Shown: one piece after another, positions 1 through 55,024 of the stretch
Position numbering within the stretch: position 1 is the first letter of the stretch
How the letters are laid out: every line of letters starts with the position of its first letter
From: a virus
Taxonomy: Duplodnaviria > Caudoviricetes
DNA length: 55,024 nucleotides
Direction: 5' to 3' (one strand)
Virus record (IMG/VR): IMGVR_UViG_3300031920_000406
Span: 1-55,024 of that record
Notes under the pieces: generated by a model
Told to the model about the DNA's origin: nothing
What the model saw: the letters and a program-made list of their open reading frames with translations, nothing else
Database searches by the model: none
Position numbers and translations under genes: made by a program

Positions 1-117
1 GGTGTCGTCTCAGCCGCGCTGACAGGGTAGGGTGTCCTCTCAGCCGCGCTGACAGGGTAGGGTGTCGTCTCAGCCGCGCTGACAGGGTAGGGTGTCCTCT
101 CAGCCGCGCTGACAGTC
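1..117. repeat. 30-bp tandem repeat (GGTGTC[G/C]TCTCAGCCGCGCTGACAGGGTAG), about 3.9 copies, truncated by window start
   Basis: Direct read; period 30; internal palindrome TCAGC-cgc-GCTGA; no spacers. Confidence 0.95.
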
Positions 118-212
118 GTAGTACGTCAGCCCCCCGCCCCCCTCCTTTTCTCATTAGCTGACACCTCTATCCTCTCCCCCCTTTTCTTTGCAAAAAAACC
201 AAAAAAAATGAT

Positions 213-1487
213 TTACAATAGGGGATTGATTTTAAGGTATTGGTTTGGTTTAAAGTTACGGATGAGGTAATTGGATGCCATTTCTGTTTGTGAGATTTCT
301 CTTGTGATTGGCGATTCTAGGAGGGTTTTAATTCTTTCCAATCTACTTTGAACTTTGCGTTTAGTGAAATATTTTGTTAACAGGGTGGGGCATTCTTGGA
401 TTTGATTTTCGCCTGCTCTATCGCAGATTGTCATTTCGAGCGATTGCATGAGGGATGCTGATGTAGGAACTCCATATATTTTGATAGTTTTTCCGATATA
501 GAATTTCCAACCATTTTCACCGATGGCGGGTCTGAGATATTCCAGTTTAATTGGCATTAGTTCCATGGGTGTGAGAGAGGCGGGGGTAAAGTGGGTAAAG
601 TGTAGGAAGATTCCGAGTTTGGTATTGGATTCTTTATCGCATGATTTCAGGAGTTTGATCAGTTCTGCGAGGTCTTGCAGTATGGAGGTTTTGGTTTCCC
701 AGGGAAAGGCTATGATTACATAGAGTTTAATCGAATATTGTCCTGGTGGGGCATTATAGATTTGGGTAATTTTGTTTATGATATCTTGATTGGAGATGGG
801 TTTATTCACTTTTTTGCGTGTGTTTTCGGACAGGCCGTCGAGTCCTGAGATGATTCTTTTGTTAATATTCCGTTTCCACTGTATATCTTTGAGGAATGGT
901 TCGTTGAATGGGGCGGATCCGGTATATCCCAGGGACGAGAGAGCGGGGGTAGCGGTCCATCCGTATCTGCAGAAGGCGCATTTTTTATTACATCCCACGG
1001 CAGCTTCTGAGTAAGTGGGGTATTCTGGTGGTCTCACACGGTATTTTCTTTTTAGGTTCGGGTCGGCATTGGCGTACCACGTATAGGTGTTTTCTGATTG
1101 GTTTAATATTCCATTAATAATGCCTTCGCTTCGTCCGAAGGATGCGGCGTCGATAAGATGTTTAAACGGTCTAATATTCCAGCACGCGGGTCCTCCCGCG
1201 ATCGTTGGCACATTGGGTTTTTCGTGTAGGAATTTAATAAGGTTGAGGATATCGTGGAATCCCATCAGGGACACGAGGATAATGTCGCACATTTTTTTTG
1301 CATTTATATTAGCCTCTTCTGGATTGATTGGAATGATGCTGTTGTTTTCGTGAGCGTCGTTGATTTCTTTTGCTATGAAGTAGACGCCTTTGAAACCCGT
1401 GATAATTTCCCGCGGGTTATGTTTGACTTTTGAATCATTATATCGTTGTCTGATTTTTTGATTGAAGTGTAGGATCCCAATTCTCAT
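213..1487 (-). CDS. Radical SAM protein with N-terminal B12-binding-like region
   Basis: CxxxCxxC motif GCNKKCAFC; IAGGP motif upstream; overlaps the end of the PAPS reductase gene. Confidence 0.75.
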   Translation of the reverse strand: MRIGILHFNQKIRQRYNDSKVKHNPREIITGFKGVYFIAKEINDAHENNSIIPINPEEANINAKKMCDIILVSLMGFHDILNLIKFLHEKPNVPTIAGGPACWNIRPFKHLIDAASFGRSEGIINGILNQSENTYTWYANADPNLKRKYRVRPPEYPTYSEAAVGCNKKCAFCRYGWTATPALSSLGYTGSAPFNEPFLKDIQWKRNINKRIISGLDGLSENTRKKVNKPISNQDIINKITQIYNAPPGQYSIKLYVIIAFPWETKTSILQDLAELIKLLKSCDKESNTKLGIFLHFTHFTPASLTPMELMPIKLEYLRPAIGENGWKFYIGKTIKIYGVPTSASLMQSLEMTICDRAGENQIQECPTLLTKYFTKRKVQSRLERIKTLLESPITREISQTEMASNYLIRNFKPNQYLKINPLL

Positions 1488-2358
1488 TAATTCTTTCTCC
1501 TATAAATTTGAGTACTTTTCCGCATCCCAGTTTGTTATAGCAATAGTTGAATATTTTTGGGTGTTTTTTTAATAGCAGTGAATATTTTCGAATTACGTCT
1601 TGGAACGGTCCGAACATGCAGTACATGCAGCCGGTTGATGATAGGTTTCCATCCTCATAGATTGATGGTGGTTTGAGTTTTCTTTCTTTGATAAAATTCC
1701 AGCAATCTTCATCTGTCCAGATTGATATTGGGTTGCATATTGTTGTTTTCTTTCCCACATGGATGCACCCTCGTTGTAGATAATTATGTAGTCTTCTTTC
1801 GGAATCATCGGCTTTCAGCCCCAAGATTGGTTTCAATCCTGTTCGTTGTTCGAATATTCGTGCGGGTCCTTTTTTGAGGTGTTGGCAACACGAGTCGGAT
1901 ATTTTAAACGGGGCTTTTACAAGGAACTTCCATTTTTTGGACAGTGAGTATCTTCCTCTTTCTGTGTAATTGTAGAGAGCGGTTGCTGAGTGTGTTTTCC
2001 GAATACGTTCAATATACCCCGCCTGTTCTTTTGATACCACTGGATAGCCGTATTTTGCAATTACCTCTCTTACTGATATTCGGGCGTGTTGGATTTCGCA
2101 GTTTGGCGTATTTCGTATATTTTTCACGATTTCCGGCCATTCTAATCCCGTATGGAAGAATACTGCAGGCGTTTCTGGAAATAGTTCTCGTGCCAGTTCC
2201 AGTACCACCATTGAGTCTTTTCCTCCGGAGTAGGACACATACATTTCTCCGTGCGTAAGGTGGTGGAAATTTTGTAATTTCCCCTTCGCCATTTTCACTT
2301 TCAATCTTAGTGGAAGATTTCTCTTTATTAGAAACTCGGATCGAGTTAGGTGTGCCAT
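1438..2358 (-). CDS. PAPS reductase / DndC-like PP-loop protein (probable start MAHLTR at 2358; ORF open to 2592)
   Basis: SYSGGKDS PP-loop, SDSCC..LKK, PISIW, STGCMYC motifs typical of phage PAPS-reductase-family proteins. Confidence 0.85.
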   Translation of the reverse strand: MAHLTRSEFLIKRNLPLRLKVKMAKGKLQNFHHLTHGEMYVSYSGGKDSMVVLELARELFPETPAVFFHTGLEWPEIVKNIRNTPNCEIQHARISVREVIAKYGYPVVSKEQAGYIERIRKTHSATALYNYTERGRYSLSKKWKFLVKAPFKISDSCCQHLKKGPARIFEQRTGLKPILGLKADDSERRLHNYLQRGCIHVGKKTTICNPISIWTDEDCWNFIKERKLKPPSIYEDGNLSSTGCMYCMFGPFQDVIRKYSLLLKKHPKIFNYCYNKLGCGKVLKFIGERINENWDPTLQSKNQTTI

Positions 2359-2634
2359 ACAGCTCACAATATAGTTCTTGTCTTTTCTCTTCCCAAGATT
2401 TTTTTCCTTTTCCCTTTCTCTTTTTGCTATTAAGTGTGTTATCTTCCTCGTGGTTGAAACTGTTTCGCAGCTTCTGTCTTTTGTATTCCTTTTCTGGCCT
2501 TGCCACTCGTCCGGGGCTTGAGTTCCCGGACTCTCTTTTTTTATATGCTCTACCCTTTTTTGTTTCTTCATTTTTCTCATTTCTATGGACAATACTGTTT
2601 AATTTTCACACCTGAATAGTCCCTGTTTTAAAAC

Positions 2635-2663
2635 TTGACAGCCCCTTAATTTTGTGCTATATT
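2635..2663 (+). promoter_or_regulatory. Sigma70 promoter driving the Arc-like gene and the cassette array
   Basis: TTGACA (2635-2640), 17 bp spacer, TG-n-TATATT (2658-2663). Confidence 0.85.
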
Positions 2664-2704
2664 AGATAGTAACATCAAATTCATTCCAAACCGGAGTCAG
2701 TATA

Positions 2705-2953
2705 ATGTCTAGCTATCCCTTGTATATTTCTGATGATCTCAAAAATGTTATTGCTAAACTATCCCAAAAAAAACATCGGTCCATGAATGCACAGATACTA
2801 CATATTCTCGAAAATTGGGTAAATCAACAGACCCACGATCCGGAAACACACTCTGCGATTACCCCAAGTAACCCAGCTGCATCTGTACAAACTGATGCGG
2901 AGCGGGCTGCGGCTCTAAAAACACAGGGCGACTGGCCGGACAAAACCGCATGA
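2705..2953 (+). CDS. Arc-like ribbon-helix-helix DNA-binding protein
   Basis: YPLYISDDLKNVIAKLSQKKHRSMNAQILHILE matches the Arc family pattern (RSMNxxI); GGAG RBS. Confidence 0.8.
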   Translation: MSSYPLYISDDLKNVIAKLSQKKHRSMNAQILHILENWVNQQTHDPETHSAITPSNPAASVQTDAERAAALKTQGDWPDKTA

Positions 2954-2958
2954 GACCC

Positions 2959-2988
2959 GTTCATCATATATCTCTCGTTGTAAGAAAT
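2959..2988 (+). other. attI-like entry motif 1 (GTTCAtCATAT...GTTGTAAGAAAT)
   Basis: Non-hairpin motif shared with 4430 and 11952; precedes the first cassette. Confidence 0.45.
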
Positions 2989-3132
2989 AGGAGATTGCTT
3001 CCATGGTTGTAGGCTGTAAAATTCCTGAAGGTGTGCAGAAACGAGTAGCTGGCGTCTGTGGTAGCAGGTATAGCCTGGCATTGTCACGAGCACCAAAATC
3101 CATGCACCAGCCTGTTTTGGAGGCAATTTCCT

Positions 3133-3268
3133 ACATCTTCCAACAAAAAAAGGTTTACATTTTGGCAATGGCCATAAAGTGGATATATGGCCACTCCAAT
3201 GTTTATAACGGTAACAGCCCATTTTTGTGTGCCAAAACGTCAACCCTTTATCAAACGTTGTCGGAAAC
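3133..3268 (+). repeat. attC-like site
   Basis: ACATCTTCCAAC ... aaggtttacattttggca / tgccaaaacgtcaaccctt ... GTTGTCGGAAAC. Confidence 0.7.
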
Positions 3269-3294
3269 AAATTTCTTAAAAGTGGAGTTGTAGA

Positions 3295-3534
3295 ATGCCT
3301 GAAAAATTAAACAAATGTCCATTCTGTGGAGGAAGTGCCGGTACTGGGCACACCGGAGGTTTTGAAAACCAGCACTTGATTTATTGTTTTGATTGTGGCG
3401 TTACGATGTCTGGTGATAGTGTCTCTCACGTTGTAGCCCGGTGGAACTATCGGCCACAAATTAAGGAAACCGAATTCAAAACCGTTGGAAACAATTCCGT
3501 TCCCAAAATGATTATAGGAGATTGCTATGACTAA
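3295..3534 (+). CDS. Lar-family (restriction alleviation-like) zinc-binding protein
   Basis: LNKCPFCGG ... IYCFDCG ... VARWNYR. Confidence 0.7.
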   Translation: MPEKLNKCPFCGGSAGTGHTGGFENQHLIYCFDCGVTMSGDSVSHVVARWNYRPQIKETEFKTVGNNSVPKMIIGDCYD

Positions 3535-3850
3535 AATTGATTCTTGGATGCTTTTACACGAAAAGCTTACTGATATGATAGTGCGGGCTAGTGAAATGGC
3601 CCGCGCTGCTTGCCGTAACGGTGAGTTTTATTGGTTAGCACGATATGATTGTTTGCGAGAAGTAGTAATTGAACTTGAACCGATCGCACTATCAGACTCT
3701 AAGGTAGCTGACAACTCCATATCCCCCAAGAAAGAAAGGGATGTAATTTGCCCTCACTGGAACTTTACTACGCAATGTAATTTTTGTGTCGATTGGGTGT
3801 GTACTAAACAACCTTGTGTTTTGACCTGCAACCTACCACCTCTTTCGTGA
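3527..3850 (+). CDS. Hypothetical cassette protein; Cys-rich tail encoded within the attC-like hairpin
   Basis: AGGAG RBS; stop codon lies in the hairpin right arm. Confidence 0.65.
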   Translation: MTKIDSWMLLHEKLTDMIVRASEMARAACRNGEFYWLARYDCLREVVIELEPIALSDSKVADNSISPKKERDVICPHWNFTTQCNFCVDWVCTKQPCVLTCNLPPLS

Positions 3851-3864
3851 ACGTTGTAGGAAAT
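3719..3864 (+). repeat. attC-like site (degenerate left core)
   Basis: ATATCCCCCAAG gaaaggg ... cctctttc gtgaacGTTGTAGGAAAT. Confidence 0.55.
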
Positions 3865-3900
3865 GATTTATAAGTAAATTTAGATTATCACGAAGGTCAT

Positions 3901-4425
3901 ATGACAACAATTATGAGTAGAGCTGCGGCCAAGTCATGGTGGGGTGTTGATCTACCGCTCGGAGTGATTTCTCTTTCCCGGACTCACCCTCACACCGAAT
4001 GGATCGAATTCACAAAATCTGACCTTGTAAAACGTAAAATTAGAAAGCAGGAATCCAATCTTCTCTACCTGCGAAGAGGAAAAGCACAAATACCCTGTTT
4101 TGTTTGGATATTCTACAACAAATCAATTTTATTCGGCGGATGGCACATCTACGTCAAAACCGCATACAAGGATTACCCATTGAATTTTCGTCACGATGAA
4201 CATGAACTAATTGTACAAGCTATGGCGTTGTTCCCCTGTGGGTTTTTACCACTTATTTCTTTATCCGTAGCGTGGATGTCTTATTTTGTAAAGCAATATC
4301 CACATATTGGTTTTAAGCGCGGTTTGCGAGGTTGGAAACAAGGGCTTGCTCAATGCTGGTGTTTGATTGATGAAAATAAGAACCTCACTGATATTTATAG
4401 TATGCCGAAAACGAGATTTAGATGA
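3901..4425 (+). CDS. Hypothetical protein
   Basis: 174-aa ORF directly after a GTTG core. Confidence 0.65.
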   Translation: MTTIMSRAAAKSWWGVDLPLGVISLSRTHPHTEWIEFTKSDLVKRKIRKQESNLLYLRRGKAQIPCFVWIFYNKSILFGGWHIYVKTAYKDYPLNFRHDEHELIVQAMALFPCGFLPLISLSVAWMSYFVKQYPHIGFKRGLRGWKQGLAQCWCLIDENKNLTDIYSMPKTRFR

Positions 4426-4429
4426 AATA

Positions 4430-4457
4430 GTTCACCATATGCGTAGTTGTTAAACAT
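4430..4457 (+). other. attI-like entry motif 2 (GTTCACCATATgcgtaGTTGTTAAACAT)
   Basis: 17-bp AAATAGTTCACCATATG identical at 4425-4441 and 11947-11963. Confidence 0.5.
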
Positions 4458-4508
4458 ATTTTTGCCTTTTGAGTATTGTAGTTCGGGCACTAAGGGAAGG
4501 AAACCGTT

Positions 4509-4706
4509 ATGAAATATAAGTATAAGCATTGTAAGGATTGTTATTATCGTTCTAATCAACTATTTAAGAGAAAATTGGTTTGTAAAGATTGCACAAGCAA
4601 TGATACGTTTTCAAAGGATTCTAATTATTCATATAAAAATTATGAATATGTAGGCACTTATGACGAGGCCGTGAAACTTGCTGCCAAATTTCCTCATCCT
4701 CGTTAA
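4509..4706 (+). CDS. Small Cys-motif cassette protein
   Basis: Two CKDC motifs; RBS; flanked by inverted repeats. Confidence 0.7.
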   Translation: MKYKYKHCKDCYYRSNQLFKRKLVCKDCTSNDTFSKDSNYSYKNYEYVGTYDEAVKLAAKFPHPR

Positions 4707-4741
4707 TCCGTGCCCGAAAGAATAATATTGATGGCAAAAAT

Positions 4742-4812
4742 ACGTCTAACAACACGCAAAGGCAAAAATTGATGGAGCCAACTTCTGCCATTTGCGGAAC
4801 GTTGTCGGAAAT
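4742..4812 (+). repeat. attC-like site
   Basis: ACGTCTAACAAC cgcaaaggcaaaaattg / caacttctgccatttgcg gaacGTTGTCGGAAAT; near-identical copy at 12601. Confidence 0.85.
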
Positions 4813-4846
4813 ATCGTCTGAACCATATTATAAAAGGAGTTTCTAA

Positions 4847-5071
4847 ATGTTTGACGTAATAATTCAATATACCGAACAGGTTTCTGAAGATGCATGGTCG
4901 GTGCGGTATCGTACTCTTAAATTTGACATTCCTGGCCTAAAGGAAGAATTGGAGCGTCATAAAATCAGTTCGCACGTTGTTGATGTCCAGGAGGTCGAAA
5001 CTTCTTTAAAAGCGGAATCAGCCGATACATCCGACAACACGCCAAAGGTTTCAATCGATAAAGCTGACTAA
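4847..5071 (+). CDS. Hypothetical cassette protein
   Basis: AAGGAG RBS; ends inside an attC-like site. Confidence 0.7.
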   Translation: MFDVIIQYTEQVSEDAWSVRYRTLKFDIPGLKEELERHKISSHVVDVQEVETSLKAESADTSDNTPKVSIDKAD

Positions 5072-5098
5072 AACCATTTGCGGAACGTTGTACGAAAT
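5027..5098 (+). repeat. attC-like site
   Basis: ACATCCGACAAC ... aaccatttgcggaacGTTGTACGAAAT; related to the 6606 site. Confidence 0.85.
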
Positions 5099-5145
5099 AC
5101 ACCGCGCTGAGCATTGTGGTTCGGCGCACTAACATTGGAGGTGTC

Positions 5146-5340
5146 ATGCAAAACTTGATTTTACTACAAGATGTGGATTACTTCGGGCGTACAATTCGCC
5201 GTGGTGCCACGTTTAAAAAAGTTGATTCGGACTGGTATGTGCTATGGGAGAATAACAAAGGCATTGTGCACCACTGTCCTACTGTTAAGTTGCATTTCAC
5301 ATCAGTCTCGGAAGGTTACTTTGTCAAACAGTATGCTTAA
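5146..5340 (+). CDS. Hypothetical cassette protein
   Basis: GGAGG RBS then ATG at 5146. Confidence 0.7.
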   Translation: MQNLILLQDVDYFGRTIRRGATFKKVDSDWYVLWENNKGIVHHCPTVKLHFTSVSEGYFVKQYA

Positions 5341-5380
5341 AAAGCCGTGCGCCGAAAGTAAAAAAGCGGATGCGCGGTTT

Positions 5381-5467
5381 AAATCGTGCAACACCCGTAT
5401 GTTTCCATTTGGCGAAGTAGATATGCGGTTGTACCAAACAGCAACATACTTTCCCGTTGTAAGAAAT
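5381..5467 (+). repeat. attC-like site
   Basis: AAATCGTGCAAC gtatgtt / aacatac ... GTTGTAAGAAAT. Confidence 0.7.
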
Positions 5468-5530
5468 AATTTAGCCTTTTTTGATTGTAAAATAAAAACA
5501 CTAAACATTAACTTTTAAAGTGAGGTAAAC

Positions 5531-5779
5531 ATGGCTTGCAAAGATGATAATGCTAAAACTGATATTAAATTTCGTAGCTATAATGTGGGTGATACAATAA
5601 GAATGCCCAATTATCCAACTGCTACTGGCTTCCGTGTCTGGAAAATTGTGGCTGAAAAGTTGGGCGGCGAAGGCCAAGAGAGCACATATGAACTAAACCC
5701 TTTGGATGTTTTGGAAAATCATAAAATTGAAATTCCGACAATAATACTTGAATCGCATTCAGTAATTGAGAGAATCTAA
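5531..5779 (+). CDS. Hypothetical cassette protein (small beta-barrel-like)
   Basis: GAGGT RBS; flanking inverted repeats. Confidence 0.7.
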   Translation: MACKDDNAKTDIKFRSYNVGDTIRMPNYPTATGFRVWKIVAEKLGGEGQESTYELNPLDVLENHKIEIPTIILESHSVIERI

Positions 5780-5819
5780 TTAACCCGTGTTTTTAAAGAA
5801 CATTAGGGAAGGCTAAATT

Positions 5820-5894
5820 ACATCTTACAACAGGTGCCGGAGTGCCATTTTTTAGGAACAAAACAGCATCCTTGCACCGGACGTTGGAGGAAAT
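5820..5894 (+). repeat. attC-like site
   Basis: ACATCTTACAAC ggtgc / gcacc ggacGTTGGAGGAAAT. Confidence 0.75.
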
Positions 5895-5930
5895 TCCATT
5901 TTGAAAACGATTATTATAAGGAGGCATTGA

Positions 5931-6245
5931 ATGTTAATAGAAGAATATCTGCAAATGCGTATACAGTCAGCAGAATCAATTCTTGCTGGTGAAAAGTTGG
6001 CAGGTAATATTGCGAAGGAAATGGCAGAGAAGGCAGCAATTGCAGAATTGCGGGGGGTCGAGGCTTTTCTAAACAATGCCTCCAAAAACTCTAATGTAGC
6101 TCAAAACTCCACATCCTCCAACATATCAAGGGATGTCATTTTTGCTGCTGCTAATAAGTGGGCTAAAGGTAATCCAAACTGTTTCGGTATAAATGGTTTC
6201 CAGGCTGGTGTCGAGTGGGCGCAAAAACAGACACCCGTTGATTAA
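5931..6245 (+). CDS. Hypothetical cassette protein reading through an attC-like site
   Basis: AGGAGG RBS; C-terminal FQAGVEWA phage-type motif. Confidence 0.7.
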   Translation: MLIEEYLQMRIQSAESILAGEKLAGNIAKEMAEKAAIAELRGVEAFLNNASKNSNVAQNSTSSNISRDVIFAAANKWAKGNPNCFGINGFQAGVEWAQKQTPVD

Positions 6246-6259
6246 CCGTTGTCGGAAAT
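6111..6259 (+). repeat. attC-like site
   Basis: ACATCCTCCAAC atcaagggatgtcatttttgc / gcaaaaacagacacccgttgat taaccGTTGTCGGAAAT. Confidence 0.8.
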
Positions 6260-6313
6260 AGAATTTTAAAAAGCATATTATAATATTTTTCACTTAACAT
6301 AAGGAGATTAGTT

Positions 6314-6574
6314 ATGGCAAAAGTACATACGTTTGAATTCGAGCTTGGAGTAGAGTGTTACTCGAAAATTTCTGGTTTTAAAGGAATAATTACATCTCGT
6401 TCCCAACACCTCAACGGTTGTGACAGGTACTGGATAGAACCAAGAGTTGATAAGGAAGGAAAGAAGCCCGATGGTCTATGGTTTGATGACGGCGAACTTA
6501 TTGTTAAAGAGGCTACTAAAAGATTTAAACGGACAAACAATGATAATGGTGGATTTCCGTCACGTATCAAGTAG
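6314..6574 (+). CDS. Conserved-looking phage hypothetical protein (SH3-like)
   Basis: ISGFKGIITSRSQHLNGCDRYWIEP...WFD pattern; AAGGAG RBS. Confidence 0.75.
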   Translation: MAKVHTFEFELGVECYSKISGFKGIITSRSQHLNGCDRYWIEPRVDKEGKKPDGLWFDDGELIVKEATKRFKRTNNDNGGFPSRIK

Positions 6575-6605
6575 CCGTGAAAAATAAATTAAGGAAGAAA
6601 ATTTT

Positions 6606-6676
6606 ACATCCAGCAACACAGAAAGGTTTCAACCGGTAAGGCTGGCAAAAACCGTTTCTGGAACGTTGGAGCGCCA
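6606..6676 (+). repeat. attC-like site
   Basis: ACATCCAGCAAC cagaaaggttt / aaaccgtttctg gaacGTTGGAGCG. Confidence 0.8.
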
Positions 6677-6719
6677 TTTTAAAAATTTTTGAATTGTAGT
6701 TTAACTCACTGGAGGGATT

Positions 6720-6923
6720 GTGGCATCTTGTGAAAAGTGTTGGGAAGATGCTGGAGGTAATCCAGATAAATATAGCAGATTGATAAAATTGCGCGCTGAC
6801 AATCCATGTTCCCCAGAAGACCAAGCTGGCGAAGGTGCTGAAAAATGTCCTACATGCGGCAAATTTGCAATACATATTTATTGCCATGAATGTATGGCGT
6901 GTCATTATAAACTCGTTCGTTAA
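6720..6923 (+). CDS. Small zinc-finger protein
   Basis: CEKC, CPTC, CHEC motifs; GGAGG RBS. Confidence 0.7.
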   Translation: MASCEKCWEDAGGNPDKYSRLIKLRADNPCSPEDQAGEGAEKCPTCGKFAIHIYCHECMACHYKLVR

Positions 6924-6975
6924 AGCAACTGGTTGTCAGTTGCTTTACATCTTACAACACAAAAAGGAGTTTACG

Positions 6976-7146
6976 ATGTCAACTTATGATCCGGTAGAAA
7001 TGTTTGATTGTCATTTGAGACGTATTGCTCGATCATTAGAGAGTTTAATTTCCTTATTAGCGAAATCAGCAGAGAAATCCGACAACAACCAACCAGCAAA
7101 ATCATGCAGAACGTGTAAACATACCTTAAGGTGGTCGGTTTTTTAG
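6976..7146 (+). CDS. Hypothetical protein
   Basis: AAGGAG RBS; contains left-core-like AAATCCGACAAC at 7075-7086. Confidence 0.55.
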   Translation: MSTYDPVEMFDCHLRRIARSLESLISLLAKSAEKSDNNQPAKSCRTCKHTLRWSVF

Positions 7147-7198
7147 GGACTGGCTCAAAAACAAAAACCATTTGTAAATCTTTTAAATTGGAGGGCGC

Positions 7199-7420
7199 TT
7201 GAGAAATTTAACACCGGTTGACTCTTTTGACATCATACAATGTTGTCGGAGAATATGCAATCCTGAAGTTGCTTATAACGAGAACCAATTGACAATGGCT
7301 CACGAGGCAATGACGGTAATGCAAGATGAAGCCGCAAGCATTCGTCAAATTATAGGCCGCGCCGAACAAGTTATTACCGTCGATGAATTGCAAAATGGAG
7401 CAAAAAAAAATTGTGAATAA
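7199..7420 (+). CDS. Hypothetical protein
   Basis: GGAGG RBS, TTG start. Confidence 0.55.
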   Translation: MRNLTPVDSFDIIQCCRRICNPEVAYNENQLTMAHEAMTVMQDEAASIRQIIGRAEQVITVDELQNGAKKNCE

Positions 7421-7635
7421 CGTCGTACAATCATCGGTACCGTGTCCGTCGTGCGGTTCCTGGTATCGAAGCAGAAACACCTGTAAGTGCGGCACTCAGG
7501 TTGCAGAACCGCAACCAAAAGAGCGCGTGATCAGGCAACCAGGGACTGGCAAATTAGGTAAAATGTGGAATAAAAATCTACACCGATACTTGACAGAAAA
7601 AGAAATCAAGTCAGGTATGAAAGGCGGGTAAAAAT

Positions 7636-7902
7636 ATGGGAATGAAGAAAATTTATAGCTGTAATATCTGCCGGGATGAAATTGAGAATCCAACACTTAT
7701 GTATGGTGTGCACTTTTCTAATTTAACTCAGTTCACTTTAGGCGGTTATGCTTGCACCGAGGGTGTGCATATTTGTTTTAGGTGTGCAATTCAACTTAAA
7801 AAACACCTTAATTGCGAAGCGCTAAGCAAAGAGCTTGCGCAGCAGCAAAATATTGAATCGAGCGAACAGCAGGCAACAAATAAGAGGTTTCCTAATGGCT
7901 GA
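7636..7902 (+). CDS. Small zinc-finger protein
   Basis: YSCNIC ... HICFRC. Confidence 0.65.
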   Translation: MGMKKIYSCNICRDEIENPTLMYGVHFSNLTQFTLGGYACTEGVHICFRCAIQLKKHLNCEALSKELAQQQNIESSEQQATNKRFPNG

Positions 7903-8101
7903 ATATCATGAGGATGGTTGTGTGATGGACGTTGAAATTTTAGCTGATCATAGCGATAGTGAATACGAACGGTACACCTTGAAGGTTATAAACATTAAAC
8001 AAAAAAGCCTAATTTTCAAGTCGCCTAAGATTGGCACTGCTTTTGATTGCTCTAAAAAAATAGGTGTGAGTTGTTATTGTTTGTGGAGGCTAATAAAATG
8101 A
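7895..8101 (+). CDS. Hypothetical protein
   Basis: GAGG RBS; overlaps neighbouring ORFs in operon fashion. Confidence 0.55.
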   Translation: MAEYHEDGCVMDVEILADHSDSEYERYTLKVINIKQKSLIFKSPKIGTAFDCSKKIGVSCYCLWRLIK

Positions 8102-8274
8102 GGAATTTATTTACAATCGCAATTATATGTATAGCAATCGTTGTTCCCTTATTATTAGGTTTGATTGTTGCTAGAAGTACAGGTGATAGAGACTTTTTTT
8201 TATTGGGGATTGCGGTCTCGTATGTGTTTACATTTGGGACAATAATATTACTAACCAATTCGACAAAGAAATAA
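8098..8274 (+). CDS. Small two-TM membrane protein
   Basis: Two hydrophobic segments; GGAGG RBS. Confidence 0.55.
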   Translation: MRNLFTIAIICIAIVVPLLLGLIVARSTGDRDFFLLGIAVSYVFTFGTIILLTNSTKK

Positions 8275-8349
8275 ATTAAGTTGAAAGGATATGATATTGG
8301 TTGCGATGCGTAGGCGGCATCCGAACGACCAGCAGAAAGGGAAAAAGAA

Positions 8350-8577
8350 ATGAAAGAAATGGCAGAAATGGCAGAAATATTATATAAATTAAAATTGGGG
8401 GAGGTCTTTTGCCCTAATAGCAATTCATCATGGCAAAGAGTTCCTGGTGGCTGGACGTATGGAAACCTGCATGGGACATGCTTTGTTCCATTCAACAACG
8501 AATTTCAAAACGCTCCAGAAATCACGGTCAACAAGAAAAGGACTGCCTGCTCTATTTGCAAAAAGGATATGAAATGA
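8350..8577 (+). CDS. Hypothetical protein
   Basis: RVPGGW..Y...FVPF phage-type motif. Confidence 0.6.
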   Translation: MKEMAEMAEILYKLKLGEVFCPNSNSSWQRVPGGWTYGNLHGTCFVPFNNEFQNAPEITVNKKRTACSICKKDMK

Positions 8578-8897
8578 AAATTTTACATTTACCGATTGAA
8601 AAATGCTGGTTTGATATGATTCTCTTCGGAGAAAAAAAAGAAGACTATCGAAAAATTAAGCCTCATTGGAACAGTAGGTTGCAGAGTGGCACAAAATTCA
8701 AAAAATTCGATATTGTACTTTTTGAAAACGGATATTCTAAAAATGTGCCGTGGATGAAAGTTGATCTCCTGAACATTCGTTGTGGCGTCGGTAGAGTAGA
8801 ATGGGGAGCGCCTGAACATGAAACGGTATACATTTTACGCCTTGGTAACATATTAGAGGTGTCGTATCCAGGAGGTTTTGAATGGGCGAAAAAATAA
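8574..8897 (+). CDS. ASCH/PUA-like domain protein
   Basis: MKILHLPIEKCWFDMILFGEKKEDYR...FENGY...EWGA. Confidence 0.8.
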   Translation: MKILHLPIEKCWFDMILFGEKKEDYRKIKPHWNSRLQSGTKFKKFDIVLFENGYSKNVPWMKVDLLNIRCGVGRVEWGAPEHETVYILRLGNILEVSYPGGFEWAKK

Positions 8898-9175
8898 AAC
8901 TATGTAAATGCGGTTGTGGCCGCGAGGTGCCGAGTCACAGACAATATGTTGCTGAATGTCAGACACGGGTAAATCGTGAAAGAATGGTTGTCTACAATAG
9001 GGAGCACCGCAACTGTGCCCTCGACTTACGACATGCGCGCACTGTAAAATTAAGAACAATGAAAAAATGTAACAACATTCTCCACGCGCTTGACGTTACG
9101 GCAGCAGAAATATCCGCGCAGGTGGAAAAAATACGATTAAAACACGGGGTGCCGTATAACTTTATTCAAATTTAA
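8882..9175 (+). CDS. Hypothetical protein with CKCGCG motif
   Basis: ORF with GGAGG RBS. Confidence 0.55.
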   Translation: MGEKIKLCKCGCGREVPSHRQYVAECQTRVNRERMVVYNREHRNCALDLRHARTVKLRTMKKCNNILHALDVTAAEISAQVEKIRLKHGVPYNFIQI

Positions 9176-9195
9176 TAGGGCAAAGAAATGAAAAT

Positions 9196-9504
9196 ATGAA
9201 TGAAAAAAAATTCAAAAAAGGTATAGAGACGGTACTCACCGCTATTGCGGATGGGTTTGATAGAAAATTGTATTCTCAAACAAAAGCACAACTCGAAGAA
9301 CATTGGTTTTTTGAATATGATAGCAATTTATCACCACAGAAAAATATATATCAGTTTTGGGATTTGTTAACATTGTATGAAAACTCTTGCCGGCGATGGG
9401 AGGAACACCACAATGGTACAATTTGTGTTGTAGAAAGAGTTAGAGATAAATATTTAATGCCAAAAATCAATCTTTTTTATGTTGAGCTTTTGAAAAATGA
9501 CTAG
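9196..9504 (+). CDS. Hypothetical protein
   Basis: 102-aa ORF in co-oriented array. Confidence 0.6.
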   Translation: MNEKKFKKGIETVLTAIADGFDRKLYSQTKAQLEEHWFFEYDSNLSPQKNIYQFWDLLTLYENSCRRWEEHHNGTICVVERVRDKYLMPKINLFYVELLKND

Positions 9505-9666
9505 AAAAGAGAAAATGAAATACCAGGTCAGAGACGAACAATGCTATACAAAAAAATGCTTCACACCGTTTTCTGGAAACGGCTGGAAAATATGTCGATT
9601 ATATGAAATGGGGCAATGTCCTGATGCTGTTCCAGATGCCCCGCTTAACAGAACGGAGAAAAAGAA

Positions 9667-10431
9667 ATGAACTGGTTACCGGAAATGTGGACGTACTCTG
9701 AATACGTTTCGCACAGATTTATGAGTCGCTATCAAAAAGGAAAATATTACGAGCCTTTGATTGATAGAAATGCATTTTTATACGTTCCATTTGTAAACGA
9801 CAAGGATTTTGCGTTTTTGGCAGAAACGTCATACAAAATTATTATTGCATTTTCAGGTCCCAAGAATCTCCCTGCAATGATAAACAATTTTGATGCATAC
9901 CCTCTCGGTGAAGGAATGATACTTGACGGATTCTACCGTTCATGGAAATATTACAAGGATGCCTTTGACCGATTCTTCCGAGACAATTTTGATGGCCATG
10001 GGAAGGATTTTTCCGGTATCAAGAAAGAGTTGCTGATTACCGGCCATAGTCGCGGTGGCGCCCTGGCTAGTTTGTGTGCCAGGCACTTCTCAAAAAACCG
10101 GCAGAAACCGAACACTTGTTACACGTTTGGTGCACCGCCTCAGGGAACTCAAGAATATGTTGATCAATATAACAAACTTACCGTCCTTAATATTCGAGGT
10201 GTCAACGGCTCTGACATTGTGCCAACAATGTTGTTGCCGCGGAGCCTAGGGTTTCTTCATCAAAATCATTTGCACCATTTTCCACAGCCGCGTTGGCACC
10301 GGTGGTTTCATAAAATCCGTGACCACTATTATTCAAATTACACAAAAGCGATACTAAAATATTGCCGTAAGGTAGGAGACCGTGACGGCGTTGCACAAAT
10401 GAAGCGTGTTCTGAAAAGAGCACGACCGTAA
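9667..10431 (+). CDS. Class 3 lipase (alpha/beta hydrolase)
   Basis: ITGHSRGGALA nucleophile elbow; YTFGAP; DIVP; late DH catalytic His. Confidence 0.85.
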   Translation: MNWLPEMWTYSEYVSHRFMSRYQKGKYYEPLIDRNAFLYVPFVNDKDFAFLAETSYKIIIAFSGPKNLPAMINNFDAYPLGEGMILDGFYRSWKYYKDAFDRFFRDNFDGHGKDFSGIKKELLITGHSRGGALASLCARHFSKNRQKPNTCYTFGAPPQGTQEYVDQYNKLTVLNIRGVNGSDIVPTMLLPRSLGFLHQNHLHHFPQPRWHRWFHKIRDHYYSNYTKAILKYCRKVGDRDGVAQMKRVLKRARP

Positions 10432-10450
10432 TCAATAAAGGAGGAGCAAG

Positions 10451-10675
10451 ATGAAAGAGGGAGATTTGATAGTAGTTTGGCGGGACAACGGAGAAGCGTT
10501 GCTGACAAAAGCTCGTTCAGATCAATTTTTAGATGTAAACAAAAACGATGTGATTTTTGCGATAGGTGTGAGAGGCTGTTATCATTGCACTCATGTTAGA
10601 CCGGTTACCATCCATAAGTGCGTTTTCTCAGAAGATCTTAAGGGTGAAATTTCGTTGTCAAAACGAATATTATAG
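10451..10675 (+). CDS. Hypothetical protein
   Basis: GGAGG RBS. Confidence 0.6.
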   Translation: MKEGDLIVVWRDNGEALLTKARSDQFLDVNKNDVIFAIGVRGCYHCTHVRPVTIHKCVFSEDLKGEISLSKRIL

Positions 10676-10678
10676 GGA

Positions 10679-11065
10679 ATGCAAATGAGTTGTAAATGTC
10701 AAAGTTGCGGTGATCTTTATAAGGTCGATTTAATAATTCCTGATAAGTTATGGGAAATTATTAAACCAAAGGGTAAAGTTAAAGGAGCGGGGTTGCTTTG
10801 CGGTAAATGTATTATTAAATTTCTTGAATTAATCAATGAATACCGGGCACTCCATTTAGTGGGAGCTGACAACTCCCCATCTCCCAACAAGTCAAGTTTG
10901 AGATTGCCGGACGTCAAGCAATGTATTGAACATGCCATGTCTAAATTAGGCGATGATTATTTCAACGTAACGCCGTCAATGTTAATCGGGTGTGTACGTA
11001 GATTTATAGCAAGTGAACTGGAGGGGAAAAATGGGATACAGAAACATAAAACCGGTATTAACTAA
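10679..11065 (+). CDS. Zinc-finger hypothetical protein
   Basis: CQSCG...LW...GLLCGKC; relic left core at 10877-10888. Confidence 0.6.
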   Translation: MQMSCKCQSCGDLYKVDLIIPDKLWEIIKPKGKVKGAGLLCGKCIIKFLELINEYRALHLVGADNSPSPNKSSLRLPDVKQCIEHAMSKLGDDYFNVTPSMLIGCVRRFIASELEGKNGIQKHKTGIN

Positions 11066-11321
11066 TATTTGGGAATTATCTGGTTGCTGTGGCCTGTTCA
11101 CCGGTGACACGTCCCTTAACAATGGGTACGGGTGTAAATCACGCTCAAAAGAAAAAGACGAGGTCGGATGCTGTTATATGTGGGACTGTCCGCTCGCTTA
11201 CTCTGCTAGCCTGGAGGACTTGAAAAAACACGACACTTATCTATACAAAGAATATCTGGATAGTGGAGACGATCCAGAACAGAGTGATTGGATGATACAA
11301 TATAGAGAGGTACAGAAATGA
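11031..11321 (+). CDS. Cys-rich hypothetical protein
   Basis: NNGYGC...GCCYMWDCPLA; GGAGG RBS. Confidence 0.6.
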   Translation: MGYRNIKPVLTNIWELSGCCGLFTGDTSLNNGYGCKSRSKEKDEVGCCYMWDCPLAYSASLEDLKKHDTYLYKEYLDSGDDPEQSDWMIQYREVQK

Positions 11322-11602
11322 TAGAACCTATTCCTGTTCAAATGACTGCAACACCGACCGACTCTGTCTTGATCAACAAACTTAACCAGGTTATTTCTGA
11401 CGTTAACAGATTTTTACCCATTCACAGGAGAAAGGAAAAAATGTCAACAGAAGTCAAAATTCAACGAAAAAAAACCTGGATAGTAAATCATCGGGATAAC
11501 AACCACACTCGTTATGTGTGTTTCGATTGTTGTATTAATTATGTTTCAAAAAATATGACGGTGTGCGTTAAATGTGGGAAGGAAACCACAAAAATTTACT
11601 AG
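11318..11602 (+). CDS. Hypothetical protein with C-terminal zinc ribbon
   Basis: CFDC...CVKCG. Confidence 0.5.
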   Translation: MIEPIPVQMTATPTDSVLINKLNQVISDVNRFLPIHRRKEKMSTEVKIQRKKTWIVNHRDNNHTRYVCFDCCINYVSKNMTVCVKCGKETTKIY

Positions 11603-11739
11603 ACCGAGTTTAGGCCGGGGTTTAAAAATGTATAAAATGATCAATCCAGTTCTATATTTCTTAATGTTCGCGGCGGTCGGTTGCCTGTTCTGGCTGCTCG
11701 TTCACACATTTTCGTTAGAATATAACCAGGAGGTGCCAT

Positions 11740-11952
11740 ATGGATGCATCAGATGCATCAACAATGTTGGAACGTACGAAAGCGCGGTTGATTGAGGCCG
11801 CGGAAAAAGAGTATGGGAAAATTGAACCGTGCAATATAGACCCGTTTACAATTTTCGATGGTGTTCTCTATTTTTGGTTTAATTTGCCAGACAATTCAAC
11901 ACATTTCACACACACCCATCTAATTCACGAGAATACAGAATCGGAAAAATAG
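11740..11952 (+). CDS. Hypothetical protein, paralog of 19376-19576
   Basis: LIEAAEKEYGKI...FWFN...STH; AGGAGG RBS. Confidence 0.65.
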   Translation: MDASDASTMLERTKARLIEAAEKEYGKIEPCNIDPFTIFDGVLYFWFNLPDNSTHFTHTHLIHENTESEK

Positions 11953-11979
11953 TTCACCATATGTCTAGTTGGTGGAAAA
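11952..11979 (+). other. attI-like entry motif 3 (GTTCACCATATgtctaGTTGGTGGAAAA)
   Basis: Shared with 4430 and 2959; starts the second clear run of cassettes. Confidence 0.5.
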
Positions 11980-12009
11980 ATTAATTATTCATAACAGGAG
12001 CGCAAAAAA

Positions 12010-12330
12010 ATGAAAGCAGTGATCGAATTGATTAATGGTGTAGAGGGGGGGTGCATTTGTATCTGTGCAAGTGGTGATGATGGCGGAAGGCGTGTTGCAG
12101 GCCCAAAGCCGTGGGGTGGAGGGGTTGTTGTTAAAAAGTGGATTACAACAGTTGAAGACATTGAAGATGCGCTCCAAAGCATTCGGAACATTAATTCATC
12201 CACCAACAACGAAAGGACTTCAATTTGTCCTGAATGCCATTCGGATGATTCAGATGTTGAATGTGGACTTTCCTTTTGCAATGCTTGTGGTAATAGTTGG
12301 AGGCACGGACAAACTAAATCCGTTTCGTGA
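12010..12330 (+). CDS. Cassette protein; C-terminal zinc ribbon encoded in attC-like loop
   Basis: RVAGPKPWGGG motif; CPECH...CNACG lies between the hairpin arms. Confidence 0.7.
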   Translation: MKAVIELINGVEGGCICICASGDDGGRRVAGPKPWGGGVVVKKWITTVEDIEDALQSIRNINSSTNNERTSICPECHSDDSDVECGLSFCNACGNSWRHGQTKSVS

Positions 12331-12344
12331 ACGTTGTAAGAAAT
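12196..12344 (+). repeat. attC-like site
   Basis: TCATCCACCAAC acgaaagga..tttgtcc / ggacaaa..tccgtttcgt gaacGTTGTAAGAAAT. Confidence 0.8.
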
Positions 12345-12395
12345 AAATCAAATTTTTATTATTATAGTTTGCTCATTAACAGAAAGGGAAATGAA

Positions 12396-12566
12396 ATGAA
12401 AAATGTGCCAAAGTATATGATTTATGATGGTAGGTATCGGTTTGACGAAGATCGAGCGATTGTAATGGATATGGCCGATACTCTTTCAGAAGCAAACGCG
12501 GCCGCCAAAGATCAAGGGGATGCCGTAGTAGTTGATTCTAAAACAGGTGCAATTGTATACGGGTAG
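12396..12566 (+). CDS. Small hypothetical cassette protein
   Basis: MKNVPKYMIYDGRY...; flanked by AAATCAAATT / AATTTGATTT. Confidence 0.6.
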   Translation: MKNVPKYMIYDGRYRFDEDRAIVMDMADTLSEANAAAKDQGDAVVVDSKTGAIVYG

Positions 12567-12600
12567 CCCATTCGCAAAAGAACTGGTTGTAATTTGATTT

Positions 12601-12670
12601 ACATCTTACAACACGCAAAGGTAAAAATTGATGGAGCCAACTTCTACCATTTGCCAACGTTGTGACAAAA
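12601..12670 (+). repeat. attC-like site (sister of 4742)
   Basis: Near-identical to 4742-4812 with compensatory ggC..Gcc to ggT..Acc change. Confidence 0.85.
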
Positions 12671-12692
12671 TAATTTTTTCTTTGGAGTTATA

Positions 12693-12938
12693 ATGTTTTC
12701 TAAATTTGAATTAGCAGTAATCGAAGTTGATGTTTCTCATGTTTTAAAGTTGGTTTCTCTTGATGACCAGCAAAGGAAAACACGGGAGAATATTGTAAAA
12801 AAAATTACTTCGCACAACAAACAAAGTGGAGAAATAGAATGTACTAACTGTGGAATTCTTTTGCCACCAATGGAGCCAGGAGAAGGTGACCCGTCTAAAA
12901 GTGGCTATTTGTGCCGCACGTGTTTTGGTTTGGATTAA
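12693..12938 (+). CDS. Cassette protein; zinc ribbon in attC-like loop
   Basis: GGAG RBS; CTNCG...LCRTC. Confidence 0.65.
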   Translation: MFSKFELAVIEVDVSHVLKLVSLDDQQRKTRENIVKKITSHNKQSGEIECTNCGILLPPMEPGEGDPSKSGYLCRTCFGLD

Positions 12939-12980
12939 TAGACATTTTACTTCTCACGTTTATCAACTGTTGTACGAAAT
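12807..12980 (+). repeat. attC-like site
   Basis: ACTTCGCACAAC aaagtggaga..aatgt / acatttt..tctcacgttt ... GTTGTACGAAAT. Confidence 0.65.
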
Positions 12981-13130
12981 ACAGGCTTACTATAAGAGCC
13001 GTTTTAAAAGCAGAATGAAATGGAAAAAAATTAACAAAACACTGGCTGAAATAGCAAAAAAATACTGCTCATTGGTATACGAAATGGCAAAATCGCACAA
13101 TGTGGAAATCTGAACCCTGGAAGGGATGTT

Positions 13131-13427
13131 ATGAGTTTACGAAAAAAACAATCCAAATTTGCACAGATGTTGATATTATTGTTTGCCTATATTGTTCAGG
13201 GCGGCTATGAGATCACACTTGGAGACGCTGCAAGAATTGATAGGCGAGGACACTCGAAAAACAGTAAACACTATGTGAGGCTGGCAATTGACCTCAATCT
13301 GTTTAAAGACGGAAAATATCTACGAGATACGGCAGATCACGAAAAAATAGGGATCTTCTGGGAAGCTATCGGGGGAACATGGGGCGGTCGATTTACAAAT
13401 CCTGACGGCAACCATTATCAATTGTAA
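13131..13427 (+). CDS. Peptidase M15 family endolysin
   Basis: SKH..RLAIDLN Zn motif; WGGRF..PDGNHY. Confidence 0.85.
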   Translation: MSLRKKQSKFAQMLILLFAYIVQGGYEITLGDAARIDRRGHSKNSKHYVRLAIDLNLFKDGKYLRDTADHEKIGIFWEAIGGTWGGRFTNPDGNHYQL

Positions 13428-13640
13428 GTTGGTTTTATTTTTTCCAATAAATGTGTTGAGCCTGGCAATCTAGGTGATTTTATCTGTGATGGCGAATATG
13501 ATGATTTCGAGTGTAGGCATTTTTATATAGCTTTGGAATCAAAATTACATTCACACAACCCACAACAAACCTCGGGCGGGTGCGTAAAAATGAATCTAAC
13601 CAATTACATAGTTTGGATTCTCCGAATCATCACCCTTGTT

Positions 13641-14216
13641 TTAATTCTTAATATAATTTTTTTCTTTTTGTAGTAGCTCTCGCGCCGCTTTTCGTTCTGA
13701 CAATGTTTCTATCCATGTTTTCTTCGCGTTTCTGACTACGCCATGTAGTCCGTTCTTTAGCGCGATTTCTTCTAACGACATCAGTGCTTTCCAGTCGCCC
13801 TCATCGAATTGTGAAGGATTCATTTCTACGTGGAATATTGTTTTTCGTCCTGACCACACTATTGGTTTTTTGAAGCGTATTGCCGATTCATAACGGTGCC
13901 ACCATCGTCCAACCTGGCCCCAACCATCATCATTGACTAGATTGCACTCTACCATGATTACCGCTCCTACAAGCGCCCTTTTAGGGTATTCTATCGCACG
14001 TCCCATTCGTCCTATAACCTTTTGTGAAAGATATTGTTCCGCTTCTATTCTACCCTGCACATGTTCTAATGCACTTTTCCATTTTGTGTCCTCTCTTTGA
14101 CTAGCGTGAATTAATAATACTCCACGATAGTTTGATTTCCATGTCCGATTCTCTATTTTCTTTCTACCCCCGACCACGAACTCCGCCCAGGGTTGACGTA
14201 TTGATATTGCTACCAT
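13641..14216 (-). CDS. ASCH domain protein
   Basis: AISIRQPWA..VVGGRKKIENRTWKSNYRGVLLIHAS. Confidence 0.9.
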   Translation of the reverse strand: MVAISIRQPWAEFVVGGRKKIENRTWKSNYRGVLLIHASQREDTKWKSALEHVQGRIEAEQYLSQKVIGRMGRAIEYPKRALVGAVIMVECNLVNDDGWGQVGRWWHRYESAIRFKKPIVWSGRKTIFHVEMNPSQFDEGDWKALMSLEEIALKNGLHGVVRNAKKTWIETLSERKAARELLQKEKNYIKN

Positions 14217-14641
14217 GTTATATTATCTTCTCTTTCTTATATGTTTGTAGAGAGAAATTTTTAAATTGTCTCTATACTCTTGTTGCTCATAACCCTAGAG
14301 ACTTTCTATTATAAGCAATTGCCTTTTTGTCCCTTTATTCGATTTCGTCCTTCTCAATTATCTTAATCGCAGTTCATTTACCGATCTGTTATTGGCACAT
14401 ACTATATTTAGCCCTACAATACGCAATTTTCGACGCTCCACAGTTTCTTCTTTCCCAGTGTCCAAAAACTGCACTTGTACCCACTCTCCTTTCTTGTCTC
14501 CAACTATTTTACACGTACGTTTCTTTAGATTCTTCTCTTTCTTACTATTTCCCGTACAATATCGGTACAGACTCACTTTTATGATCCTTTCTACCTGAAC
14601 AATCCTTTGCACAGAGCACATCGCATCATTTTCTCTGGACC

Positions 14642-14902
14642 CTACTCATCCTCCTCTCCCTTCCCTCCCCATCTATTCCTTTTTTTTCCACTGCTTCGCT
14701 TCTCTCTTCCTTTGTAAATCCATAATCCATTTTTGATATATGTTCCTATCTTTTGGCCTGACATTTGAAACATCCACGCTGCCGGCATCATTACCTTTCT
14801 TCCTGTGATTACACAGTCTCCCTGCAGAGCAGCTTCTTCTATCTTTCCTATTTCTCGAATTCTACGACCATGTTTTACAGGACCCTTGATTACATGACTC
14901 AT
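14642..14902 (-). CDS. Hypothetical protein
   Basis: ORF in minus-strand operon. Confidence 0.5.
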   Translation of the reverse strand: MSHVIKGPVKHGRRIREIGKIEEAALQGDCVITGRKVMMPAAWMFQMSGQKIGTYIKNGLWIYKGREKRSSGKKRNRWGGKGEEDE

Positions 14903-14956
14903 TCTATTCTATGCCTTTCCTAATTCAATTCTATACTATCTTTTCGCAACATTCAA

Positions 14957-15502
14957 TCATACTTTTCGCTCCGGAAACTTTCTATTGTGTAAATCTTTTA
15001 AGAATTTCCATATTTTCTCATCGTCATCTTCATTCACCACCAGGTGTGGAACTTTTGTTGTTTCGTATAGGACGCTTTTAATTTTCTGTCCCTTGTCTCC
15101 TTTAGCCCTCTGTTTCCCCTTGTTGATTTTGTGTTTTGTTTCCATAGCCCAGTCGATGCCCAATATATCATAATGCCCCGCCAGTCCTTTGTTGATTCGA
15201 TTTACACAAACTGCCAATACTGCCTCACCGCATATCGGACAGATTGCTCGCGCCGGTGCATGTTTGTGACCGAAACGTCCAGTGCACGTTGGGTAGAACT
15301 TATTTCCGCAAAAGTATTCTATATGCACACATGGCAAATCCAGCGCGTGAGCTACTTCTATTATACCCGACATGAATTTCTTTTCATGACTTGTACGGTT
15401 GTGCTTTTTCTCTACAAGCTCCCGATATTCCTCAATCGACACCATATTACTGTCTCTACAAAACATGGATTGTTGCACACCATTCTTATTTACCCTCGAC
15501 AT
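14957..15502 (-). CDS. VRR-NUC / PD-(D/E)xK nuclease-like protein with zinc insert
   Basis: E..F...I; G.YDIL; METK; Q motif. Confidence 0.5.
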   Translation of the reverse strand: MSRVNKNGVQQSMFCRDSNMVSIEEYRELVEKKHNRTSHEKKFMSGIIEVAHALDLPCVHIEYFCGNKFYPTCTGRFGHKHAPARAICPICGEAVLAVCVNRINKGLAGHYDILGIDWAMETKHKINKGKQRAKGDKGQKIKSVLYETTKVPHLVVNEDDDEKIWKFLKDLHNRKFPERKV

Positions 15503-15811
15503 TTTTCCTCCAATCCTTTACCTTCACCGTCCAGGTTTGCAGCTTTTTCTCCCACCTTGCCTTTTCACTGCATATCCACGACCGTTGTCCTTTCCACTTC
15601 CATAGCTTATTTCCCGGTGGACCCCGCAGACGAAATCTATCATCCTTTATGAGTCGTTGAAACTCTATTTCACGCCACCCAATCCCTGTCCATCGCTCTG
15701 CAATTCTCTCACTCTTTTCCTCTTTACCATGAGACATTAAATTCATCACCATTAACCCATTTCTACCATAATTCTTAATGCATCTTTTCTTTTTTTCTTT
15801 CGTTTCCATTT

Positions 15812-16114
15812 TTAAACAAATCCTTTTCCAATATCCCTAAAACTTCCGAACTCGATCTCAATCGCCAACTTTGCCGCTGGTACCGTGTTTGACAGTATTG
15901 CTTTTGGTCGATAATCCGGGAACCGTTTAGCGATGCAGCTTAAAACCTCCATTGATGCCACAATCACTTTGATAGGTTCATCTACGTAAAACAGAATGTG
16001 CAATAAACCTCCTCTTGGACAGCTTCTGATTTCTTGCAGTTCTTGTTCCAGCAGTTCCTCGACACCTCTTAATTTCCCTTTTGCTCCTTCTTGGTATGGT
16101 ACTCTAATTTTCAT
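15812..16114 (-). CDS. Hypothetical protein
   Basis: GGAGG RBS; coupled to upstream ORF. Confidence 0.55.
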   Translation of the reverse strand: MKIRVPYQEGAKGKLRGVEELLEQELQEIRSCPRGGLLHILFYVDEPIKVIVASMEVLSCIAKRFPDYRPKAILSNTVPAAKLAIEIEFGSFRDIGKGFV

Positions 16115-16382
16115 CAGCCCCTCCTATCGCTACTCGCCATAGACATATTTTGTTTTCTAATAGTTTTACGAGCAGCGCATCCAGCGTTCCTCCTGGCAGA
16201 TTGTTTGCCAACATTTTATATAACTTACTTGCCTCTTCTTTATACATCTCTTGGTAACCTTTTGGCCAGCTCCTTTCTTTACCCCCTATTGGTAGATCTT
16301 TGTTAATCAAAATCTTTACTTCCGAACCCTCTTCTGTTTCATCAATTTCTGCTTTATATAGTTCGCACACTTCAACCCCCAT
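16104..16382 (-). CDS. Hypothetical protein
   Basis: LPGGTLDALL phage-type motif. Confidence 0.6.
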   Translation of the reverse strand: MGVEVCELYKAEIDETEEGSEVKILINKDLPIGGKERSWPKGYQEMYKEEASKLYKMLANNLPGGTLDALLVKLLENKICLWRVAIGGADEN

Positions 16383-16397
16383 ATTATCTTCCCTTCT

Positions 16398-16934
16398 TTA
16401 AAAACTCATTTCGTCTTCTACGCTTGCCTCCATATTTATTGCCGCATTATCTGTATTCCTCTCTGGCCCAATAACCTCACCCTCTTGTCTTTTGAACCTT
16501 CTTTCTTCTCCGCCCATTACCTCGTTGATCATTGGTTGCACCTCTGATACCAGTTTATCCATTTCTCCTGTTTCCATGCCTTTCATTCCCCCCGGGCGGT
16601 TGAAAAATGCGATTCGCCAGCGTTCCTCTCCCTCCCACTCCTCTATCTCGCATACAATCTCACACTTTTTTCCTACCAGGATCGGTTCGTTAAAATCTGT
16701 GATTGCATGCCCTTTCCAGTCGAACGCTTCTTGTAGTGTTATCACTGTTTGTTTAACACATTTATAGGTTAGCCACAGATTTCCAACAACTGTCATTTCC
16801 CACTTTTCTTCTGGTTTTTCTATATCGTATGCTGTTCGAACTCGGATGAACACGCAAGGACTTCCGGTTTTTGCCCGCCGAAGGCTATTTCCTGTTACTA
16901 CCGCAGCGAATGTTGTTTGTTTTCTATTTTCCAT
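16398..16934 (-). CDS. Putative ssDNA-binding protein (DUF669-like OB fold)
   Basis: LVGKKCEIV..EEWEGE; acidic C-terminus EDEMSF; follows recT. Confidence 0.6.
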   Translation of the reverse strand: MENRKQTTFAAVVTGNSLRRAKTGSPCVFIRVRTAYDIEKPEEKWEMTVVGNLWLTYKCVKQTVITLQEAFDWKGHAITDFNEPILVGKKCEIVCEIEEWEGEERWRIAFFNRPGGMKGMETGEMDKLVSEVQPMINEVMGGEERRFKRQEGEVIGPERNTDNAAINMEASVEDEMSF

Positions 16935-16962
16935 ACTTTGCCTCTTCTCCCCTGTTACTCGA

Positions 16963-17829
16963 TTATAAGCCAGTTTTTTCTTGATTCACTTGAAAATTTG
17001 CCGGGTCGAACGCATCGATTACTTTGAAATCTGCCTCGACCGCTCGCCCCACCTCCGCTGATTTAGGAACGAATTTTTGTAGCTTCCTGATTGCTGTTTT
17101 ACACCCCATCGCCAGATATTCTGTTGTCCACGGGCTATCTTTTGGATTCGACTTGTATGATGAAGAATACTCATCCCGGATCCGATCAACCTCTGCCTTT
17201 GGCATATACACAAATCGATATGCCTTCTCAATCATCTTCGCATATGCATAGAACCCTCGCACCATTCCCGCTTCCCCCACTTCCAATGGGCGATGTATCA
17301 TTTTTTCCTCTGTTCCATATTCACATATAAACACATCATTTTCATATACTACCGCAGCATACACGGATAATACTTTCGGGTTGTTGTACATTAACTCAAT
17401 ATAGCCTTGAAATCCGATGATTAATTGAGCTTCTGTCCGTTGAGTTTTGTTATTTTTAAACGGAATTAGAAAACACTGTTGCAGGGGTGTATTAATTTCC
17501 AACCCTAATGCTGATGCCTCTAGGCATCCTCCTACTACCGAGGGAAGCCAGCACGTCATTAACTCAGGCGTACGTTTGCATGCTGCAATTGCTACACGCA
17601 TCACCCGTTCTGGCGACAAATGTTTTGGAACTACCATTGCAAAATCTTGTTTGTGCCGCTCCATGAACTCCAAAAACATTTCGCTCCCCTGTTTTTTATT
17701 GCTTACAGGTAGATTTTCTTTTACTTCTGTTTTCTTTTGGAGTTTCTCCAACAGTTCTTTTCTTTCTTCTACTTCTTTGTGTTTTGTTTTTTGATCCATG
17801 CTCGGTTGGCCTTGCGGTGTTAACGTCAT
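16963..17829 (-). CDS. recT: RecT family single-strand annealing recombinase
   Basis: VPKHLSPER; LGLE; FLIPF; AQLIIGFQG; SPW...MGCKTAIR..K..PKS. Confidence 0.92.
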   Translation of the reverse strand: MTLTPQGQPSMDQKTKHKEVEERKELLEKLQKKTEVKENLPVSNKKQGSEMFLEFMERHKQDFAMVVPKHLSPERVMRVAIAACKRTPELMTCWLPSVVGGCLEASALGLEINTPLQQCFLIPFKNNKTQRTEAQLIIGFQGYIELMYNNPKVLSVYAAVVYENDVFICEYGTEEKMIHRPLEVGEAGMVRGFYAYAKMIEKAYRFVYMPKAEVDRIRDEYSSSYKSNPKDSPWTTEYLAMGCKTAIRKLQKFVPKSAEVGRAVEADFKVIDAFDPANFQVNQEKTGL

Positions 17830-18899
17830 TAGAATTCCTCCTTATGTTTGTTTGATGTTTTTAATTCTTTATACATAGGATAGATTGCTTCAGATGCTAC
17901 ACAAAATTTTTTGTGCAAATCCGGGTATCCCTTTTGGAATTTTTTACTATTGAATCTTAGACTACTCCGCCTTACTCGCGTTACTTTAAACTGGTCTGTA
18001 AGACCCCACTTAGCATTTTGAAGTTGAGCCAGTACTTGTGAGTCAATTGCCGCCTTCTGCCCCTTAGCAGTTTTTATTGTTCTCTCAAGTTCACCTCTAC
18101 GTTCTATTACCTTGTTTAGATTATTGTCCAGCATGATTGTATTTTCTTCAATATCTGGATAGAGTAATTTCATACTATCCAGCGTTCGAGGATTATCATC
18201 CGGGTCCGGCGCTCGATCTTTTAACACATTCTCAGTCCAAAACCTTTTGCCTAATCTGAGCAGATTTTTGAATATCTCTGGGTTAAGCCGACAAATTCTT
18301 GGTTTTACAAAATCCTGTCCAGATACCAGCACTGCAAACTGCCCCCATTGCAAGCTTGTGATTCCGAGCTGCCATTGTAACTGTGTGTAGTACATATCCG
18401 GTATCTCATCCCCTTCCCACGCTTTTGCCCATCCCGTTGTTTTAACCTCCAGCGATCCATTTCCAAGTGCTAAAAGATGCTGGTGTACCGGACCTCGATT
18501 TTTATCCAATCCCGCTCCATTTTTTACAATTAACCGGTCCAGGTTTACCAGTGCAAATTCGTGTGTTGGATGTTGCAGCATTGCATTGATGCGCTGCACT
18601 CGCACCCCTTCCGTTACGCCATATTCCTTTGCCACAGGATCTTCCAGTATTTTTCCCCATCGCATCTTTTTATTTTCAGGGACCCTTAACCTTCCCGTTT
18701 TTTCCAGGAATACATCGATAGCCGATTTGAACGGATTCACCCCTGCTATAGCTGAGATATCCGATCCACCTATCCCTTTTCGTCGCGCTTCGAGCCACGC
18801 TTCGTGTGTTTCTTCTTTCTTCATTTCTGGGTCTTCACTATAATTGAACACCCGATTTGCTTTAATCCCTGTTGTTTTGTGCCAGGCAGTTAATTTCAT
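17829..18899 (-). CDS. YqaJ-like viral recombinase / exonuclease
   Basis: WLEARRKGIGGSD; G..LE..VA..Y; NLD; LEVKT; YYTQLQWQL. Confidence 0.92.
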   Translation of the reverse strand: MKLTAWHKTTGIKANRVFNYSEDPEMKKEETHEAWLEARRKGIGGSDISAIAGVNPFKSAIDVFLEKTGRLRVPENKKMRWGKILEDPVAKEYGVTEGVRVQRINAMLQHPTHEFALVNLDRLIVKNGAGLDKNRGPVHQHLLALGNGSLEVKTTGWAKAWEGDEIPDMYYTQLQWQLGITSLQWGQFAVLVSGQDFVKPRICRLNPEIFKNLLRLGKRFWTENVLKDRAPDPDDNPRTLDSMKLLYPDIEENTIMLDNNLNKVIERRGELERTIKTAKGQKAAIDSQVLAQLQNAKWGLTDQFKVTRVRRSSLRFNSKKFQKGYPDLHKKFCVASEAIYPMYKELKTSNKHKEEF

Positions 18900-18931
18900 A
18901 TCTACCTCTTCTTTCAGATTACTAATTTATT

Positions 18932-19213
18932 TTATCGTTTTCTAATATTCCAGCCTCGCAAAAGTTTATTCAGTCCACCCCGGAACCCTCCGTTGTATGC
19001 CTCGGGTTCTTTTACCAGATCAATTCCTGATTTGTATAATCGTATGTACTTCCGATCAAACCACATCGGTAGACTTTCCTTTATTTGCAGTTCAACGGCT
19101 AAAATCTTCTTTTCACAGATCTCATATTGCAGGATCGGTAGAGCATATCCCTCTAATCGTGGGTATAATGGATGTAAGACCTCTCCAAATTGGTATTGAT
19201 GATACCATGCCAT
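18932..19213 (-). CDS. Hypothetical protein
   Basis: ORF with AAGGTGG RBS. Confidence 0.5.
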   Translation of the reverse strand: MAWYHQYQFGEVLHPLYPRLEGYALPILQYEICEKKILAVELQIKESLPMWFDRKYIRLYKSGIDLVKEPEAYNGGFRGGLNKLLRGWNIRKR

Positions 19214-19265
19214 TATATATTACCACCTTTTTTAATTAGCATTTTTATTCTCTTCCTTTTCTTAT

Positions 19266-19300
19266 AAAAAAAGCGCCAGCCGTGGAATTGGCGGGCGCTT
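19266..19300 (-). terminator. Probable intrinsic terminator
   Basis: Minus strand AAGCGCCCGCCA-loop-CGGCTGGCGCTT followed by T-tract. Confidence 0.6.
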
Positions 19301-19375
19301 CGGGAATTGAGAGATAGAAAAACACAACCGGTATGGAGAATCTTTTTGTTCTGATTACTTACTTAATATATGTTT

Positions 19376-19576
19376 TTAGCCTTCCGGATGGGAACTGATT
19401 TCTTTTTCAAGCATCATATGCGTGCTACCAATTATCCTATCGTTAAACCAGAATACCCTATTACCCCGCACATCATCCGTAAAGCATTCTTTTAATCGAT
19501 GCTTCTTTCCCACTGGTGCTATTTTCCCATATTTTCTTTTTGCTTCTTCTATTAGTTTGTGTTCCACGTCTGTCAT
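19376..19576 (-). CDS. Hypothetical protein, paralog of 11740-11952
   Basis: LIEEAKRKYGKI...FWFN...STH. Confidence 0.65.
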   Translation of the reverse strand: MTDVEHKLIEEAKRKYGKIAPVGKKHRLKECFTDDVRGNRVFWFNDRIIGSTHMMLEKEISSHPEG

Positions 19577-19580
19577 CTTT

Positions 19581-19850
19581 TCACTCTATTTTTTTGAGGA
19601 ATCGCCGGAATTTATTGCGAAGCTCTTTTACTACCCGCGTGATAAACCGCCGGCTTACCCCTTGGTGTTTCGCGATCTCCACTATAGTATACCCAGAGAC
19701 AAGCATTTGAGACACGATCAACTCGCGGATGTCTAAATTATACTCTATGAAGCGTTCGAAGTCAATATCATACAATAACTTATCTTCAAGCCGGCATTCA
19801 TCAACTTGGCCAACGCGCCTGATCCGTCTTACGGATCCTTCCACGACCAT
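19581..19850 (-). CDS. Sigma-region-4 / LuxR-like HTH protein
   Basis: SGYTIVEIAKHQGVSRRFITR. Confidence 0.7.
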   Translation of the reverse strand: MVVEGSVRRIRRVGQVDECRLEDKLLYDIDFERFIEYNLDIRELIVSQMLVSGYTIVEIAKHQGVSRRFITRVVKELRNKFRRFLKKIE

Positions 19851-20197
19851 TATACATCACCACACTTAACAACGCCCCGAACTAAATCTATAATCACTCT
19901 TGTTTCACTCTGTTTTTGCCATCCTACTGTAAGAGCATACATCGTAGCAAGTTTTACCATTTGACTTTCCATTAGTACTCGAACTTTCTCATCATGTTCT
20001 CTACCTTTTCCCCGGTTCCAGCTTTCACTCCCAATCGAGACCTCGTAGCTTGCCCCTGGTTGTTTTCCCCACTTATCACTTATCACTTTGGGTGTAATTC
20101 TCGCCCGCCACTGCCCTGTTTTTGTAATAAATAGATTTACGTGTGCATCTTCTTTCGGCATTCTATTTCTCCTTTCCTGGTCTTTGTTTTTTTTCAA
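19850..20197 (-). CDS. Hypothetical protein
   Basis: ORF. Confidence 0.5.
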   Translation of the reverse strand: MKKNKDQERRNRMPKEDAHVNLFITKTGQWRARITPKVISDKWGKQPGASYEVSIGSESWNRGKGREHDEKVRVLMESQMVKLATMYALTVGWQKQSETRVIIDLVRGVVKCGDV

Positions 20198-20453
20198 TTG
20201 ATACCTTACACTTGATTGTTTTGGGGTTATTACATAATAATTTATTTTCTTTAAAAAGCTTAAGTTTCAAAGCTTCAATAAGTTGTTCTTGCGCAGCAGA
20301 ATAGGAAAGAAGATCATATCGATTTTGCCGTGCGGAATAAAGCCGGCCATTGAGATGAGCAAGCACGCTATGCAACTGATCGATGTACCGGTCTTTTTTA
20401 TGATGCAGCTCGATAAGCTGATGAGGTGTATAGTTTGATATATCAACTGGCAT
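20163..20453 (-). CDS. Hypothetical protein
   Basis: ORF. Confidence 0.45.
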   Translation of the reverse strand: MPVDISNYTPHQLIELHHKKDRYIDQLHSVLAHLNGRLYSARQNRYDLLSYSAAQEQLIEALKLKLFKENKLLCNNPKTIKCKVSIEKKQRPGKEK

Positions 20454-20563
20454 AAATTAATAAATCCTATGTAATAGATTTGTTTAGTTTCTTATTAGTA
20501 AATGTATTTATTGTTGATGTAAATAGGAATTGGATATTATAATTATTTTAAAATAAAATCTCC

Positions 20564-20842
20564 TTAAAAAAGTGACGTTTGTTCACACGTATTAGGTTTA
20601 GGAACGTTGAATCTGGTGTTATCAAAAACATGCAATATTTTTAAAACATTATCAGGGTCAGGATAAATATCTTTACGAGCCGTTTTAACCCAGGTACCAT
20701 AAACACTAATTGCAGAATTGATTTTGTCGATCTGTTCAATGGCCGGACGGGAATCATCAAGCGTTAATTTTAGATTGCCTCCCATTCCGACGAAAGGACC
20801 AGTCATAACTGTTACTTTTATTTCTATATCCATAATGTTCAA
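20564..20842 (-). CDS. Hypothetical protein
   Basis: ORF. Confidence 0.5.
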   Translation of the reverse strand: MNIMDIEIKVTVMTGPFVGMGGNLKLTLDDSRPAIEQIDKINSAISVYGTWVKTARKDIYPDPDNVLKILHVFDNTRFNVPKPNTCEQTSLF

Positions 20843-20869
20843 AAAATGACAATTTAAGTTTTTTGGAAG

Positions 20870-21193
20870 TTATAAAGCTGCATATTCCTGCTCTAATTTT
20901 TTAAGTTCATTTTGGTAAACAGTAGCGATTGAATTTCTAAAAACGGTTATTAGCGTATTGAGCTGATCTTTTCCGCTTTCAGAGATTTCGCCGCAATACC
21001 CAGGTGAGTTATTTGATTTTATATTTATATCAACATTGTTCTGTCGATTAGTGAAACTGATTTTTTTAAAAGTACAATCTTCCAACGCATGCCCCTCAAG
21101 AAAAGATTTTTCTGTAAGTTTATCAATTCGACGATACACCGTTTGCATTTTCTCTTGTAAACCCTTTGCCTGTTCCAGTTTTTCATCATTCAT
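20870..21193 (-). CDS. Hypothetical coiled-coil protein
   Basis: AAGGA RBS; helical termini. Confidence 0.6.
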   Translation of the reverse strand: MNDEKLEQAKGLQEKMQTVYRRIDKLTEKSFLEGHALEDCTFKKISFTNRQNNVDINIKSNNSPGYCGEISESGKDQLNTLITVFRNSIATVYQNELKKLEQEYAAL

Positions 21194-21379
21194 ATAAAGT
21201 TTAAATCCTTTTTTAAAAAGTGGATTGTTTTTGGTTATTTCTCATTGTTTTCAATCAACAATTTGGCAACTTATTCTTTTAAAAACACTTGTTTACAATT
21301 TGCGATATAGGATACATATTAATTTTGTTTCCTGTTTTCCTTTAGAGAACACAACCTTGTTCAAAAACATTATAAATAG

Positions 21380-21679
21380 TTAGGTAACAATTGTTGCAAG
21401 ATCAACCTCATGTAAAAAGTCTTTATAATTACCACAACCAGCTTTTTCTTTAGAAGTACATTCTTCAGGATGATTCATTCTACCATGTAATTTGCAAAAT
21501 TGCACAAGTCTAGGATATGAATCGTCAATAACCGGACGATCCCAGCAAACCTTTGTTTCACCCAGCGAAATAAGATGTTTTTTTGCATTGAAATTATCAC
21601 TATAATCCAAATGCTCACAAGCGGTAAATCGTATAGTTTCCATATTAATATCCTTGAAGTTAAGGAGAAAAATCAGCAT
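21380..21679 (-). CDS. Cys-rich hypothetical protein
   Basis: VQFCKLHGRMN...C. Confidence 0.55.
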   Translation of the reverse strand: MLIFLLNFKDINMETIRFTACEHLDYSDNFNAKKHLISLGETKVCWDRPVIDDSYPRLVQFCKLHGRMNHPEECTSKEKAGCGNYKDFLHEVDLATIVT

Positions 21680-21996
21680 CGAGCCTTATTAAAAACAGTT
21701 TCTGACCATTCTTTCAAATCATCAATTGACATCAAAACTGCACAACCTTTAGAAGGAACAGTTTCCCAAAAATCATTAAAAGATACATATTTCGGATTTG
21801 ATTTTTTATCTCTATGGCCAGAACTATTTGATGAATTATTCAATGAGGGTCGATTATTCCATTGTTCGAGAGGTACAAAAATACCACAAATAGGACAATC
21901 TGGATTTACACAACATGCATAAGGTATGCCAAAAACCGAGGAAAAGTCAGAGAATTTATCACAAAAAGGACATAGTAAAACATTTAAATCAGACAT
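21673..21996 (-). CDS. Lar-like zinc-binding protein
   Basis: LLCPFC...CVNPDC...QWNNR. Confidence 0.5.
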   Translation of the reverse strand: MSDLNVLLCPFCDKFSDFSSVFGIPYACCVNPDCPICGIFVPLEQWNNRPSLNNSSNSSGHRDKKSNPKYVSFNDFWETVPSKGCAVLMSIDDLKEWSETVFNKARC

Positions 21997-22055
21997 ATCA
22001 AATTTCCTTTGATGTAAAGTTTCTAAAGATATTTATAGAAATATTAACCGTTAAG

Positions 22056-22547
22056 TCATAAATGAACCGGTTGTTTAATAAGAATGATATTTTCTTCCCC
22101 ACAATACGTAACAACAAAAGAGATAGCCAAATCGACGAGTTTGTGATAGTTATCAAGAGAAATGCAACTAGACGGATTGATTTTAGTTATTGGTTGCATT
22201 AAGCGAAGGAAATCAATTTCAGCAAGGCGCTCTTCATGGAGAGCAACAAGAAGCGGGCAAAGATCAGGATTTTCAATAAAGAGGCCCGCAAGCTCAGCTT
22301 CTTCAGCGCAACGTTTGTAGTAGAAAGATGCATTTGTAGTTGAAAGATGATAAGAGAGATCAGGATCAGTAATAATATCACCGAAGGTATCGCTTTTACA
22401 AAAGCGCACCGAAACAGGTTTCATTTCAAGAAGTATTTTCTTTTTGTATGCAACAACAATGGGACGAACACTAGCGGTCCAAGATTTGGCTATCAACAAT
22501 TTTTGGCAGGATTTGATAATACTAGAGGTGGGTTTTATGTTTCTCAT
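22056..22547 (-). CDS. Hypothetical protein
   Basis: ITDP..SY; CPLLVA motif. Confidence 0.6.
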   Translation of the reverse strand: MRNIKPTSSIIKSCQKLLIAKSWTASVRPIVVAYKKKILLEMKPVSVRFCKSDTFGDIITDPDLSYHLSTTNASFYYKRCAEEAELAGLFIENPDLCPLLVALHEERLAEIDFLRLMQPITKINPSSCISLDNYHKLVDLAISFVVTYCGEENIILIKQPVHL

Positions 22548-22606
22548 AGAGTAAACCTTTCCGGGAAGCCTGAAGGCCTTCCTTGTACATAATATAATTT
22601 ATGCGA

Positions 22607-22831
22607 TCACTTAAAGCTAGTTTTTTTGCATAAAGCAAACGCTGCGGCGCTATGGCATTTTTTACAATAGAAAATCAAACCTTCGTCAAACAATTCTTTT
22701 GCATATTCGATCTCTTTGCCTCTCAACCACCAGCCGGACGTGCCGCTGCCAACGATCGATACTAATAAAATTTCTTTACTGCTTTTTGTTTTTGGAGAGA
22801 GAGTGTCTCTCCAAACATGATTGCAGCTCAT
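22607..22831 (-). CDS. Hypothetical early protein
   Basis: TTAACAGGAGG leader. Confidence 0.6.
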   Translation of the reverse strand: MSCNHVWRDTLSPKTKSSKEILLVSIVGSGTSGWWLRGKEIEYAKELFDEGLIFYCKKCHSAAAFALCKKTSFK

Positions 22832-23062
22832 TTTTCACCTCCTGTTAATGTGATTGTTCTAATAAGTGCAGACACAACCAGAAGACTGGGTTTCTTTTTT
22901 TTATGACTGCTTTCGATCCTGATTTAGTGCCCAATCGTTCAGTATCTTTCTTATCACCACTTGCTGATCACACATTTCCTTCTGCGATTTTTTCTTGATA
23001 GCCTCATGCGAATATTTTGTAATTCTCTGGGGTTTGATTACTACTGTTTTCATAATAGCTCC

Positions 23063-23248
23063 TTAAAGGTATTTACTTTTTAGTGGTTTTAAACGCTTAT
23101 TTATTTGATAAAGCGCATTTCTAATCGCTTCTTTTTTGCTCACTTTATCTATAAAACGAATCTCTTCTCCATCATCAAAAATAACTTTTGTTGCTTTTCT
23201 TATATGATGTCCGTTGGATGAGATTAAATTGTAGTTTTCAACTTTCAT
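23063..23248 (-). CDS. Hypothetical early protein
   Basis: TTAACAGGAGG leader. Confidence 0.65.
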   Translation of the reverse strand: MKVENYNLISSNGHHIRKATKVIFDDGEEIRFIDKVSKKEAIRNALYQINKRLKPLKSKYL

Positions 23249-23352
23249 TTCCACCTCCTGTTAATTGTTTCCGTTTCCGCCTCTCGCCAGCCTCGCGGCC
23301 TGAAGCGCTATCCTGTTTGCCGGGGATTAGCCCCGGCACGGTTAATTATTTT

Positions 23353-23712
23353 TTACGGCGTTGAGTTGAGAAAATAATGACCATCGTAGCCAGCGTCAAA
23401 AAACATGCCGTCTTCTCTTTGTATACACATATCGAGACTATCTACCCCATACTGATGAGATATAGATTTTTTGGCAACCTCATCAGCAGTGTATATATAT
23501 TTGGGTTTTTCAATTCCTTCCTGACGATATGAGTATGCATATTTCAACTCCATCAATGATTCGATATCAGAATCTGATGAGTTCTCAAACACGGATTCGA
23601 TGTATTTTTCAAAATCGTCATCGTTAAGTGATTTTCTTGACTTTTTCCAGTCGCTGATTGTTGCCGCGTCTGTTCTCAGTTTCGCGAGTACCTCTGCTTT
23701 TGTGTGTTTCAT
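23353..23712 (-). CDS. Hypothetical early protein
   Basis: TTAACAGGAGG leader. Confidence 0.65.
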   Translation of the reverse strand: MKHTKAEVLAKLRTDAATISDWKKSRKSLNDDDFEKYIESVFENSSDSDIESLMELKYAYSYRQEGIEKPKYIYTADEVAKKSISHQYGVDSLDMCIQREDGMFFDAGYDGHYFLNSTP

Positions 23713-23953
23713 TGAGACCTCCTGTTAATGGTGAAAAAGTTCTTTGTTAATCGCAGTAAGTGTAATTATCACAGTTGTTTTTATTCCCCTTTTTGTACAT
23801 ATTTCCCTTTTTACATTCGATTCCAGACCATAGGCAGCACGGACAGCCAAATGTTGATGTCTGTACATTTTTTGGAGCTTTATTTTTCTGTTTGTTTTGT
23901 TTTAATGTTTTCATTATCTATCCCTATCATTTGTGATTGTGATTGTGATTGTT

Positions 23954-24154
23954 TTATATTTCGCAAATGTCAAGCAGTTTCTCTTCTGTCAACTCCTCTT
24001 CATTATACCAGACCTTTTCTACGATTTTCGCTGCCTTTTTGTATGACATTCTCTTTGTTATACCGTATGCGTAATAGCTTCCGATGAAAAAATCGGCATC
24101 GTTTTCACGCAAATAGACGCTCTCATCGCTATTGTTGAATCTATATTTTTCCAT
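23954..24154 (-). CDS. Hypothetical early protein
   Basis: TTAACAGGAG leader. Confidence 0.6.
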   Translation of the reverse strand: MEKYRFNNSDESVYLRENDADFFIGSYYAYGITKRMSYKKAAKIVEKVWYNEEELTEEKLLDICEI

Positions 24155-24181
24155 TTTCAAACTCCTGTTAATACTTAATTG

Positions 24182-24388
24182 TTAATATTTCCTTTTCAAT
24201 TCAATACAGCTTATTGCAAGCTTCATTTTCAAAGTTTTGATATCATCACAATGTTCAATATATTCTATGAGATCATTCGCTTTTTTTTCATCACATATTC
24301 TATCAGTTACCCAAATATTATCGACCTCGATAATACACGCAAAGGGATATTTTTCAGTCCCGGGTATTTTGATCAATTCTGTTTTCAT
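24182..24388 (-). CDS. Hypothetical early protein
   Basis: ORF downstream of strong promoter. Confidence 0.55.
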   Translation of the reverse strand: MKTELIKIPGTEKYPFACIIEVDNIWVTDRICDEKKANDLIEYIEHCDDIKTLKMKLAISCIELKRKY

Positions 24389-24574
24389 TATAGTTCTTTT
24401 ATCTGATTACAATAAAAAACAACTGCCTCTATTTGTGTCGGAAATGACTGTACTAGTATTTCGTCAAGCTGGTTATACTCAGGATAGATTTTTACCATTT
24501 TCCCAGAAATTTCAATTGTTATTTCATTTATCGTTGTTTTCACTTTATTTTCCTTTGTTTATTGTTATACTAAT

Positions 24575-24603
24575 AATATACAACAATCCGCCACAAAAGT
24601 CAA
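24575..24603 (-). promoter_or_regulatory. Sigma70 promoter for leftward early genes
   Basis: Minus strand TTGACT, 17 bp spacer, TATATT. Confidence 0.8.
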
Positions 24604-24672
24604 CAGTTATTTTCATTATTTTTAACCTAATAATTTAATATTTTTATAGCAAATATGAGCACCAGTTTTTTT

Positions 24673-25221
24673 TTACCTTTCGAAAAGGGAAACAGGGGCC
24701 GACCCCACAACAGGACAGAAAAAAGAGAAACCCGGGACCGGAACAAGCAGAGAGGAACCCGGCACGACACGCCACGATGAAACACCCCCGACGCAGGGCA
24801 GCGAGGCAACAGAGGCAGACGGCAAGAAAACGAAAACAGGAACGCCACGGCGGGCCGCTGCAAAGGCACACAGCCACGAGCCCGAACGGATGAACGACGG
24901 GGAACGGGGAAAAACGAACAGGCAGGAGCAGGCGGCAACGAGCCGGAGAGAGCGGGCACGGAGGGCGGCAGCAGAGCGCACGCCGGAAACTGAAAACAAC
25001 CGAAGAGGAAGCCTGGCAGCAGCAGCAGCAGAGCGGATGGTGAGATCGAGGCCAGAGGGACAACAACCGACCGCAAAAGAACCACCGGCAGCAACAACAG
25101 AAGGAGCCAAAGCGGAAAGCACCGCACGGGACGCGAGAAGGCTGGAAGACGGAAGGCCCCGCCGGGAACCCGAAAAAGCCACAACGGAGCAGAAAGAAGC
25201 GGAAGACCAAAAAGAAGCCAC
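24673..25221 (-). CDS. SLOG / DprA-Smf-like Rossmann-fold protein encoded by a nearly adenine-free gene (probable GTG start)
   Basis: VAFSGSR, VGCCPSGLD, ALRARS..LV, SGSW..AFAAARRGVPVFVF; only 9 T on plus strand across 24681-25310. Confidence 0.7.
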   Translation of the reverse strand: MASFWSSASFCSVVAFSGSRRGLPSSSLLASRAVLSALAPSVVAAGGSFAVGCCPSGLDLTIRSAAAAARLPLRLFSVSGVRSAAALRARSLRLVAACSCLFVFPRSPSFIRSGSWLCAFAAARRGVPVFVFLPSASVASLPCVGGVSSWRVVPGSSLLVPVPGFSFFCPVVGSAPVSLFER

Positions 25222-25998
25222 AAGGAACCCCCAGGAAAAAGGAAACAACGCACCCAAAAAACGACCACCAAAAAAAAAGAAAAAACAAAAAAAAAGAAAA
25301 ACAACGCCGGAATCTGACTGCATTGATTCTGAGTGTTTGGGATTTTTTGCGATAGAGCCAGGACGGCGGAATATTCTTGCTACCAATTCGCGGTTTTCAT
25401 TTTTTTTTTTGAAATCGATTAAGGTTGGGGCAAAAAAAAATTAAAACTGCGAGCAAAACGGCGAACGATCCGCTACGCTATTCGGACTGGGGAAAATTTG
25501 TTTGGGGGGTTAGTTTTTCCAGGGCGTGAAGCCTACCTGCGTGTCCCCCCAATTTTTCCCACTTCCAAAGGAAAAGAGAGCCGTCCAAACCGCCATTTCC
25601 GGCTTGTTTTTTTTTGTTTTTCTTCCTCCCAATAATATTTTTTGCCCCCTGGGGGGTATGGGGGGAATACGATATAAACTCGCGAGATTGTCACGCGTTC
25701 CTTGTAGTGGTTTTGTAATATTGCTTGGACGTTGAAACCGCAGGAGTATAAAAACAGATGCCTATTGAATCCTTATGCCGGAATATAACTTGATATACTC
25801 TAAAAAGCGCTACCTTCACTGCCGAGGAATAGCGCCGTTTCACCGCTAAGCGTGAGTTGTCCAGGGATGGCAAATCTCTCTCGGCGTTTAGTCTATTAGG
25901 TGTTTAGCGCGGCCGGATGCTTAGATTGTTTTTACTACCCTATACTTTTTTGCGCAAGGCAGGCGGAGGGAATTTATTGTGTTTCTGTTACGGGAACT

Positions 25999-26014
25999 TG
26001 TTTCACGTGAAACA
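25999..26014. promoter_or_regulatory. parS centromere-like site
   Basis: Perfect palindrome TGTTTCACGTGAAACA equals the canonical bacterial parS consensus; intergenic. Confidence 0.85.
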
Positions 26015-26072
26015 CCGACTGGAAGGTAGCCCGGAGCTACGCCGACACCCTCTTTTTTGAGGGGGGTGCGCC

Positions 26073-26360
26073 CTAAAGCACTATACGCTTAATAACGTCC
26101 TCAAATCCATCTGCCACTCCATTTAGTTCAAACACTTTACACTCCAGTTTTTTAAACAACACCCCCTTCACCTTTCGCCCTCGTTCTTCATCCTTTTTTT
26201 CATCCGGATTTAATTCTTCACAAACATCCGACAGTCTATCTCTCAATCTATCCAATAACTCTTTAAACCTTGTTTCCGCAGCATCCAGCCCAGTTAAGAT
26301 AAACTCGGATTCTCTGACCTTTGTTTTCTCAGGCTCTTGAACAACCGTTTTTTCTTCCAT
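26073..26360 (-). CDS. Hypothetical coiled-coil protein
   Basis: AAGGA RBS then MEEKTV. Confidence 0.55.
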   Translation of the reverse strand: MEEKTVVQEPEKTKVRESEFILTGLDAAETRFKELLDRLRDRLSDVCEELNPDEKKDEERGRKVKGVLFKKLECKVFELNGVADGFEDVIKRIVL

Positions 26361-26577
26361 CTTATTATATCCTTTCTCAAAAAATTGAAGATTTTGCATG
26401 TTAACCTAATTATTTTTTCCTATCTTATTTAATTTTACCAGCTCTCCACTTTTCTAATCTATATACTTCTCTGACTATCCTTTTACTATTATAATTTTTT
26501 ACCGATTGGTTTTTACTATTTCACTATTACACCTCAACCCCTAGAAGATCCCACCGAAGTTTCTCATAAGCATCTAA

Positions 26578-26832
26578 CTAACATCGAGCTGTTAAATTTT
26601 TTTTCTCTGCCCGCCACTGTTTTCGCCATTTATAGATCTGTTTATCCAAATATTTTCTAACACTCGCCTCTGTTAGTTCAATATTTCCCTCCGGACAAGT
26701 AGCAAGCGAGCAAAAAATCACCGGATTATGATTAGATACACTGCATGCCCACCGTTGGATATTCTTTGAAATACTTACCTTGACCGATTTACTACATTTT
26801 CCCGGGTGAGGGCATATACCTTTATCGCGCAT
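26578..26832 (-). CDS. Cys-rich hypothetical protein
   Basis: GGAG RBS. Confidence 0.5.
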   Translation of the reverse strand: MRDKGICPHPGKCSKSVKVSISKNIQRWACSVSNHNPVIFCSLATCPEGNIELTEASVRKYLDKQIYKWRKQWRAEKKNLTARC

Positions 26833-26858
26833 TCTTTTATTACTCCTATCTTTCCTAT

Positions 26859-27404
26859 TTATATTCCTGGTCGATTATCTTGTAAGATCCCTTTCTCTGA
26901 TATCCACCCTACATGATGTGATGGGTTCCCTCTTTGCACGGAGAAAGGGTTTACGGGTGATTTTACTACCGCACCTTCTTCGATCATCGAATATCGACCT
27001 AAGTCACAGCCCGATACGATCACCGCGTTTGCTCCTATCGTGCTGCCCTTACCGACGCGAACCCCAATGAATGCGTGGCGTTTGTTGATCATCGCCCGCG
27101 CATATCGCACATTAGTCAAACAGGACCCGCTTCCCATAAATACCCCTTCTTTGAGTATACATTCCTCTGGGATGGATACAAAGTTTTGAATTCTGCAATT
27201 GTCCCCAATTTCACTTCCTGGACCGACGTATACATTTTGGCCGATTATTACATTTGCGCCGATTATACAGTATTCACCAATATGTGTTCCTGCCCAAATC
27301 TTTGTTCCTGGACCTATAGAACAGTCTTTGTCTACGTGTGCACTATTTTCTATCATTACATCCTGCCACTGGTTTCGATTATTTTCTTTCACGAAATCTT
27401 CCAT
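26859..27404 (-). CDS. Hexapeptide-repeat (LbH) sugar N-acetyltransferase, WbpD-like
   Basis: IGPGTKIW..THI; IGQNVYV; CRIQNFVSI; GSTIGANAVIV; GNP. Confidence 0.88.
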   Translation of the reverse strand: MEDFVKENNRNQWQDVMIENSAHVDKDCSIGPGTKIWAGTHIGEYCIIGANVIIGQNVYVGPGSEIGDNCRIQNFVSIPEECILKEGVFMGSGSCLTNVRYARAMINKRHAFIGVRVGKGSTIGANAVIVSGCDLGRYSMIEEGAVVKSPVNPFSVQRGNPSHHVGWISEKGILQDNRPGI

Positions 27405-27533
27405 CTTTCCACCTCTTAATCCTTCGATTTCACCTTCCTTTGTTTTATCCTTTTCTTTACCCAGGTTTTATTATTCACTTTAATATACACACTTTAGACT
27501 CTATTTGGGAACCATTCTCTGTGCGAACCCTCT

Positions 27534-27764
27534 TTATGGATTTTTATTTTTTTGCCAGAGTGTTGAATCTGAGAAGTCGATCCAAAGTGTGCACGACATT
27601 ATTACTTCATCAATCTCAAATGGCCAGTCATCCGGCGGTACTGAGTCGCAAAAAACAAGTGTTATCGTTGGCACTGGTTCTGGGCATGTGCTTCCTGCAC
27701 AGCCTCCCAATATTACTATCATTACAATGCTTGCGATTAAACCCAATACAAGTTCTTTAATCAT
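27534..27764 (-). CDS. Putative lipoprotein
   Basis: Hydrophobic signal then LGGC lipobox. Confidence 0.5.
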   Translation of the reverse strand: MIKELVLGLIASIVMIVILGGCAGSTCPEPVPTITLVFCDSVPPDDWPFEIDEVIMSCTLWIDFSDSTLWQKNKNP

Positions 27765-27933
27765 TTTTTTACCTTAACTCCCTTTTTTTCTTTTTTGAGT
27801 TCTTCACGGCTTTTATATCCATCACAGCTAACTTTCCGTACTCGTTTCCCACATTTCGGTTGCCCAGATTGACGGTAAGCGCAGCTGCATGGAAATGGGC
27901 AAATGAATTCTTTTGCATCACTTTCGCTTTTCA

Positions 27934-29424
27934 TCATAGTCCCTTTGCTTGTACATTTACGAAGAATGGAATACCTTCCAGGATTTCCCCGCCTGCGAGT
28001 ACCGCGTATAACTTGAACCACCATTTACCCTTTATAGAATTCAACCCTACCGAGACATATCCCACCACCCCATCATCTGACACGTGCGAACCGGCAAGTG
28101 AACCACTCGCCCCATTTGGGTCAATGTAAAGAATTACAATAGAAGTTGCAGTAATCATCGATCGGCTCTGATCTTCAATAAGAATTACGTGGTAATTCTG
28201 ATCAATATCAATAATATCCGAAGGCCAGTACCGAGAATTGTTGGAAACCCTTTCCCCCAGCAATTCAATAACTTCAATATAATCTATTCTTGTAAAAATG
28301 TCCACGCCCACTGCATTGGTAGCTGTTAGCGAAACGGTGAAAAACCCAACGGAACTATAACGATGTGCTGGCGCAAATCCAGTACTGGACAATCCATTCC
28401 CAAAAGTCCATAAATATGTTGGTTTATCTAAATCATAAACTGTTTCGTTAGTGAATTGTACCACTAAAGGTCTAAATCCTGTCAAAGGAATCGCTGTGAA
28501 ATTAGCAGAAAGTAAATACTTTAGTCTATATAATTTCCCGCTAATAAATGTTCCACCGTACAAACGATCGTTATAAATTTCCAACGAGAAAACAACATAT
28601 TCCAACGGTAAATACCCACAAATTTGTTCCCACGCACTCCTTAAATCATTCAAGCGATACAAATAACCCCCATAAGACCCACTGCTTATACCAGTACATC
28701 CATACAAATCATTATCATATACTATTAAATCAAAAACATGCAATGCCTCTAATGTCTCACACACTTGTTCCCAAGCATTCCTTGCAAAATTTAATCTGAA
28801 CAATCTACCCCCTGGGCTGGTGCTACCATATAGCCGACCTTCAAAAACTGCCAGCGAGTTTATTAGTCCTTGTCCATTTAACTCTGCACACACTTGTTCC
28901 CAAGCATTCCTTGCAAAATTTAATCTGAACAATCTACCCCCTGGGCTGGTGCTACCATATAGCCGACCTTCAAAAACTGCCAGCGAGTTTATTAGTCCTT
29001 GTCCATTTAACTGTGCACATATCTGCTCCCACGCATTGCCTGCTAGATTTAATATGAATAATCTACCCCCAAATCCTGTTCCACAATATAAACGCCCCTC
29101 GAACACAATTAAACTCTTCATATGTAATTGACTGTTTAATATACCGCAAATCCGTTCCCACGAATTCCCTGCTAGGTTTAATCTGTACAAATCACCATTC
29201 TCCGTTCCACCATATAACCGATTTTCAAAAACAGTGAGAGACAATATCATACGTCTGTCCAAGAACTTTCCGCACACCTGTTCCCAAGCAGTTTCCGTCA
29301 GATTCATTCTAAATAATCTACCACCAGTTCCTGTTCCACCATATAGCCGACCTTCAAAAACAGCCAGCGAGTATATACGGGATTGCCCATTTAACAGAGT
29401 ACACACTTGCACCCAATTAGCCAT
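27934..29424 (-). CDS. Virion appendage protein: beta-propeller repeats + PKD domain + shared C-terminal domain
   Basis: 43-aa repeats SLAVFEGRLYG...GRLFR; PKD motif ANFTA.P.TG..PL.VQFT...WTFGNG...P.H.Y. Confidence 0.8.
   Translation of the reverse strand: MANWVQVCTLLNGQSRIYSLAVFEGRLYGGTGTGGRLFRMNLTETAWEQVCGKFLDRRMILSLTVFENRLYGGTENGDLYRLNLAGNSWERICGILNSQLHMKSLIVFEGRLYCGTGFGGRLFILNLAGNAWEQICAQLNGQGLINSLAVFEGRLYGSTSPGGRLFRLNFARNAWEQVCAELNGQGLINSLAVFEGRLYGSTSPGGRLFRLNFARNAWEQVCETLEALHVFDLIVYDNDLYGCTGISSGSYGGYLYRLNDLRSAWEQICGYLPLEYVVFSLEIYNDRLYGGTFISGKLYRLKYLLSANFTAIPLTGFRPLVVQFTNETVYDLDKPTYLWTFGNGLSSTGFAPAHRYSSVGFFTVSLTATNAVGVDIFTRIDYIEVIELLGERVSNNSRYWPSDIIDIDQNYHVILIEDQSRSMITATSIVILYIDPNGASGSLAGSHVSDDGVVGYVSVGLNSIKGKWWFKLYAVLAGGEILEGIPFFVNVQAKGL
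28761..29012. repeat. Near-perfect 129-bp tandem duplication of one propeller blade
   Basis: Units start at 28761 and 28890 and are identical over about 120 bp. Confidence 0.9.
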
Positions 29425-29631
29425 AAATTTTTATACTTTCACCACACCAAACAATTTGTTATTTTGAATAAATACTCATACTTCAAAACCTCAACGTTTA
29501 AATTCCACAAGTTACCAGACAAAGAACACAACCACACAATCGACACTTGGTTTTCACGCTGACCACCGCTTTTCCCTCAACACGGTATTCAGAGTTCTGG
29601 GGCCTAACAGAAAAACGAAAACACAACAGAA

Positions 29632-30441
29632 TTAATACCACCGAGGTTGCACATTTACGAAGAATGGAATTCCTTCCAGGATTTCTCCTCCTACTAATAC
29701 TGCATATAATTTAAACCACCATTTACCTGTTTTGTTGTTTAGTCCTGCTGTTATCGGGGCTATGATTCGGTTTTGGTCGATAATATCACCTGTGATATTT
29801 CCTGTTATTCCATTTGGGTCTTTGTATTCGATTTCTATAGTTGTTGCTCCGAATAGGGATCTACCGTAGTCTTCCTTCGCTATTACAGAATATCCCTGAT
29901 TGATGTGGATTATATCTTTATAGAAACTTCCGAAATTAGTAACTTGTTCTCCCTGCACATTTACCGTTAGAGCCACGTAAACTTGTGTGCATTGGCTTTC
30001 GCATCCTGCTCCTCCTGATATTAACCGTATTCCTGCTTCGAGCGCATTTACATCTGCGATTGTCCAGAACAGGTCGGTTTCCGGGTTTACATTCCATGCG
30101 TTCATGTATTCTACAAATGCTTCTGTCAATACCTCTACCGCACCTCTGGACGTTACCGCTCCTGGTCGCACACAGACCTCCACAGAGCATATTTGAGTAT
30201 TGTTTTCTCTTTCTGACAATCCGATTATTGCCACACTATCGATGTTTATTTGTTGACCCGCTTGAATAACTGACATATCGTACATATCTTCTTGTGTGCC
30301 GTTTTCCGTGTAGACGTATGATTCATCCATCAGGCTTTCCGGATAGTCGTTTACGCATTCCCAATTAGGCCGAGCTCCTGGTACAGCAGTTAGTCCCGTT
30401 ACCGACCCTGCCCCATTTGGTTTGATTATTATTGAACCCAT
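29632..30441 (-). CDS. Virion protein sharing C-terminal domain with 27934-29424
   Basis: NPET..FWT.ADVNALEAG motif; C-terminal GKWWFKLYAVL.GGEILEGIPFFVNVQ. Confidence 0.7.
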   Translation of the reverse strand: MGSIIIKPNGAGSVTGLTAVPGARPNWECVNDYPESLMDESYVYTENGTQEDMYDMSVIQAGQQINIDSVAIIGLSERENNTQICSVEVCVRPGAVTSRGAVEVLTEAFVEYMNAWNVNPETDLFWTIADVNALEAGIRLISGGAGCESQCTQVYVALTVNVQGEQVTNFGSFYKDIIHINQGYSVIAKEDYGRSLFGATTIEIEYKDPNGITGNITGDIIDQNRIIAPITAGLNNKTGKWWFKLYAVLVGGEILEGIPFFVNVQPRWY

Positions 30442-30450
30442 ATTCTTTTG

Positions 30451-31887
30451 TTATACCTTTTCTTTATGAGTTAGTCCTGAAGTTAGGTTTTCAAGTCTCT
30501 CGATTCCTTCTAAAATTTCATCCGCTTTATCGTCCCGTTTTTCTTCCTTCCCATCTTTTTCTCTTCGATTCCAGATTCGTTCTGGGTCTGCGGCTTTATC
30601 ATACCCTAATTCTCGTGCTCCATCATCTGGTGTGATAAAACCGTCTAATACCTTGTCTTCCACATTACCAATTTCGAATCGACCCGCCACTGCCATGTCT
30701 TTTCGAGCTGGATCTCGCACCGGCTCGAAATTTTGGTGTGTTTTTACAACCGATATTCCTTTTAGAGACAGCTCAGTGTTCCGGATCCATTCCGCAAAAC
30801 GTTTCCCGATTTTTTGGATTGTTTCCGTTTGTGACATTATCAGATCGAATTGTGACCGTACCCAGTTTTTTGTCGTTTGTGTTGATTTCCCTACGATCCA
30901 CGGGAATAGATGAAATGCTGCTACGATTTCTTCATCAAAGATCGAACGATTTAATTTCCACACAAAACCGGTTGCTCCAGGTTGTCCTCCTGCGATTCCG
31001 ATTTCCAGATCGTCCCACGAATAAAAGTTATCATCCGGAGCGATATCCGAGAATCTATCTATATATGCGTCGAAATATTCGTTTGCACGATTAATATAAT
31101 CTGCGTCGTCTTCATCCTCCATTTTCCCCGGTTGTTTGATTTTGATATGTAACCGCGGTACCCCTGCATTTGATGATGATAGTGCCATATCATGCAGCAT
31201 ATTGTCAGCCATTTTCATTAGAGGCCACGCTGATTCAATCATTGCAGCCCCGTATGGGTTTTCCCAATCCATATCGAGGGCATAAAAGAAGAATGTTTTT
31301 TCGTTTGCTCGGAAAAAGTCTCTTCCATTTACCGATATATATGGGGTTCGTTTGTTTTTAGTGAATCTAACACAGAATGGATCAATGATTTCAAATCTTT
31401 CAATTCCTTTCCCCTCTCTATCCACGATCATATTACCCGCGAAGCGTCCGTATGTGAATATGTAATGGAAGAATTGAGCTAATAACAGATCCATTCCGCC
31501 TCCTTTTACGAATTTGAAGGGGCTGATCCGTTCATCAAGATTATTGATCACAAGTTGCGCAATTTCCCGTTGTTTTTCTTCTCCCCCCACTAATTTCACT
31601 ACTTGCCGCGTTGAGCATAGATTTTTCCATGTCCACACCGCCGCAGACGCCATAGGATAATATCGACACACCGCCTGAAAGAACCACTTATACCCTCCTG
31701 ATAGATCTGTCATTACGGTTTCACCCAGATTCAGCCTTGTTGTGTTGTTTTCCGCCCACGAGTTAAAGGCCTTTTCTCCCATTTCTATTTTTGTTATTCC
31801 TTTGGCATTGTTAGATGTTTTGCTCATCCCTCGCAGCCTGGGTTCGATGTATGCTTTCTTTTTCTTTTTATGTCCGAACAGCGCCAT
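30451..31887 (-). CDS. Portal protein
   Basis: 478 aa immediately after terL; NPYG motif; G.ITPD..ARELGY C-terminus. Confidence 0.75.
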   Translation of the reverse strand: MALFGHKKKKKAYIEPRLRGMSKTSNNAKGITKIEMGEKAFNSWAENNTTRLNLGETVMTDLSGGYKWFFQAVCRYYPMASAAVWTWKNLCSTRQVVKLVGGEEKQREIAQLVINNLDERISPFKFVKGGGMDLLLAQFFHYIFTYGRFAGNMIVDREGKGIERFEIIDPFCVRFTKNKRTPYISVNGRDFFRANEKTFFFYALDMDWENPYGAAMIESAWPLMKMADNMLHDMALSSSNAGVPRLHIKIKQPGKMEDEDDADYINRANEYFDAYIDRFSDIAPDDNFYSWDDLEIGIAGGQPGATGFVWKLNRSIFDEEIVAAFHLFPWIVGKSTQTTKNWVRSQFDLIMSQTETIQKIGKRFAEWIRNTELSLKGISVVKTHQNFEPVRDPARKDMAVAGRFEIGNVEDKVLDGFITPDDGARELGYDKAADPERIWNRREKDGKEEKRDDKADEILEGIERLENLTSGLTHKEKV

Positions 31888-33319
31888 ACTTATTTACTCC
31901 TTTAATTCGTGGCGGTATTGCCGGACGAATTTCCTCATTTTTTATTTTTACCTTATTTGGTCTAAATCCTTTTGAGTACCACGCTCCCATGCATAGGCAG
32001 CATACAAAATCCCACACTATGTTTTCCAGCCCTTCCATATCGAAGTCTGTTAATTCATCTCTCAGGCACCAATATTCCCCATTTAGTATCTGTTCAATCC
32101 CTTTGTGTGTTGCATTGCCTTGCAATGGTATTCCTATTTCTCCATTTTCCAAGCACGAAACCCCTTCCTCAATAATTGTGCTTCGTATATTCGACGAGAA
32201 TTTTACCAGAACCGGATGTATATCTGCAAGATCTGATCCTAATACGTCCCCTAGTCCCGTTGCGTCGATTACTGTTTTCCCTCTCCATTTTGTTTGTCGT
32301 TCACGTACTCGTTTCTTGATCAAGTCCCAATATGTTTTGGTTCGGCTTCCTTTATCTTCTTGTGTTCGTTCCCATGATCTCAACTGTAGCGGATTTGATA
32401 ATTCCAGTGTGATGCCGACATTATACGTAGTACTTCGTGCAAAGTCCCATACGTTAATATATTTTGCTCCTGGTTCTGGTCGGTCCAGTAGGCCTTCTGC
32501 GATTAGTTCTGCATAGTCGCAAATTTCATTTGAAATCATTCCATCGCTGTCTTCGTATAATCCAAGTACATTTTTATTGAATAATCTTTTAGGAAGTTTT
32601 GCCATCCGTTCTAATGCCACTGGCGCCAAGAATGTATTTTTTCGTGCGTCGCCCCGGAATCGATTTACTTTTTTATTCCCTGCTTTGCGTTGTTTTTCGA
32701 TTGATTCCCAGACTTTATATGCGTTTTTCTTTCCCCGGCGAGGTGTTGTAGTCCATGATAAGCATCCTCCCTGATCCCACAGGCGTGGAGATAATATATC
32801 TTCCAGGAATTTTTGTAGGTTTCGTTGCAGATCAGCTTCGTCAAAATTTGCGTAGAAGTATGATCGCCCTTCTAAAAATTTTCCATCCTGTGATGCATTA
32901 CGGAACCACCAGGTTACCCCGGATTTAAAACTGATATGCGGGAATGGTGACCGTTTGATATCTTTGACCATCCATCCGAACTTCGGTCGTTCTACGTATG
33001 TCTCGGTGAATTTGTCGAACACGATGTTTGCCTGATCTTGTGAGATTGATGTATTAAGAATTGACAGTGGTTTTTCTTTGAATTGCTGTCCCACTGGCTT
33101 GTATGTTGCTTTCCATGCGCTAAGAATCGCGATGACCTCTCCTTTGCCCCATCGGTTTCCTGTTGTCAGTCCAAAGCTTTCTGCAAACGCCATCAGATCT
33201 AAACACTCTTTTTCTTCCTCATGCAGATCGGCTTCCAGAATTTCTTTCCCGAAGCATGCAGGGCTTTGGAACCCTCGTATAATTGTTTCTTTCCAGCTTG
33301 GTTTAATTACTATGTCCAT
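31868..33319 (-). CDS. terL: Terminase large subunit
   Basis: Walker A GNRWGKG; Walker B FDEAD; TTTP coupling motif; nuclease WDFAR and IDATGLGD. Confidence 0.88.
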   Translation of the reverse strand: MDIVIKPSWKETIIRGFQSPACFGKEILEADLHEEEKECLDLMAFAESFGLTTGNRWGKGEVIAILSAWKATYKPVGQQFKEKPLSILNTSISQDQANIVFDKFTETYVERPKFGWMVKDIKRSPFPHISFKSGVTWWFRNASQDGKFLEGRSYFYANFDEADLQRNLQKFLEDILSPRLWDQGGCLSWTTTPRRGKKNAYKVWESIEKQRKAGNKKVNRFRGDARKNTFLAPVALERMAKLPKRLFNKNVLGLYEDSDGMISNEICDYAELIAEGLLDRPEPGAKYINVWDFARSTTYNVGITLELSNPLQLRSWERTQEDKGSRTKTYWDLIKKRVRERQTKWRGKTVIDATGLGDVLGSDLADIHPVLVKFSSNIRSTIIEEGVSCLENGEIGIPLQGNATHKGIEQILNGEYWCLRDELTDFDMEGLENIVWDFVCCLCMGAWYSKGFRPNKVKIKNEEIRPAIPPRIKGVNKYGAVRT

Positions 33320-33770
33320 ATTTTTGCGATACTTCCAGGAAGAATTTTAGAAGTTCATTTTCCCATTTTGAATCTTCTTTTATTTTTGCTTTGATTTCTG
33401 CGGCTTTAATTCCTTCGCTTACCGTTGGTTCTATTTTATTTTTTTTCACTGCACGTTCTACTTTACTGATTACCAGATCAAGAAATTCAGTCAAGGAACC
33501 TATTTGTTTTTCTGTTATTTCTACATGTCCATTTTTATGCGTTCGGATTGATCGTACGCGATATGTATGTCGCTCTCGATGTCTTCGCAACGCATCTTGT
33601 CCGAATTTTTCCGCAGGTTTTTGTTTTTTCACCCATTTTATAATCTCTACCAATGGTACCTTTTTGTTCAGTTTTTCTTCGATCTCCGGTCGATATTTTG
33701 ACTGACATATTTTGCATCGCGATGATTCCCGCCGTACCGGGTCGTACGCTCCTTTTTCAGGCCCTTTCAC
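33303..33770 (-). CDS. Probable terminase small subunit (GTG start at 33770)
   Basis: Directly upstream of terL; CKICQS..R.EIE; ALRRHR..H; GGAG RBS. Confidence 0.55.
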   Translation of the reverse strand: MKGPEKGAYDPVRRESSRCKICQSKYRPEIEEKLNKKVPLVEIIKWVKKQKPAEKFGQDALRRHRERHTYRVRSIRTHKNGHVEITEKQIGSLTEFLDLVISKVERAVKKNKIEPTVSEGIKAAEIKAKIKEDSKWENELLKFFLEVSQKYGHSN

Positions 33771-34675
33771 TAATGACTCCGTATTCTTCTTGATACTGAC
33801 GGTGATTGTATGATTCGACGTCGATTTTTTGTATACCGGTTTTCTATAACCCCACCTAATTGCTGCGTGCTTACCGCTAAATACTTTCCAAACATTATTT
33901 TTGCGTTTGCTAGATATTTTTCGCTTAGTGCGCTCCACTGTTTTGCAATATCATCAGATTGATCTCGTCTTGCAATCGTCAGTTCTTTTATGCAGGCCGC
34001 TAGACAGTAACTATAGAGAACATAATTGGTGCTCGCTGCTTTTAATCCTTTATCCGCTGAGTTTAGTGTTATTCCCGATTTTAGCCGTGGTTCGATGAAC
34101 GCTTCCATTTCTTCAATAAGTTCTTTTATTAATGATTCCCCCGGACTCGTTTCTGTGTGGTTGTAATCTACGTATACTACAGCTTCGTTAGGGATGGTTG
34201 TTCCTGTTCGACGATTTATCCGTCCTGATTGATAATCGATTCCGTAATCATCTCCATTTGTTAATACTACGAATGGTAGATACCATACAAAAACCTGACC
34301 TCCGTTTGCGATTGTGCTTCCTATTGATGTTCGTGCCACTGTTCCATTTTCGTAATCAATGATATAATCTCTGTTTTCTATATACACTGTTGTTAACGTA
34401 AGATCAATTGCGACTACTCCTGAATTCGGGACAATCTTTTGTGCATCCAGGTCTACCGGGTTTTGATTGTTTAATGTTATTGGGTTGTGTGAATCGGCTT
34501 GAGGTGTATTCACACGGATGATTTTTACAGTTTCCGAGTTTTCGGTTATATTAGAAAACTCCAGCTGTGCTCCTTCCAATAGTTTTAATTTGAGTGATTC
34601 ATTTATCTCATCCGGGATTGTTATTTTCTCTGCCTGGATTACTTTACGGATTGTTTCTATATCTGTTAGTGCCAC
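33770..34675 (-). CDS. Head-tail adaptor-like protein with inserted beta domain
   Basis: Helical termini; repeated DY.IDY..G.I/V.R motifs. Confidence 0.5.
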   Translation of the reverse strand: MALTDIETIRKVIQAEKITIPDEINESLKLKLLEGAQLEFSNITENSETVKIIRVNTPQADSHNPITLNNQNPVDLDAQKIVPNSGVVAIDLTLTTVYIENRDYIIDYENGTVARTSIGSTIANGGQVFVWYLPFVVLTNGDDYGIDYQSGRINRRTGTTIPNEAVVYVDYNHTETSPGESLIKELIEEMEAFIEPRLKSGITLNSADKGLKAASTNYVLYSYCLAACIKELTIARRDQSDDIAKQWSALSEKYLANAKIMFGKYLAVSTQQLGGVIENRYTKNRRRIIQSPSVSRRIRSH

Positions 34676-34690
34676 TCTATTTTACCCTTT

Positions 34691-37027
34691 TTATGCTACA
34701 ATGTTATTTGCTGATACTGTGTTGGTTCCATTATTTACTATTTGATTTACTCCATTTGTCAAACACGTGTTTCCCGTAATGATGATTCGGTCTGAGCTGT
34801 TTGCGATATTAATTCCGTCTGTTGTATTGCTGCAACAGATATTTCCTTCCACCGTATTATTGTCTCCGATTGCCATTATAATTCCATTTGCACAGTCTTC
34901 TATATTATTTCCATTTATCGTATTTGATGTTGTTTCACAGAAGATTCCATCTCCCGCGCATCCTTGGATACAGTTACTGTTTACCGTTACCCGATTATTA
35001 ATTGTACCGACGCCTCCACCTTCATCATCTAAATGTATTCCATGGCTTGTACAGCTCACGATATTATTGCTGTTGATTGTTGAGTGTAGATTTGATGAAC
35101 CGGCCGACAGATGTATTCCCACCGCTCCATTGTGTATTTTGTTTCCATTGATTGTACAATATCTTGAGTTTGCATCAATTAGAATCCCATCTGCCGTTGT
35201 ATCTATGATGGTATTTCCATTAATTTGGTAATGATTTCCATTACCTCGTGTTTGTATTCCTGTTGATGAGCATGTTTTAATCCAATTGTTGCATGCTCGG
35301 CATTGCCCCAGGTTACTATCTATATCGATACCTACCGTTGTATTTATTATTTGATTTCCATCGATGTTAAAATATCCACAGTTTGCTGCGTCCGTGAACG
35401 CAATTCCGATTGCTCCTGTTGAATCAATTCGGTTACCACTAATTGTTCCGTCCTGGCTTTTTAATTCAATACCATATCCCGTTCCTATTGAGTAGATATA
35501 ATTTCCACTCATACTCACCCGATCTCCTCCATTCTCTGTTCGGATTCCCGCATCTACTGCCCCTGTGATATTGTTTCCGGTTAGCGCGCAGTCTGTGGCG
35601 TTCACCACAATTCCAAATTGGCTTGCACTATGAATTCTATTTCCCGTTACTGTATGTCCTGTTCCCGAACACCCGATTCCATTTAATTCCGAATCTTCAA
35701 TTGTGTTCCCGCTTGCCACATCTCTATTTCCATTTAGATGAATTGAATGATCTGCAGTTCCGTATTCAATGAAATTGTTATTTACTATGCTATCATCACC
35801 GTTAATAACGATATGTCCGTACAGTCTATTATTGTCTATCGTGTTATTATTCCCTGTTATTTCCACATCGCTATACACTCGATTTCCACGAATGTTCCCA
35901 TACGCCATGTCTGCGATGATTGCTCCAACTTCAAGGATATTATCCACGATTTCCGTGTATCTGCATGCCGTTGTCAATTCGATGGAGTTCCCTCCTGCCC
36001 CTGCCGCTCTAAGAACATTATCCGAGATTGACAACCAGTCAGCATCCTCTGCTGTAATAGCCTGGCTGCGGCAATAAACCATCGTATTGCCTTGGATTTT
36101 TGTATACATTGTGCCACTGTTAATTTCGATTGCTGTATTTGTCACTCCTGTGATTTTATTGTTTGTTATATCGTTCATATAACAATCGTGATCATCTGTG
36201 TTTGTTCGAATTGCGTGATCGTTCTGGTCGCTAATCATATTATCTGATACCTCGCAACTATGGGCATTTTTTAGTTCGATTCCGATTCCTCCGGACAGTA
36301 TCGTATTGTTTTGTATTACCGTTTTCGCCGCTACTGAGTTCGTGTCTACTCCTGTCTGGATTCCGATTGTGGTTGTCAGACGGCTACATTTAAGCACATT
36401 TCTTTCGACCGTGACCCCGATTCCCGAGATTTTCATGCACGGTCGTCCTACTGTTGGGGTGTGTTCTACTGTGAAGCCCCTGAATAGCGATCCGATATTT
36501 ATTGCGTCAATGATATAGTAATTCCCTGTTTGTGTATCTCCCCTATATTGTTCTTTTAATGTGAGAGTAGTATCGTTTACAAAGCCTGCGATTGGCAGAG
36601 CCATTCCTCGGATAATTAACCATGGATCTGTGTACCCGGATGGCGCGTTTGCTCCTGTGTCCCACACTGTTCCTCCGACTCCGTTTACTGTTGATGAGTT
36701 ATTTATTACCTGTGCTGTACCGTTATCGTATGCATTTGTTGCATCGTGAGTTTCGAACTCGATTTCGTTATCTATTAGTTGGATTATTGTCGTTTTAGGT
36801 GATTCTCCGATGAGGTTTTGTCCCCTAAGTACCAGGTTATGTGTTTCTGCGTAGGTTCCATTTTTCACGAAGATATATTCAGCACCGGAATCAAGAGCGT
36901 CATAGATCGTTGTGTAATCCCCGATGCCTGTAATTGGCGATACTGTTACAAACTCTGCTTCAATCTTTGAGATTCGCAGGGCGTTTAGTGTTGTGTTCAG
37001 TGAGTGAACAGCTTTTCCCGTTTTCAT
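34691..37027 (-). CDS. Right-handed parallel beta-helix tailspike-like protein
   Basis: GDYTTI..AL; IFVKNGTY; many I.GN.I...GI repeats. Confidence 0.85.
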   Translation of the reverse strand: MKTGKAVHSLNTTLNALRISKIEAEFVTVSPITGIGDYTTIYDALDSGAEYIFVKNGTYAETHNLVLRGQNLIGESPKTTIIQLIDNEIEFETHDATNAYDNGTAQVINNSSTVNGVGGTVWDTGANAPSGYTDPWLIIRGMALPIAGFVNDTTLTLKEQYRGDTQTGNYYIIDAINIGSLFRGFTVEHTPTVGRPCMKISGIGVTVERNVLKCSRLTTTIGIQTGVDTNSVAAKTVIQNNTILSGGIGIELKNAHSCEVSDNMISDQNDHAIRTNTDDHDCYMNDITNNKITGVTNTAIEINSGTMYTKIQGNTMVYCRSQAITAEDADWLSISDNVLRAAGAGGNSIELTTACRYTEIVDNILEVGAIIADMAYGNIRGNRVYSDVEITGNNNTIDNNRLYGHIVINGDDSIVNNNFIEYGTADHSIHLNGNRDVASGNTIEDSELNGIGCSGTGHTVTGNRIHSASQFGIVVNATDCALTGNNITGAVDAGIRTENGGDRVSMSGNYIYSIGTGYGIELKSQDGTISGNRIDSTGAIGIAFTDAANCGYFNIDGNQIINTTVGIDIDSNLGQCRACNNWIKTCSSTGIQTRGNGNHYQINGNTIIDTTADGILIDANSRYCTINGNKIHNGAVGIHLSAGSSNLHSTINSNNIVSCTSHGIHLDDEGGGVGTINNRVTVNSNCIQGCAGDGIFCETTSNTINGNNIEDCANGIIMAIGDNNTVEGNICCSNTTDGINIANSSDRIIITGNTCLTNGVNQIVNNGTNTVSANNIVA

Positions 37028-37073
37028 TTCTATCCTTTATTCTCCGGAATCTTCTGGGTCATTCAGTTTTTGT

Positions 37074-40000
37074 TTACCAGTAATTATACCATTGCACCAG
37101 GCCTGCGTATTTTCTTTCCAGCGGGCCTATATCGTATTCATTTGTTCCCGGCATGCTCTGTCCACGCCATTCTGTTTCGAATGGGTGGTCGAGGTCTCCT
37201 TGCAACATATATGCGAAATCCACTTGTTCTGTCGGACTTACCATTCCATTGTCTATTAGATTGCTTCTGGGTGCGGGGCTCCAGTTTGACCCTTCCGGAT
37301 TTGCTGCATTAAAACCGGAAAAGAGTTCTTCCTGTGTTTGTGTTGTAAGAATACCATTAGCTTCTCCCTGGTCAACATCTCTGTACAGATCGTAATCTTC
37401 TATGTCTATTACGCTGTTTGCGATATCATTCCATAAATAAATATTGTTTTTTGTCCATATTGTAGCTCCGGCAATGCCGTATATAGCCCGGCGCCAGTTC
37501 CTAAAGTGGTTATTGTATATATACACCCAGTCTTTTACTCCAGTGTACATACCATAGTGTCCGATCCCCACTGGCGCTTTTTCTTCGATTCCCCAAATAC
37601 TATTGTCCACTGTTATCACTCGCCCCGCGTTGTCTCTTCCATTAATAATCATCCGTGCGCTTGCGACTTCATAAGCCATTCGGACTATGCACATCGACAC
37701 TTTTAATGAACTCCCTGTTTTTGATCTTAGACAGATAACATCTCTCGCACCCCCTCCTGCTCCGGTATTAAACATTTGCATTCCCATAAACCAGATATTC
37801 GAGATCACATTTGCGACGTCATTTAAATCTATGGTAACTGCCGCCACGACGAACAGACGATATTTTGTCACATCCCAGCTACCGCTATTGATTACTCGAT
37901 GTTGCATTATACTTTCCCGGACAGTCGAGAACGTTTGCCACACTTTTATACCGTGTCCGAAGTCGCACGTCGGACCGTCATATACCACTGCTACAGCGTC
38001 TGGTACATATGTCGCCTGTTCACAATAGCATGGAAACCATAGCTGATAATCTCCTGCTACTAACGAAGCATTTCCTGTTAGAGCTGCGTATCCTGCTTCT
38101 GCTGCCGATTGACTTGCGAACACATGATCGATACTGTTTACTGCTTGGTCCGCTGCATTTCCCGGAGCCCCTCCCGCCCCTGTTCTTAATACGAATTGAA
38201 ACGGGTTAATCATTTCTTTCACATAACCGTGTGCCGGACCTGCCCCGTAGTCCACGTCTGCACCAACTCCCATTAACACATTCACTTGTGGAATTTCGAA
38301 TGTTGCTATGCCGTCCAATACTCTTACTAATCCTGCTCCTGTTTGAAAATCTGCTGGGCAATTTGGACACACCCCGAATGGGCACACCGCTTGGGTTCTC
38401 TCTAACGCCCCCGCATCCGGCGCTATTCCTTGTGACCGGAAGCCTGCTTCGTGATCTAAATCTGGTGTATGATTATTAAAGTGTCTTGCTCTACAGATTA
38501 GATCGCTTCCCAGGGCCGGTGTCCAGTCCCATGTTTCCCGGCCTCCTGCTACTGCTGTGAACAGAGCTGCATCCGCTTGTACTGTAAGATAACCGTGTAT
38601 TTCTCCTTCGTTGATATCGTATACGTTATAGTCTTGTGTTGTGATTGATCCCATTACCGCTGCATTTCTTACAAAGACTGAGTTATACACTGATACCACA
38701 GCGGCGCCTCCTTCCCCTACCGGTACATGCCACCCATACATGGTGCAGTATTTCATGTCCAGCGTTTGACCGTCTCCGTCCGCGAACATTCCAGTGAAGT
38801 CCAAACGGATCGCGAAAAGCCCGATTACATATATTACGCAGTTGTATACTTTTGCGCTCCCGTTATCCACTCTTACAGCTTGCCGTAAGTGTACACCATT
38901 GCAATCAGCTACACGGATCACGCACTGTTCTATCACTGTATCCCCATCCGCGTGTCCGAAGATGTAGACTGTTCCTCTCGCCGCCAGGGCATTTGAGCTC
39001 ATGTGCAGTTGCAAGCCCATGATATTTAGATATTGACGGGTTGAGGATCCTACTGTAAGGATATTACCTGTCGCTATTTCCAGTCGATATAATGTTGGAT
39101 CCCACACTCCCCCTGTTTGTACCCGATGAACGAAATTACATTGTCGCACCGTATCCAAAGGCGTATACACGTGTAGTTGATATGTTTCATCACAAGTCGT
39201 ACCGTCATACACCACCTGCACGTTATCTACGGTGTTTCCCGCTTGTTCGCAGTAGCACACCCCGTGCATTGAAATTTCTGCCTGGGTCAGGTCTGACGTT
39301 CCCAGATTTCCCGAGAATCCGTTTTCGAACGTTGATTGTGACCCGAACGGATGTGTAATTAATGTACATGTCGTATTGTTTGTATCAGGCGGTTTTGCCC
39401 CTGTCAGTGTAAGCACCATCCATGCGTTTTCCGATAGTTTCCCCACTACGCATGCCACCGCTGCGCCATTGTATTGTATTCTTGCCCCTATTCCCATCAG
39501 GTTATGATTCTGTGCATTGACGAAGTACATGATACTATCGAGCACCGCGCATTCACTTCCTACTCTAAAATTTCCTGGACCGTTAGGGCAGATGCCGTAC
39601 ATGATCTTGTCTTGAGGATAATATGCTAAGGCTCCCACGTCCCATCTTCCACGTGGGCTTAGAAAATCTGTTGGAAGAAATGTTTCTCCATCTTCATAAT
39701 CTTTTACTGGGTGTGTTTCCACAACCAATCGATATCCTTCTGGATGGTCGAGGTCTGCCGAGTCTTCATCACGAAGTTTTATTCCATTGCCGATCAGCTC
39801 ACTATCTGCTCTCGGGTACCACACCCATGTATCCTCGAATCCTGCTGCCGAGTAGAATAGTTCCTCATTTGTTTGTCTTGTCAATCTTCCGTGCTCTTCT
39901 TCCAGATCTGTTTGGCGGTATATGTTAAAATCGTGGTATGTTCCCGCCGATATACCCAGGCGCAGGTCCAGGAAGTTGTTTATAACGAACATTCCGCTAC

Positions 40001-40931
40001 CTGTACATACCAAATCGTCCATGTTATGAAATGTATTTCCTACTACGATAAACTGACCGCTCCGGATTGTAAAGAATGGGTAAAATACTGATCCTGTTAA
40101 TAGCGTACTATGCACTGTGCTGAAGCACACATTGTTTTTCATTACCACAACTTGCCCGTTGTTTGTCCCTACCCAGACTATTTCCCCCAGGCTGGGACCT
40201 CCTGTGTCTCTTAATCTTAATACACATTGTTCTATGAACACTCGTGACGTTGCTATTGCATTCATTTGAATGCATCTTCCCCCGGCCCACGAGTGGTAAA
40301 TCTGTAGATTTGTTATGTGAACTGACAGCATGAAACCGGCCCCATTGTCTAGTCCGATTCGATAGTTACCTGCCATTGCTTGCATTCTGTATTTTGTACC
40401 TGCCCACATCCCATTATTAACATTTGCGTGCACAAAATTGCCTTCAGTTGCCAAATTGGTAATGCTGTAAATGAAAAATTCATGTGTTGCATCGCATGTT
40501 GGGCCGTCGAAGTTACACAGCACAGCGTCTACATCGTATGTCGTTTGATTCGCATAGCACGGAAAGCATACGTCTTGATTTGTCGCCACAAGACTTGCAT
40601 TGCCTGTGAGAGCTGCATATCCTGCTTCGGCTGTTGCCAGGGAACCAAAAACTGCACTGATCGAAACTATTGCTGAAATCGCTTGATTAATCATTGCCAC
40701 CCCCGTTGCATCTACCAGGTACCAGTTCGATTGGTCTACCTTTGATGCCACATACCCGATCGATCCCCCGGCATTATACTCAACTCTTGATCCTACTCCC
40801 ATCAAAACATCTGTTTGTGGCGCGCTGAAATTAGCCAAACCACCCCCGCCTGCCACGGTGATATTTCCAGCTATCTTATAATCAGCTGGGCAATTCGGAC
40901 ACACTTGCATGAAGCCTTGATTTGCCGCCAT
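37074..40931 (-). CDS. Large virion appendage protein with three tandem about 420-aa beta-helix modules
   Basis: VCPNCPADY / ICPNGPGNF / VCPNCPADF starts; DLDH and D.G.L ends. Confidence 0.75.
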   Translation of the reverse strand: MAANQGFMQVCPNCPADYKIAGNITVAGGGGLANFSAPQTDVLMGVGSRVEYNAGGSIGYVASKVDQSNWYLVDATGVAMINQAISAIVSISAVFGSLATAEAGYAALTGNASLVATNQDVCFPCYANQTTYDVDAVLCNFDGPTCDATHEFFIYSITNLATEGNFVHANVNNGMWAGTKYRMQAMAGNYRIGLDNGAGFMLSVHITNLQIYHSWAGGRCIQMNAIATSRVFIEQCVLRLRDTGGPSLGEIVWVGTNNGQVVVMKNNVCFSTVHSTLLTGSVFYPFFTIRSGQFIVVGNTFHNMDDLVCTGSGMFVINNFLDLRLGISAGTYHDFNIYRQTDLEEEHGRLTRQTNEELFYSAAGFEDTWVWYPRADSELIGNGIKLRDEDSADLDHPEGYRLVVETHPVKDYEDGETFLPTDFLSPRGRWDVGALAYYPQDKIMYGICPNGPGNFRVGSECAVLDSIMYFVNAQNHNLMGIGARIQYNGAAVACVVGKLSENAWMVLTLTGAKPPDTNNTTCTLITHPFGSQSTFENGFSGNLGTSDLTQAEISMHGVCYCEQAGNTVDNVQVVYDGTTCDETYQLHVYTPLDTVRQCNFVHRVQTGGVWDPTLYRLEIATGNILTVGSSTRQYLNIMGLQLHMSSNALAARGTVYIFGHADGDTVIEQCVIRVADCNGVHLRQAVRVDNGSAKVYNCVIYVIGLFAIRLDFTGMFADGDGQTLDMKYCTMYGWHVPVGEGGAAVVSVYNSVFVRNAAVMGSITTQDYNVYDINEGEIHGYLTVQADAALFTAVAGGRETWDWTPALGSDLICRARHFNNHTPDLDHEAGFRSQGIAPDAGALERTQAVCPFGVCPNCPADFQTGAGLVRVLDGIATFEIPQVNVLMGVGADVDYGAGPAHGYVKEMINPFQFVLRTGAGGAPGNAADQAVNSIDHVFASQSAAEAGYAALTGNASLVAGDYQLWFPCYCEQATYVPDAVAVVYDGPTCDFGHGIKVWQTFSTVRESIMQHRVINSGSWDVTKYRLFVVAAVTIDLNDVANVISNIWFMGMQMFNTGAGGGARDVICLRSKTGSSLKVSMCIVRMAYEVASARMIINGRDNAGRVITVDNSIWGIEEKAPVGIGHYGMYTGVKDWVYIYNNHFRNWRRAIYGIAGATIWTKNNIYLWNDIANSVIDIEDYDLYRDVDQGEANGILTTQTQEELFSGFNAANPEGSNWSPAPRSNLIDNGMVSPTEQVDFAYMLQGDLDHPFETEWRGQSMPGTNEYDIGPLERKYAGLVQWYNYW

Positions 40932-41008
40932 ACTCTTTACTTATCTCTTCCTTTTACTTATCTTTTTCAATTTATTACCAGCTCTCTTTTCTTTGACTAT
41001 TTATTTCT

Positions 41009-41362
41009 TTACTCTTCTTTTTTCTTTGACGTATTTTCAACTACTGTCAAAGCTTTTTTAATTTTGATTTTCTTTATAACTTCCCAGATTTCATCGATTG
41101 GACCATTCTTATCTTTCAGTTTTTCCTTGTCTTCTTCTGACAGCTCTGCCAGATTCCCTTTGAATTTTGGATATCTTTTTTCCGGATCGATATCTTTGTT
41201 GATATTTGTCATGATTTCTTCTGCTTTGACTTTAGCCACCTCTGTAACATCAAAGATCTCTCTTTCTGTTGCAGTAGGCTCGAAATCATATACCGCTACA
41301 ATATCTCCTAATTCACATTCGGGGCGTTTTGTTTTTGGGCTGATTGATATAATGAAGCTCAT
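41009..41362 (-). CDS. Hypothetical protein (possible appendage chaperone)
   Basis: GAGG RBS; precedes large appendage gene. Confidence 0.55.
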   Translation of the reverse strand: MSFIISISPKTKRPECELGDIVAVYDFEPTATEREIFDVTEVAKVKAEEIMTNINKDIDPEKRYPKFKGNLAELSEEDKEKLKDKNGPIDEIWEVIKKIKIKKALTVVENTSKKKEE

Positions 41363-41554
41363 ATTTGACCTCTTTCTTTTATCTGCATCATGACAGTCCC
41401 ACGTTTTCTACGAAGTAGAACTGATTTTGTCTCTCTATTACCATCTTCATTTCGGCATTATATCGCACAACCCCGCACTATGCGGCAATATCCGGCATTA
41501 ACCCTTAACTCTAAATATTTTATGCACGTTCTCAACTGACATTTTTTGTGTGTT

Positions 41555-41740
41555 TTACTTTCCGCCATTTGCGAATGTTAAAACGATATTTACGATTACC
41601 GCTATTAGCGTAGACAGTGTTAGCAATAGAAACCGGTTCCACATTTTTGTTAACCCTCGTATTTCCCTAAAAACTCTCTCGAACCCTTTCTCGATGTTAT
41701 CGTGTTTTTCATCGCACAATTCTTTGTTGAATTCATTCAT
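41555..41740 (-). CDS. Small membrane protein (holin / XhlA-like)
   Basis: Coiled N-terminus plus single C-terminal TM helix. Confidence 0.5.
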   Translation of the reverse strand: MNEFNKELCDEKHDNIEKGFERVFREIRGLTKMWNRFLLLTLSTLIAVIVNIVLTFANGGK

Positions 41741-41766
41741 TATTTAATTTTCCTTTACACTTACAC

Positions 41767-42591
41767 TCACTTCAGTATCTTCGTATTACAGTTTTCGTAT
41801 CCCAGTTTCTTGCGCAGCCCCTCAGTTGCCGTACTGATGAATTCTATTTCCCAGGCGCTTAAATTCTTGTGACTTTCCCCATCTCTTTCGCCTGTAAACT
41901 CTGAAAACTTACTTGCGTTCGGTATTGTCAATCCTTCTTTGTCAAGCTCGCAATGTTTTAGTATTTGACTCCAAATCCTCTTTGCGTCCTTTTCATCCGG
42001 ATATGTTTTTCCTTTAATCAAGTCTTCATATCTTATCCACATAAAACTGTCTATTTCTTTGCTCTCCATCCAAAGAACTGTATTTACATTAATCCACTGT
42101 GCTGTTGCTGTGGGTACGTCCAGGTTTAGAGCAACATCTCCCATTAGAGGTTGACGTCGAATAATTCCTTCTACTACAGACCATGGGTTTCGTACCATTC
42201 CCATAATGATTGCATCCGGCCAGAGTAGTTTAATCCACGTTAACCGCAGTGATAGTTTCGGATCTTTTGTCAATAGGCGTGAACCATTTTTCCAGTGTTT
42301 TTTTCGATGTTTTCGAAACCAACCGATTAGACTTTCCACCTCCTCTTTACCCATCGGTCCCCCGCCATACGCTTTTAATATGCTTTCTTTATGAGCATGA
42401 TTTGTATTGAAGCACGGGAATAATGCGAATAGCCGATTTAGCCGTCCATCCAGGTTCGGTTGCACTCCTAGCCAGTGAAGCTCCTTATCCATGCCTCCTA
42501 CATCTTGATGTTCTCGTAATGGGAGGAATAGGCACTTCGTGCCTGAGTTCGTGCATCCCACGATGAAGATTGGACTTTTTGTTCCCAGCAT
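41767..42591 (-). CDS. Sulfotransferase family protein
   Basis: PIFIVGCTNSGT 5'-PSB loop; KDP; VRNPW.VV; IRYEDL. Confidence 0.88.
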   Translation of the reverse strand: MLGTKSPIFIVGCTNSGTKCLFLPLREHQDVGGMDKELHWLGVQPNLDGRLNRLFALFPCFNTNHAHKESILKAYGGGPMGKEEVESLIGWFRKHRKKHWKNGSRLLTKDPKLSLRLTWIKLLWPDAIIMGMVRNPWSVVEGIIRRQPLMGDVALNLDVPTATAQWINVNTVLWMESKEIDSFMWIRYEDLIKGKTYPDEKDAKRIWSQILKHCELDKEGLTIPNASKFSEFTGERDGESHKNLSAWEIEFISTATEGLRKKLGYENCNTKILK

Positions 42592-42606
42592 TTTTTTCTC
42601 TCTCTT

Positions 42607-42697
42607 TTTATCGTTTATCGTTTATCCTTTATCGTTCAGCGTTTAACGTTTAACATTTAACGTTTATCGTTCAACCTTCAACGTTTAACTCTCAACG
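42607..42697. repeat. 13 degenerate heptamer tandem repeats (TTYAWCG)
   Basis: tttatcg tttatcg tttatcc tttatcg ttcagcg tttaacg ... ctcaacg. Confidence 0.85.
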
Positions 42698-43156
42698 TTC
42701 CAGCCGCAGGAATGAAATATCGATTCCATATTGAACTGCATTTGTTGATCGTACAAATAACCCATGATCCCAATCGAGATGTTTACCTCGCGTCGAGTTC
42801 ATTGTGTATCCCTGTCCTGCATTGGGAGCAAACATTGGTGCCAATAAGTTATTTCCTGCAGCGTCTTCTAAATATATTACCGTTGGACCATTGATTGACA
42901 ACAGAATATCAAACACTACGATTTGCATTCCTGGATACCCATGGATAAGCGGATGAGCCACAGCGTCATTTTCTTCCCGTACCGCTACTTCATGCGGACC
43001 TGCTTTAAATGTACTTGCCATTGTCGCCGCAATTCCGCTGATGTACTGCAACACGTTAAAATCTACACTTCCATCTGTCGCCACCCGATGTGTCATGTTT
43101 CGTATGAGTTCTTGCGTCTGTTCTACAGATGCTTGTTCTTTTGATGTTAGTCTCAT
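42692..43156 (-). CDS. Hypothetical virion-associated protein
   Basis: GGGAG RBS; beta-rich C-terminus. Confidence 0.55.
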   Translation of the reverse strand: MRLTSKEQASVEQTQELIRNMTHRVATDGSVDFNVLQYISGIAATMASTFKAGPHEVAVREENDAVAHPLIHGYPGMQIVVFDILLSINGPTVIYLEDAAGNNLLAPMFAPNAGQGYTMNSTRGKHLDWDHGLFVRSTNAVQYGIDISFLRLER

Positions 43157-43172
43157 TTTTGTTTGATCTCCC

Positions 43173-44171
43173 TTATTGGGGTGAATTCAGGAATGCAAGC
43201 ATTTTCTTTTTCGATGATTCCAGGCTGTACCCCTCGCATTCCGCGATTGCCTCTCTGACAACCTCCGTATAAAACTCTTTGTCATTAATCAATTTTTTTA
43301 ACACTTTGCTCATTTCAATTGGATTGAATTGCCGCGTTGCTAATCTCGGGAAACACTTTTTCTGCGCTGATACGATTTCACATCCTACCACCGGCACTCC
43401 AAGCGCAGCGCATTCAGCTGTGAATCGGCCATACGAAGCGATCGTGTATGATTCTACTACTGCGTACAATTCGGACGTAAATTCCATAAGAGATTCGAAC
43501 TTTAGGTATGGTTGTACTTCCGGGTACATGTGGTGTACTTTTGGCGCGAACGATGGACTGTTTGCCCCAATTGCTGTTGTTACCCATCCTGCAGGCAGAT
43601 CGTTTACTACAAACCATGGCAGTACCGTATTTCCCACATATCGGTGAATTGACACCCCGATCCGTTCTCCCCGATCATATTTTCGTAGTACTTTTAGTCG
43701 CTCGACGTCTACTGGATGTGGGATACATTTTACCTTTCGTTTGAGGTTTTTACTTAACAGCTCGCACATTATTGGTTCTACCCCAAAGATAAAATCTCCT
43801 TGATCAACAGCTCTCAGCATTTCTTGTGGAAACGGAAACGTTGTGCTCCATAGGTGAATAGAGTGATCCACATTGAACAGCAGTTTTGTTTTGTTTCGAT
43901 CTATCATTGGCAGCACTTGCGACAATAATGGGATATTTCGTGGTGTTATGTTGATATGGATGAGATTAAATCTCTCGGTATCCTCTGGGAATACTGGGAA
44001 GCTGAAATCTCCTTTAAATATCTTACACCAGTGATATAGTCCAGAGATGCACAGTTTTTCTTTTGCGAATTCCTCTACATGATCTCGCGTCGGTTTATCA
44101 AAAGTCAACAGGTTGTATTTTACATTCTCTTCCGTAAATACCATTTGTTTTTTCAACTTCCTTTCCAGCAC
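43173..44171 (-). CDS. GT-B glycosyltransferase
   Basis: IPHPVD; SYGRFTAECAALGVPVVG. Confidence 0.75.
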   Translation of the reverse strand: MLERKLKKQMVFTEENVKYNLLTFDKPTRDHVEEFAKEKLCISGLYHWCKIFKGDFSFPVFPEDTERFNLIHINITPRNIPLLSQVLPMIDRNKTKLLFNVDHSIHLWSTTFPFPQEMLRAVDQGDFIFGVEPIMCELLSKNLKRKVKCIPHPVDVERLKVLRKYDRGERIGVSIHRYVGNTVLPWFVVNDLPAGWVTTAIGANSPSFAPKVHHMYPEVQPYLKFESLMEFTSELYAVVESYTIASYGRFTAECAALGVPVVGCEIVSAQKKCFPRLATRQFNPIEMSKVLKKLINDKEFYTEVVREAIAECEGYSLESSKKKMLAFLNSPQ

Positions 44172-44760
44172 TTTGTTCTAATTTACTTTTTACCTGTCCT
44201 CGCATTACCCATCGATTTGCGATTCCAATTTGATTTTCAATCTTCACTACCCCCTCATATCGTTCTCGGGCGATTGCATCCGTTTCGAAGAATCGTACGT
44301 GTCCCTCGCTGTCGAAATTCGGCACACTCCAGATTAGTTCGCTTCCCGCTGGGATCTCTCTGATTATTTTTAGATCATCCGCTACATGCTCGAAAACTTC
44401 AATTGCTACAACTATGATGTTTGGTTCCTCTTCCCACCCCTTCGCTTTTAATATTCCCGCCATTCCCTCTCGTATATCATATTCCATGAAGTCCTGTTTC
44501 GACATAACCCGCGCCATCTTTAGTCCCGACCGGCTAAAGTCTACACCTACGTAGTTTTTTATTCCCTCGTTGTATAGATACTCTGCAAGTTGCCCGGTTC
44601 CGCATCCCAGTTCTATTACCGGGTATACTCCGATTATTTTGATAAATTGCATTACGCTTGCGAATACCGGGAAATGAATGACTGTTAAATATGGTGATTG
44701 ATATGCTACTGATTTTTCGTAAATGTGGTCATAGTATGCCGCTTCTCTTACTTCCTTCAT
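44098..44760 (-). CDS. Class I SAM-dependent methyltransferase
   Basis: VIELGCGTG; GVDFS; EVFEHV.DD; SVPN. Confidence 0.85.
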   Translation of the reverse strand: MKEVREAAYYDHIYEKSVAYQSPYLTVIHFPVFASVMQFIKIIGVYPVIELGCGTGQLAEYLYNEGIKNYVGVDFSRSGLKMARVMSKQDFMEYDIREGMAGILKAKGWEEEPNIIVVAIEVFEHVADDLKIIREIPAGSELIWSVPNFDSEGHVRFFETDAIARERYEGVVKIENQIGIANRWVMRGQVKSKLEQSAGKEVEKTNGIYGRECKIQPVDF

Positions 44761-44782
44761 TCTTTTTTCCTTCCATACAAAT

Positions 44783-44826
44783 AAAATGGGCAAGGGCGAT
44801 TCTCTTCTCCCTTGCCCATTTTTTTT
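44783..44826. terminator. Bidirectional intrinsic terminator
   Basis: AAAATGGGCAAGGG / CCCTTGCCCATTTT stem with T-rich tails on both strands. Confidence 0.75.
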
Positions 44827-44853
44827 AATTCACTGACATTCTATTTCACTTTT

Positions 44854-45330
44854 TTAATCCAGTCGTTCCTGGCCTACGATTACGATTGTTGCTCGATTAG
44901 CTGCATTGATTTTACGTGTGCACACTATCCGCATCGGCGTTGTTGCCCCCACATTTGGATTCATTGGCGTTGTGCTATTCTGGAATGCTAAACCCGTAGT
45001 TGTTCCATTCCACAGCCTTCCACCTAAACGTACGATTGTCGTCCCGCCTCCCATTACATCAATCCGGTGTACTGTTGTTGCCGCATCGCTCGTGCTTGAC
45101 CATGATGCGATATAACCCCGTTCTACCTGGAAATTTCGCTTGAAAAATGGCATGCCATTTACCGGCACTATTGTAGTAGTGTGCTGTCCTGCTGCATTCA
45201 CACCTGGCCACAATAAGCCTGTTGTTAATCCACCCGTGTATAGTTCGATATGAGATCGTCTTACAGACGGCAACGTATCTGCTACACCGATTTGTCCGGA
45301 GAATGTTCTTGGGATAGTAATATCATCCAT
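44854..45330 (-). CDS. Virion (capsid decoration-like) protein, paralog B
   Basis: Highly similar to 45360-45839; downstream of capsid gene. Confidence 0.6.
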   Translation of the reverse strand: MDDITIPRTFSGQIGVADTLPSVRRSHIELYTGGLTTGLLWPGVNAAGQHTTTIVPVNGMPFFKRNFQVERGYIASWSSTSDAATTVHRIDVMGGGTTIVRLGGRLWNGTTTGLAFQNSTTPMNPNVGATTPMRIVCTRKINAANRATIVIVGQERLD

Positions 45331-45359
45331 CGTTTTTTACTCCTTCCGCTTTCCCCGGT

Positions 45360-45839
45360 TTAATCCAGAGCTTCACGGCCTACCATGAAGATTGTAGCCC
45401 GGTTACAAAACGGTCCTTTTCTTACGCAAACTATCCGGATAGGCGTTGTTGCCGCTACATTTGGATTCATTGGCGTTGTGCTTGCCACTACCGCATGCAT
45501 TGTAGTCGTATTGTTCCACAGCCTGCCAGGCAACCGACAGATTGTCGTACCGCCTCCCATAATATCCACGTGGTGTACCGTCGTTGCGCTTGACGTAGTA
45601 TTCCCCCACGTTGCGATCAATCCCCGTTCTACCGTGAAATTTCGCTGGAATAGCGGCAGTCCATTTGCAGGCATTATAGTCGTTGCATGCATTCCTGCCG
45701 CATTCACTCCAGGCCACAATAAGCCTGTTGTTAACCCTCCTGTATATAAGTTCATATAATGGCGCCTTATAGAGGGCAGTGTATCTGCTACACCTATATG
45801 ATCCGCGAAGCTTCGCGGTATTTTTACTTGATCACCCAT
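45360..45839 (-). CDS. Virion (capsid decoration-like) protein, paralog A
   Basis: Shared GVADTLPS.RR, LYTGGLTTGLLWPGVNAAG, STTPMNPNV. Confidence 0.6.
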   Translation of the reverse strand: MGDQVKIPRSFADHIGVADTLPSIRRHYMNLYTGGLTTGLLWPGVNAAGMHATTIMPANGLPLFQRNFTVERGLIATWGNTTSSATTVHHVDIMGGGTTICRLPGRLWNNTTTMHAVVASTTPMNPNVAATTPIRIVCVRKGPFCNRATIFMVGREALD

Positions 45840-45870
45840 AAAATTACTCCTTTACTTCTGGGTTGAAACA

Positions 45871-45909
45871 AAGCGAAGGGAACTGTTTTTTTTACGTTCC
45901 CTTTGCTTC
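45871..45909 (-). terminator. Probable terminator after major capsid gene
   Basis: AAGCGAAGGGAAC / GTTCCCTTTGCTT stem. Confidence 0.55.
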
Positions 45910-45923
45910 GACCCTTTCGCCGA

Positions 45924-47036
45924 TTATGTCCAAACAATTCGACGTACTGCACCATCCGCGATGATGCAAAAACGGCTTGCTTCTGATATTACCGCCTCTT
46001 CGAATTTTCTGGAGATGATTTTGTCCGCCTCTACACTCAGCGTTTCGTTTATTACTTCTTTGACGGCGAATCTATCATCTAATGTCACAATGACTGTTCC
46101 AACTGGAGTCGCGCCCGGTGTTGCATTAACCTGCTTCACCTTTGCACCCAGTGGCGTTACCATTTTTCCCGTACGCTGATATTCCCAACCAGCCAACGGA
46201 TCCTGGAACTGTGCCATTGCAAGGATAGTTCTCACGCTTTGACCCGGTGCTAATATCCGGCTCATGCTGAATGGCGCTTCGTATGCTGTTTCGTTCTCAA
46301 TCAGATCCGTATATGCCAGAGTTGCCGCAACCCCTGCAAAAGTATTTGTTGCCGCGCCTACCGTTCCATCTCCCGTGATTCCCAAATCGTAGATATCTTG
46401 AAGCTTGTCTGCTGAGAATTGCGCTCCAATCAAGCGCAGAAATACCGCAAAATCAGACCATCCGTAATCTTTAATTACTGAATATGCCGATTCAATTATG
46501 CGTCCATTATCATTCACTACGATATCTTTTTCACGCCGCACGATCGATACTACCGGGAAGGCTCCCCCTTTACCTGACGCCGCTCGCCCGCCCAGTGATT
46601 TATCACGTCGCGTCCGCAAACTCGCCAAATTCATGTCCGGGATGTATAATGGGTGATAGTGCGAGCCTTTTGACGCGATGCTTACTGCAATACAATCTTT
46701 GCAGCTGAACTTTTCCTTTACATCCATTCCTGCTTTGACTTCACGCAGCACTAACTCCGGCATTAGATATTCAGCAGTATTTGCTAACTTTTCTATGCTG
46801 AATTGATTATTTCCTTTCAGCTCGATCTCTTTTACCGCCAAATGGCGCGTAAATGCATCTGTTGGCGTAACAGCATTACCGTCTGTGTCACGCGGCGTTG
46901 GATCAAGTTCCTCCAAACGTTCACTCAGCGAAACACGCGCCCCCTGCAAATCCTTGTATAGTTTCAATCCATCTTTTTGATACTTATCGAATTCGCTGGC
47001 GATCTCTCTTGATTTTTCCAGATCTATAAGTGGCAT
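45924..47036 (-). CDS. Major capsid protein (HK97-like fold inferred)
   Basis: LMPE.V.REV..G; G.II..AY.VI; VEADKIISRKFEEAVIS; size and position after scaffold and decoration genes. Confidence 0.7.
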   Translation of the reverse strand: MPLIDLEKSREIASEFDKYQKDGLKLYKDLQGARVSLSERLEELDPTPRDTDGNAVTPTDAFTRHLAVKEIELKGNNQFSIEKLANTAEYLMPELVLREVKAGMDVKEKFSCKDCIAVSIASKGSHYHPLYIPDMNLASLRTRRDKSLGGRAASGKGGAFPVVSIVRREKDIVVNDNGRIIESAYSVIKDYGWSDFAVFLRLIGAQFSADKLQDIYDLGITGDGTVGAATNTFAGVAATLAYTDLIENETAYEAPFSMSRILAPGQSVRTILAMAQFQDPLAGWEYQRTGKMVTPLGAKVKQVNATPGATPVGTVIVTLDDRFAVKEVINETLSVEADKIISRKFEEAVISEASRFCIIADGAVRRIVWT

Positions 47037-47072
47037 ATTTACCTTCCTGTCAATAGTTACACACACACATTG

Positions 47073-47567
47073 TTAAAACAGGACCACACAGCGTTGAGTG
47101 TCATAAACCTCTGTGATTAGTCCACGATTGTTCACGTTACCACCCTGCGGATCTTGCATGGTAGTTGTCATCAGAGCTACGCAACCACCCGCGCATTCTG
47201 TCAACCAGTGACCCCGATTAGCCGCACCCATTACTATCGGAGCGCCGCCCTGTCCCGTTGTTCCCATTATGTCTGCAAAGCCGCTCACCTGCACTACGCA
47301 TCGTAAGGGGAATGCTTTCCCTGCCTGTAAATCTTCCGATACCGCCTGCACTGCTCCGAATAGTTGAAATTGCGTAGTTGATCCGCTTATTGTGTGACCC
47401 ACTGTGTTGTTTCCCAATAGCACAGCCCCACGGTGGTAAGCGTCGATATCCGCTTGTCTAAACGGAGTTGCACTGCTGCCCAATAAGGCCAGCGTTGTTG
47501 TCTGGTTTAGCAACGTTGCTTCAACTTTCCCAATCCCGACATTTTGAACAATATTTGAAAGTGGCAT
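47073..47567 (-). CDS. Probable head decoration / cement protein
   Basis: Gly/Thr-rich; directly upstream of capsid gene. Confidence 0.5.
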   Translation of the reverse strand: MPLSNIVQNVGIGKVEATLLNQTTTLALLGSSATPFRQADIDAYHRGAVLLGNNTVGHTISGSTTQFQLFGAVQAVSEDLQAGKAFPLRCVVQVSGFADIMGTTGQGGAPIVMGAANRGHWLTECAGGCVALMTTTMQDPQGGNVNNRGLITEVYDTQRCVVLF

Positions 47568-47569
47568 AC

Positions 47570-48079
47570 TTATGCTCCCGTTTGGTAAAGTTTATGGTTT
47601 ATAAATTCCCCCTTAGCCGGTAATCGCTCCGGGGCAGAAGGAGTCCGCCACTCACCATTAAAATCTGACAAAATCTTACACCGCGATGATAACAACTCTT
47701 TAATTCCCTTTTCCTCCAACCCTCTCTTTAACTCATCCTTGTACTCCGCTGAGTAACCCCCAATTAATTCCACTTTCCCAATTAAATCAGCCCGCAATTC
47801 TCCCAACAATTCTTTGAATGCCTCGAGATCAGCCTGGGCGTTCACCAGCAATGCCTCCGCATTACCTTTCGACTCCTTCAGTTGCGGCACCAGTGTCTCG
47901 AATTGTTCCAATTGTGGGATCAATTGCGTATATTGATCAGCTTGATGAGACCGTTGCAGCCCATCCCGTGCAACTTCGTGGGCTACGGAGAGTACTCGGA
48001 TTACTTCCAGAACATCGCATTCCTCTGGTTTTGATTTTAAAAAATCAATCATCCGACTAATTTCGGTGAGTAGTTCCAT
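47570..48079 (-). CDS. Scaffold-like coiled-coil protein
   Basis: Helical and acidic; first gene of head operon. Confidence 0.5.
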   Translation of the reverse strand: MELLTEISRMIDFLKSKPEECDVLEVIRVLSVAHEVARDGLQRSHQADQYTQLIPQLEQFETLVPQLKESKGNAEALLVNAQADLEAFKELLGELRADLIGKVELIGGYSAEYKDELKRGLEEKGIKELLSSRCKILSDFNGEWRTPSAPERLPAKGEFINHKLYQTGA

Positions 48080-48085
48080 GCCCAT

Positions 48086-48114
48086 ATTATACTCAAAAAC
48101 ACCACACCGCGCAA
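48086..48114 (-). promoter_or_regulatory. Sigma70-like promoter of head operon
   Basis: Minus strand TTGCGC, 17 bp spacer, TATAAT. Confidence 0.6.
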
Positions 48115-48122
48115 CTAAATAA

Positions 48123-49241
48123 TTATTTTATCAGGTGATATCGTTTTCCCGTCTTCAAACCTATGTGCTTCTTTGTAAAGTGCGCTCTGTTTTCTTTTGG
48201 CAATCCCTGCCACCCCTTTACGTCAATTATTTCCCCTATCTCCATGCTCTGGAAGATCATTCTTGACCTACTATCATCGCAGATTTCAGGTTTTGATTTC
48301 AACATGTACACATCATGGTCTGCTATTACGTGTTCCTCTTTTCGAAACCGTGAACATAACTCCTCTGGAACCTTTTTAAATTCTATCTCGCTTAATGGAC
48401 CCTCCCGTCCACGACGTATCCACTCGTCTTCACCCCCACGATTTTTTTTCTTTTTAATCCCATCTTCCCTTTCCTCCACATTCTTCCCCTGATAATCTTG
48501 CGTTAACGCTGCATATAAAAACGCCGCCTCATTTTCCGGTTTCCGCTTCGACATAATTCTCACCTTTTCTTCAATGTACCCTTCGCTCAAATCACATGTT
48601 TCTTTCACCCGATCAATCTGTTCATTCGATAGCCATTTTGATAAAATCTCCTCGCACACAAATGTGTTTTCTCCCGACTCGATTTTTTTTGAAATTTTTT
48701 CCCCGCTCTTTTCTTCATCTTTATCTTTTATAGGCTCTTTTGAGATATTAAGAAACGACGGCGAAAGCTTTTGATCTGAACTGATCTTACGCGCGCGAGA
48801 CGCATGCTTTTCGCTATGCGTCTCGCTTGCGGTCGCGCGCGCGCGCGTTTTTTGTTTAAGTTCTTGATTCTTCCCACCTTGCGCGTTCTTAGAATTCTGA
48901 TTCGATACACGTCGTGCACGCTTTAAACTCTTACATAAACCATTTTGAAGGATAAAAAGTTTATTAATAACACCTTTTTTCCGCCGTATTTTAAACAATG
49001 GTTCACGCTTGTCTAGGAACTTTTTGCGTAGTTTCCGTAAGCGCTCGCTTACACGTAACCCCGTGTATATACTCCAATTATCCAGCGTGTCCTCAAAAGA
49101 ATACTGTGTCGAAGTTAACGACCATATCCGACAAAGCATTTTCATGTATATCCCTATTTCATACCCTGAAAAGTCAATAGTTTGAGAGATGAATTTATCA
49201 GGAAAAAACACAAAACCTTCAATTCGCTTCCGATTCGCCAT
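48123..49241 (-). CDS. DUF1376/YdaU-like replication initiator
   Basis: FFPDKFISQT..FS..EIGIY..ML..IW N-terminus; PENEAAFL..AL..DY helical C-domain. Confidence 0.65.
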   Translation of the reverse strand: MANRKRIEGFVFFPDKFISQTIDFSGYEIGIYMKMLCRIWSLTSTQYSFEDTLDNWSIYTGLRVSERLRKLRKKFLDKREPLFKIRRKKGVINKLFILQNGLCKSLKRARRVSNQNSKNAQGGKNQELKQKTRARATASETHSEKHASRARKISSDQKLSPSFLNISKEPIKDKDEEKSGEKISKKIESGENTFVCEEILSKWLSNEQIDRVKETCDLSEGYIEEKVRIMSKRKPENEAAFLYAALTQDYQGKNVEEREDGIKKKKNRGGEDEWIRRGREGPLSEIEFKKVPEELCSRFRKEEHVIADHDVYMLKSKPEICDDSRSRMIFQSMEIGEIIDVKGWQGLPKENRAHFTKKHIGLKTGKRYHLIK

Positions 49242-49531
49242 TCTCTTTCACTCCTTTCCCTACATTATATATAAGAAACCTAACGTACATTTGTGTTCAC
49301 CTTTGTGTCACAACCGTGCAAAAAAAAATAAATACCCTGTGCACGCATTTCGCATTAATGTCACATCTTTTCACAAAATAAAAATCCTCCCTATTAATTT
49401 ACATCATGTTTCTTCCGTATGAGAACACCTGTACTTTAAAATATTCTCTTTTTTTCTTCAATAATTCCCTTCCATGAGGTATAATAATACTATACCTATA
49501 TTTAATATGTTTCTAAACAAAGGATGTATCT

Positions 49532-52500
49532 ATGAACGCTTTCTATCTTGATGTGCAACTTAAATCTCAAAACTCATCCCCCGATCCTGCCATTACAACT
49601 GATGAAGATGTCCGAATTATTAATTCCCTACGACGCAACGCTCCACTTAAAAAACTTAACTCTGATCAAATTAATACCCGCTCTATTATTATTATGGGAG
49701 AAGAACCCACTTCTAAACTCTCTATCCATCCACAACGACTCATTAATAATAAACAGATCAATACCCTCGCCGATATTGCTAAAAAATTACCCGGCGCACC
49801 CATGCTTGTAGGACATCGACAGGATAAAACACCATGGGGCCGTACATTTAAAGCACAAGTAATTGATAAAACACCAGGTTACTCCGGAGCAGTTGTCAAA
49901 GAAGCTTACTTCTTTCTCAATGACGATGAAGGTAACGCTATCGCTCGAAAAATCGATGCAGGCATATGGGCAGAAGGCTCTATCTCTTATTGGTTTCAAG
50001 AAGCACGATGCTCTATTTGCCATACACCAATGGCCTCTATGTCTTTTCTCGGCATTAACGCTAAAATAGCACGATGTAACCATATTCTTGGCAAAAAAGA
50101 CCAAGATACTGGACAAATATGCTACTGGTATCCCTACAATATCGTAAAAATCGGCGAAACATCATATGTATTCGCCGGCGCTTATTCCAAAACACGATCC
50201 TTTCTCGATACTAACAACGCCGATTATCTAAACGAGCTCTATTCCCCTGACCAAATTACCGCCGCCACTGAACTCGAATCACAACTTCTCGACGCTGGCC
50301 TCGATATTAAAAACATCCCACCCCAAATTGATGTCACACCATCACTCGATACAATTCATTCTAACACACCTCCACCATCATTAACACTTGTCGTTTCCAC
50401 TCCTACAAAAGGACCTATCAATGATACACCTACCCAAAACACACAACAACCCCCCTCACCCGATTCAACACCCAATCCCCCAATCACACATCAACAAACA
50501 CTCACCACAGAAAAAACAAAAAACAACCCACCCATCGAAGGCGAAGCTACCGACCCCCCAATCACTTCCAATGATTCATCCGATGATACTCTCCAACAAC
50601 ATACAACCCTTCCCGACCCCAACTCAAATGCTACAACTCTATCCCCACCTTCACCCGGAGAACAACTCGACCGAGGCGCCGGTAAAGGCAAAGGCGGAAA
50701 ACCACAAGGAGACGGAGGCGCATCCAAATGTGTATGCCCTAAATGCGGATACGAAACACCACACATAAAAGGCACACCATGTACTGAATCGAAATGCCCC
50801 AAATGTCATACCACTCTCCAAGGTAAAAACATGGATAATATTCAACCCACAACACAACCAAATTCTCAAATACCACCCCCTATTCCCACCAATAATTCAC
50901 CTAAAACCACCTTAACCGCTACTAATCTGGACAATCTACCTAGCAATAATCATACCGACCAAACTGCTACTAATCCACCCAAACCCACAATACCAATCGA
51001 AAAAAATTCGGCAAATCACCATATAATCGAAAAAAATTCGATTTCCCTAAATCCCAATAAACCCACTATTGACAATGTGGAAGACCCACTATCAGCCGCT
51101 CTTGCTTTTATGGACCGCGTCTCAGACTCCTTGACCCCTGAAGATCTATCAGATCTTACCTCTATTTTTAATACACCAGATTTTGATATTGATGAGCGCG
51201 AAACGTTTCTTAGAACAGCTTTAAAATCTGCATCTGTTGAAATTCTTAACGAGGCTCTTGATCTCCTTGATCGTATTTCTGATTCTTCATTGTCTCCACC
51301 TTTACTTATTTTTCAATGTGTCGAATGTTCCACCCATTTTGATGTTCGTCCTGACGCTTTTTGTCCTCATTGTGGCGCACAGGTAATACCCTTGGAAGAT
51401 TACCGTGTTGTACTCTTTAACCCTGTCGGACCTATTAAGCCTACAAAATCAGGTATTTGCAATAATGAGTTTTTTAAAAAAGAAGACCTTGTCAATTTGC
51501 CCACTGCGGTTTACTTTGTTGAGCCTAAGTACGACGGTGTTTGGATGGAACTTCATCGTTTAGGTGACAAGGTACGTTTTTACACTGCCGAAGGCAACGA
51601 ATATTCTGAAAAGTTTCCTGCACTTATGGCGGAAGCCCTGAAGATTAAAGCTACTTCCTATATTATCGCCGGTGAACTTACTCGATGGCATAATCGCCGC
51701 AGGCTTGGTCATACCGATGTTGCAGCTTATTTACACACCAAAGCAGAAACTTATGATGATAAAGACTTTAAATATAAGCCTTTTGATCTTATGTTGCTAT
51801 TAGGCCGCGCTGTTACCGATCAGCCTCTTGATGCACGCCGTCGCAAGCTCGATAGTACTTTTAAATGGGGTAAACAAATTCATCCAACCGCACATCGTGT
51901 TGTTAAACATGTATATGCTGATTCTGCGATTCTTTCTACCATTAACGACCGAGCTACTCGCGAGGGTGTTATGATTAAAGATATTCATAGTCTCTACTCA
52001 CGTCGCGATCAAAAGTCTCTTTACAAGTGGAAGCAGCAATCTGAACTGGATGTTCGTGTCAAGTCTGTTATGGTCAACACTGGTGGTGGTTATATTTATA
52101 CATGTGAGGTAGGTCGAGGTACTAATGTTCAAGTTATTGGAGCTACTTATACCACTACCATTAAAGCTTTAATAGGCAATATTCTTCAGGTTTCAGTTGA
52201 TCATGTTCGTTATGACAAGCCCAAAAATAACTACTCCTGGTTTGCTCCGAAGGTCGTAGCTTTACGGGCTGACAAAAAACTACCCGATCCTCTTTCCGCT
52301 CTCCGTGCCCTTGCCCTTGTAAAGGGTAGTGAACCTAAGAGTAGACACATTATTACACTTACCGAGGTTTTGCCTCGTTTAAAGCGAGCTGCTCTTGATC
52401 TTGAACTCTATCTTATCGGAAGCCTTGTGGAAGAGGGACTTACTACTCACGATATTGACATTCTTAGTCGTGTTCCTCTTGGTGAAAACGACGTTCGTGC

Positions 52501-53221
52501 TTTGACTGACGCTCTTGGGATGGATCTTGCCTTTTATCTTGATATTACAATAGATCAAGATGGCCCCGCTGGTCCCAGCATTCCTTTGATTACTGATATG
52601 AAGAACAATGATGCTATGTGGAAGTATTCCAATATGTTCGTCCTCCAGGAACACGGATGGGGGAAGAAGGTCCATTATGATCTTAGATTTGGAGCTCCAC
52701 GGACAAAACGCATGTGGGGATGGACTTGTTTTTCAAAACCCTCATTCACTGATGGAGGTGCTAAGACACGTTGTCAGGAGAAAAAATATCATGACCCTAA
52801 ATGGATGGATTTTGACAAAAAGACTATTCCTCCTGGGCAGCCTGGAAACCCCACTAAAAATCTAAATGCTTGGATCACTAAAATTGATACTGGAACATAC
52901 GAGTACATTTGCCGCAAGCCTAATTTTCTTGAGCTCGTTTTCCATGGCACTTTGATGGATGGTCGCTATCTTTGGCGTCACATTGAAGTCAAACACCAGT
53001 CACAAAAGACTATTGATGCTCACCATATTCCTGGCGATGAAGTTGATACTAAGACAGACAAAATCTGGGTTATGTGGAAACCTAAGGACCAGGAGCCAGG
53101 TAAGGCTATTCATAAGCTTGCTTATAAGTTTATTGACGATTGTTTCATGTTCTGGGAAACCGACGAAGTTGATACTATTCTTGAACATCTTGAAAATATT
53201 GTTTTCGACTCTACTACTTAG
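49532..53221 (+). CDS. Multidomain protein: prohead-protease-like + zinc ribbons + ATP-dependent DNA ligase + NTase + LigD phosphoesterase-like
   Basis: EGSIS...CSICH; EPKYDG (motif I), EGVMIK (IV), KWK (V); LIGSL...HDIDIL; FVLQEH...HYDLRF...IDTGTYE. Confidence 0.8.
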   Translation: MNAFYLDVQLKSQNSSPDPAITTDEDVRIINSLRRNAPLKKLNSDQINTRSIIIMGEEPTSKLSIHPQRLINNKQINTLADIAKKLPGAPMLVGHRQDKTPWGRTFKAQVIDKTPGYSGAVVKEAYFFLNDDEGNAIARKIDAGIWAEGSISYWFQEARCSICHTPMASMSFLGINAKIARCNHILGKKDQDTGQICYWYPYNIVKIGETSYVFAGAYSKTRSFLDTNNADYLNELYSPDQITAATELESQLLDAGLDIKNIPPQIDVTPSLDTIHSNTPPPSLTLVVSTPTKGPINDTPTQNTQQPPSPDSTPNPPITHQQTLTTEKTKNNPPIEGEATDPPITSNDSSDDTLQQHTTLPDPNSNATTLSPPSPGEQLDRGAGKGKGGKPQGDGGASKCVCPKCGYETPHIKGTPCTESKCPKCHTTLQGKNMDNIQPTTQPNSQIPPPIPTNNSPKTTLTATNLDNLPSNNHTDQTATNPPKPTIPIEKNSANHHIIEKNSISLNPNKPTIDNVEDPLSAALAFMDRVSDSLTPEDLSDLTSIFNTPDFDIDERETFLRTALKSASVEILNEALDLLDRISDSSLSPPLLIFQCVECSTHFDVRPDAFCPHCGAQVIPLEDYRVVLFNPVGPIKPTKSGICNNEFFKKEDLVNLPTAVYFVEPKYDGVWMELHRLGDKVRFYTAEGNEYSEKFPALMAEALKIKATSYIIAGELTRWHNRRRLGHTDVAAYLHTKAETYDDKDFKYKPFDLMLLLGRAVTDQPLDARRRKLDSTFKWGKQIHPTAHRVVKHVYADSAILSTINDRATREGVMIKDIHSLYSRRDQKSLYKWKQQSELDVRVKSVMVNTGGGYIYTCEVGRGTNVQVIGATYTTTIKALIGNILQVSVDHVRYDKPKNNYSWFAPKVVALRADKKLPDPLSALRALALVKGSEPKSRHIITLTEVLPRLKRAALDLELYLIGSLVEEGLTTHDIDILSRVPLGENDVRALTDALGMDLAFYLDITIDQDGPAGPSIPLITDMKNNDAMWKYSNMFVLQEHGWGKKVHYDLRFGAPRTKRMWGWTCFSKPSFTDGGAKTRCQEKKYHDPKWMDFDKKTIPPGQPGNPTKNLNAWITKIDTGTYEYICRKPNFLELVFHGTLMDGRYLWRHIEVKHQSQKTIDAHHIPGDEVDTKTDKIWVMWKPKDQEPGKAIHKLAYKFIDDCFMFWETDEVDTILEHLENIVFDSTT

Positions 53222-53240
53222 TCGCGGTTTTTTTTACTCC

Positions 53241-53271
53241 AGGGGGGAGGGTTGCTTTTCCCCCTTTTTTT
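53241..53271 (+). terminator. Probable terminator after ligase fusion gene
   Basis: AGGGGGA / TTCCCCT stem then T-tract. Confidence 0.5.
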
Positions 53272-54079
53272 ATTTCTTTTTTATTCTCTCTACTTTTTTT
53301 TCACTGGTTTGTTATGTTTTGGGGGCGGATGTTCTTTCCGCGTGGTGGGTGGGAAAAGATTCAGAGACATTCCAGCCGGACCTTCCGTACAGTAACACCG
53401 TCACACACAATGTTTTGTATCTGGCGGGCTTTTTATAAGATATGCGTAGCAATGTTTTGTCTTTTATGTTTTTTCGCCAGATGTGAATTGTGTGTTTATC
53501 TGTTATTTAGGTATCCGGGTTACTATCCGAGCTGGCTACAATATTTTTTAAAGCTTAGAATACCAGGGAGGCGGTGGCGAATAGCCGCGCCGGCATGTCT
53601 TTGTTTATTTTGATTTGTTTTTAGTTTTTTATCGTTTTTGTTTTTAGTTGCCAGGGGAGTGCGATGTTTTTTCGCACGGCTGGCATTGCTTGAGGTGGGT
53701 ACCGGCGCGTCGGAGGCGAGGGGAGGGTTGCATAACCCTTTTTATGTAATACTTGCACCCAAAAACTTATAATCGCAAGTTTACATAAAAATTGTTATGA
53801 CGAACCTTTCTTCTCCGAACTAGCGCCGGTTTTAACCCTTGTGCACAAATCTCTCTCCCCATTTAGACATTGTACCTGCCTATATTTAAATGGCGTTTCT
53901 CCTTTTCTTTGAATAGCCGGGGGTATGACGGAGCGCTCTTCGAGAACTCCTATTAATCCTGCCAGCCCTTCGAGCTCGGTTTTTGCTTGTGAGCAAAAAC
54001 ATATACGGAGGGGGAGGAACTTTCCCGAATTTAAGCGCACGGTTAGAGAGCGATCTCTTTTACCATACCTTTTTCTTTT

Positions 54080-54526
54080 TTATATAAACATCTCAACTTG
54101 TTCCCGGACTCCTGCGACGAACGATTTTGCTTCCTCTTCTAATTTTAACACTCTGGATGCAGCTTCTACGCTCAATGTTTGTGTTTCAGGTATTTTATTG
54201 GTCCGGTCCACATATTTCATTGGAGTATTGATTACCATCACAGCATTTCCTATGGATAGTTTTTTTGTTGCTGTTATTATACACCTTTGTATATCTTCAT
54301 CTCCTTGGTAATTCCATGATACGCCCCTTACTATCACTTGGCTTTCTTTTTCAAGCTCACAGATATCGATCACATCTTTTCTCAGAGCTTGCATTGCATT
54401 TAGAAAACTTGGTGCTGGATTATCTTGCGAGACCAGCGTTACATCTGACGATTTATTTCCACTTGAGTTTGAGAATTGCACCGTAACATCGTTCATGTTG
54501 TTGAGTTTAACTTTCTTTAACCGCAT
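54080..54526 (-). CDS. Conserved-looking phage hypothetical protein
   Basis: P.PSF..A.Q.L; VRGVSW; INTP; EEEA..FV.G.R.Q; AGGAGG RBS. Confidence 0.7.
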   Translation of the reverse strand: MRLKKVKLNNMNDVTVQFSNSSGNKSSDVTLVSQDNPAPSFLNAMQALRKDVIDICELEKESQVIVRGVSWNYQGDEDIQRCIITATKKLSIGNAVMVINTPMKYVDRTNKIPETQTLSVEAASRVLKLEEEAKSFVAGVREQVEMFI

Positions 54527-54670
54527 TCTACCTCCTTTTTTGGGGATTTTGTTCTAATTTTCTTTTAATATAACCATTATCTTTTTGAGATGGGAACATC
54601 TTTCTTTCCACCCCAGGAGAGGGGGGCGCGGCAAGCCGAACCCCCCTCCGAAGTTAACGTATTCTTTCAA

Positions 54671-55024
54671 CTCAGAAACCTCAGGGTTTCGCGAGTCTTT
54701 ACACCCAGAAACCTCAGGGTTTCGCGAGTCTTTACACTCAGAAACCTCAGGGTTTCGCGAGTCTTTACACTCAGAAACCTCAGGGTTTCGCGAGTCTTTA
54801 CACCCAGAAACCTCAGGGTTTCGCGAGTCTTTACACTCAGAAACCTCAGGGTTTCGCGAGTCTTTACACTCAGAAACCTCAGGGTTTCGCGAGTCTTTAC
54901 ACTCAGAAACCTCAGGGTTTCGCGAGTCTTTACACCCAGAAACCTCAGGGTTTCGCGAGTCTTTACACTCAGAAACCTCAGGGTTTCGCGAGTCTTTACA
55001 CTCAGAAACCTCAGGGTTTCGCGA
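54671..55024. repeat. 33-bp tandem repeat (C[T/C]CAGAAACCTCAGGGTTTCGCGAGTCTTTACA), about 10.7 copies, truncated by window end
   Basis: Direct read; internal palindrome GAAACC-tcag-GGTTTC; no spacers. Confidence 0.95.

What the first reader, a model, noticed from the sequence alone, without database searches (positions are those of the whole stretch)
2959..13101. Phage-borne integron-like gene cassette array with non-canonical attC-like sites and no integrase
Seen: at least 11 imperfect hairpins between small plus-strand ORFs, bounded by ACATCNNNCAAC and GTTGNNNGAAAT (3133, 3719, 4742, 5027, 5381, 5820, 6111, 6606, 12196, 12601, 12807). The variable bases after each GTTG usually match the left core of the NEXT site, not the same site. 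Examples: GTTGTCGGA 4801 / TCCGACAAC 5030; GTTGTAAGA 5456 / TCTTACAAC 5823; GTTGGAGGA 5883 / TCCTCCAAC 6114; GTTGGTGGA 11968 / TCCACCAAC 12199; GTTGTAAGA 12333 / TCTTACAAC 12604. Known: this is the signature of integron cassettes, whose R' and R'' are complementary in the excised circle. Inference: the phage accessory region is a shufflable cassette library, probably using a host IntI-type or other tyrosine recombinase in trans. The cores deviate from GTTRRRY.
Basis: partly seen in the sequence, partly recalled or inferred. Interest (0 to 1): 0.95.

Follow-up and report, generated by a model that had tools for sequence, protein, structure and literature searches.

The report
Phage-borne integron-like gene cassette array
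A phage from marine sediment carries a row of small genes separated by folded DNA sites of the kind integrons use to swap gene cassettes, but has no swapping enzyme of its own, which suggests that phages share plug-in genes that a host enzyme moves.

Summary
All are on the + strand. The three variable bases after GTTG are exactly complementary to the next site's left core in 6 of 11 cases and to the same site's core in 0 of 11. Only 2 of 100,000 permutations reach 6. This is the integron cassette-boundary signature.

In 8 of 11 array-bearing cellular genomes, the same site family lies beside, and divergent from, a tyrosine recombinase. That enzyme is Xer-like and lacks the domain specific to integron integrases. 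Neither tyrosine nor serine recombinases were found in the window record or in four complete phages carrying such arrays. An otherwise unrelated 50-kb phage shares one cassette at 80% nucleotide identity, and the homology starts at a right core.

Best reading: a CALIN-type array with a new attC family, served in trans by a host enzyme. Phage CALINs are already published (Qi et al. 2023). The site family, the array size and the recombinase type look new. No excision or recombination event was observed.

The parts
1438..2592 (-). Left flank: PAPS-reductase-like phage gene, divergent from the array. It is not a recombinase.
   Evidence: Pfam PF01507 7e-18 and phrog_424 1.1e-39
2705..2953 (+). Small ribbon-helix-helix or Arc-like ORF just before the first core
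   Evidence: Weak Pfam hits below the curated cut-offs: FitA-like RHH 0.0015, Arc 0.0033
2976..2988 (+). Orphan right core CGTTGTAAGAAAT with no hairpin. This is the start of the array.
   Evidence: R1 gives a weak hit at 2961-2988, E 2.9.
3133..3268 (+). Site A, 136 nt, long loop
   Evidence: R1 E 0.0056
3295..3534 (+). Cassette gene: Lar-like restriction alleviation protein (zinc ribbon)
   Evidence: PF14354 6.2e-8, above its cut-off; phrog_599 1.4e-8
3719..3864 (+). Site B, 146 nt. Its left core ends in CAAG, and its loop encodes the cysteine-rich tail of ORF 3527-3850.
   Evidence: R1 E 0.96; translation
4429..4457 (+). Right-core box 1 without a hairpin (AGTTCACCATATGCGTAGTTG + TTA). It splits the 3853-4801 interval into two cassettes.
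   Evidence: The 21-nt box occurs twice, with 0.02 expected by chance. GTTGTTA is complementary to TAACAAC of site C.
4742..4812 (+). Site C, 71 nt, intergenic. Its body is 93% identical to that of site J.
   Evidence: R1 E 7.2e-4; repeat family D6
5027..5098 (+). Site D, 72 nt. The stop codon of ORF 4847-5071 lies in its loop.
   Evidence: R1 E 1.3e-4
5381..5467 (+). Site E, 87 nt, intergenic
   Evidence: R1 E 0.11
5820..5894 (+). Site F, 75 nt, intergenic
   Evidence: R1 E 3.2e-4
5877..6092 (+). Cassette body shared with the otherwise unrelated phage G005 (80% identity over 216 nt). Homology starts at the right core of site F and ends about 15 nt before the left core of site G.
   Evidence: blastn; alignment A3; tblastn
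6111..6259 (+). Site G, 149 nt. Its loop encodes the tail of ORF 5931-6245.
   Evidence: R1 E 0.036
6606..6677 (+). Site H, 72 nt, with a degenerate right flank (GTTGGAGCGCCA)
   Evidence: R1 E 0.66
6678..11950 (+). Block of about 19 tightly packed small + strand genes (including a class 3 lipase at 9667-10431) with no complete site. It holds three orphan left cores (6947-6958, 7075-7086, 10877-10888), read as decayed sites.
   Evidence: repeat families D7, D9, D11
11951..11979 (+). Right-core box 2 without a hairpin (AGTTCACCATATGTCTAGTTG + GTG). It starts the second run of cassettes.
   Evidence: GTTGGTG is complementary to CACCAAC of site I.
12196..12344 (+). Site I, 149 nt. Its loop encodes the zinc-ribbon tail of ORF 12010-12330.
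   Evidence: R1 E 0.013
12601..12670 (+). Site J, 70 nt, intergenic
   Evidence: R1 E 0.0027
12807..12980 (+). Site K, 174 nt, the last site. Its loop encodes the zinc-ribbon tail of ORF 12693-12938. The stretch 12810-12956 also occurs in another contig of a different sample.
   Evidence: R1 E 0.053
13131..13427 (+). Right flank: M15 peptidase (likely endolysin)
   Evidence: PF13539 3.5e-9

Best explanation
Region 2976-12980 is a cluster of integron-type gene cassettes without an integrase (a CALIN) inside a phage genome. Each unit is a small gene followed by a folded recombination site with this layout: 5'-A(C/T)ATC-NNN-CAAC, one unpaired base, a variable paired arm, a loop of 20 to over 100 nt, the partner arm (often with one bulged base), four unpaired bases (RRAC), then GTTG-NNN-GAAAT-3'. 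Strand exchange at the invariant GTT of the right core explains why the bases after GTT travel with the downstream gene and pair with the left core at that gene's 3' end. The sites belong to a family whose cellular home is in Patescibacteria. There, arrays begin next to a divergent Xer-like tyrosine recombinase that lacks the insert specific to integron integrases. The phage has no such enzyme, so cassettes would be gained, lost and exchanged when a host recombinase acts in trans on single-stranded or extruded phage DNA. Shown: site family, structure, boundary signature, recombinase adjacency in cellular genomes, absence of recombinases in the phages, and one cassette shared between unrelated phages. 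Inferred: the cut position, the enzyme, the host, and present-day activity.
For: (1) Model R1, built from CPR sites only, finds the 11 sites as its top 11 hits in the window. It finds 35 hits at E<=0.1 in 17 of 38 viral loci. It finds 0 hits at E<=1 in 228 kb of control phage DNA. (2) Boundary signature: 6 of 11 exact for adjacent sites against 0 of 11 for the same site in the window, with 2 of 100,000 permutations reaching 6. Over window, phage and CPR loci it is 18 of 32 against 1 of 32, and permutations reach at most 8 in 10,000. The fourth base (GTT[G/A]) co-varies too, which places the crossover within or directly after the invariant GTT. (3) Paired arms covary. In the CPR alignment 89.7% of cells pair, against 72.1% in shuffles and at most 41.5% when partners are slid; 9 of 11 arm pairs show changes on both sides. 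In the viral alignment 70.9% pair against 59.4% (0 of 500 shuffles). (4) A recombinase 46-63% identical to the L161 enzyme lies divergent from the first core or site, at 0.13-2.8 kb, in 8 of 11 array-bearing genomes. (5) R1 hits 30 of 151 Patescibacteria genomes against 1 of 151 Pseudomonadota. (6) No PF00589 in the window record or in 5 other array phages, 4 of them at least 90% complete. No PF00239 in 5 records. No protein family is shared by more than 2 of 6 array phages. (7) The window and G005 share only array pieces. The 216-nt, 80% match begins at a right core. (8) The array starts with orphan right cores and ends with a complete site, as a gene-plus-downstream-site unit predicts.
Against: No excision product, circle or alternative cassette order was seen. 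The only data were assembled contigs, and the source sample showed one arrangement. Fold energies are ordinary: 0 of 10 sites has z below -2. Five of 11 junctions are not exactly complementary, and two match at only 1 of 3 bases. The window sites score modestly with R1 (E 1e-4 to about 1). The phage-type short sites are rare in cells: model R2 hits 3 of 151 Patescibacteria, 0 of 150 other Chloroflexota and 0 of 151 Pseudomonadota, so no abundant cellular source of this subtype was found. The 3' end of the shared cassette lies near a left core, which exchange at right cores alone does not predict. Six sites overlap coding sequence, so protein-level constraint shapes part of them. The associated recombinase lacks the domain that the literature calls necessary for integron recombination (Ghaly et al. 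2022, passage read). The record is only 62% complete, so an integrase in the missing part of this phage cannot be excluded. The host is unknown: the capsid protein was not found in 401 Patescibacteria genomes.
Confidence: 0.65

Rival explanations
1. The hairpins are conserved regulatory or structural modules of early phage genes. Shuffling happens by homologous recombination between these repeats, using the phage's own RecT and YqaJ exonuclease. This resembles the promoter-stem-loop modules reported for T4-type phages (recalled, not read here).
For: RecT (phrog_148, 3.2e-64) and a YqaJ exonuclease (PF09588, 2.1e-29) are encoded at 16963-18899. No phage carries a site-specific recombinase. One end of the cassette shared with G005 lies near a left core, and repeat families extend 20-30 nt upstream of the cores. 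Terminator-like hits are somewhat enriched in the region (15 against 8.1 +/- 2.9).
Against: Homologous exchange between repeats does not create complementarity between the end of one site and the start of the next. The same family sits next to tyrosine recombinases in cells. No T-run follows the main stems, and only 4 of the 15 terminator-like hits (2 per strand) fall inside sites. Promoter-like hits are not enriched (36 against 29.6 +/- 5.2), and the distance from the core to -10-like hexamers is not fixed.
Confidence: 0.15
2. The array is a fossil. A piece of a host cassette array was captured once (or a few times) and is now inert, decaying phage DNA.
For: Degenerate sites are present (B with CAAG, H with a lost right flank), along with three orphan left cores and a 5.3-kb block without complete sites. 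No variant arrangement was seen in the source sample.
Against: The cassettes are phage-like: a Lar anti-restriction gene and phrog_16275. They are shorter than those in the CPR arrays. The short site subtype occurs in many unrelated viral contigs but rarely in cells. Array pieces are shared at 80-93% identity between and within phages that share nothing else. Both points indicate repeated exchange inside the phage gene pool.
Confidence: 0.13
3. The motif works at the RNA level. The 5' GUUG-NNN-GAAAU and 3' ACAUC-NNN-CAAC of each gene pair to enclose the mRNA for processing, stability or translation control, and compensatory changes keep them complementary.
For: The complementary cores bracket each gene on the coding strand. 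Covariation by itself cannot tell RNA from single-stranded DNA.
Against: No Rfam family matched the window at the gathering thresholds. Recombinase adjacency and cassette-wise exchange between unrelated genomes have no RNA explanation. Some right cores stand alone at array starts.
Confidence: 0.05

Closest known systems
CALINs (clusters of attC sites lacking an integron integrase) in phage genomes: Qi et al. 2023, Front Microbiol, PMC9892861 (abstract and section 3.4 read)
   Same: These are co-oriented small ORFs separated by attC-type hairpins in virulent phages, with no integrase in the phage. That paper showed host-type IntI1 recombining 5 of 6 phage attC sites.
   Different: That study found 17 CALINs in 10,705 phage genomes, each with at least 2 sites (TJE1 has 3). 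This window has 11 complete sites plus 3 orphan right cores. Model R1 finds nothing in phage TJE1, and the core motif is absent there, so this is another site family. The other CALINs are listed only in supplements that I could not open.
Sedentary chromosomal integrons, such as the Vibrio anguillarum array carried in phage record MK672802
   Same: The recombinase gene is divergent from co-oriented cassettes. Sites within an array are alike. The right core is complementary to the next left core, which I saw by eye.
   Different: The canonical integrase carries the IntI-specific domain. Canonical sites share only 3 conserved bases (Loot et al. 2017, PMC5371416, passage read), whereas this family keeps about 9 fixed bases in each 12-nt core. 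In the Vibrio sites the spacers are 5 and 5 nt and the extra bases lie on the left arm of the coding strand. Here the spacers are 1 and 4 nt and the bulge lies on the right arm. R1 does not hit the Vibrio array.
Xer recombinases acting on folded single-stranded hairpins (CTX-phi type integration) and Xer-dependent pdif gene modules on Acinetobacter plasmids (the first recalled; the second from the abstract of PMC7399989 in the listing)
   Same: An insert-less Xer-type tyrosine recombinase serves mobile DNA in trans, and small gene modules are bounded by its sites.
   Different: Those systems use dif-like sites of about 28 bp. They do not form arrays of long imperfect hairpins with cassette-wise complementarity.
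Promoter-stem-loop (PeSL) modules in hyperplastic regions of T4-type phages (recalled, not read)
   Same: Repeated stem-loops lie between small accessory phage genes, and modular shuffling was proposed.
   Different: PeSLs are defined by an early promoter joined to a stem-loop and recombine by homology. Here there is no fixed promoter register, there is a site-specific boundary signature, and there are cellular counterparts next to a recombinase.

Membership tests
Complete integron | An integron integrase gene (a tyrosine recombinase with the IntI-specific additional domain) next to the array | tested here: not met
   PF00589 gives 0 hits in the record, with the control positive in 14 of 14 genomes. 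The recombinase beside the cellular arrays aligns colinearly with XerA (5hxy). Against VchIntIA (2a3v) it has only 12 residues opposite IntI residues 187-240. It scores below the TIGR02249 cut-off (216.7 against 265).
attC recombination site | An imperfect hairpin made of two nested inverted repeats (R''/R' and L''/L'), with conserved AAC and GTT triplets | tested here: met
   GTT is present in 11 of 11 sites and AAC in 10 of 11 (site B has AAG). Arm pairing covaries.
attC recombination site | The variable part of R' belongs to the next cassette and pairs with that cassette's R'' | tested here: met
   6 of 11 exact against 0 of 11 for the same site, with 2 of 100,000 permutations reaching 6; 18 of 32 against 1 of 32 over all loci
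attC recombination site | An unpaired central spacer, extrahelical bases and a variable terminal structure, arranged as in canonical sites | tested here: inconclusive
   All three elements are present. However, the spacer is 1 nt against 4 nt, and the bulge lies on the 3' arm of the coding strand, opposite to the Vibrio anguillarum sites I inspected. Which strand is used cannot be decided here.
attC recombination site | Length of 57-141 bp (Loot et al. 2017, passage read) | tested here: inconclusive
   7 of 11 sites fall in the range (70-136 nt). Sites B, G, I and K are 146-174 nt.
attC recombination site | Recognised by the IntegronFinder or HattCI models and recombined by an integrase in vivo | not testable with these tools
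   Neither program nor its model is available here. Rfam has no match at the gathering thresholds.
CALIN | Two or more attC sites with no integrase nearby | tested here: met
   11 sites and no integrase in 55 kb. This depends on accepting the sites as attC-type.
Intrinsic terminators or PeSL regulatory modules | A stem followed by a T-run, or a promoter in fixed register with the stem-loop | tested here: not met
   The main stems are followed by GTTG-NNN-GAAAT, not by a T-run. Promoter-like hits number 36 against 29.6 +/- 5.2, and only 2 start at a core.

The most novel reading that the evidence does not exclude
This is a separate branch of integron-like systems. It is driven by a Xer-type recombinase without the IntI insert, recognises sequence-conserved 12-nt cores on folded DNA, and is native to Patescibacteria (20% of sampled genomes). 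Its cassettes have colonised the accessory regions of many unrelated phages, from 39 kb to 254 kb, so that phages and hosts draw on one common pool of plug-in genes. It may be close to the ancestral state from which classical integron integrases arose. The site type would also mark phages of CPR bacteria.
Probability: 0.4. Interest if true: 0.9.

Novelty: new variant of a known kind. Interest (0 to 1): 0.8.

Why it matters
Integrons are the textbook device for capturing and reordering genes in bacteria. In phages only small arrays of attC sites without an integrase had been reported. This window shows a large array built from a site family that is common in uncultivated phages. One of its cassettes also occurs in an unrelated phage. 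That offers a concrete mechanism for the known mosaicism of phage accessory regions, including anti-defence genes such as the Lar-like cassette.

The cellular counterpart is arrays next to a Xer-like enzyme that lacks the domain held to define integron integrases. This makes two open questions testable. How did recombination of folded single-stranded sites evolve from Xer? How do the small genomes of CPR bacteria acquire genes? If the site type follows host lineage, it could also serve as a host marker for CPR phages, which are hard to assign.

Tried and rejected
No near relatives of the array were found in the GenBank phage collection (megablast). Capsid homologs there are at most 32% identical.

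PAPS-reductase neighbours in IMG/VR are at most 37% identical and carry no sites. Gene order in close relatives therefore could not be compared.

Sequencing runs: the stretch is held by two runs of one marine-sediment sample, which may be the source, and only as contigs showing one arrangement. A contig from another sample joins 4737-4786 to 12810-12956 with 1867 other letters between them. Contigs cannot show rare excision products, so this says nothing about activity.

The capsid protein was not found in 401 Patescibacteria genomes. This is not informative about the host.

TIGR02249 at E<=1e-40 in 301 Patescibacteria genomes was too strict: 3 hits, and it missed G009 itself.

tblastn of the CPR recombinase against phages found only ordinary phage integrases at 35% identity or less.

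The idea that the left core is an in-frame junction for swapping protein tails: in the window, 7 of 7 credible in-ORF cores are read as x-S-x-N/K. Over 38 viral sites the open frames are 11, 7 and 7 with 15 closed, so there is no clear bias. I dropped it as a general rule and keep it as unexplained for this window.

The second IMG/VR pattern scan gave 15 new loci, of which only 2 (L183, L184) are confirmed by R1. None is similar to the window.

All-against-all blastn among viral loci found no further shared cassettes with informative ends.

No tRNA genes were found.

Literature: six searches and passages of PMC9024848, PMC9668308, PMC8138268, PMC11386340 and PMC12259885. I found no description of this core motif, of integron-like arrays in CPR bacteria, or of an insert-less recombinase beside attC arrays. 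This library is incomplete and supplements were closed. In particular, Supplementary Table S1 of Qi et al., which lists 14 further phage CALINs, was not seen.

Full report
WHAT THE WINDOW IS. The window is a whole IMG/VR virus record of 55,024 bp, linear, with CheckV completeness of 62%. It carries phage genes: major head protein, RecT, YqaJ exonuclease, tail spike, a ligase fusion and an M15 peptidase. Two runs of one marine-sediment sample hold it; that sample may be its source. The finding lies between a PAPS-reductase-like gene (1438-2592, minus strand) and the peptidase gene (13131-13427). All its genes are on the + strand.

- The nine exact matches to CGTTGNNNGAAA all lie on the + strand between 2976 and 12343. 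With one mismatch allowed there are 34 matches, against 17.2 +/- 4.0 in shuffles.
- The strongest check is independent of the window. I built a covariance model (R1) from 19 sites taken only from Patescibacteria genomes. The twelfth hit has E 2.1.
- R1 finds nothing at E<=1 in 228 kb of other phage DNA.

ANATOMY OF A SITE. Each site reads 5'-A(C/T)ATC-NNN-CAAC, one unpaired base (A), an arm of about 8-11 nt, a loop, the partner arm (often with one bulged base), four unpaired bases (GAAC, AAAC or GGAC), then GTTG-NNN-GAAAT-3'.
- The loop is 20-35 nt in sites C, D, E, F, H and J, and 90-130 nt in A, B, G, I and K.
- Loops keep short shared words (AAATTG, AACTTC) in both phage and CPR sites.
- The arms differ in sequence from site to site but stay complementary. 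In the CPR alignment 89.7% of cells pair, against 72.1% after shuffling and at most 41.5% when partners are slid. Nine of 11 arm pairs change on both sides.
- In the alignment of 25 viral sites 70.9% pair, against 59.4% (0 of 500 shuffles). One slid register (-1) reaches the same covariation score, because spacer and bulge positions differ between sites.
- Thermodynamically the hairpins are ordinary. Ten sites folded as DNA give z from -1.68 to +0.95. Low folding propensity is reported for many chromosomal attC sites (Loot et al. 2017, passage read), but I count it as evidence against.

THE CASSETTE SIGNATURE.
- The triplet after GTTG is exactly complementary to the triplet of the next left core in 6 of 11 junctions (26 of 33 bases). 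For the left core of the same site it is 0 of 11 (11 of 33 bases). Only 2 of 100,000 permutations reach 6.
- An automatic count over the window, phage loci and CPR loci used four bases and gave 18 of 32 against 1 of 32. In 10,000 permutations the mean was 2.4 and the largest value 8.
- The fourth base (G or A after GTT) co-varies with the next core, so the exchange point lies within or directly after the invariant GTT. That is where canonical integrons cut (G|TT; Qi et al. 2023, section read).
- I saw the same relation by eye in a canonical Vibrio anguillarum array.

WHERE THE ARRAY STARTS AND STOPS.
- Three right cores have no hairpin: 2976, and two copies of a 21-nt box at 4429 and 11951 (0.02 expected by chance).
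- Three left cores have no partner: 6947, 7075 and 10877.
- The array thus starts with a bare right core and ends with a complete site. A unit of gene plus downstream site predicts exactly this.
- The 5.3 kb from 6678 to 11950 has no complete site. I read it as cassettes whose sites have decayed.

THE SITE FAMILY IS WIDESPREAD.
- A strict pattern scan of IMG/VR returned 21 loci. A second scan added 15 new ones.
- R1 confirms sites in 17 of the 38 loci searched, with 35 hits at E<=0.1 and up to six sites in one locus.
- The carriers are very different phages, with GC from 0.39 to 0.56. They include complete genomes of 50, 63, 98 and 254 kb.
- The same scan of cellular genomes gave 120 rows (its limit), about the number expected by chance. 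The rows with real hairpins were mostly Patescibacteria: Parcubacteria, Uhrbacteria, Moraniibacteriota, Falkowbacteria.
- R1 hits 30 of 151 evenly sampled Patescibacteria genomes, with arrays of up to 12 sites. It hits 1 of 151 Pseudomonadota.
- R1 does not hit phage TJE1, which has published attC sites, or the Vibrio array. It therefore marks one family, not attC sites in general.

THE ENZYME.
- In locus L161 (Moraniibacteriota) a 271-aa tyrosine recombinase (PF00589, 3.7e-44) starts 214 nt from the first site and is divergent from the cassettes. This is the integron layout.
- Homologs at 46-63% identity lie 0.13-2.8 kb from the first core or site in G006, G007, G008, G311, G026, G149 and G068. 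That makes 8 of 11 array-bearing genomes examined. G046 and G125 have no homolog at 1e-30. In G312 the array contig is too short to tell.
- The enzyme scores just under the cut-offs of the XerA and integron-integrase models. It aligns in one piece with XerA.
- Against the Vibrio integron integrase it has 12 residues where IntI has 54 (residues 187-240). That region holds the additional domain said to define integron integrases and to be necessary for their reaction (Ghaly et al. 2022; Smyshlyaev et al. 2021).
- The phages carry no such gene. PF00589 is absent from the window and from 5 other array phages, 4 of them at least 90% complete. PF00239 is absent from 5 records. No protein family is shared by more than 2 of 6 array phages.

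EVIDENCE OF MOVEMENT.
- The window and the complete 50-kb phage G005 share nothing by tblastx at 1e-8 except array pieces. These are a 216-nt stretch at 80% identity (window 5877-6092) and hairpin bodies at 84-88%.
- In the pairwise alignment, similarity begins at the right core of site F. It runs through the 5' leader and the first 56 codons, and stops about 15 nt before the left core of site G.
- Within the window, the bodies of sites C and J are 93% identical although they follow unrelated genes.
- The 3' break near a left core is not what exchange at right cores alone predicts. Homologous exchange between the conserved cores, for which the phage has RecT and an exonuclease, may add to the mosaic.

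WHAT THE CASSETTES ENCODE. I scanned ten of the cassette ORFs against Pfam and PHROGs. One is a Lar-like restriction alleviation protein (PF14354, above its cut-off). One belongs to phrog_16275, of unknown function. Eight have no family. Several have cysteine-rich tails encoded inside the long loops.

HOW THIS FAMILY DIFFERS FROM CANONICAL attC SITES.
- Each 12-nt core has about nine conserved bases, not three.
- The spacers are 1 and 4 nt, against 5 and 5 in the Vibrio sites I inspected.
- The bulge and the long spacer sit on the 3' arm of the coding strand, whereas in the Vibrio sites the extra bases sit on the 5' arm.
- An enzyme without the IntI insert would be expected to read sequence more than shape. 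That is inference.
- I recall, but did not read, that the extrahelical bases of canonical sites lie on the R''/L'' arm of the bottom strand. One search agrees with this. Which strand is used in this family stays open.

VERDICT. This is a real array of integron-type cassettes in a phage. Phage CALINs are in print (Qi et al. 2023), so the kind is known. The array size, the site family, its spread through unrelated phages, and its link to an insert-less Xer-like recombinase in Patescibacteria look new within the six searches I ran. Activity, enzyme and host are inferred, not shown.

Noticed in passing
L161:8200-11926 (G009:C15), L168, L166, L167, L169; G026:C1:260354-289415; G149:C20:920-22275: Patescibacteria chromosomes carry integron-like platforms. 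A 270-280-aa Xer-like recombinase without the IntI insert lies divergent from arrays of up to 12 sites. The cassettes include a methyltransferase and Fic/DOC genes, and the arrays lie next to housekeeping genes (rpsB, alaS). I found no description of this in my literature searches.
   Followed up: partly
window 3719, 5027, 6111, 7075, 10877, 12196, 12807: Where a left core lies inside a credible ORF, it is always read in the same frame (x-S-x-N/K), at about residue 60. It is followed by a tail that is often a zinc ribbon encoded in the site's loop. This holds for 7 of 7 cases in the window but shows no clear bias in other viral loci (11/7/7).
   Followed up: partly
window 4429-4449 and 11951-11971: A 21-nt box, AGTTCACCATATGNNTAGTTG, occurs twice. 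Each copy supplies a right core without any hairpin, possibly a second kind of entry site.
   Followed up: partly
G001 (L022, L025): 1311-3311 and 60754-62754: In a complete 62.9-kb phage (GC 0.56), part of the cassette array lies inside the direct terminal repeat, so it is present twice per genome.
   Followed up: no
L156:2873-6070 (minus strand): This phage-like contig is binned with a Dehalococcoidia genome and carries 7 sites. It encodes a large terminase interrupted by an intein with a LAGLIDADG domain.
   Followed up: no
G313:C460:628-1557: In a Chitinivibrionales genome with one R1 site, a recombinase matches the CPR enzyme in two pieces with a 54-codon gap at the position of the IntI insert. 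A classical integron integrase may therefore also meet this site family.
   Followed up: no
window 49532-53221 (+): A 1229-aa protein has an ATP-dependent DNA ligase domain only in its middle (residues 655-834). The rest is unassigned.
   Followed up: no
window 213-2592 (-): A PAPS-reductase-like gene overlaps a 424-aa ORF that has a weak match to the N-terminal domain of radical SAM proteins. Together they may form a DNA or nucleotide modification module.
   Followed up: no
window 4737-4786 and 12810-12956: A 20.9-kb contig at depth 60 from another sediment sample of the same study carries these two array pieces 1.9 kb apart instead of 8 kb. The ends of the matches fall at the left cores of sites C and K.
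   Followed up: partly
window 9667-10431 (+): A class 3 lipase gene (PF01764, 3.3e-17) sits in the site-free middle block of the array.
   Followed up: no

Follow-up and report, generated by a model that had tools for sequence, protein, structure and literature searches.

Why should each small gene of a phage cassette array be enclosed by its own pair of nested inverted repeats? This question is raised by the stretch of DNA analyzed here (the window, 55,024 nucleotides), a phage contig that carries a cassette array at 2977-12980 (Table 1). In every unit of the array, a cassette body bounded by GTTG and CAAC is followed by a small hairpin with a bulge, which leads to the next GTTG. The ends of each cassette body are private complementary sequences. 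They form an outer stem of ~21 bp that begins exactly at GTTG/CAAC and carries a conserved AA/CA mismatch, followed by an internal loop of ~13 nt and an inner stem of 6 to 10 bp that adjoins the ORF. The cassettes are all co-oriented and lie 3' of a sigma-70-like site (TTGACA-17-TATATT, 2635-2663). The left loop of many cassettes contains a Shine-Dalgarno box and spacer (GGAG-ATTATA-ATG); GGAG plus an A/T-rich spacer ends 32 to 35 nt from GTTG in 39 of the 56 cassettes of the family, and many ORFs begin there. A TAA often stands directly after the inner left arm, and many ORFs extend beyond the CAAC core; the hairpin that they enter then codes for the tail of the protein. The array is flanked by PAPS-reductase-like and radical-SAM-like genes. 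The early region that holds the array also includes a Lar-like restriction-alleviation gene, not necessarily within a cassette.

Table 1. Coordinates of cassettes, arms, ORFs and hairpins in the window.
Feature	Coordinates	Strand	Details
Region 5' of first cassette		+	Without hairpin; only an RHH gene (2705-2953) and a promoter-like site (2635-2663)
First cassette body	2977..3144	+	GTTG...CAAC; cognate duplex −22.5 kcal/mol, rank 1; arm alignment
First cassette ORF	from 3003	+	Runs through right arm
Cassette 1 outer left arm	4446..4466	+	Pairs with 4733-4753; 21 nt, 90% complementary
Cassette 1 inner left arm	4482..4490	+	TTCGGGCAC, then TAA; pairs with 4710-4718
Cassette 1 ORF	4509..4706	+	65 aa, no family; entirely between inner arms
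Cassette 1 right half	4710..4753	+	CC, inner arm 4710-4718, loop 4719-4732, outer arm 4733-4753 ending CAAC
Inter-cassette hairpin	4754..4800	+	1-nt 5' spacer, 6 bp, 3'-arm bulge, 4 bp, loop, 4-nt 3' spacer GAAC
Cassette 2 body	4801..5038	+	Ends pair, 4801-4834 / 5005-5038
Cassette 2 ORF	4847-5071	+	Runs through right arm and CAAC into hairpin 5039-5086
Cassette 3	5087..5392	+	Outer arms 5087-5107 / 5372-5392; inner arms 5120-5129 / 5347-5356
Cassette 3 ORF	5146-5340	+	Followed by hairpin 5393-5455
Cassette 4	5456..5831	+	Outer arms 5456-5478 / 5809-5831; inner arms 5493-5501 / 5787-5795
Cassette 4 ORF	5531-5779	+	Followed by hairpin 5832-5882
Cassette 5 body	5883..6122	+	Ends pair, 5883-5904 / 6101-6122
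Cassette 5 ORF	5931-6245	+	Continues through long inter-cassette segment 6123-6247
Cassette 6	6248..6617	+	Outer arms 6248-6267 / 6598-6617, weaker (15/20); inner arms 6285-6293 / 6577-6585
Cassette 6 ORF	6314-6574	+	phrog_16275; followed by hairpin 6618-6664
Chimeric cassette	6665..6958	+	Left scaffold of same type; ends unpaired (rank 7 and 9)
Cassette body	11968..12207	+	Paired ends
ORF of cassette 11968	12010-12330	+	Runs into 125-nt segment encoding zinc-ribbon-like tail
Cassette	12333..12612	+	Outer arms 12333-12354 / 12591-12612; inner arms are the CAT-TAA / CCC-ATT variant
Hairpin 3' of cassette 12333..12612	12613-12658	+	

The preliminary description of this DNA had named seven arm pairs, all of which are exact reverse complements at the coordinates given there, and its proposal that the repeats are nested and specific to each cassette was borne out. 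The interval 4446-6617 holds 22 exact 9-mer inverted pairs spaced 150 to 450 nt apart, a count reached by none of 500 dinucleotide-preserving shuffles of that interval (mean 4.2, sd 2.8, max 17). An independent repeat search returned GTTG-to-CAAC arms at 4446/4753, 4801/5038, 5087/5392, 5456/5831, 5883/6122, 11968/12207 and 12333/12612. When the flanks of the 11 candidate cassettes in the window were paired as duplexes, cognate flanks averaged −20.1 kcal/mol compared to −9.2 kcal/mol for non-cognate flanks (sd 2.4), and the cognate partner ranked first in all but two cassettes (9/11), the exceptions being 3853-4119 and 6665-6958. The latter cassette is chimeric, and its right end (6922-6958) shares homology with 12576-12612. 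When the outermost 12 nt were left aside, the cognate and non-cognate means in the window were −14.2 and −7.8. The arms differ among cassettes except for GTTGnnnGnAAT / ACAnCnnnCAAC. A CAC-T(T)AA / CCGTG junction had been described as conserved at the inner arms; it is present in that form in the cassettes at 4446, 5087, 5456 and 6248, with a CAT-TAA / CCC-ATT variant in 12333, but it is not general, given that even a loose two-sided pattern is found in only 6 of the 56 family cassettes (five in the window and one in a relative). The junction is thus a trait of one scaffold subfamily.

Pairing between the arms is maintained while their sequence changes. Across 60 distinct pairs, positions 5-9 and 12-21 of the stem are ~90% Watson-Crick with all four pair types in use, and positions 10 and 11 are conserved mismatches (A.A in 45/60 and A.C in 44/60, respectively). 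Given that these 60 pairs had been picked for complementarity, shuffles serve as the test of significance: 63 GTTG...CAAC end pairs (at least 15/20 complementary) were found in 92 kb, comprising window positions 2500-13700 and 23 metagenome loci, whereas 20 shuffles gave 0 to 2. The inner arms played no part in selecting the pairs, and their cognate duplexes averaged −12.3 kcal/mol versus −8.1 for non-cognate ones (sd 2.4), with the cognate ranking first in 14/56 cassettes and among the top 3 in 32/56. Mismatches in the coding-strand stems included 16 G.T and 32 A.C, with G.T making up only ~1.3% of pairs; the paucity of G.T and the excess of A.C are unlike mRNA structure and fit folding of the non-coding strand, although this asymmetry test is weak (p = 0.03).

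Predicted folds of the single strand agree in part with this picture. For 4446-4800, 5456-5882 and 5087-5455, the minimum-energy and the centroid ssDNA folds alike show the two stems, which enclose the ORF. The corresponding z scores were −4.81, −3.66 and −1.29, and the last of these whole-fold values counts against an ssDNA-structure reading. It had been suggested that a single-stranded cassette circle would fold into a dumbbell with the gene as a loop, an idea that is computationally supported given that in all 44 cases computed the circle-type junction folded better than its counterpart in the array, by 12 kcal/mol (−36.4 vs −24.4 kcal/mol).

The same architecture is present in G001, a complete (100%) jumbo phage that shares no core proteins with the window and whose cassettes lie in a GC-rich island. 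The cassettes therefore occur in unrelated phages. All 50 metagenome loci of our scan were considered, and 21 hold end pairs (54 pairs in 256.5 kb); the background, unrelated viral loci drawn from an exact 14-mer scan, gave 22 low-complexity pairs in 986 kb. That 14-mer scan of viral contigs itself returned only chance single matches, the hairpin pattern had 0 matches in viral contigs, and blastn against the phage collection found no match. Searching for relatives through the RecE-like, terminase-like, 174-aa and 86-aa proteins yielded only four distant RecE-like loci, which lack the motif, and tblastn with the 86-aa ORF found 8 distant homologues in unrelated phages. The related cassette DNA comes from sediment metagenomes. 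In one contig of a relative, 4786 is connected to 12810. The stretch itself was found in only one sample, the probable source, in a search of sequencing runs that listed no RNA run containing it.

The clearest view of how these units travel comes from one Dam-methylase cassette (~520 bp) that recurs in four contigs, in each of them with other neighbors on both sides. Its homology begins at GTTG and stops at the next GTTG past the hairpin, and the upstream contexts have in common only a structure plus GTTG. Three versions of this cassette share 40/40 invariant columns in the left scaffold, 50/54 in the right scaffold and 72/74 in the hairpin, compared to 323/433 in the ORF body; the noncoding scaffold is more conserved than the ORF it encloses. 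A 70%-identical homologue of the Dam ORF, L158-1983, has arms that are entirely different and still complementary. A test proposed in the preliminary description, a search for the same scaffold with other ORFs or none, gave a positive result. One scaffold holds three different ORF bodies, another is common to window 4801, L161 and L191 with other ORFs in L161 and L191, and near-empty scaffolds of 148 to 175 bp exist. The idea of a second site-specific recombination site at the inner junction found no support: the breaks between shared scaffold and differing ORF adjoin the inner arms at no single fixed nucleotide.

The hairpins between cassettes are also conserved in structure rather than in sequence. 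Their stems covary, and 35 of 44 distinct inter-cassette segments show a 1-nt spacer, 6 bp, a bulge, 4 bp, a loop of 20 to 100 nt and a 4-nt spacer. The loops are long and no T-run follows. CAAC...GTTG is invariant in the sites found, and the other positions often break the RYYYAAC/GTTRRRY rule (e.g., GTTGTAA, TTACAAC). The Dam cassette moves together with the hairpin downstream of it, yet hairpins of 91-98% identity occur with both neighbors different, a mixed picture of polarity that counts against the recombination mechanism proposed below; within the window, 4754-4800 and 12613-12658 are 91% identical with both flanks different.

We compared these features with a classical control, the integron of Porticoccus sp. 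W117 (IntI match 454 bits, 8 cassettes, 9 attC sites). As in integrons, the phage units are promoterless single-ORF cassettes in a co-oriented array, the left end of each matches its own right-hand core, one cassette (that of Dam) with its downstream hairpin occurs in different contexts, and the cargo includes orphan DNA methylases. The imperfect hairpin between ORFs likewise resembles attC in its AAC...GTT cores, unpaired spacer, bulged stem, variable loop and structural conservation. However, complementarity here extends ~21 + 9 bp into both sides of the ORF, whereas the ends of Porticoccus cassettes match in only 7 to 13 of the first 20 nt and their flanks beyond the R box do not differ between cognate and non-cognate pairs (−8.1 vs −8.2 kcal/mol). 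Phage TJE1, which has a published CALIN, lacks long arms; a strict attC search in TJE1 found nothing, and it is a negative control for long arms only. Both comparisons agree with the earlier remark that classical cassettes do not have such repeats as a standard feature. In attC sites, the extrahelical bases are on the R''-L'' arm, adjoining the upstream ORF, according to Bouvier et al. 2009 (PMC2727003), and the Porticoccus bulge is on the 5' arm in 9/9 sites. Seen from the gene, the phage bulge and long spacer occupy the other arm, the one that adjoins GTTG; of 44 hairpins, 31 score better with the bulge on the 3' arm and 5 with it on the 5' arm, and 8 are tied. Unlike integron cassettes, the phage hairpins also reassort independently of both neighbors and encode protein tails through ORFs that read across the core, and unlike a complete integron, neither the window (62% complete) nor the complete carrier G001 contains an integrase.

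Other mobile elements share some of these traits. Imperfect palindromes of ~110 nt, with longer forms arising by internal insertion, recall MITE-like repeats such as Correia and ERIC, whose inverted repeats are conserved throughout the family and which carry no ORF. In the phage array, the arms vary from cassette to cassette and enclose genes, and the target-site duplication typical of TIR transposons is absent. IS200/IS605-type "peel and paste" elements carry their own Y1 transposase and lack mutually pairing terminal inverted repeats. They resemble the phage units in having hairpins near the ends and a short core that is cleaved a few nucleotides away from the foot of the hairpin (NNAC|GTTG in the phage), in working on one specific single strand, and in inserting beside a hairpin already present, by which tandem arrays would form. 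The window has no Y1 transposase (PF01797), the units are flanked by NNAC|...|A, and each has a hairpin to its right only. Comeau et al. 2014 reportedly describe the PeSL regulatory cassettes found in T4-type phages. These resemble our array in having repeated short motifs around small non-essential ORFs in plastic phage regions and in modular shuffling. Arbiol et al. 2010 (PMC2839356) describe PeSLs as carrying sigma-70 promoters and terminator stem-loops, being exchanged by homologous recombination and forming demonstrated mini-circles. Unlike PeSLs, each cassette here has private inverted ends, the hairpins lack a T-run, the upstream contexts share only structure and GTTG, and promoters are not enriched, with 36 promoter-like sites in 2500-13700 versus 31.9 expected. 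A single site on the array strand matches the promoter at 11/12 positions, the one at 2635 that precedes the array, and another is on the opposite strand at 10696. GTTG...TATTGT was considered as a promoter and rejected, given its inconsistent spacing and lack of enrichment.

On balance, we lean toward the view that the nested repeats are cassette-specific stem halves of a long folded ssDNA structure, belonging to a phage-borne, integron-like but non-classical mobile-cassette system. The array alternates bodies (GTTG...CAAC) with bulged hairpins (CAAC-A-stem...stem-NNAC-GTTG), and in the proposed mechanism the GTTG/CAAC cores would be the places of exchange. Everything between one GTTG and the next would travel together, which would keep the two ends of a cassette matched to each other. 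In ssDNA, pairing across the ORF would put both crossover cores at the base of one stem, and in an excised circle, end pairing would rebuild a continuous hairpin of ~190 nt composed of inner stem, loop, outer stem, core and bulged hairpin. Such end pairing may help a structure-specific recombinase or transposase that acts on single strands, presumably encoded outside the window, to excise and insert individual cassettes precisely, and the scaffold would be a reusable vehicle that received different ORFs. In the window, no PF00589, PF00239 or PF01797 was detected, with only a sub-threshold PF01548 match within RecT; the complete G001 has no PF00589 match, and its single Y1 transposase copy is 90 kb from the cassettes. 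Recombinase searches found nothing common to the carriers, and the lack of a recombinase in the window or shared among carriers counts against this mechanism. The assembled contigs examined contained no cassette-less or circular form, and among 466 hairpins, 0 were convincingly flanked by cognate arms, the signature of a circle or tandem; 5 were marginal (14/20), owing to the conserved motif. A stronger version of the proposal, to which we give less than even credence, is that these are a distinct class of phage cassette rather than a displaced bacterial integron. Each gene would then sit in the apical loop of a ~190-nt ssDNA site with private stems pairing its own ends, GTTG/CAAC exchange would be catalyzed by a non-IntI enzyme, possibly of the host or unrecognized, and the scaffold would be a gene-capture vehicle used repeatedly.

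We considered that the arms could instead act in RNA, pairing in a long early transcript from 2635 to enclose cistrons as an RNase III-type processing site or 5'-3' clamp, which would insulate and stabilize the mRNA of each mobile gene while leaving its ribosome-binding site open in the internal loop. The co-oriented cassettes do lie 3' of a strong sigma-70-like site, and the ~21-bp outer stem is long enough for a double-strand RNase. The TAA that often follows the inner left arm is placed as if to stop incoming ribosomes, and the GGAG and A/T-rich spacer stand at a set distance, where many ORFs start; a left loop open for ribosomes would fit an RNA role and counts against recombination. However, G.U-type pairs are rare on the mRNA strand (16 in ~1200) and fewer than A.C, the reverse of RNA stems, and the conserved A.C at position 11 is a wobble only on the other strand. 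The stems also start exactly at the DNA exchange cores, and Rfam returned nothing at the gathering cut-off or at E<=1. We therefore regard a role in RNA as unlikely, if worth keeping in mind. Less likely still is a plain CALIN, in which standard integron cassettes would rely on a host IntI, the hairpins would be simple attC sites and the long arms would be an extended R box without a role of their own. CALINs with attC sites recombinable by IntI1 are published for virulent phages, with cargo that includes orphan Dam methylases as here, by Qi et al. 2023 (PMC9892861), and the phage hairpins share the attC traits listed above, including a stem, GCAAAGGCA, that resembles that of Porticoccus attC sites. 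Against this stand the lack of long arms in classical cassettes and the reversed bulge arm, which under classical rules predicts that the hairpin travels with the other neighbor than observed. In addition, no bacterial array emerged when 185,579 species genomes were scanned for the pattern; the 24 matches were all single and in unrelated contexts, with 1 marginal end pair.

A further reading holds that the arms are a footprint of cassette birth with no present function, the remains of a ~110-nt palindromic element into whose tip ORFs were inserted. Deleting the insert from CAC|...|GTG cassettes leaves a perfect palindrome center, and both the near-empty scaffolds and the re-use of scaffolds by different ORFs would be expected of it. 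However, scaffolds that are more conserved than their ORFs and arms that covary between homologous cassettes point to continuing selection, and we judge a functionless footprint to be improbable, marginally more so than a plain CALIN. Chance or a compositional artifact can be practically dismissed: only the AT-richness of the region speaks for it, 0/500 and 0/20 shuffles reached the observed counts, and the controls of cognate versus non-cognate pairs also exclude it.

In summary, the private stems around each ORF look like a hitherto undescribed means, similar to integrons, by which phage genes are packaged and moved; in the literature searched, which left out most subscription journals, stems that enclose the ORF and are specific to the cassette were nowhere described for phage cassettes. 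If our preferred reading of folded ssDNA is true, this would be a second, structurally different way of moving single genes via folded ssDNA, operating in phages. Private stems could also serve as a signature for finding such cassettes in viromes. Cassette formation is listed as an outstanding integron question in PMC8618304. Given better-conserved scaffolds, near-empty scaffolds and the same scaffold with different genes side by side, capture events are directly comparable here, and if the scaffold is a reusable gene-capture vehicle, cassette birth would be readable from pairs with the same scaffold and different ORFs. Defense-gene cassettes have been reported for bacterial integrons. The phage arrays would mirror them as a platform for shuffling counter-defense genes, with cargo such as the orphan Dam methylases found in relatives.

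The nested inverted repeats proposed for positions 4446-6617 proved real: all seven arm pairs of the preliminary description are exact reverse complements at the positions given there, and the stretch holds 22 exact 9-mer inverted pairs lying 150-450 nt apart, against 4.2 +/- 2.8 in shuffled versions, 0 of 500 of which reached 22. In a repeat search, the outer stems proved to be bounded precisely by GTTG on the left and CAAC on the right. The arm pairing is private to each cassette, given that 9 of 11 candidate window cassettes preferred their own partner over all others and that flanks folded at -20.1 kcal/mol when cognate compared to -9.2 when non-cognate (-14.2 versus -7.8 with the conserved outer 12 nt removed). 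The ORF sits between the inner and outer stems in predicted single-stranded DNA folds. Similarity searches of a phage collection gave no match, and one degenerate pattern matched 50 metagenome loci, 21 of them with GTTG...CAAC end pairs, and seven viral contigs, including G001, a jumbo phage whose complete genome of 164 kb has direct terminal repeats and 28% GC. Our main set, comprising window positions 2500-13700 and 23 of the 50 loci chosen by eye for site-like context, contained 63 end pairs (60 distinct), compared to 0-2 in 20 shuffles. The outer stems of this set, which was selected for pairing, covary through all four pair types; the inner arms, which played no part in selection, were also cognate-specific in a test that left out four of the 60 pairs (two of them nested alternates, the other two long and of doubtful status).

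The outer stem, some 21 bp long, opens with GTTG-nnn-G-n-AA-T, continues in an arm of roughly 9 nt and is interrupted by a 2x2 mismatch, AA/CA, that is conserved. The left loop ends in (A/T/G)TT(A/G)TA, 32-35 nt from GTTG in 39 of 56 cassettes, and is followed by a 6-10-nt inner arm, the ORF, the partner of the inner arm, a right loop ending in GGA(A/G) about 21 nt from the cassette end (40/56) and the right outer arm, which terminates in CAAC. The CAAC-to-GTTG hairpin follows a register of 1-nt spacer, 6 bp, bulged base in the 3' arm, 4 bp, loop and 4-nt NNAC spacer, which fits 35 of 44 distinct hairpins; the mirror image fits 1 of 44. With ORFs called automatically, the gene and its own ribosome-binding site lie wholly between the inner arms in about 13 of the 56 cassettes, including the four in which the CAC-TAA/CCGTG junction was originally noticed; that junction is present and marks one scaffold subfamily, 6 of the 56 cassettes, and is not general. 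In the remaining cassettes the ORF extends across the right arm and CAAC as far as the hairpin segment, which then encodes a short tail, a zinc-ribbon-like tail or a shared helical tail, and the conserved DNA motifs are retained regardless of reading frame. The reverse complement of the left-loop motif reads TATAAT in 15 cassettes and TACAAT in 13 of the 56, a -10-like box that the non-coding strand, when folded, exposes in its loop. Three ORFs with paralogous tails, linked to long inter-cassette segments, share a repeated coding segment that contains a CAAC-type box, the first two copies being 81% identical. Two left junctions share a 20-nt upstream sequence (AATAGTTCACCATATG..TA, then GTTG) immediately 3' of a stop codon and without a hairpin, a second kind of junction that may serve as an entry site. 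One chimeric cassette combines a CAC-type left scaffold, lacking its matching right arm, with a right end that shares 85% identity with the right end of cassette 12333-12612.

Features of the window and of the Dam-methylase cassette
Feature	Position in window (strand)	Invariant columns, three versions
PAPS-reductase-domain and radical-SAM-like proteins	213-2592 (-)	
Near-consensus sigma-70 site	2635-2663	
Region filled by small ORFs, 3' of the sigma-70 site	2700-13400 (+)	
Lar-like restriction-alleviation gene	3295-3534	
Repeated coding segment	3696-3749; 6088-6141; 10861-10890	
ORFs containing that segment	3527-3850; 5931-6245; 10679-11065	
Shared 20-nt left junction	4428-4449; 11952-11971	
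Left-loop motif, examples	4474-4481; 5112-5119; 12363-12369	
Chimeric cassette	6665-6958	
RecT/RecE-like pair	16963-18899	
1229-aa protein with LigD-like ATP-dependent ligase domain	49532-53221	
Dam cassette, left scaffold		40/40
Dam cassette, right scaffold		50/54
Dam cassette, hairpin		72/74
Dam cassette, ORF body		323/433

Four contigs contain the Dam-methylase cassette, its left and right neighbours differing from contig to contig, and the similarity of the cassette extends from the G of GTTG to the GTTG after the hairpin. Its upstream contexts have in common only a hairpin arm, 4-5 nt and GTTG, without sequence likeness, which argues against homology-driven exchange and speaks for a putative structure- or site-specific event. 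Since unrelated bodies also flank near-identical hairpins, both cores behave as break points. A 70%-identical homologue has other arms and retains the pairing. The check proposed in the preliminary description, for one scaffold carrying different ORFs, came out positive: two scaffolds are each found in a trio of cassettes whose ORF bodies are unrelated and differ in length, the similarity ending beside the inner arms. Minimal cassettes of 148-175 bp were also found. A different sample of the study (run X6) yielded a contig of 20.9 kb that joins window positions 4737-4786 to 12810-12956: the right loop of another cassette precedes a 4754-type hairpin, after which comes the tail portion of ORF 12693-12938. 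This is the arrangement of a relative.

We lean slightly towards a model in which the two ends of a cassette would pair with each other through the arms while the DNA is single-stranded, and this pairing would guide the precise exchange of single cassettes by a structure-specific enzyme. Pairing across the ORF would bring both crossover cores to the foot of one stem, and in a circle it would rebuild one continuous hairpin. We infer the folding in vivo, the circles and the enzyme. The preliminary description's idea of a circle folding into a dumbbell gains from computed folding, which in 44 of 44 cases favoured the circle junction over the array junction, by 12 kcal/mol. No excised form appeared either among assembled contigs or in a search for hairpins flanked by cognate arms. 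The main rival is a role of the arms at the RNA level. Among coding-strand stem mismatches A.C outnumbers G.T (32 versus 16, p=0.03), G.T accounts for some 1.3% of pairs, and a conserved A.C at position 11 could wobble-pair on the other strand only, which together, in what is a weak test, point to a folded non-coding DNA strand more than to an mRNA structure. Given the weakness of this asymmetry and the location of the left loop at the ribosome-binding site position, we retain the RNA role as the principal alternative to DNA-level pairing.

CALINs and IntI1-active attC sites have been published for virulent phages (PMC9892861), one of which, TJE1, showed no long end pairing in our analysis. 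Our control, Porticoccus sp. W117, encodes an integron integrase (a 454-bit match, over the cut-off) together with an array; the earlier suggestion that long arms are not a classical feature holds there, given that the own ends of its 8 cassettes match at only 7-13 of 20 nt and that beyond the R box cognate flanks pair no better than non-cognate ones (-8.1 versus -8.2 kcal/mol). The bulge lies on the 5' arm in its nine attC sites and on the 3' arm in the phage hairpins (3' arm 31, 5' arm 5, ties 8), opposite to the attC rule of Bouvier et al. (PMC2727003), so that classical rules would assign each hairpin to a neighbour other than the observed one. From these comparisons, the phage system works like an integron cassette array but falls short on defining tests for attC sites. 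The attC L-stem of W117 (locus L228, array by intI), GCAAAGGCAGC...GCTGCTTTGGGC, is similar to CGCAAAGGCA...TGCCATTTGCG in the stems of the phage hairpins, which differ in the arm that carries the bulge; the two may share common descent. The nearest phage analogue is the PeSLs, described in PMC2839356 as promoter-terminator units exchanged by homology; neither of these properties was observed in the present cassettes.

The window, an IMG/VR virus record (CheckV completeness 62%), has genes for portal and tail spike, for a RecE-like exonuclease and RecT, and for a large protein that contains an ATP-dependent ligase domain; an end-joining activity, if present, could, speculatively, be relevant to DNA capture at broken palindromes. 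Genes for a tyrosine recombinase, a resolvase or a Y1 transposase are absent from this 62% complete record, whose sole IS110-type match is sub-threshold and inside RecT. The PAPS-reductase-domain and radical-SAM-like proteins, divergent from the array, are not recombinases and may form a DNA-modification module. A 71.6-kb contig with eight cassettes has an IS607-like pair (MerR-resolvase and TnpB-like protein; locus L154, 272-2323) at its end. In the complete G001 genome no tyrosine recombinase was found, and its one resolvase and one Y1 transposase are both far from the cassette island. This island, at 52-58 kb (loci L208-L216), has 32-37% GC and two clear cassettes. Given that G001 has no core protein in common with the window and that its island differs in GC, we conclude that the cassettes move between unrelated phages.

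Follow-up and report, generated by a model that had tools for sequence, protein, structure and literature searches.

A nearly adenine-free phage gene for a predicted DprA-like protein belongs to a family that avoids the GA dinucleotide

Target-site avoidance is a means of immune evasion: phages avoid restriction sites, and engineered ACA-less mRNAs resist MazF. DprA-clade proteins of the SLOG superfamily are, to our knowledge, not known enzymes. DprA-family proteins and ShosA bind single-stranded DNA and engage RecA (PMC11961720; PMC12961424), and ShosA is made of a SAM domain (residues 1-94) followed by a Rossmann domain (residues 95-313) (PMC11961720). In viruses, Iyer et al. (2022) described DUF4326 fused to SLOG, Macro or NADAR domains, predicted that these proteins process ADP-ribose, and placed viral SLOGs mainly in the YpsA-like clade (PMC9503650). 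Finally, CmdT of the CmdTAC system is an mRNA ADP-ribosyltransferase that blocks translation; it modifies N6 of the adenine within GA dinucleotides of single-stranded RNA, and the same paper indicates that Shine-Dalgarno sequences contain GA (PMC11618068).

Here we analyzed a stretch of 55,024 nt (hereafter the window) from an uncultured marine-sediment phage. The gene of interest lies between the terminase-portal-structural block and a small-gene/RecE-RecT block, and synteny with RecE/RecT is seen in three lineages. Its product shares with DprA/Smf (PF02481) and ShosA a predicted Rossmann-type core in which the G-x-R loop, the G-x-D and the S-G-[ST] motifs line up, and its family also shows linkage to recombination genes. 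In contrast to DprA and ShosA, it consists of one domain of about 180 aa and carries neither a SAM domain nor any further one; the N-terminal SAM plus DprA architecture of ShosA is absent, and no ShosT-like neighbor was seen, the upstream neighbors 26073-26399 and 26859-27404 giving no phosphoribosyltransferase match. Unlike DprA/Smf, it falls below Pfam detection and uses an alphabet of essentially ten amino acids. Like the viral SLOG modules, the gene would be a stand-alone viral member of the SLOG superfamily near terminase-portal genes, and in one relative (L022) the homolog is directly preceded by a DUF4326 gene (E 2.5e-27) that shares its GA-free operon. The window gene has no DUF4326, Macro or NADAR gene beside it; it is flanked by small ORFs and by the gene for a 108-aa protein that matches no family. 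The best matches are DprA-like, whereas the survey of viral SLOGs emphasizes the YpsA-like clade, and a nucleotide-level purge is not mentioned in its passages on these modules (PMC9503650). The features discussed below are as follows.

24673-25221, minus strand: coding sequence of the predicted DprA-like SLOG protein, GTG start at 25221, TAA stop at 24675-24673, 182 aa
25323, minus strand: in-frame ATG, possible alternative start, which would give 216 aa
24681-25310, minus strand: sense-strand tract poor in adenine, with 9 A over 630 nt of presumed transcript
25222-25310, minus strand: A-free, U-rich 5' leader with a T-run, then GGTGGT, then TTTTTCC, common to L003, L004 and L005
25228-25232, minus strand: putative Shine-Dalgarno-like GGGGG without A, 6 nt before the GTG
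25045-25047, minus strand: GAT codon for the invariant Asp of the G-x-D motif (GCCPSGLD), the sole GA inside the tract
24682-24708, minus strand: hairpin GGGGTCGGCCCC that resembles a terminator and has a U-rich tail; it overlaps the last codons and comes from a consensus scan only
25315-25323, minus strand: ATGCAGTCA, at the 5' edge of the tract
24575-24603, minus strand: sigma-70-like promoter match TTGACT-17-TATATT, 10/12 of the consensus

The initial annotation had described the minus-strand message as almost free of adenine, and the base count of the plus strand confirms it: 24681-25310 contains A 255, G 196, C 170 and T 9. When the whole window was scanned in 300-nt segments, 24657-25343 was the sole region with at most 15 T per 300 nt, against a mean of 98.6, and no other base ever dropped under 18 per 300 nt. 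GC content is 0.58-0.62 within the tract versus 0.27-0.38 just below it, and the AT skew reaches 0.90. Repeat checks led us to reject a simple or tandem repeat as the nature of the tract. A separate assembly (a Logan contig of 28,690 nt, which may come from the source sample) is identical over 24300-26300 (0 differences). Two further samples, taken from other studies, hold a diverged variant of the tract; 26 of its 35 listed differences are at the wobble position, which speaks for a coding function, and one of them makes a T while three remove a T.

Since all three stop codons contain A, a strand without A is open in all frames by construction, and the ORF listing of the tract indeed shows three overlapping minus ORFs and one plus ORF. 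With six frames open by composition, an open frame alone is no evidence for a gene. The minus strand of 24673-25221 is nearly certainly a real protein-coding gene. Its three-base periodicity is significant (chi-square p=4.9e-4) with a signal of 4.5, compared with 2.5-6.8 in four real genes; however, the plus frame 24890-25444 has the same wobble position, and periodicity alone cannot pick the strand. The frame and the GTG start proposed initially were borne out, since GTG 25221 agrees with the called start of the closest relative (P0002) and L004 displays the same TGGGGG-N6-GTG arrangement. Third codon positions are T 96, C 66, G 45 and A 3. The translation from this GTG has, as had been claimed, no K, N, Q, H, Y or M, and contains the SLOG-like motifs FSGSR, VGCCPSGLD, RARS and SGSW.

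The assignment of the product to the SLOG/DprA group, also put forward initially, found support in structure prediction, as the fold check proposed with it had asked. The AF2 model (pLDDT 93.5, pTM 0.89) has alternating strands and helices in a three-layer alpha/beta Rossmann-type arrangement with a parallel central sheet, and polar/glycine motifs follow strand 1 and strand 3 or 4, as in SLOG pockets. In Foldseek, the best structural matches (8zva, 4ljk, 3maj, 3uqz) are led by ShosA (8zva, E 7e-5, TMq 0.59), and the top group comprises ShosA and four DprA entries, including the H. pylori (E 2.9e-4, TMq 0.55) and S. pneumoniae (TMq 0.56) proteins; YpsA ranks lower. Weaker matches were obtained with the CARF-type cyclic-oligoadenylate binders Cam1 (8t65) and Csm6 (9w3v), at TMq 0.34-0.41. 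Sequence profiles are less telling: the window protein matches no Pfam family at E<=0.1 and no PHROG family, a profile search against PDB sequences returned nothing meaningful, and ESM Atlas leads were all under 0.9, one cluster having 18% DprA members. Over the 38-member family, PF02481 (DprA) is matched in 4 proteins (best E 6.1e-8), Nuc_deoxyrib_tr in 2, and YAcAr (2.4e-6), LDcluster4 and cpYpsA in 1 each. G52, G91, D93 and G148 are among the positions invariant in the 38 sequences, and R54, R124 and S147 are nearly so; we take the G-x-R loop after strand 1, the G-x-D and the S-G-[ST] to be equivalent to the DprA motifs. Altogether, the model and its matches make a DprA-like fold of the SLOG Rossmann superfamily very probable.

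Searches with phmmer retrieved 37 homologous proteins at E<=1e-3, 25 at E<=1e-10 and 5 at E<=1e-30, with homologs of normal composition also matched (P0024 at 1.1e-11, for instance). No DNA match to the tract and no protein match for two family members were found in the cultured-phage collection. In viral_contigs, neither the ORF, alignment A2 nor the 496-aa neighbor brought up relatives, and the portal gave one distant relative. Three relatives of the gene are on contigs binned under the label Fibrobacterota, a tentative hint at the host. We scored A content in all 32 loci found in metagenomes, comparing the gene with the rest of its own locus. The expectation that homologs share the depletion held: A is lower in the gene (0.9-20%) than in the rest (14-35%) at 31/32 loci, and three loci from a genome collection agree by their GA count. 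L034 is the exception (18.0 versus 16.7), and at four further loci the difference is under 7 points. Between the window gene and L003, 77 codons are identical, 67 synonymous and 67 non-synonymous, and despite 120 third-position differences A is still absent. Synonymous sites are thus near saturation between closest relatives while A is absent throughout, which indicates that the selection is long-term: the sense strand, including its leader of about 90 nt, is kept almost A-free by long-acting selection at the nucleotide level.

What is avoided became apparent from dinucleotide counts in 14 moderately depleted relatives, with 8-20% A. GA occurs 35 times versus about 206 expected (observed/expected 0.17), while CA (1.71), AA (1.61) and AG (0.91) do not show such a loss; TA also appears low within these genes (0.46). 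The deficit holds in every codon phase (25/74.8, 7/60.0 and 3/63.8, observed/expected) and is strongest at codon boundaries, the last of these. GGA accounts for 2 of 158 Gly codons versus 77 of 275 Ala codons for GCA, and 26 ACA and 22 AAA codons are retained. Neighboring genes have normal GA, at 0.89-1.14 of expectation in 12/13 loci and 0.69 in one. In three of three loci from the separate genome collection (L035-L037), exactly 1 GA is found in 396-468 nt, compared with 5.1-5.3 per 100 nt in the surroundings, and it falls at the same relative position of the match as the invariant Asp codon. Across 78 ORFs, the window has a median of 7.5 GA per 100 nt; its tract and last codons have 12 A, distributed as CA 8, GA 2 and AA 2, and a GAA two codons ahead of the stop lies just outside the tract. 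GA-poor tracts of about 400-1300 nt with 1-3 GA are found in 20/24 loci and span additional small genes with GA=0. GA nearly disappears while A stays at 8-20% and ACA and AAA are kept, so the pressure is GA-specific in most of the family. In most members, the purge is directed at GA specifically, in all codon phases and over whole small operons, and selection against A or GA at the level of nucleotides is highly probable. In the family, 28/38 members have a core with at most 3 D+E, and 4/38 have at least 10, so the fold itself requires no loss of acidic residues.

The four exceptions among the 24 GA-poor tracts are L004 (9 GA), L005 (7), L030 (7) and L025 (5). L004 and L005 are the closest relatives of the window and have few A without GA-specific avoidance (L004 at 0.82 of expectation; L005 with 7 GA among 12 A), so that the pressure on this clade may differ from that on the family. 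RNA structure seemed at first a striking shield of the residual GA sites; with a dinucleotide-shuffle control it proved mostly a composition effect (mean unpaired probability 0.164 versus 0.233 in shuffles, p=0.14).

We propose that the transcript could be attack-proof: the site required by a host immune effector would be missing from the message, and the DprA-like protein could still be made while other messages are disabled. As an account of the whole locus, an attack-proof mRNA for a counter-defense or repair protein stands, in our judgment, at an even chance, while evasion of some A- or GA-directed attack, taken by itself, appears rather likely. This purpose is read from sequence statistics and from the match to one published specificity. 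The general idea that the gene could stay expressible under attack, voiced in the initial annotation, fits the data. The best-matching known effector would be a CmdT-type mRNA ADP-ribosyltransferase, a possible attacker that we hold to be less likely than not: the adenine in GA of single-stranded RNA that CmdT targets (PMC11618068) is the very unit avoided by the family, and the window gene carries GGGGG where Shine-Dalgarno sequences contain GA. CmdTAC would be an attacker and not a relative of this gene, proposed from its published specificity. The window's clade would have gone further, removing nearly every A and leaving A almost only after C. As in other target-site avoidance, the sequence needed by the attacker would be removed; the differences are that the loss affects one strand and does not extend beyond a single gene or small operon, that a dinucleotide or a whole nucleotide is lost and the amino-acid alphabet reshaped, and that one transcript, not the genome, appears protected. 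The protein itself could be a counter-measure acting on single-stranded nucleic acid, either as a recombination mediator of the DprA/ShosA type that cooperates with RecE/RecT or as a SLOG protein, enzyme or binder, whose target is ADP-ribose adducts. More tentatively still, phages might carry "modification-proof" operons, purged of GA or A against an mRNA ADP-ribosyltransferase or similar A-directed effector, in which SLOG/DprA-like and DUF4326 proteins, with small partners, would reverse the damage or work around it.

The attack could instead be aimed at DNA. The template strand, T-free here and TC-free across the family (sense GA being template TC), would then escape a thymidine-directed attack on single-stranded DNA that blocks RNA polymerase, of the DarT2 ADP-ribosylation type, and the DprA-like product would aid repair by loading recombinase. 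The RecE/RecT linkage in three lineages and the single-stranded DNA binding and RecA engagement of the DprA family and ShosA (PMC11961720; PMC12961424) would suit such a role, as would published DarT data: on single-stranded DNA, the enzyme's target is the second T in TNTC (Thermus) or in TTT/TCT (EPEC), and tolerance of the lesion needs RecF-mediated recombination (PMC7003065). However, all GA is avoided and not GANA alone, the complement of TNTC, a target that by itself would leave most GA neutral; the 22 AAA codons (template TTT) do not fit a TTT-type DarT either. During transcription, moreover, the template is the strand least exposed as single strand, and we regard this explanation as improbable. 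Ribonuclease evasion, which we judge equally unlikely, keeps the attack on RNA: the message would lack the sites of A-preferring endoribonucleases, such as HEPN effectors of type III and VI CRISPR systems or mRNA interferases. An A-free RNA offers no site to any nuclease that requires A, cleavage by some Cas13b enzymes is preferentially at A, an A-A preference being stated (PMC13291976), and the weaker Cam1 and Csm6 matches point in the same direction. Yet the 14 relatives tolerate ACA, AA and CA and strongly avoid GA alone, which argues against ACA- or AA-specific nucleases as family-wide driver; the ACA-cutting MazF suggested initially fits the family poorly, given its 26 ACA codons. We found no nuclease with documented strict GA specificity, and a suspected GA preference of one Cas13b enzyme found no confirmation in literature passages on these enzymes.

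Two other causes suggested at the outset, ATP depletion and PrrC-type tRNA-Lys cleavage, fare worse. Elongation of the window transcript would be almost ATP-free, and its translation would call for no Lys, Asn, Gln, His or Tyr codons, so that the gene could be expressed during ATP shortage or after loss of tRNA-Lys and other A-codon tRNAs. The relatives nevertheless retain 8-20% A, including AAA Lys codons, the avoidance peaks at codon boundaries, beyond the reach of any tRNA effect, and the untranslated leader is purged as well; this makes either cause very unlikely for the family. Hardly credible is an explanation without a functional feature of this gene, be it the relic of a one-off adenine hypermutation (by a retroelement, for example), an origin or other non-coding element, an assembly artifact or a plus-strand gene. 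Frames open by construction and the shared wobble position would be compatible with it, but A is absent despite near-saturated synonymous sites, the stretch recurs in the separate assembly (possibly of the source sample) and as variants in other samples, and it is the minus frame that has the homologs and the confident fold. Among relatives with moderate depletion, all three antisense frames are interrupted in 15/16 (1-9 stops per frame; L037 keeps one open frame), which led us to reject an antisense plus-strand gene. A diversity-generating retroelement was discarded too, the window (a 62%-complete record) holding no reverse transcriptase domain (no PF00078 match at E<=0.1) and no long direct repeat of the tract.

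Our search of article texts in a literature collection found no description of adenine-free or GA-free genes. That a natural family of about 160-180 residues should fold, by confident prediction, from essentially ten amino acids because adenine is barred from its message is out of the ordinary in protein evolution and in codon usage. GA is lost across the family and in every codon phase, which points to one particular molecular adversary and makes testable how a phage may answer defenses that disable all messages at once. Should the signature hold more widely, strand-specific GA-free tracts could reveal counter-defense genes without homology; should the modification-proof reading be true, CmdT-like pressure would be widespread in nature.

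Some minor elements around the gene complete the description. No tRNA genes were found, Rfam gave nothing at gathering score and only chance-level matches below it, and the upstream non-coding region has no clear similarity in other loci besides one weak match in L005. The initial annotation placed the gene just upstream of an early promoter, which is probably the sigma-70-like match at 24603-24575; it falls between the DprA-like gene and the following small minus-strand genes, and what stands of that claim is this consensus match. In L012/L024 and L028 the 9-mer ATGCAGTCA likewise precedes the homolog; it was rejected as a promoter motif used throughout the genome, being present in one exact copy in the window and not enriched. 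Among relatives, the 5' leader varies from about 45 to 300 nt, and that of L003 and L004 codes, in a different frame, for a small protein.

On the plus strand, positions 24681-25310 hold 255 A, 196 G, 170 C and 9 T, and the base count thus bears out the 9 T in 630 nt reported by the initial annotation. Nowhere else in the 55,024-nt window do 300 nt contain 15 T or fewer (mean 98.6), and none of the other bases ever falls below 18 per 300 nt across the window. GC is 0.58-0.62 in the tract and 0.27-0.38 immediately below it. Repeat checks rejected a simple or tandem repeat. Positions 24300-26300 were matched with 0 differences by a 28,690-nt Logan contig, possibly from the source sample, and two samples collected in other studies (marine sediment or cold seep) contain a diverged variant of the tract. 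The tract is therefore real DNA, and an assembly artefact is ruled out.

All stop codons contain A, so that an A-free strand and its T-free complement are both devoid of stops; overlapping ORFs indeed cover the tract, three on the minus strand and one on the plus strand. An open frame is thus by itself no evidence of a gene. The minus-strand frame proposed initially is supported by four other observations. Base composition in the tract varies with a period of three (chi-square p=4.9e-4); its Fourier signal is 4.5, and four real genes gave 2.5-6.8. A/T bias peaks at coordinates ≡1 mod 3, which is the wobble position of this frame and likewise of one plus-strand frame. A search of 1.84 billion representatives with the minus-frame protein gave 37 homologs at E<=1e-3, 25 at <=1e-10 and 5 at <=1e-30, including K-, E-, D- and N-rich proteins of normal composition such as P0024. 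In the two-sample variant (24750-25027), 26 of the 35 listed differences fall in the wobble phase; one of the 35 adds a T, and in three a T is lost. Finally, stops break every antisense frame in 15 of 16 moderately depleted relatives (locus L037 keeps one open), which rules out a plus-strand gene. Altogether, the sequence evidence indicates that the minus-strand frame is a real gene. Its start is likely GTG 25221, used in the closest relative's called protein; the homologous locus L004 also has TGGGGG-N6-GTG. An in-frame ATG at 25323 is a possible alternative.

The window protein matched no Pfam or PHROG model. In the family of 38 (the window protein and its homologs), four members matched PF02481 (DprA; best E 6.1e-8), and the SLOG families YAcAr, LDcluster4 and cpYpsA were each matched by single members. 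AlphaFold2, run on the 38-row alignment, predicted an alternating strand-helix Rossmann pattern (pLDDT 93.5, pTM 0.89), for which Foldseek against the PDB placed the following group first, ahead of YpsA and CARF-type proteins:

ShosA, 8zva, E 7e-5, TMq 0.59
H. pylori DprA, 4ljk, E 2.9e-4, TMq 0.55
R. palustris DprA, 3maj
S. pneumoniae DprA, 3uqz, TMq 0.56

The predicted model and the family matches thus support a SLOG/DprA-like protein at the level of fold and superfamily. ShosA itself was rejected: unlike ShosA, the window protein lacks a SAM domain, and the toxin gene is absent from the two upstream neighbours scanned. Asp plus Glu number three or fewer in 28 of the 38 family cores (exactly one in 20) and 10-16 in four members, so the fold does not demand the loss of acidic residues.

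Whether homologs share the adenine depletion could be answered from 32 loci obtained in one scan of metagenome contigs. They do: coding-strand A lies below that of the rest of the locus in 31 of 32, and the depletion affects all three codon positions. Gene A content is 0.9% in L003, 2.2% in L005, and 8-13% up to about 20% elsewhere, against 14-35% in the locus remainder. L034 is the exception (18.0 versus 16.7%), and the gap is below 7 points in four more loci (L017, L021, L023 and L025). Gene GC stays at about 59-64% even where phage GC is 38-42%. Aligned codons of the window gene and L003 comprise 77 identical pairs, 67 synonymous changes and 67 non-synonymous ones, and third positions differ 120 times; despite near-saturated synonymous sites, A was regained in neither copy, which rules out a single mutational event as the source of the skew. 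Third positions of the window gene comprise 96 T, 66 C, 45 G and 3 A. The protein tree joins the window to L004 (99/96), then L003 (98/97), then L005 plus L006 (91/91), a clade nested within a larger group of moderately depleted genes; three rows were flagged as heterogeneous in composition, and compositional bias may distort this topology. Near-total A loss looks like a derived state in these sequences. In the sister gene L004 (862-1389), the 5' half and the leader are free of A, but the gene has 8% A overall and 9 GA, mostly in the 3' half, where it seems to have regained some A; selection may have relaxed or changed in this lineage. A distant relative reached via its portal protein (44% identity), L025, also carries the gene; its A depletion is weak (20% versus 26%) and GA is still low (4 in a 489-nt match, observed/expected 0.15).

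The feature common to the family is the avoidance of GA on the sense strand. Dinucleotides were counted in 14 non-redundant relatives whose A content is 8-20%; the counts, with observed/expected ratios from each gene's base composition, are GA 35 (0.17), TA 102 (0.46), AG 185 (0.91), AA 205 (1.61) and CA 508 (1.71). By codon phase, GA is observed 25 times for 74.8 expected at positions 1-2, 7 for 60.0 at positions 2-3 and 3 for 63.8 at codon boundaries, the last two being independent of amino-acid content. In the same relatives, GGA makes up 2 of 158 Gly codons and CGA plus AGA 5 of 112 Arg codons, while GCA provides 77 of 275 Ala and CCA 35 of 166 Pro codons; ACA (26) and AAA (22) also occur. 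Neighbouring genes of the same loci have pooled GA ratios of 0.89-1.14 in 12 of 13 cases and 0.69 in one, and the window's 78 ORFs a median of 7.5 GA per 100 nt. Sense-strand TC, the complement of GA, is not depleted (1.17), so the avoidance is strand-specific. From the 5' edge of the tract through the final sense codon, the window has 12 A (8 in CA, 2 in GA, 2 in AA), one GA being the invariant Asp codon of a G-x-D motif. A test on separate data agreed: three genome-collection genes of 396-468 nt each contain exactly one GA, at the same relative position within each match, in surroundings with 5.1-5.3 GA per 100 nt. These loci (L035-L037) are 8-40 kb contigs in genome bins labelled Fibrobacterota, a host hint only since phage contigs are often mis-binned. 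In the nearest relatives, L005 and L004, the few remaining A show no avoidance specific to GA. Burial of residual GA sites in RNA structure was not significant against shuffles. The family thus shows long-acting, strand-specific, nucleotide-level selection against GA, which in the window clade extends to nearly all A; its object is a genuine gene, encoding a SLOG protein of DprA-like type.

The GA-poor tract spans about 400-1300 nt and contains 1-3 GA in 20 of 24 loci, the other four having 9 (L004), 7 (L005), 7 (L030) and 5 (L025). Its boundary lies 0-155 nt from the match end, and in several lineages it extends upstream by up to 824 nt over extra small genes devoid of GA and of Asp or Glu. 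L022 encodes in order 80-aa and 68-aa proteins, a DUF4326 protein (E 2.5e-27) and the DprA-like protein, spaced by 8-13 nt; two small genes precede the DprA-like gene in each of L013, L015 and L017, and one in L020. Small genes of 41-93 aa, free of GA and of Asp and Glu, precede the DprA-like gene at:

L022 2398-3129
L013 805-1256
L020 5833-6036
L003 258-485
L004 572-850
L008 34-156

Their products matched no Pfam family and share a weak C-terminal motif, F-Q-R ... F-V-V-x-P. The L022 DUF4326 gene (2857-3129) has 0 GA and encodes His at the CHG motif, where typical members presumably have Asp, which suggests that the purge reshaped a second protein family. The long A-free leaders of L003 and L004 code for a weakly similar small protein in a different frame, ending at the only TAG or TAA of the tract; the leaders of the window and L005 hold no counterpart. 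The window leader is about 89 nt, U-rich, with GGGGG-N6-GTG at its 3' end, and a terminator-like hairpin overlaps the final codons of the gene. We infer that the tract corresponds to a transcript.

The tract could then be a message without the site that an attacker needs. An attacker with matching published specificity would be CmdT of the CmdTAC defence, which ADP-ribosylates the adenine N6 in GA of single-stranded but not double-stranded RNA and blocks translation; its authors mention that GA occurs in Shine-Dalgarno sequences (PMC11618068). If a counter-measure has to be translated once such an effector is active, its message would need to be free of GA. The product might process ADP-ribose derivatives, as Iyer et al. 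predict for viral SLOG-DUF4326-Macro-NADAR modules, with which the DUF4326 neighbour in L022 fits (PMC9503650). It might otherwise be a DprA/ShosA-like mediator working with RecA or RecT (PMC11961720, PMC12961424). All evidence is metagenomic, and the open-access literature searched held no relevant earlier description of such genes.

One could also place the pressure on DNA, since a template strand free of T or TC would escape DarT-type thymidine ADP-ribosylation. Strand asymmetry and the link to DprA are consistent with this, DarT-lesion tolerance requiring RecF-mediated recombination (PMC7003065); however, most GA would carry no cost under a TNTC target, and the template strand does carry TTT. 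The A-specific mRNA cleavage proposed by the initial annotation fits the A-free clade, as A-preferring nucleases would in general, but not the family, which retains ACA, AA and CA. Its other proposals, ATP shortage and tRNA-Lys loss, are not borne out, for relatives still contain 8-20% A and the GA effect at codon boundaries would stay unexplained.

The window record (55 kb, estimated 62% complete) codes for a portal, a major head protein, RecE, RecT and a large ligase-domain protein, its domain assignments including:

1438-2592, PAPS-reductase-domain protein
9667-10431, class 3 lipase-domain protein
49532-53221, 1229-aa protein with an ATP-dependent DNA ligase domain

The order terminase, portal, ~270-aa protein, DprA-like gene, small A-rich genes, RecE, RecT is conserved between the window and L012/L024, and RecE-RecT also lie downstream of the DprA-like gene in L013, L014 and L019.

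Upstream, the non-coding stretch 25311-26046 has G- and C-runs, matches nothing in Rfam and is better conserved than the gene in the two-sample variant (9 differences in 433 nt, 25228-25660, versus 51 in 384 nt of gene); it may serve regulation, packaging or replication. A long inverted repeat rich in A and T occupies 25388-25452, some 70 nt upstream of the tract; its 21-nt arms are 90% complementary and separated by 23 nt. Two short sequences recur:

GTTTCACGTGAAAC, perfect 14-bp palindrome: window 26000-26013; L013 506-519; L015 3308-3321; L018 305-318; L019 743-756
ATGCAGTCA, 9-mer: window 25315-25323, minus strand; also upstream of the homolog in L012/L024 and L028

Shared by the window and a second phage lineage, the palindrome GTTTCACGTGAAAC precedes the GA-poor tract in both and could act as an operator or form a hairpin. 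The 9-mer ATGCAGTCA recurs in three lineages and is not enriched in the window; it translates as M-Q-S, and MQ starts several homologs.
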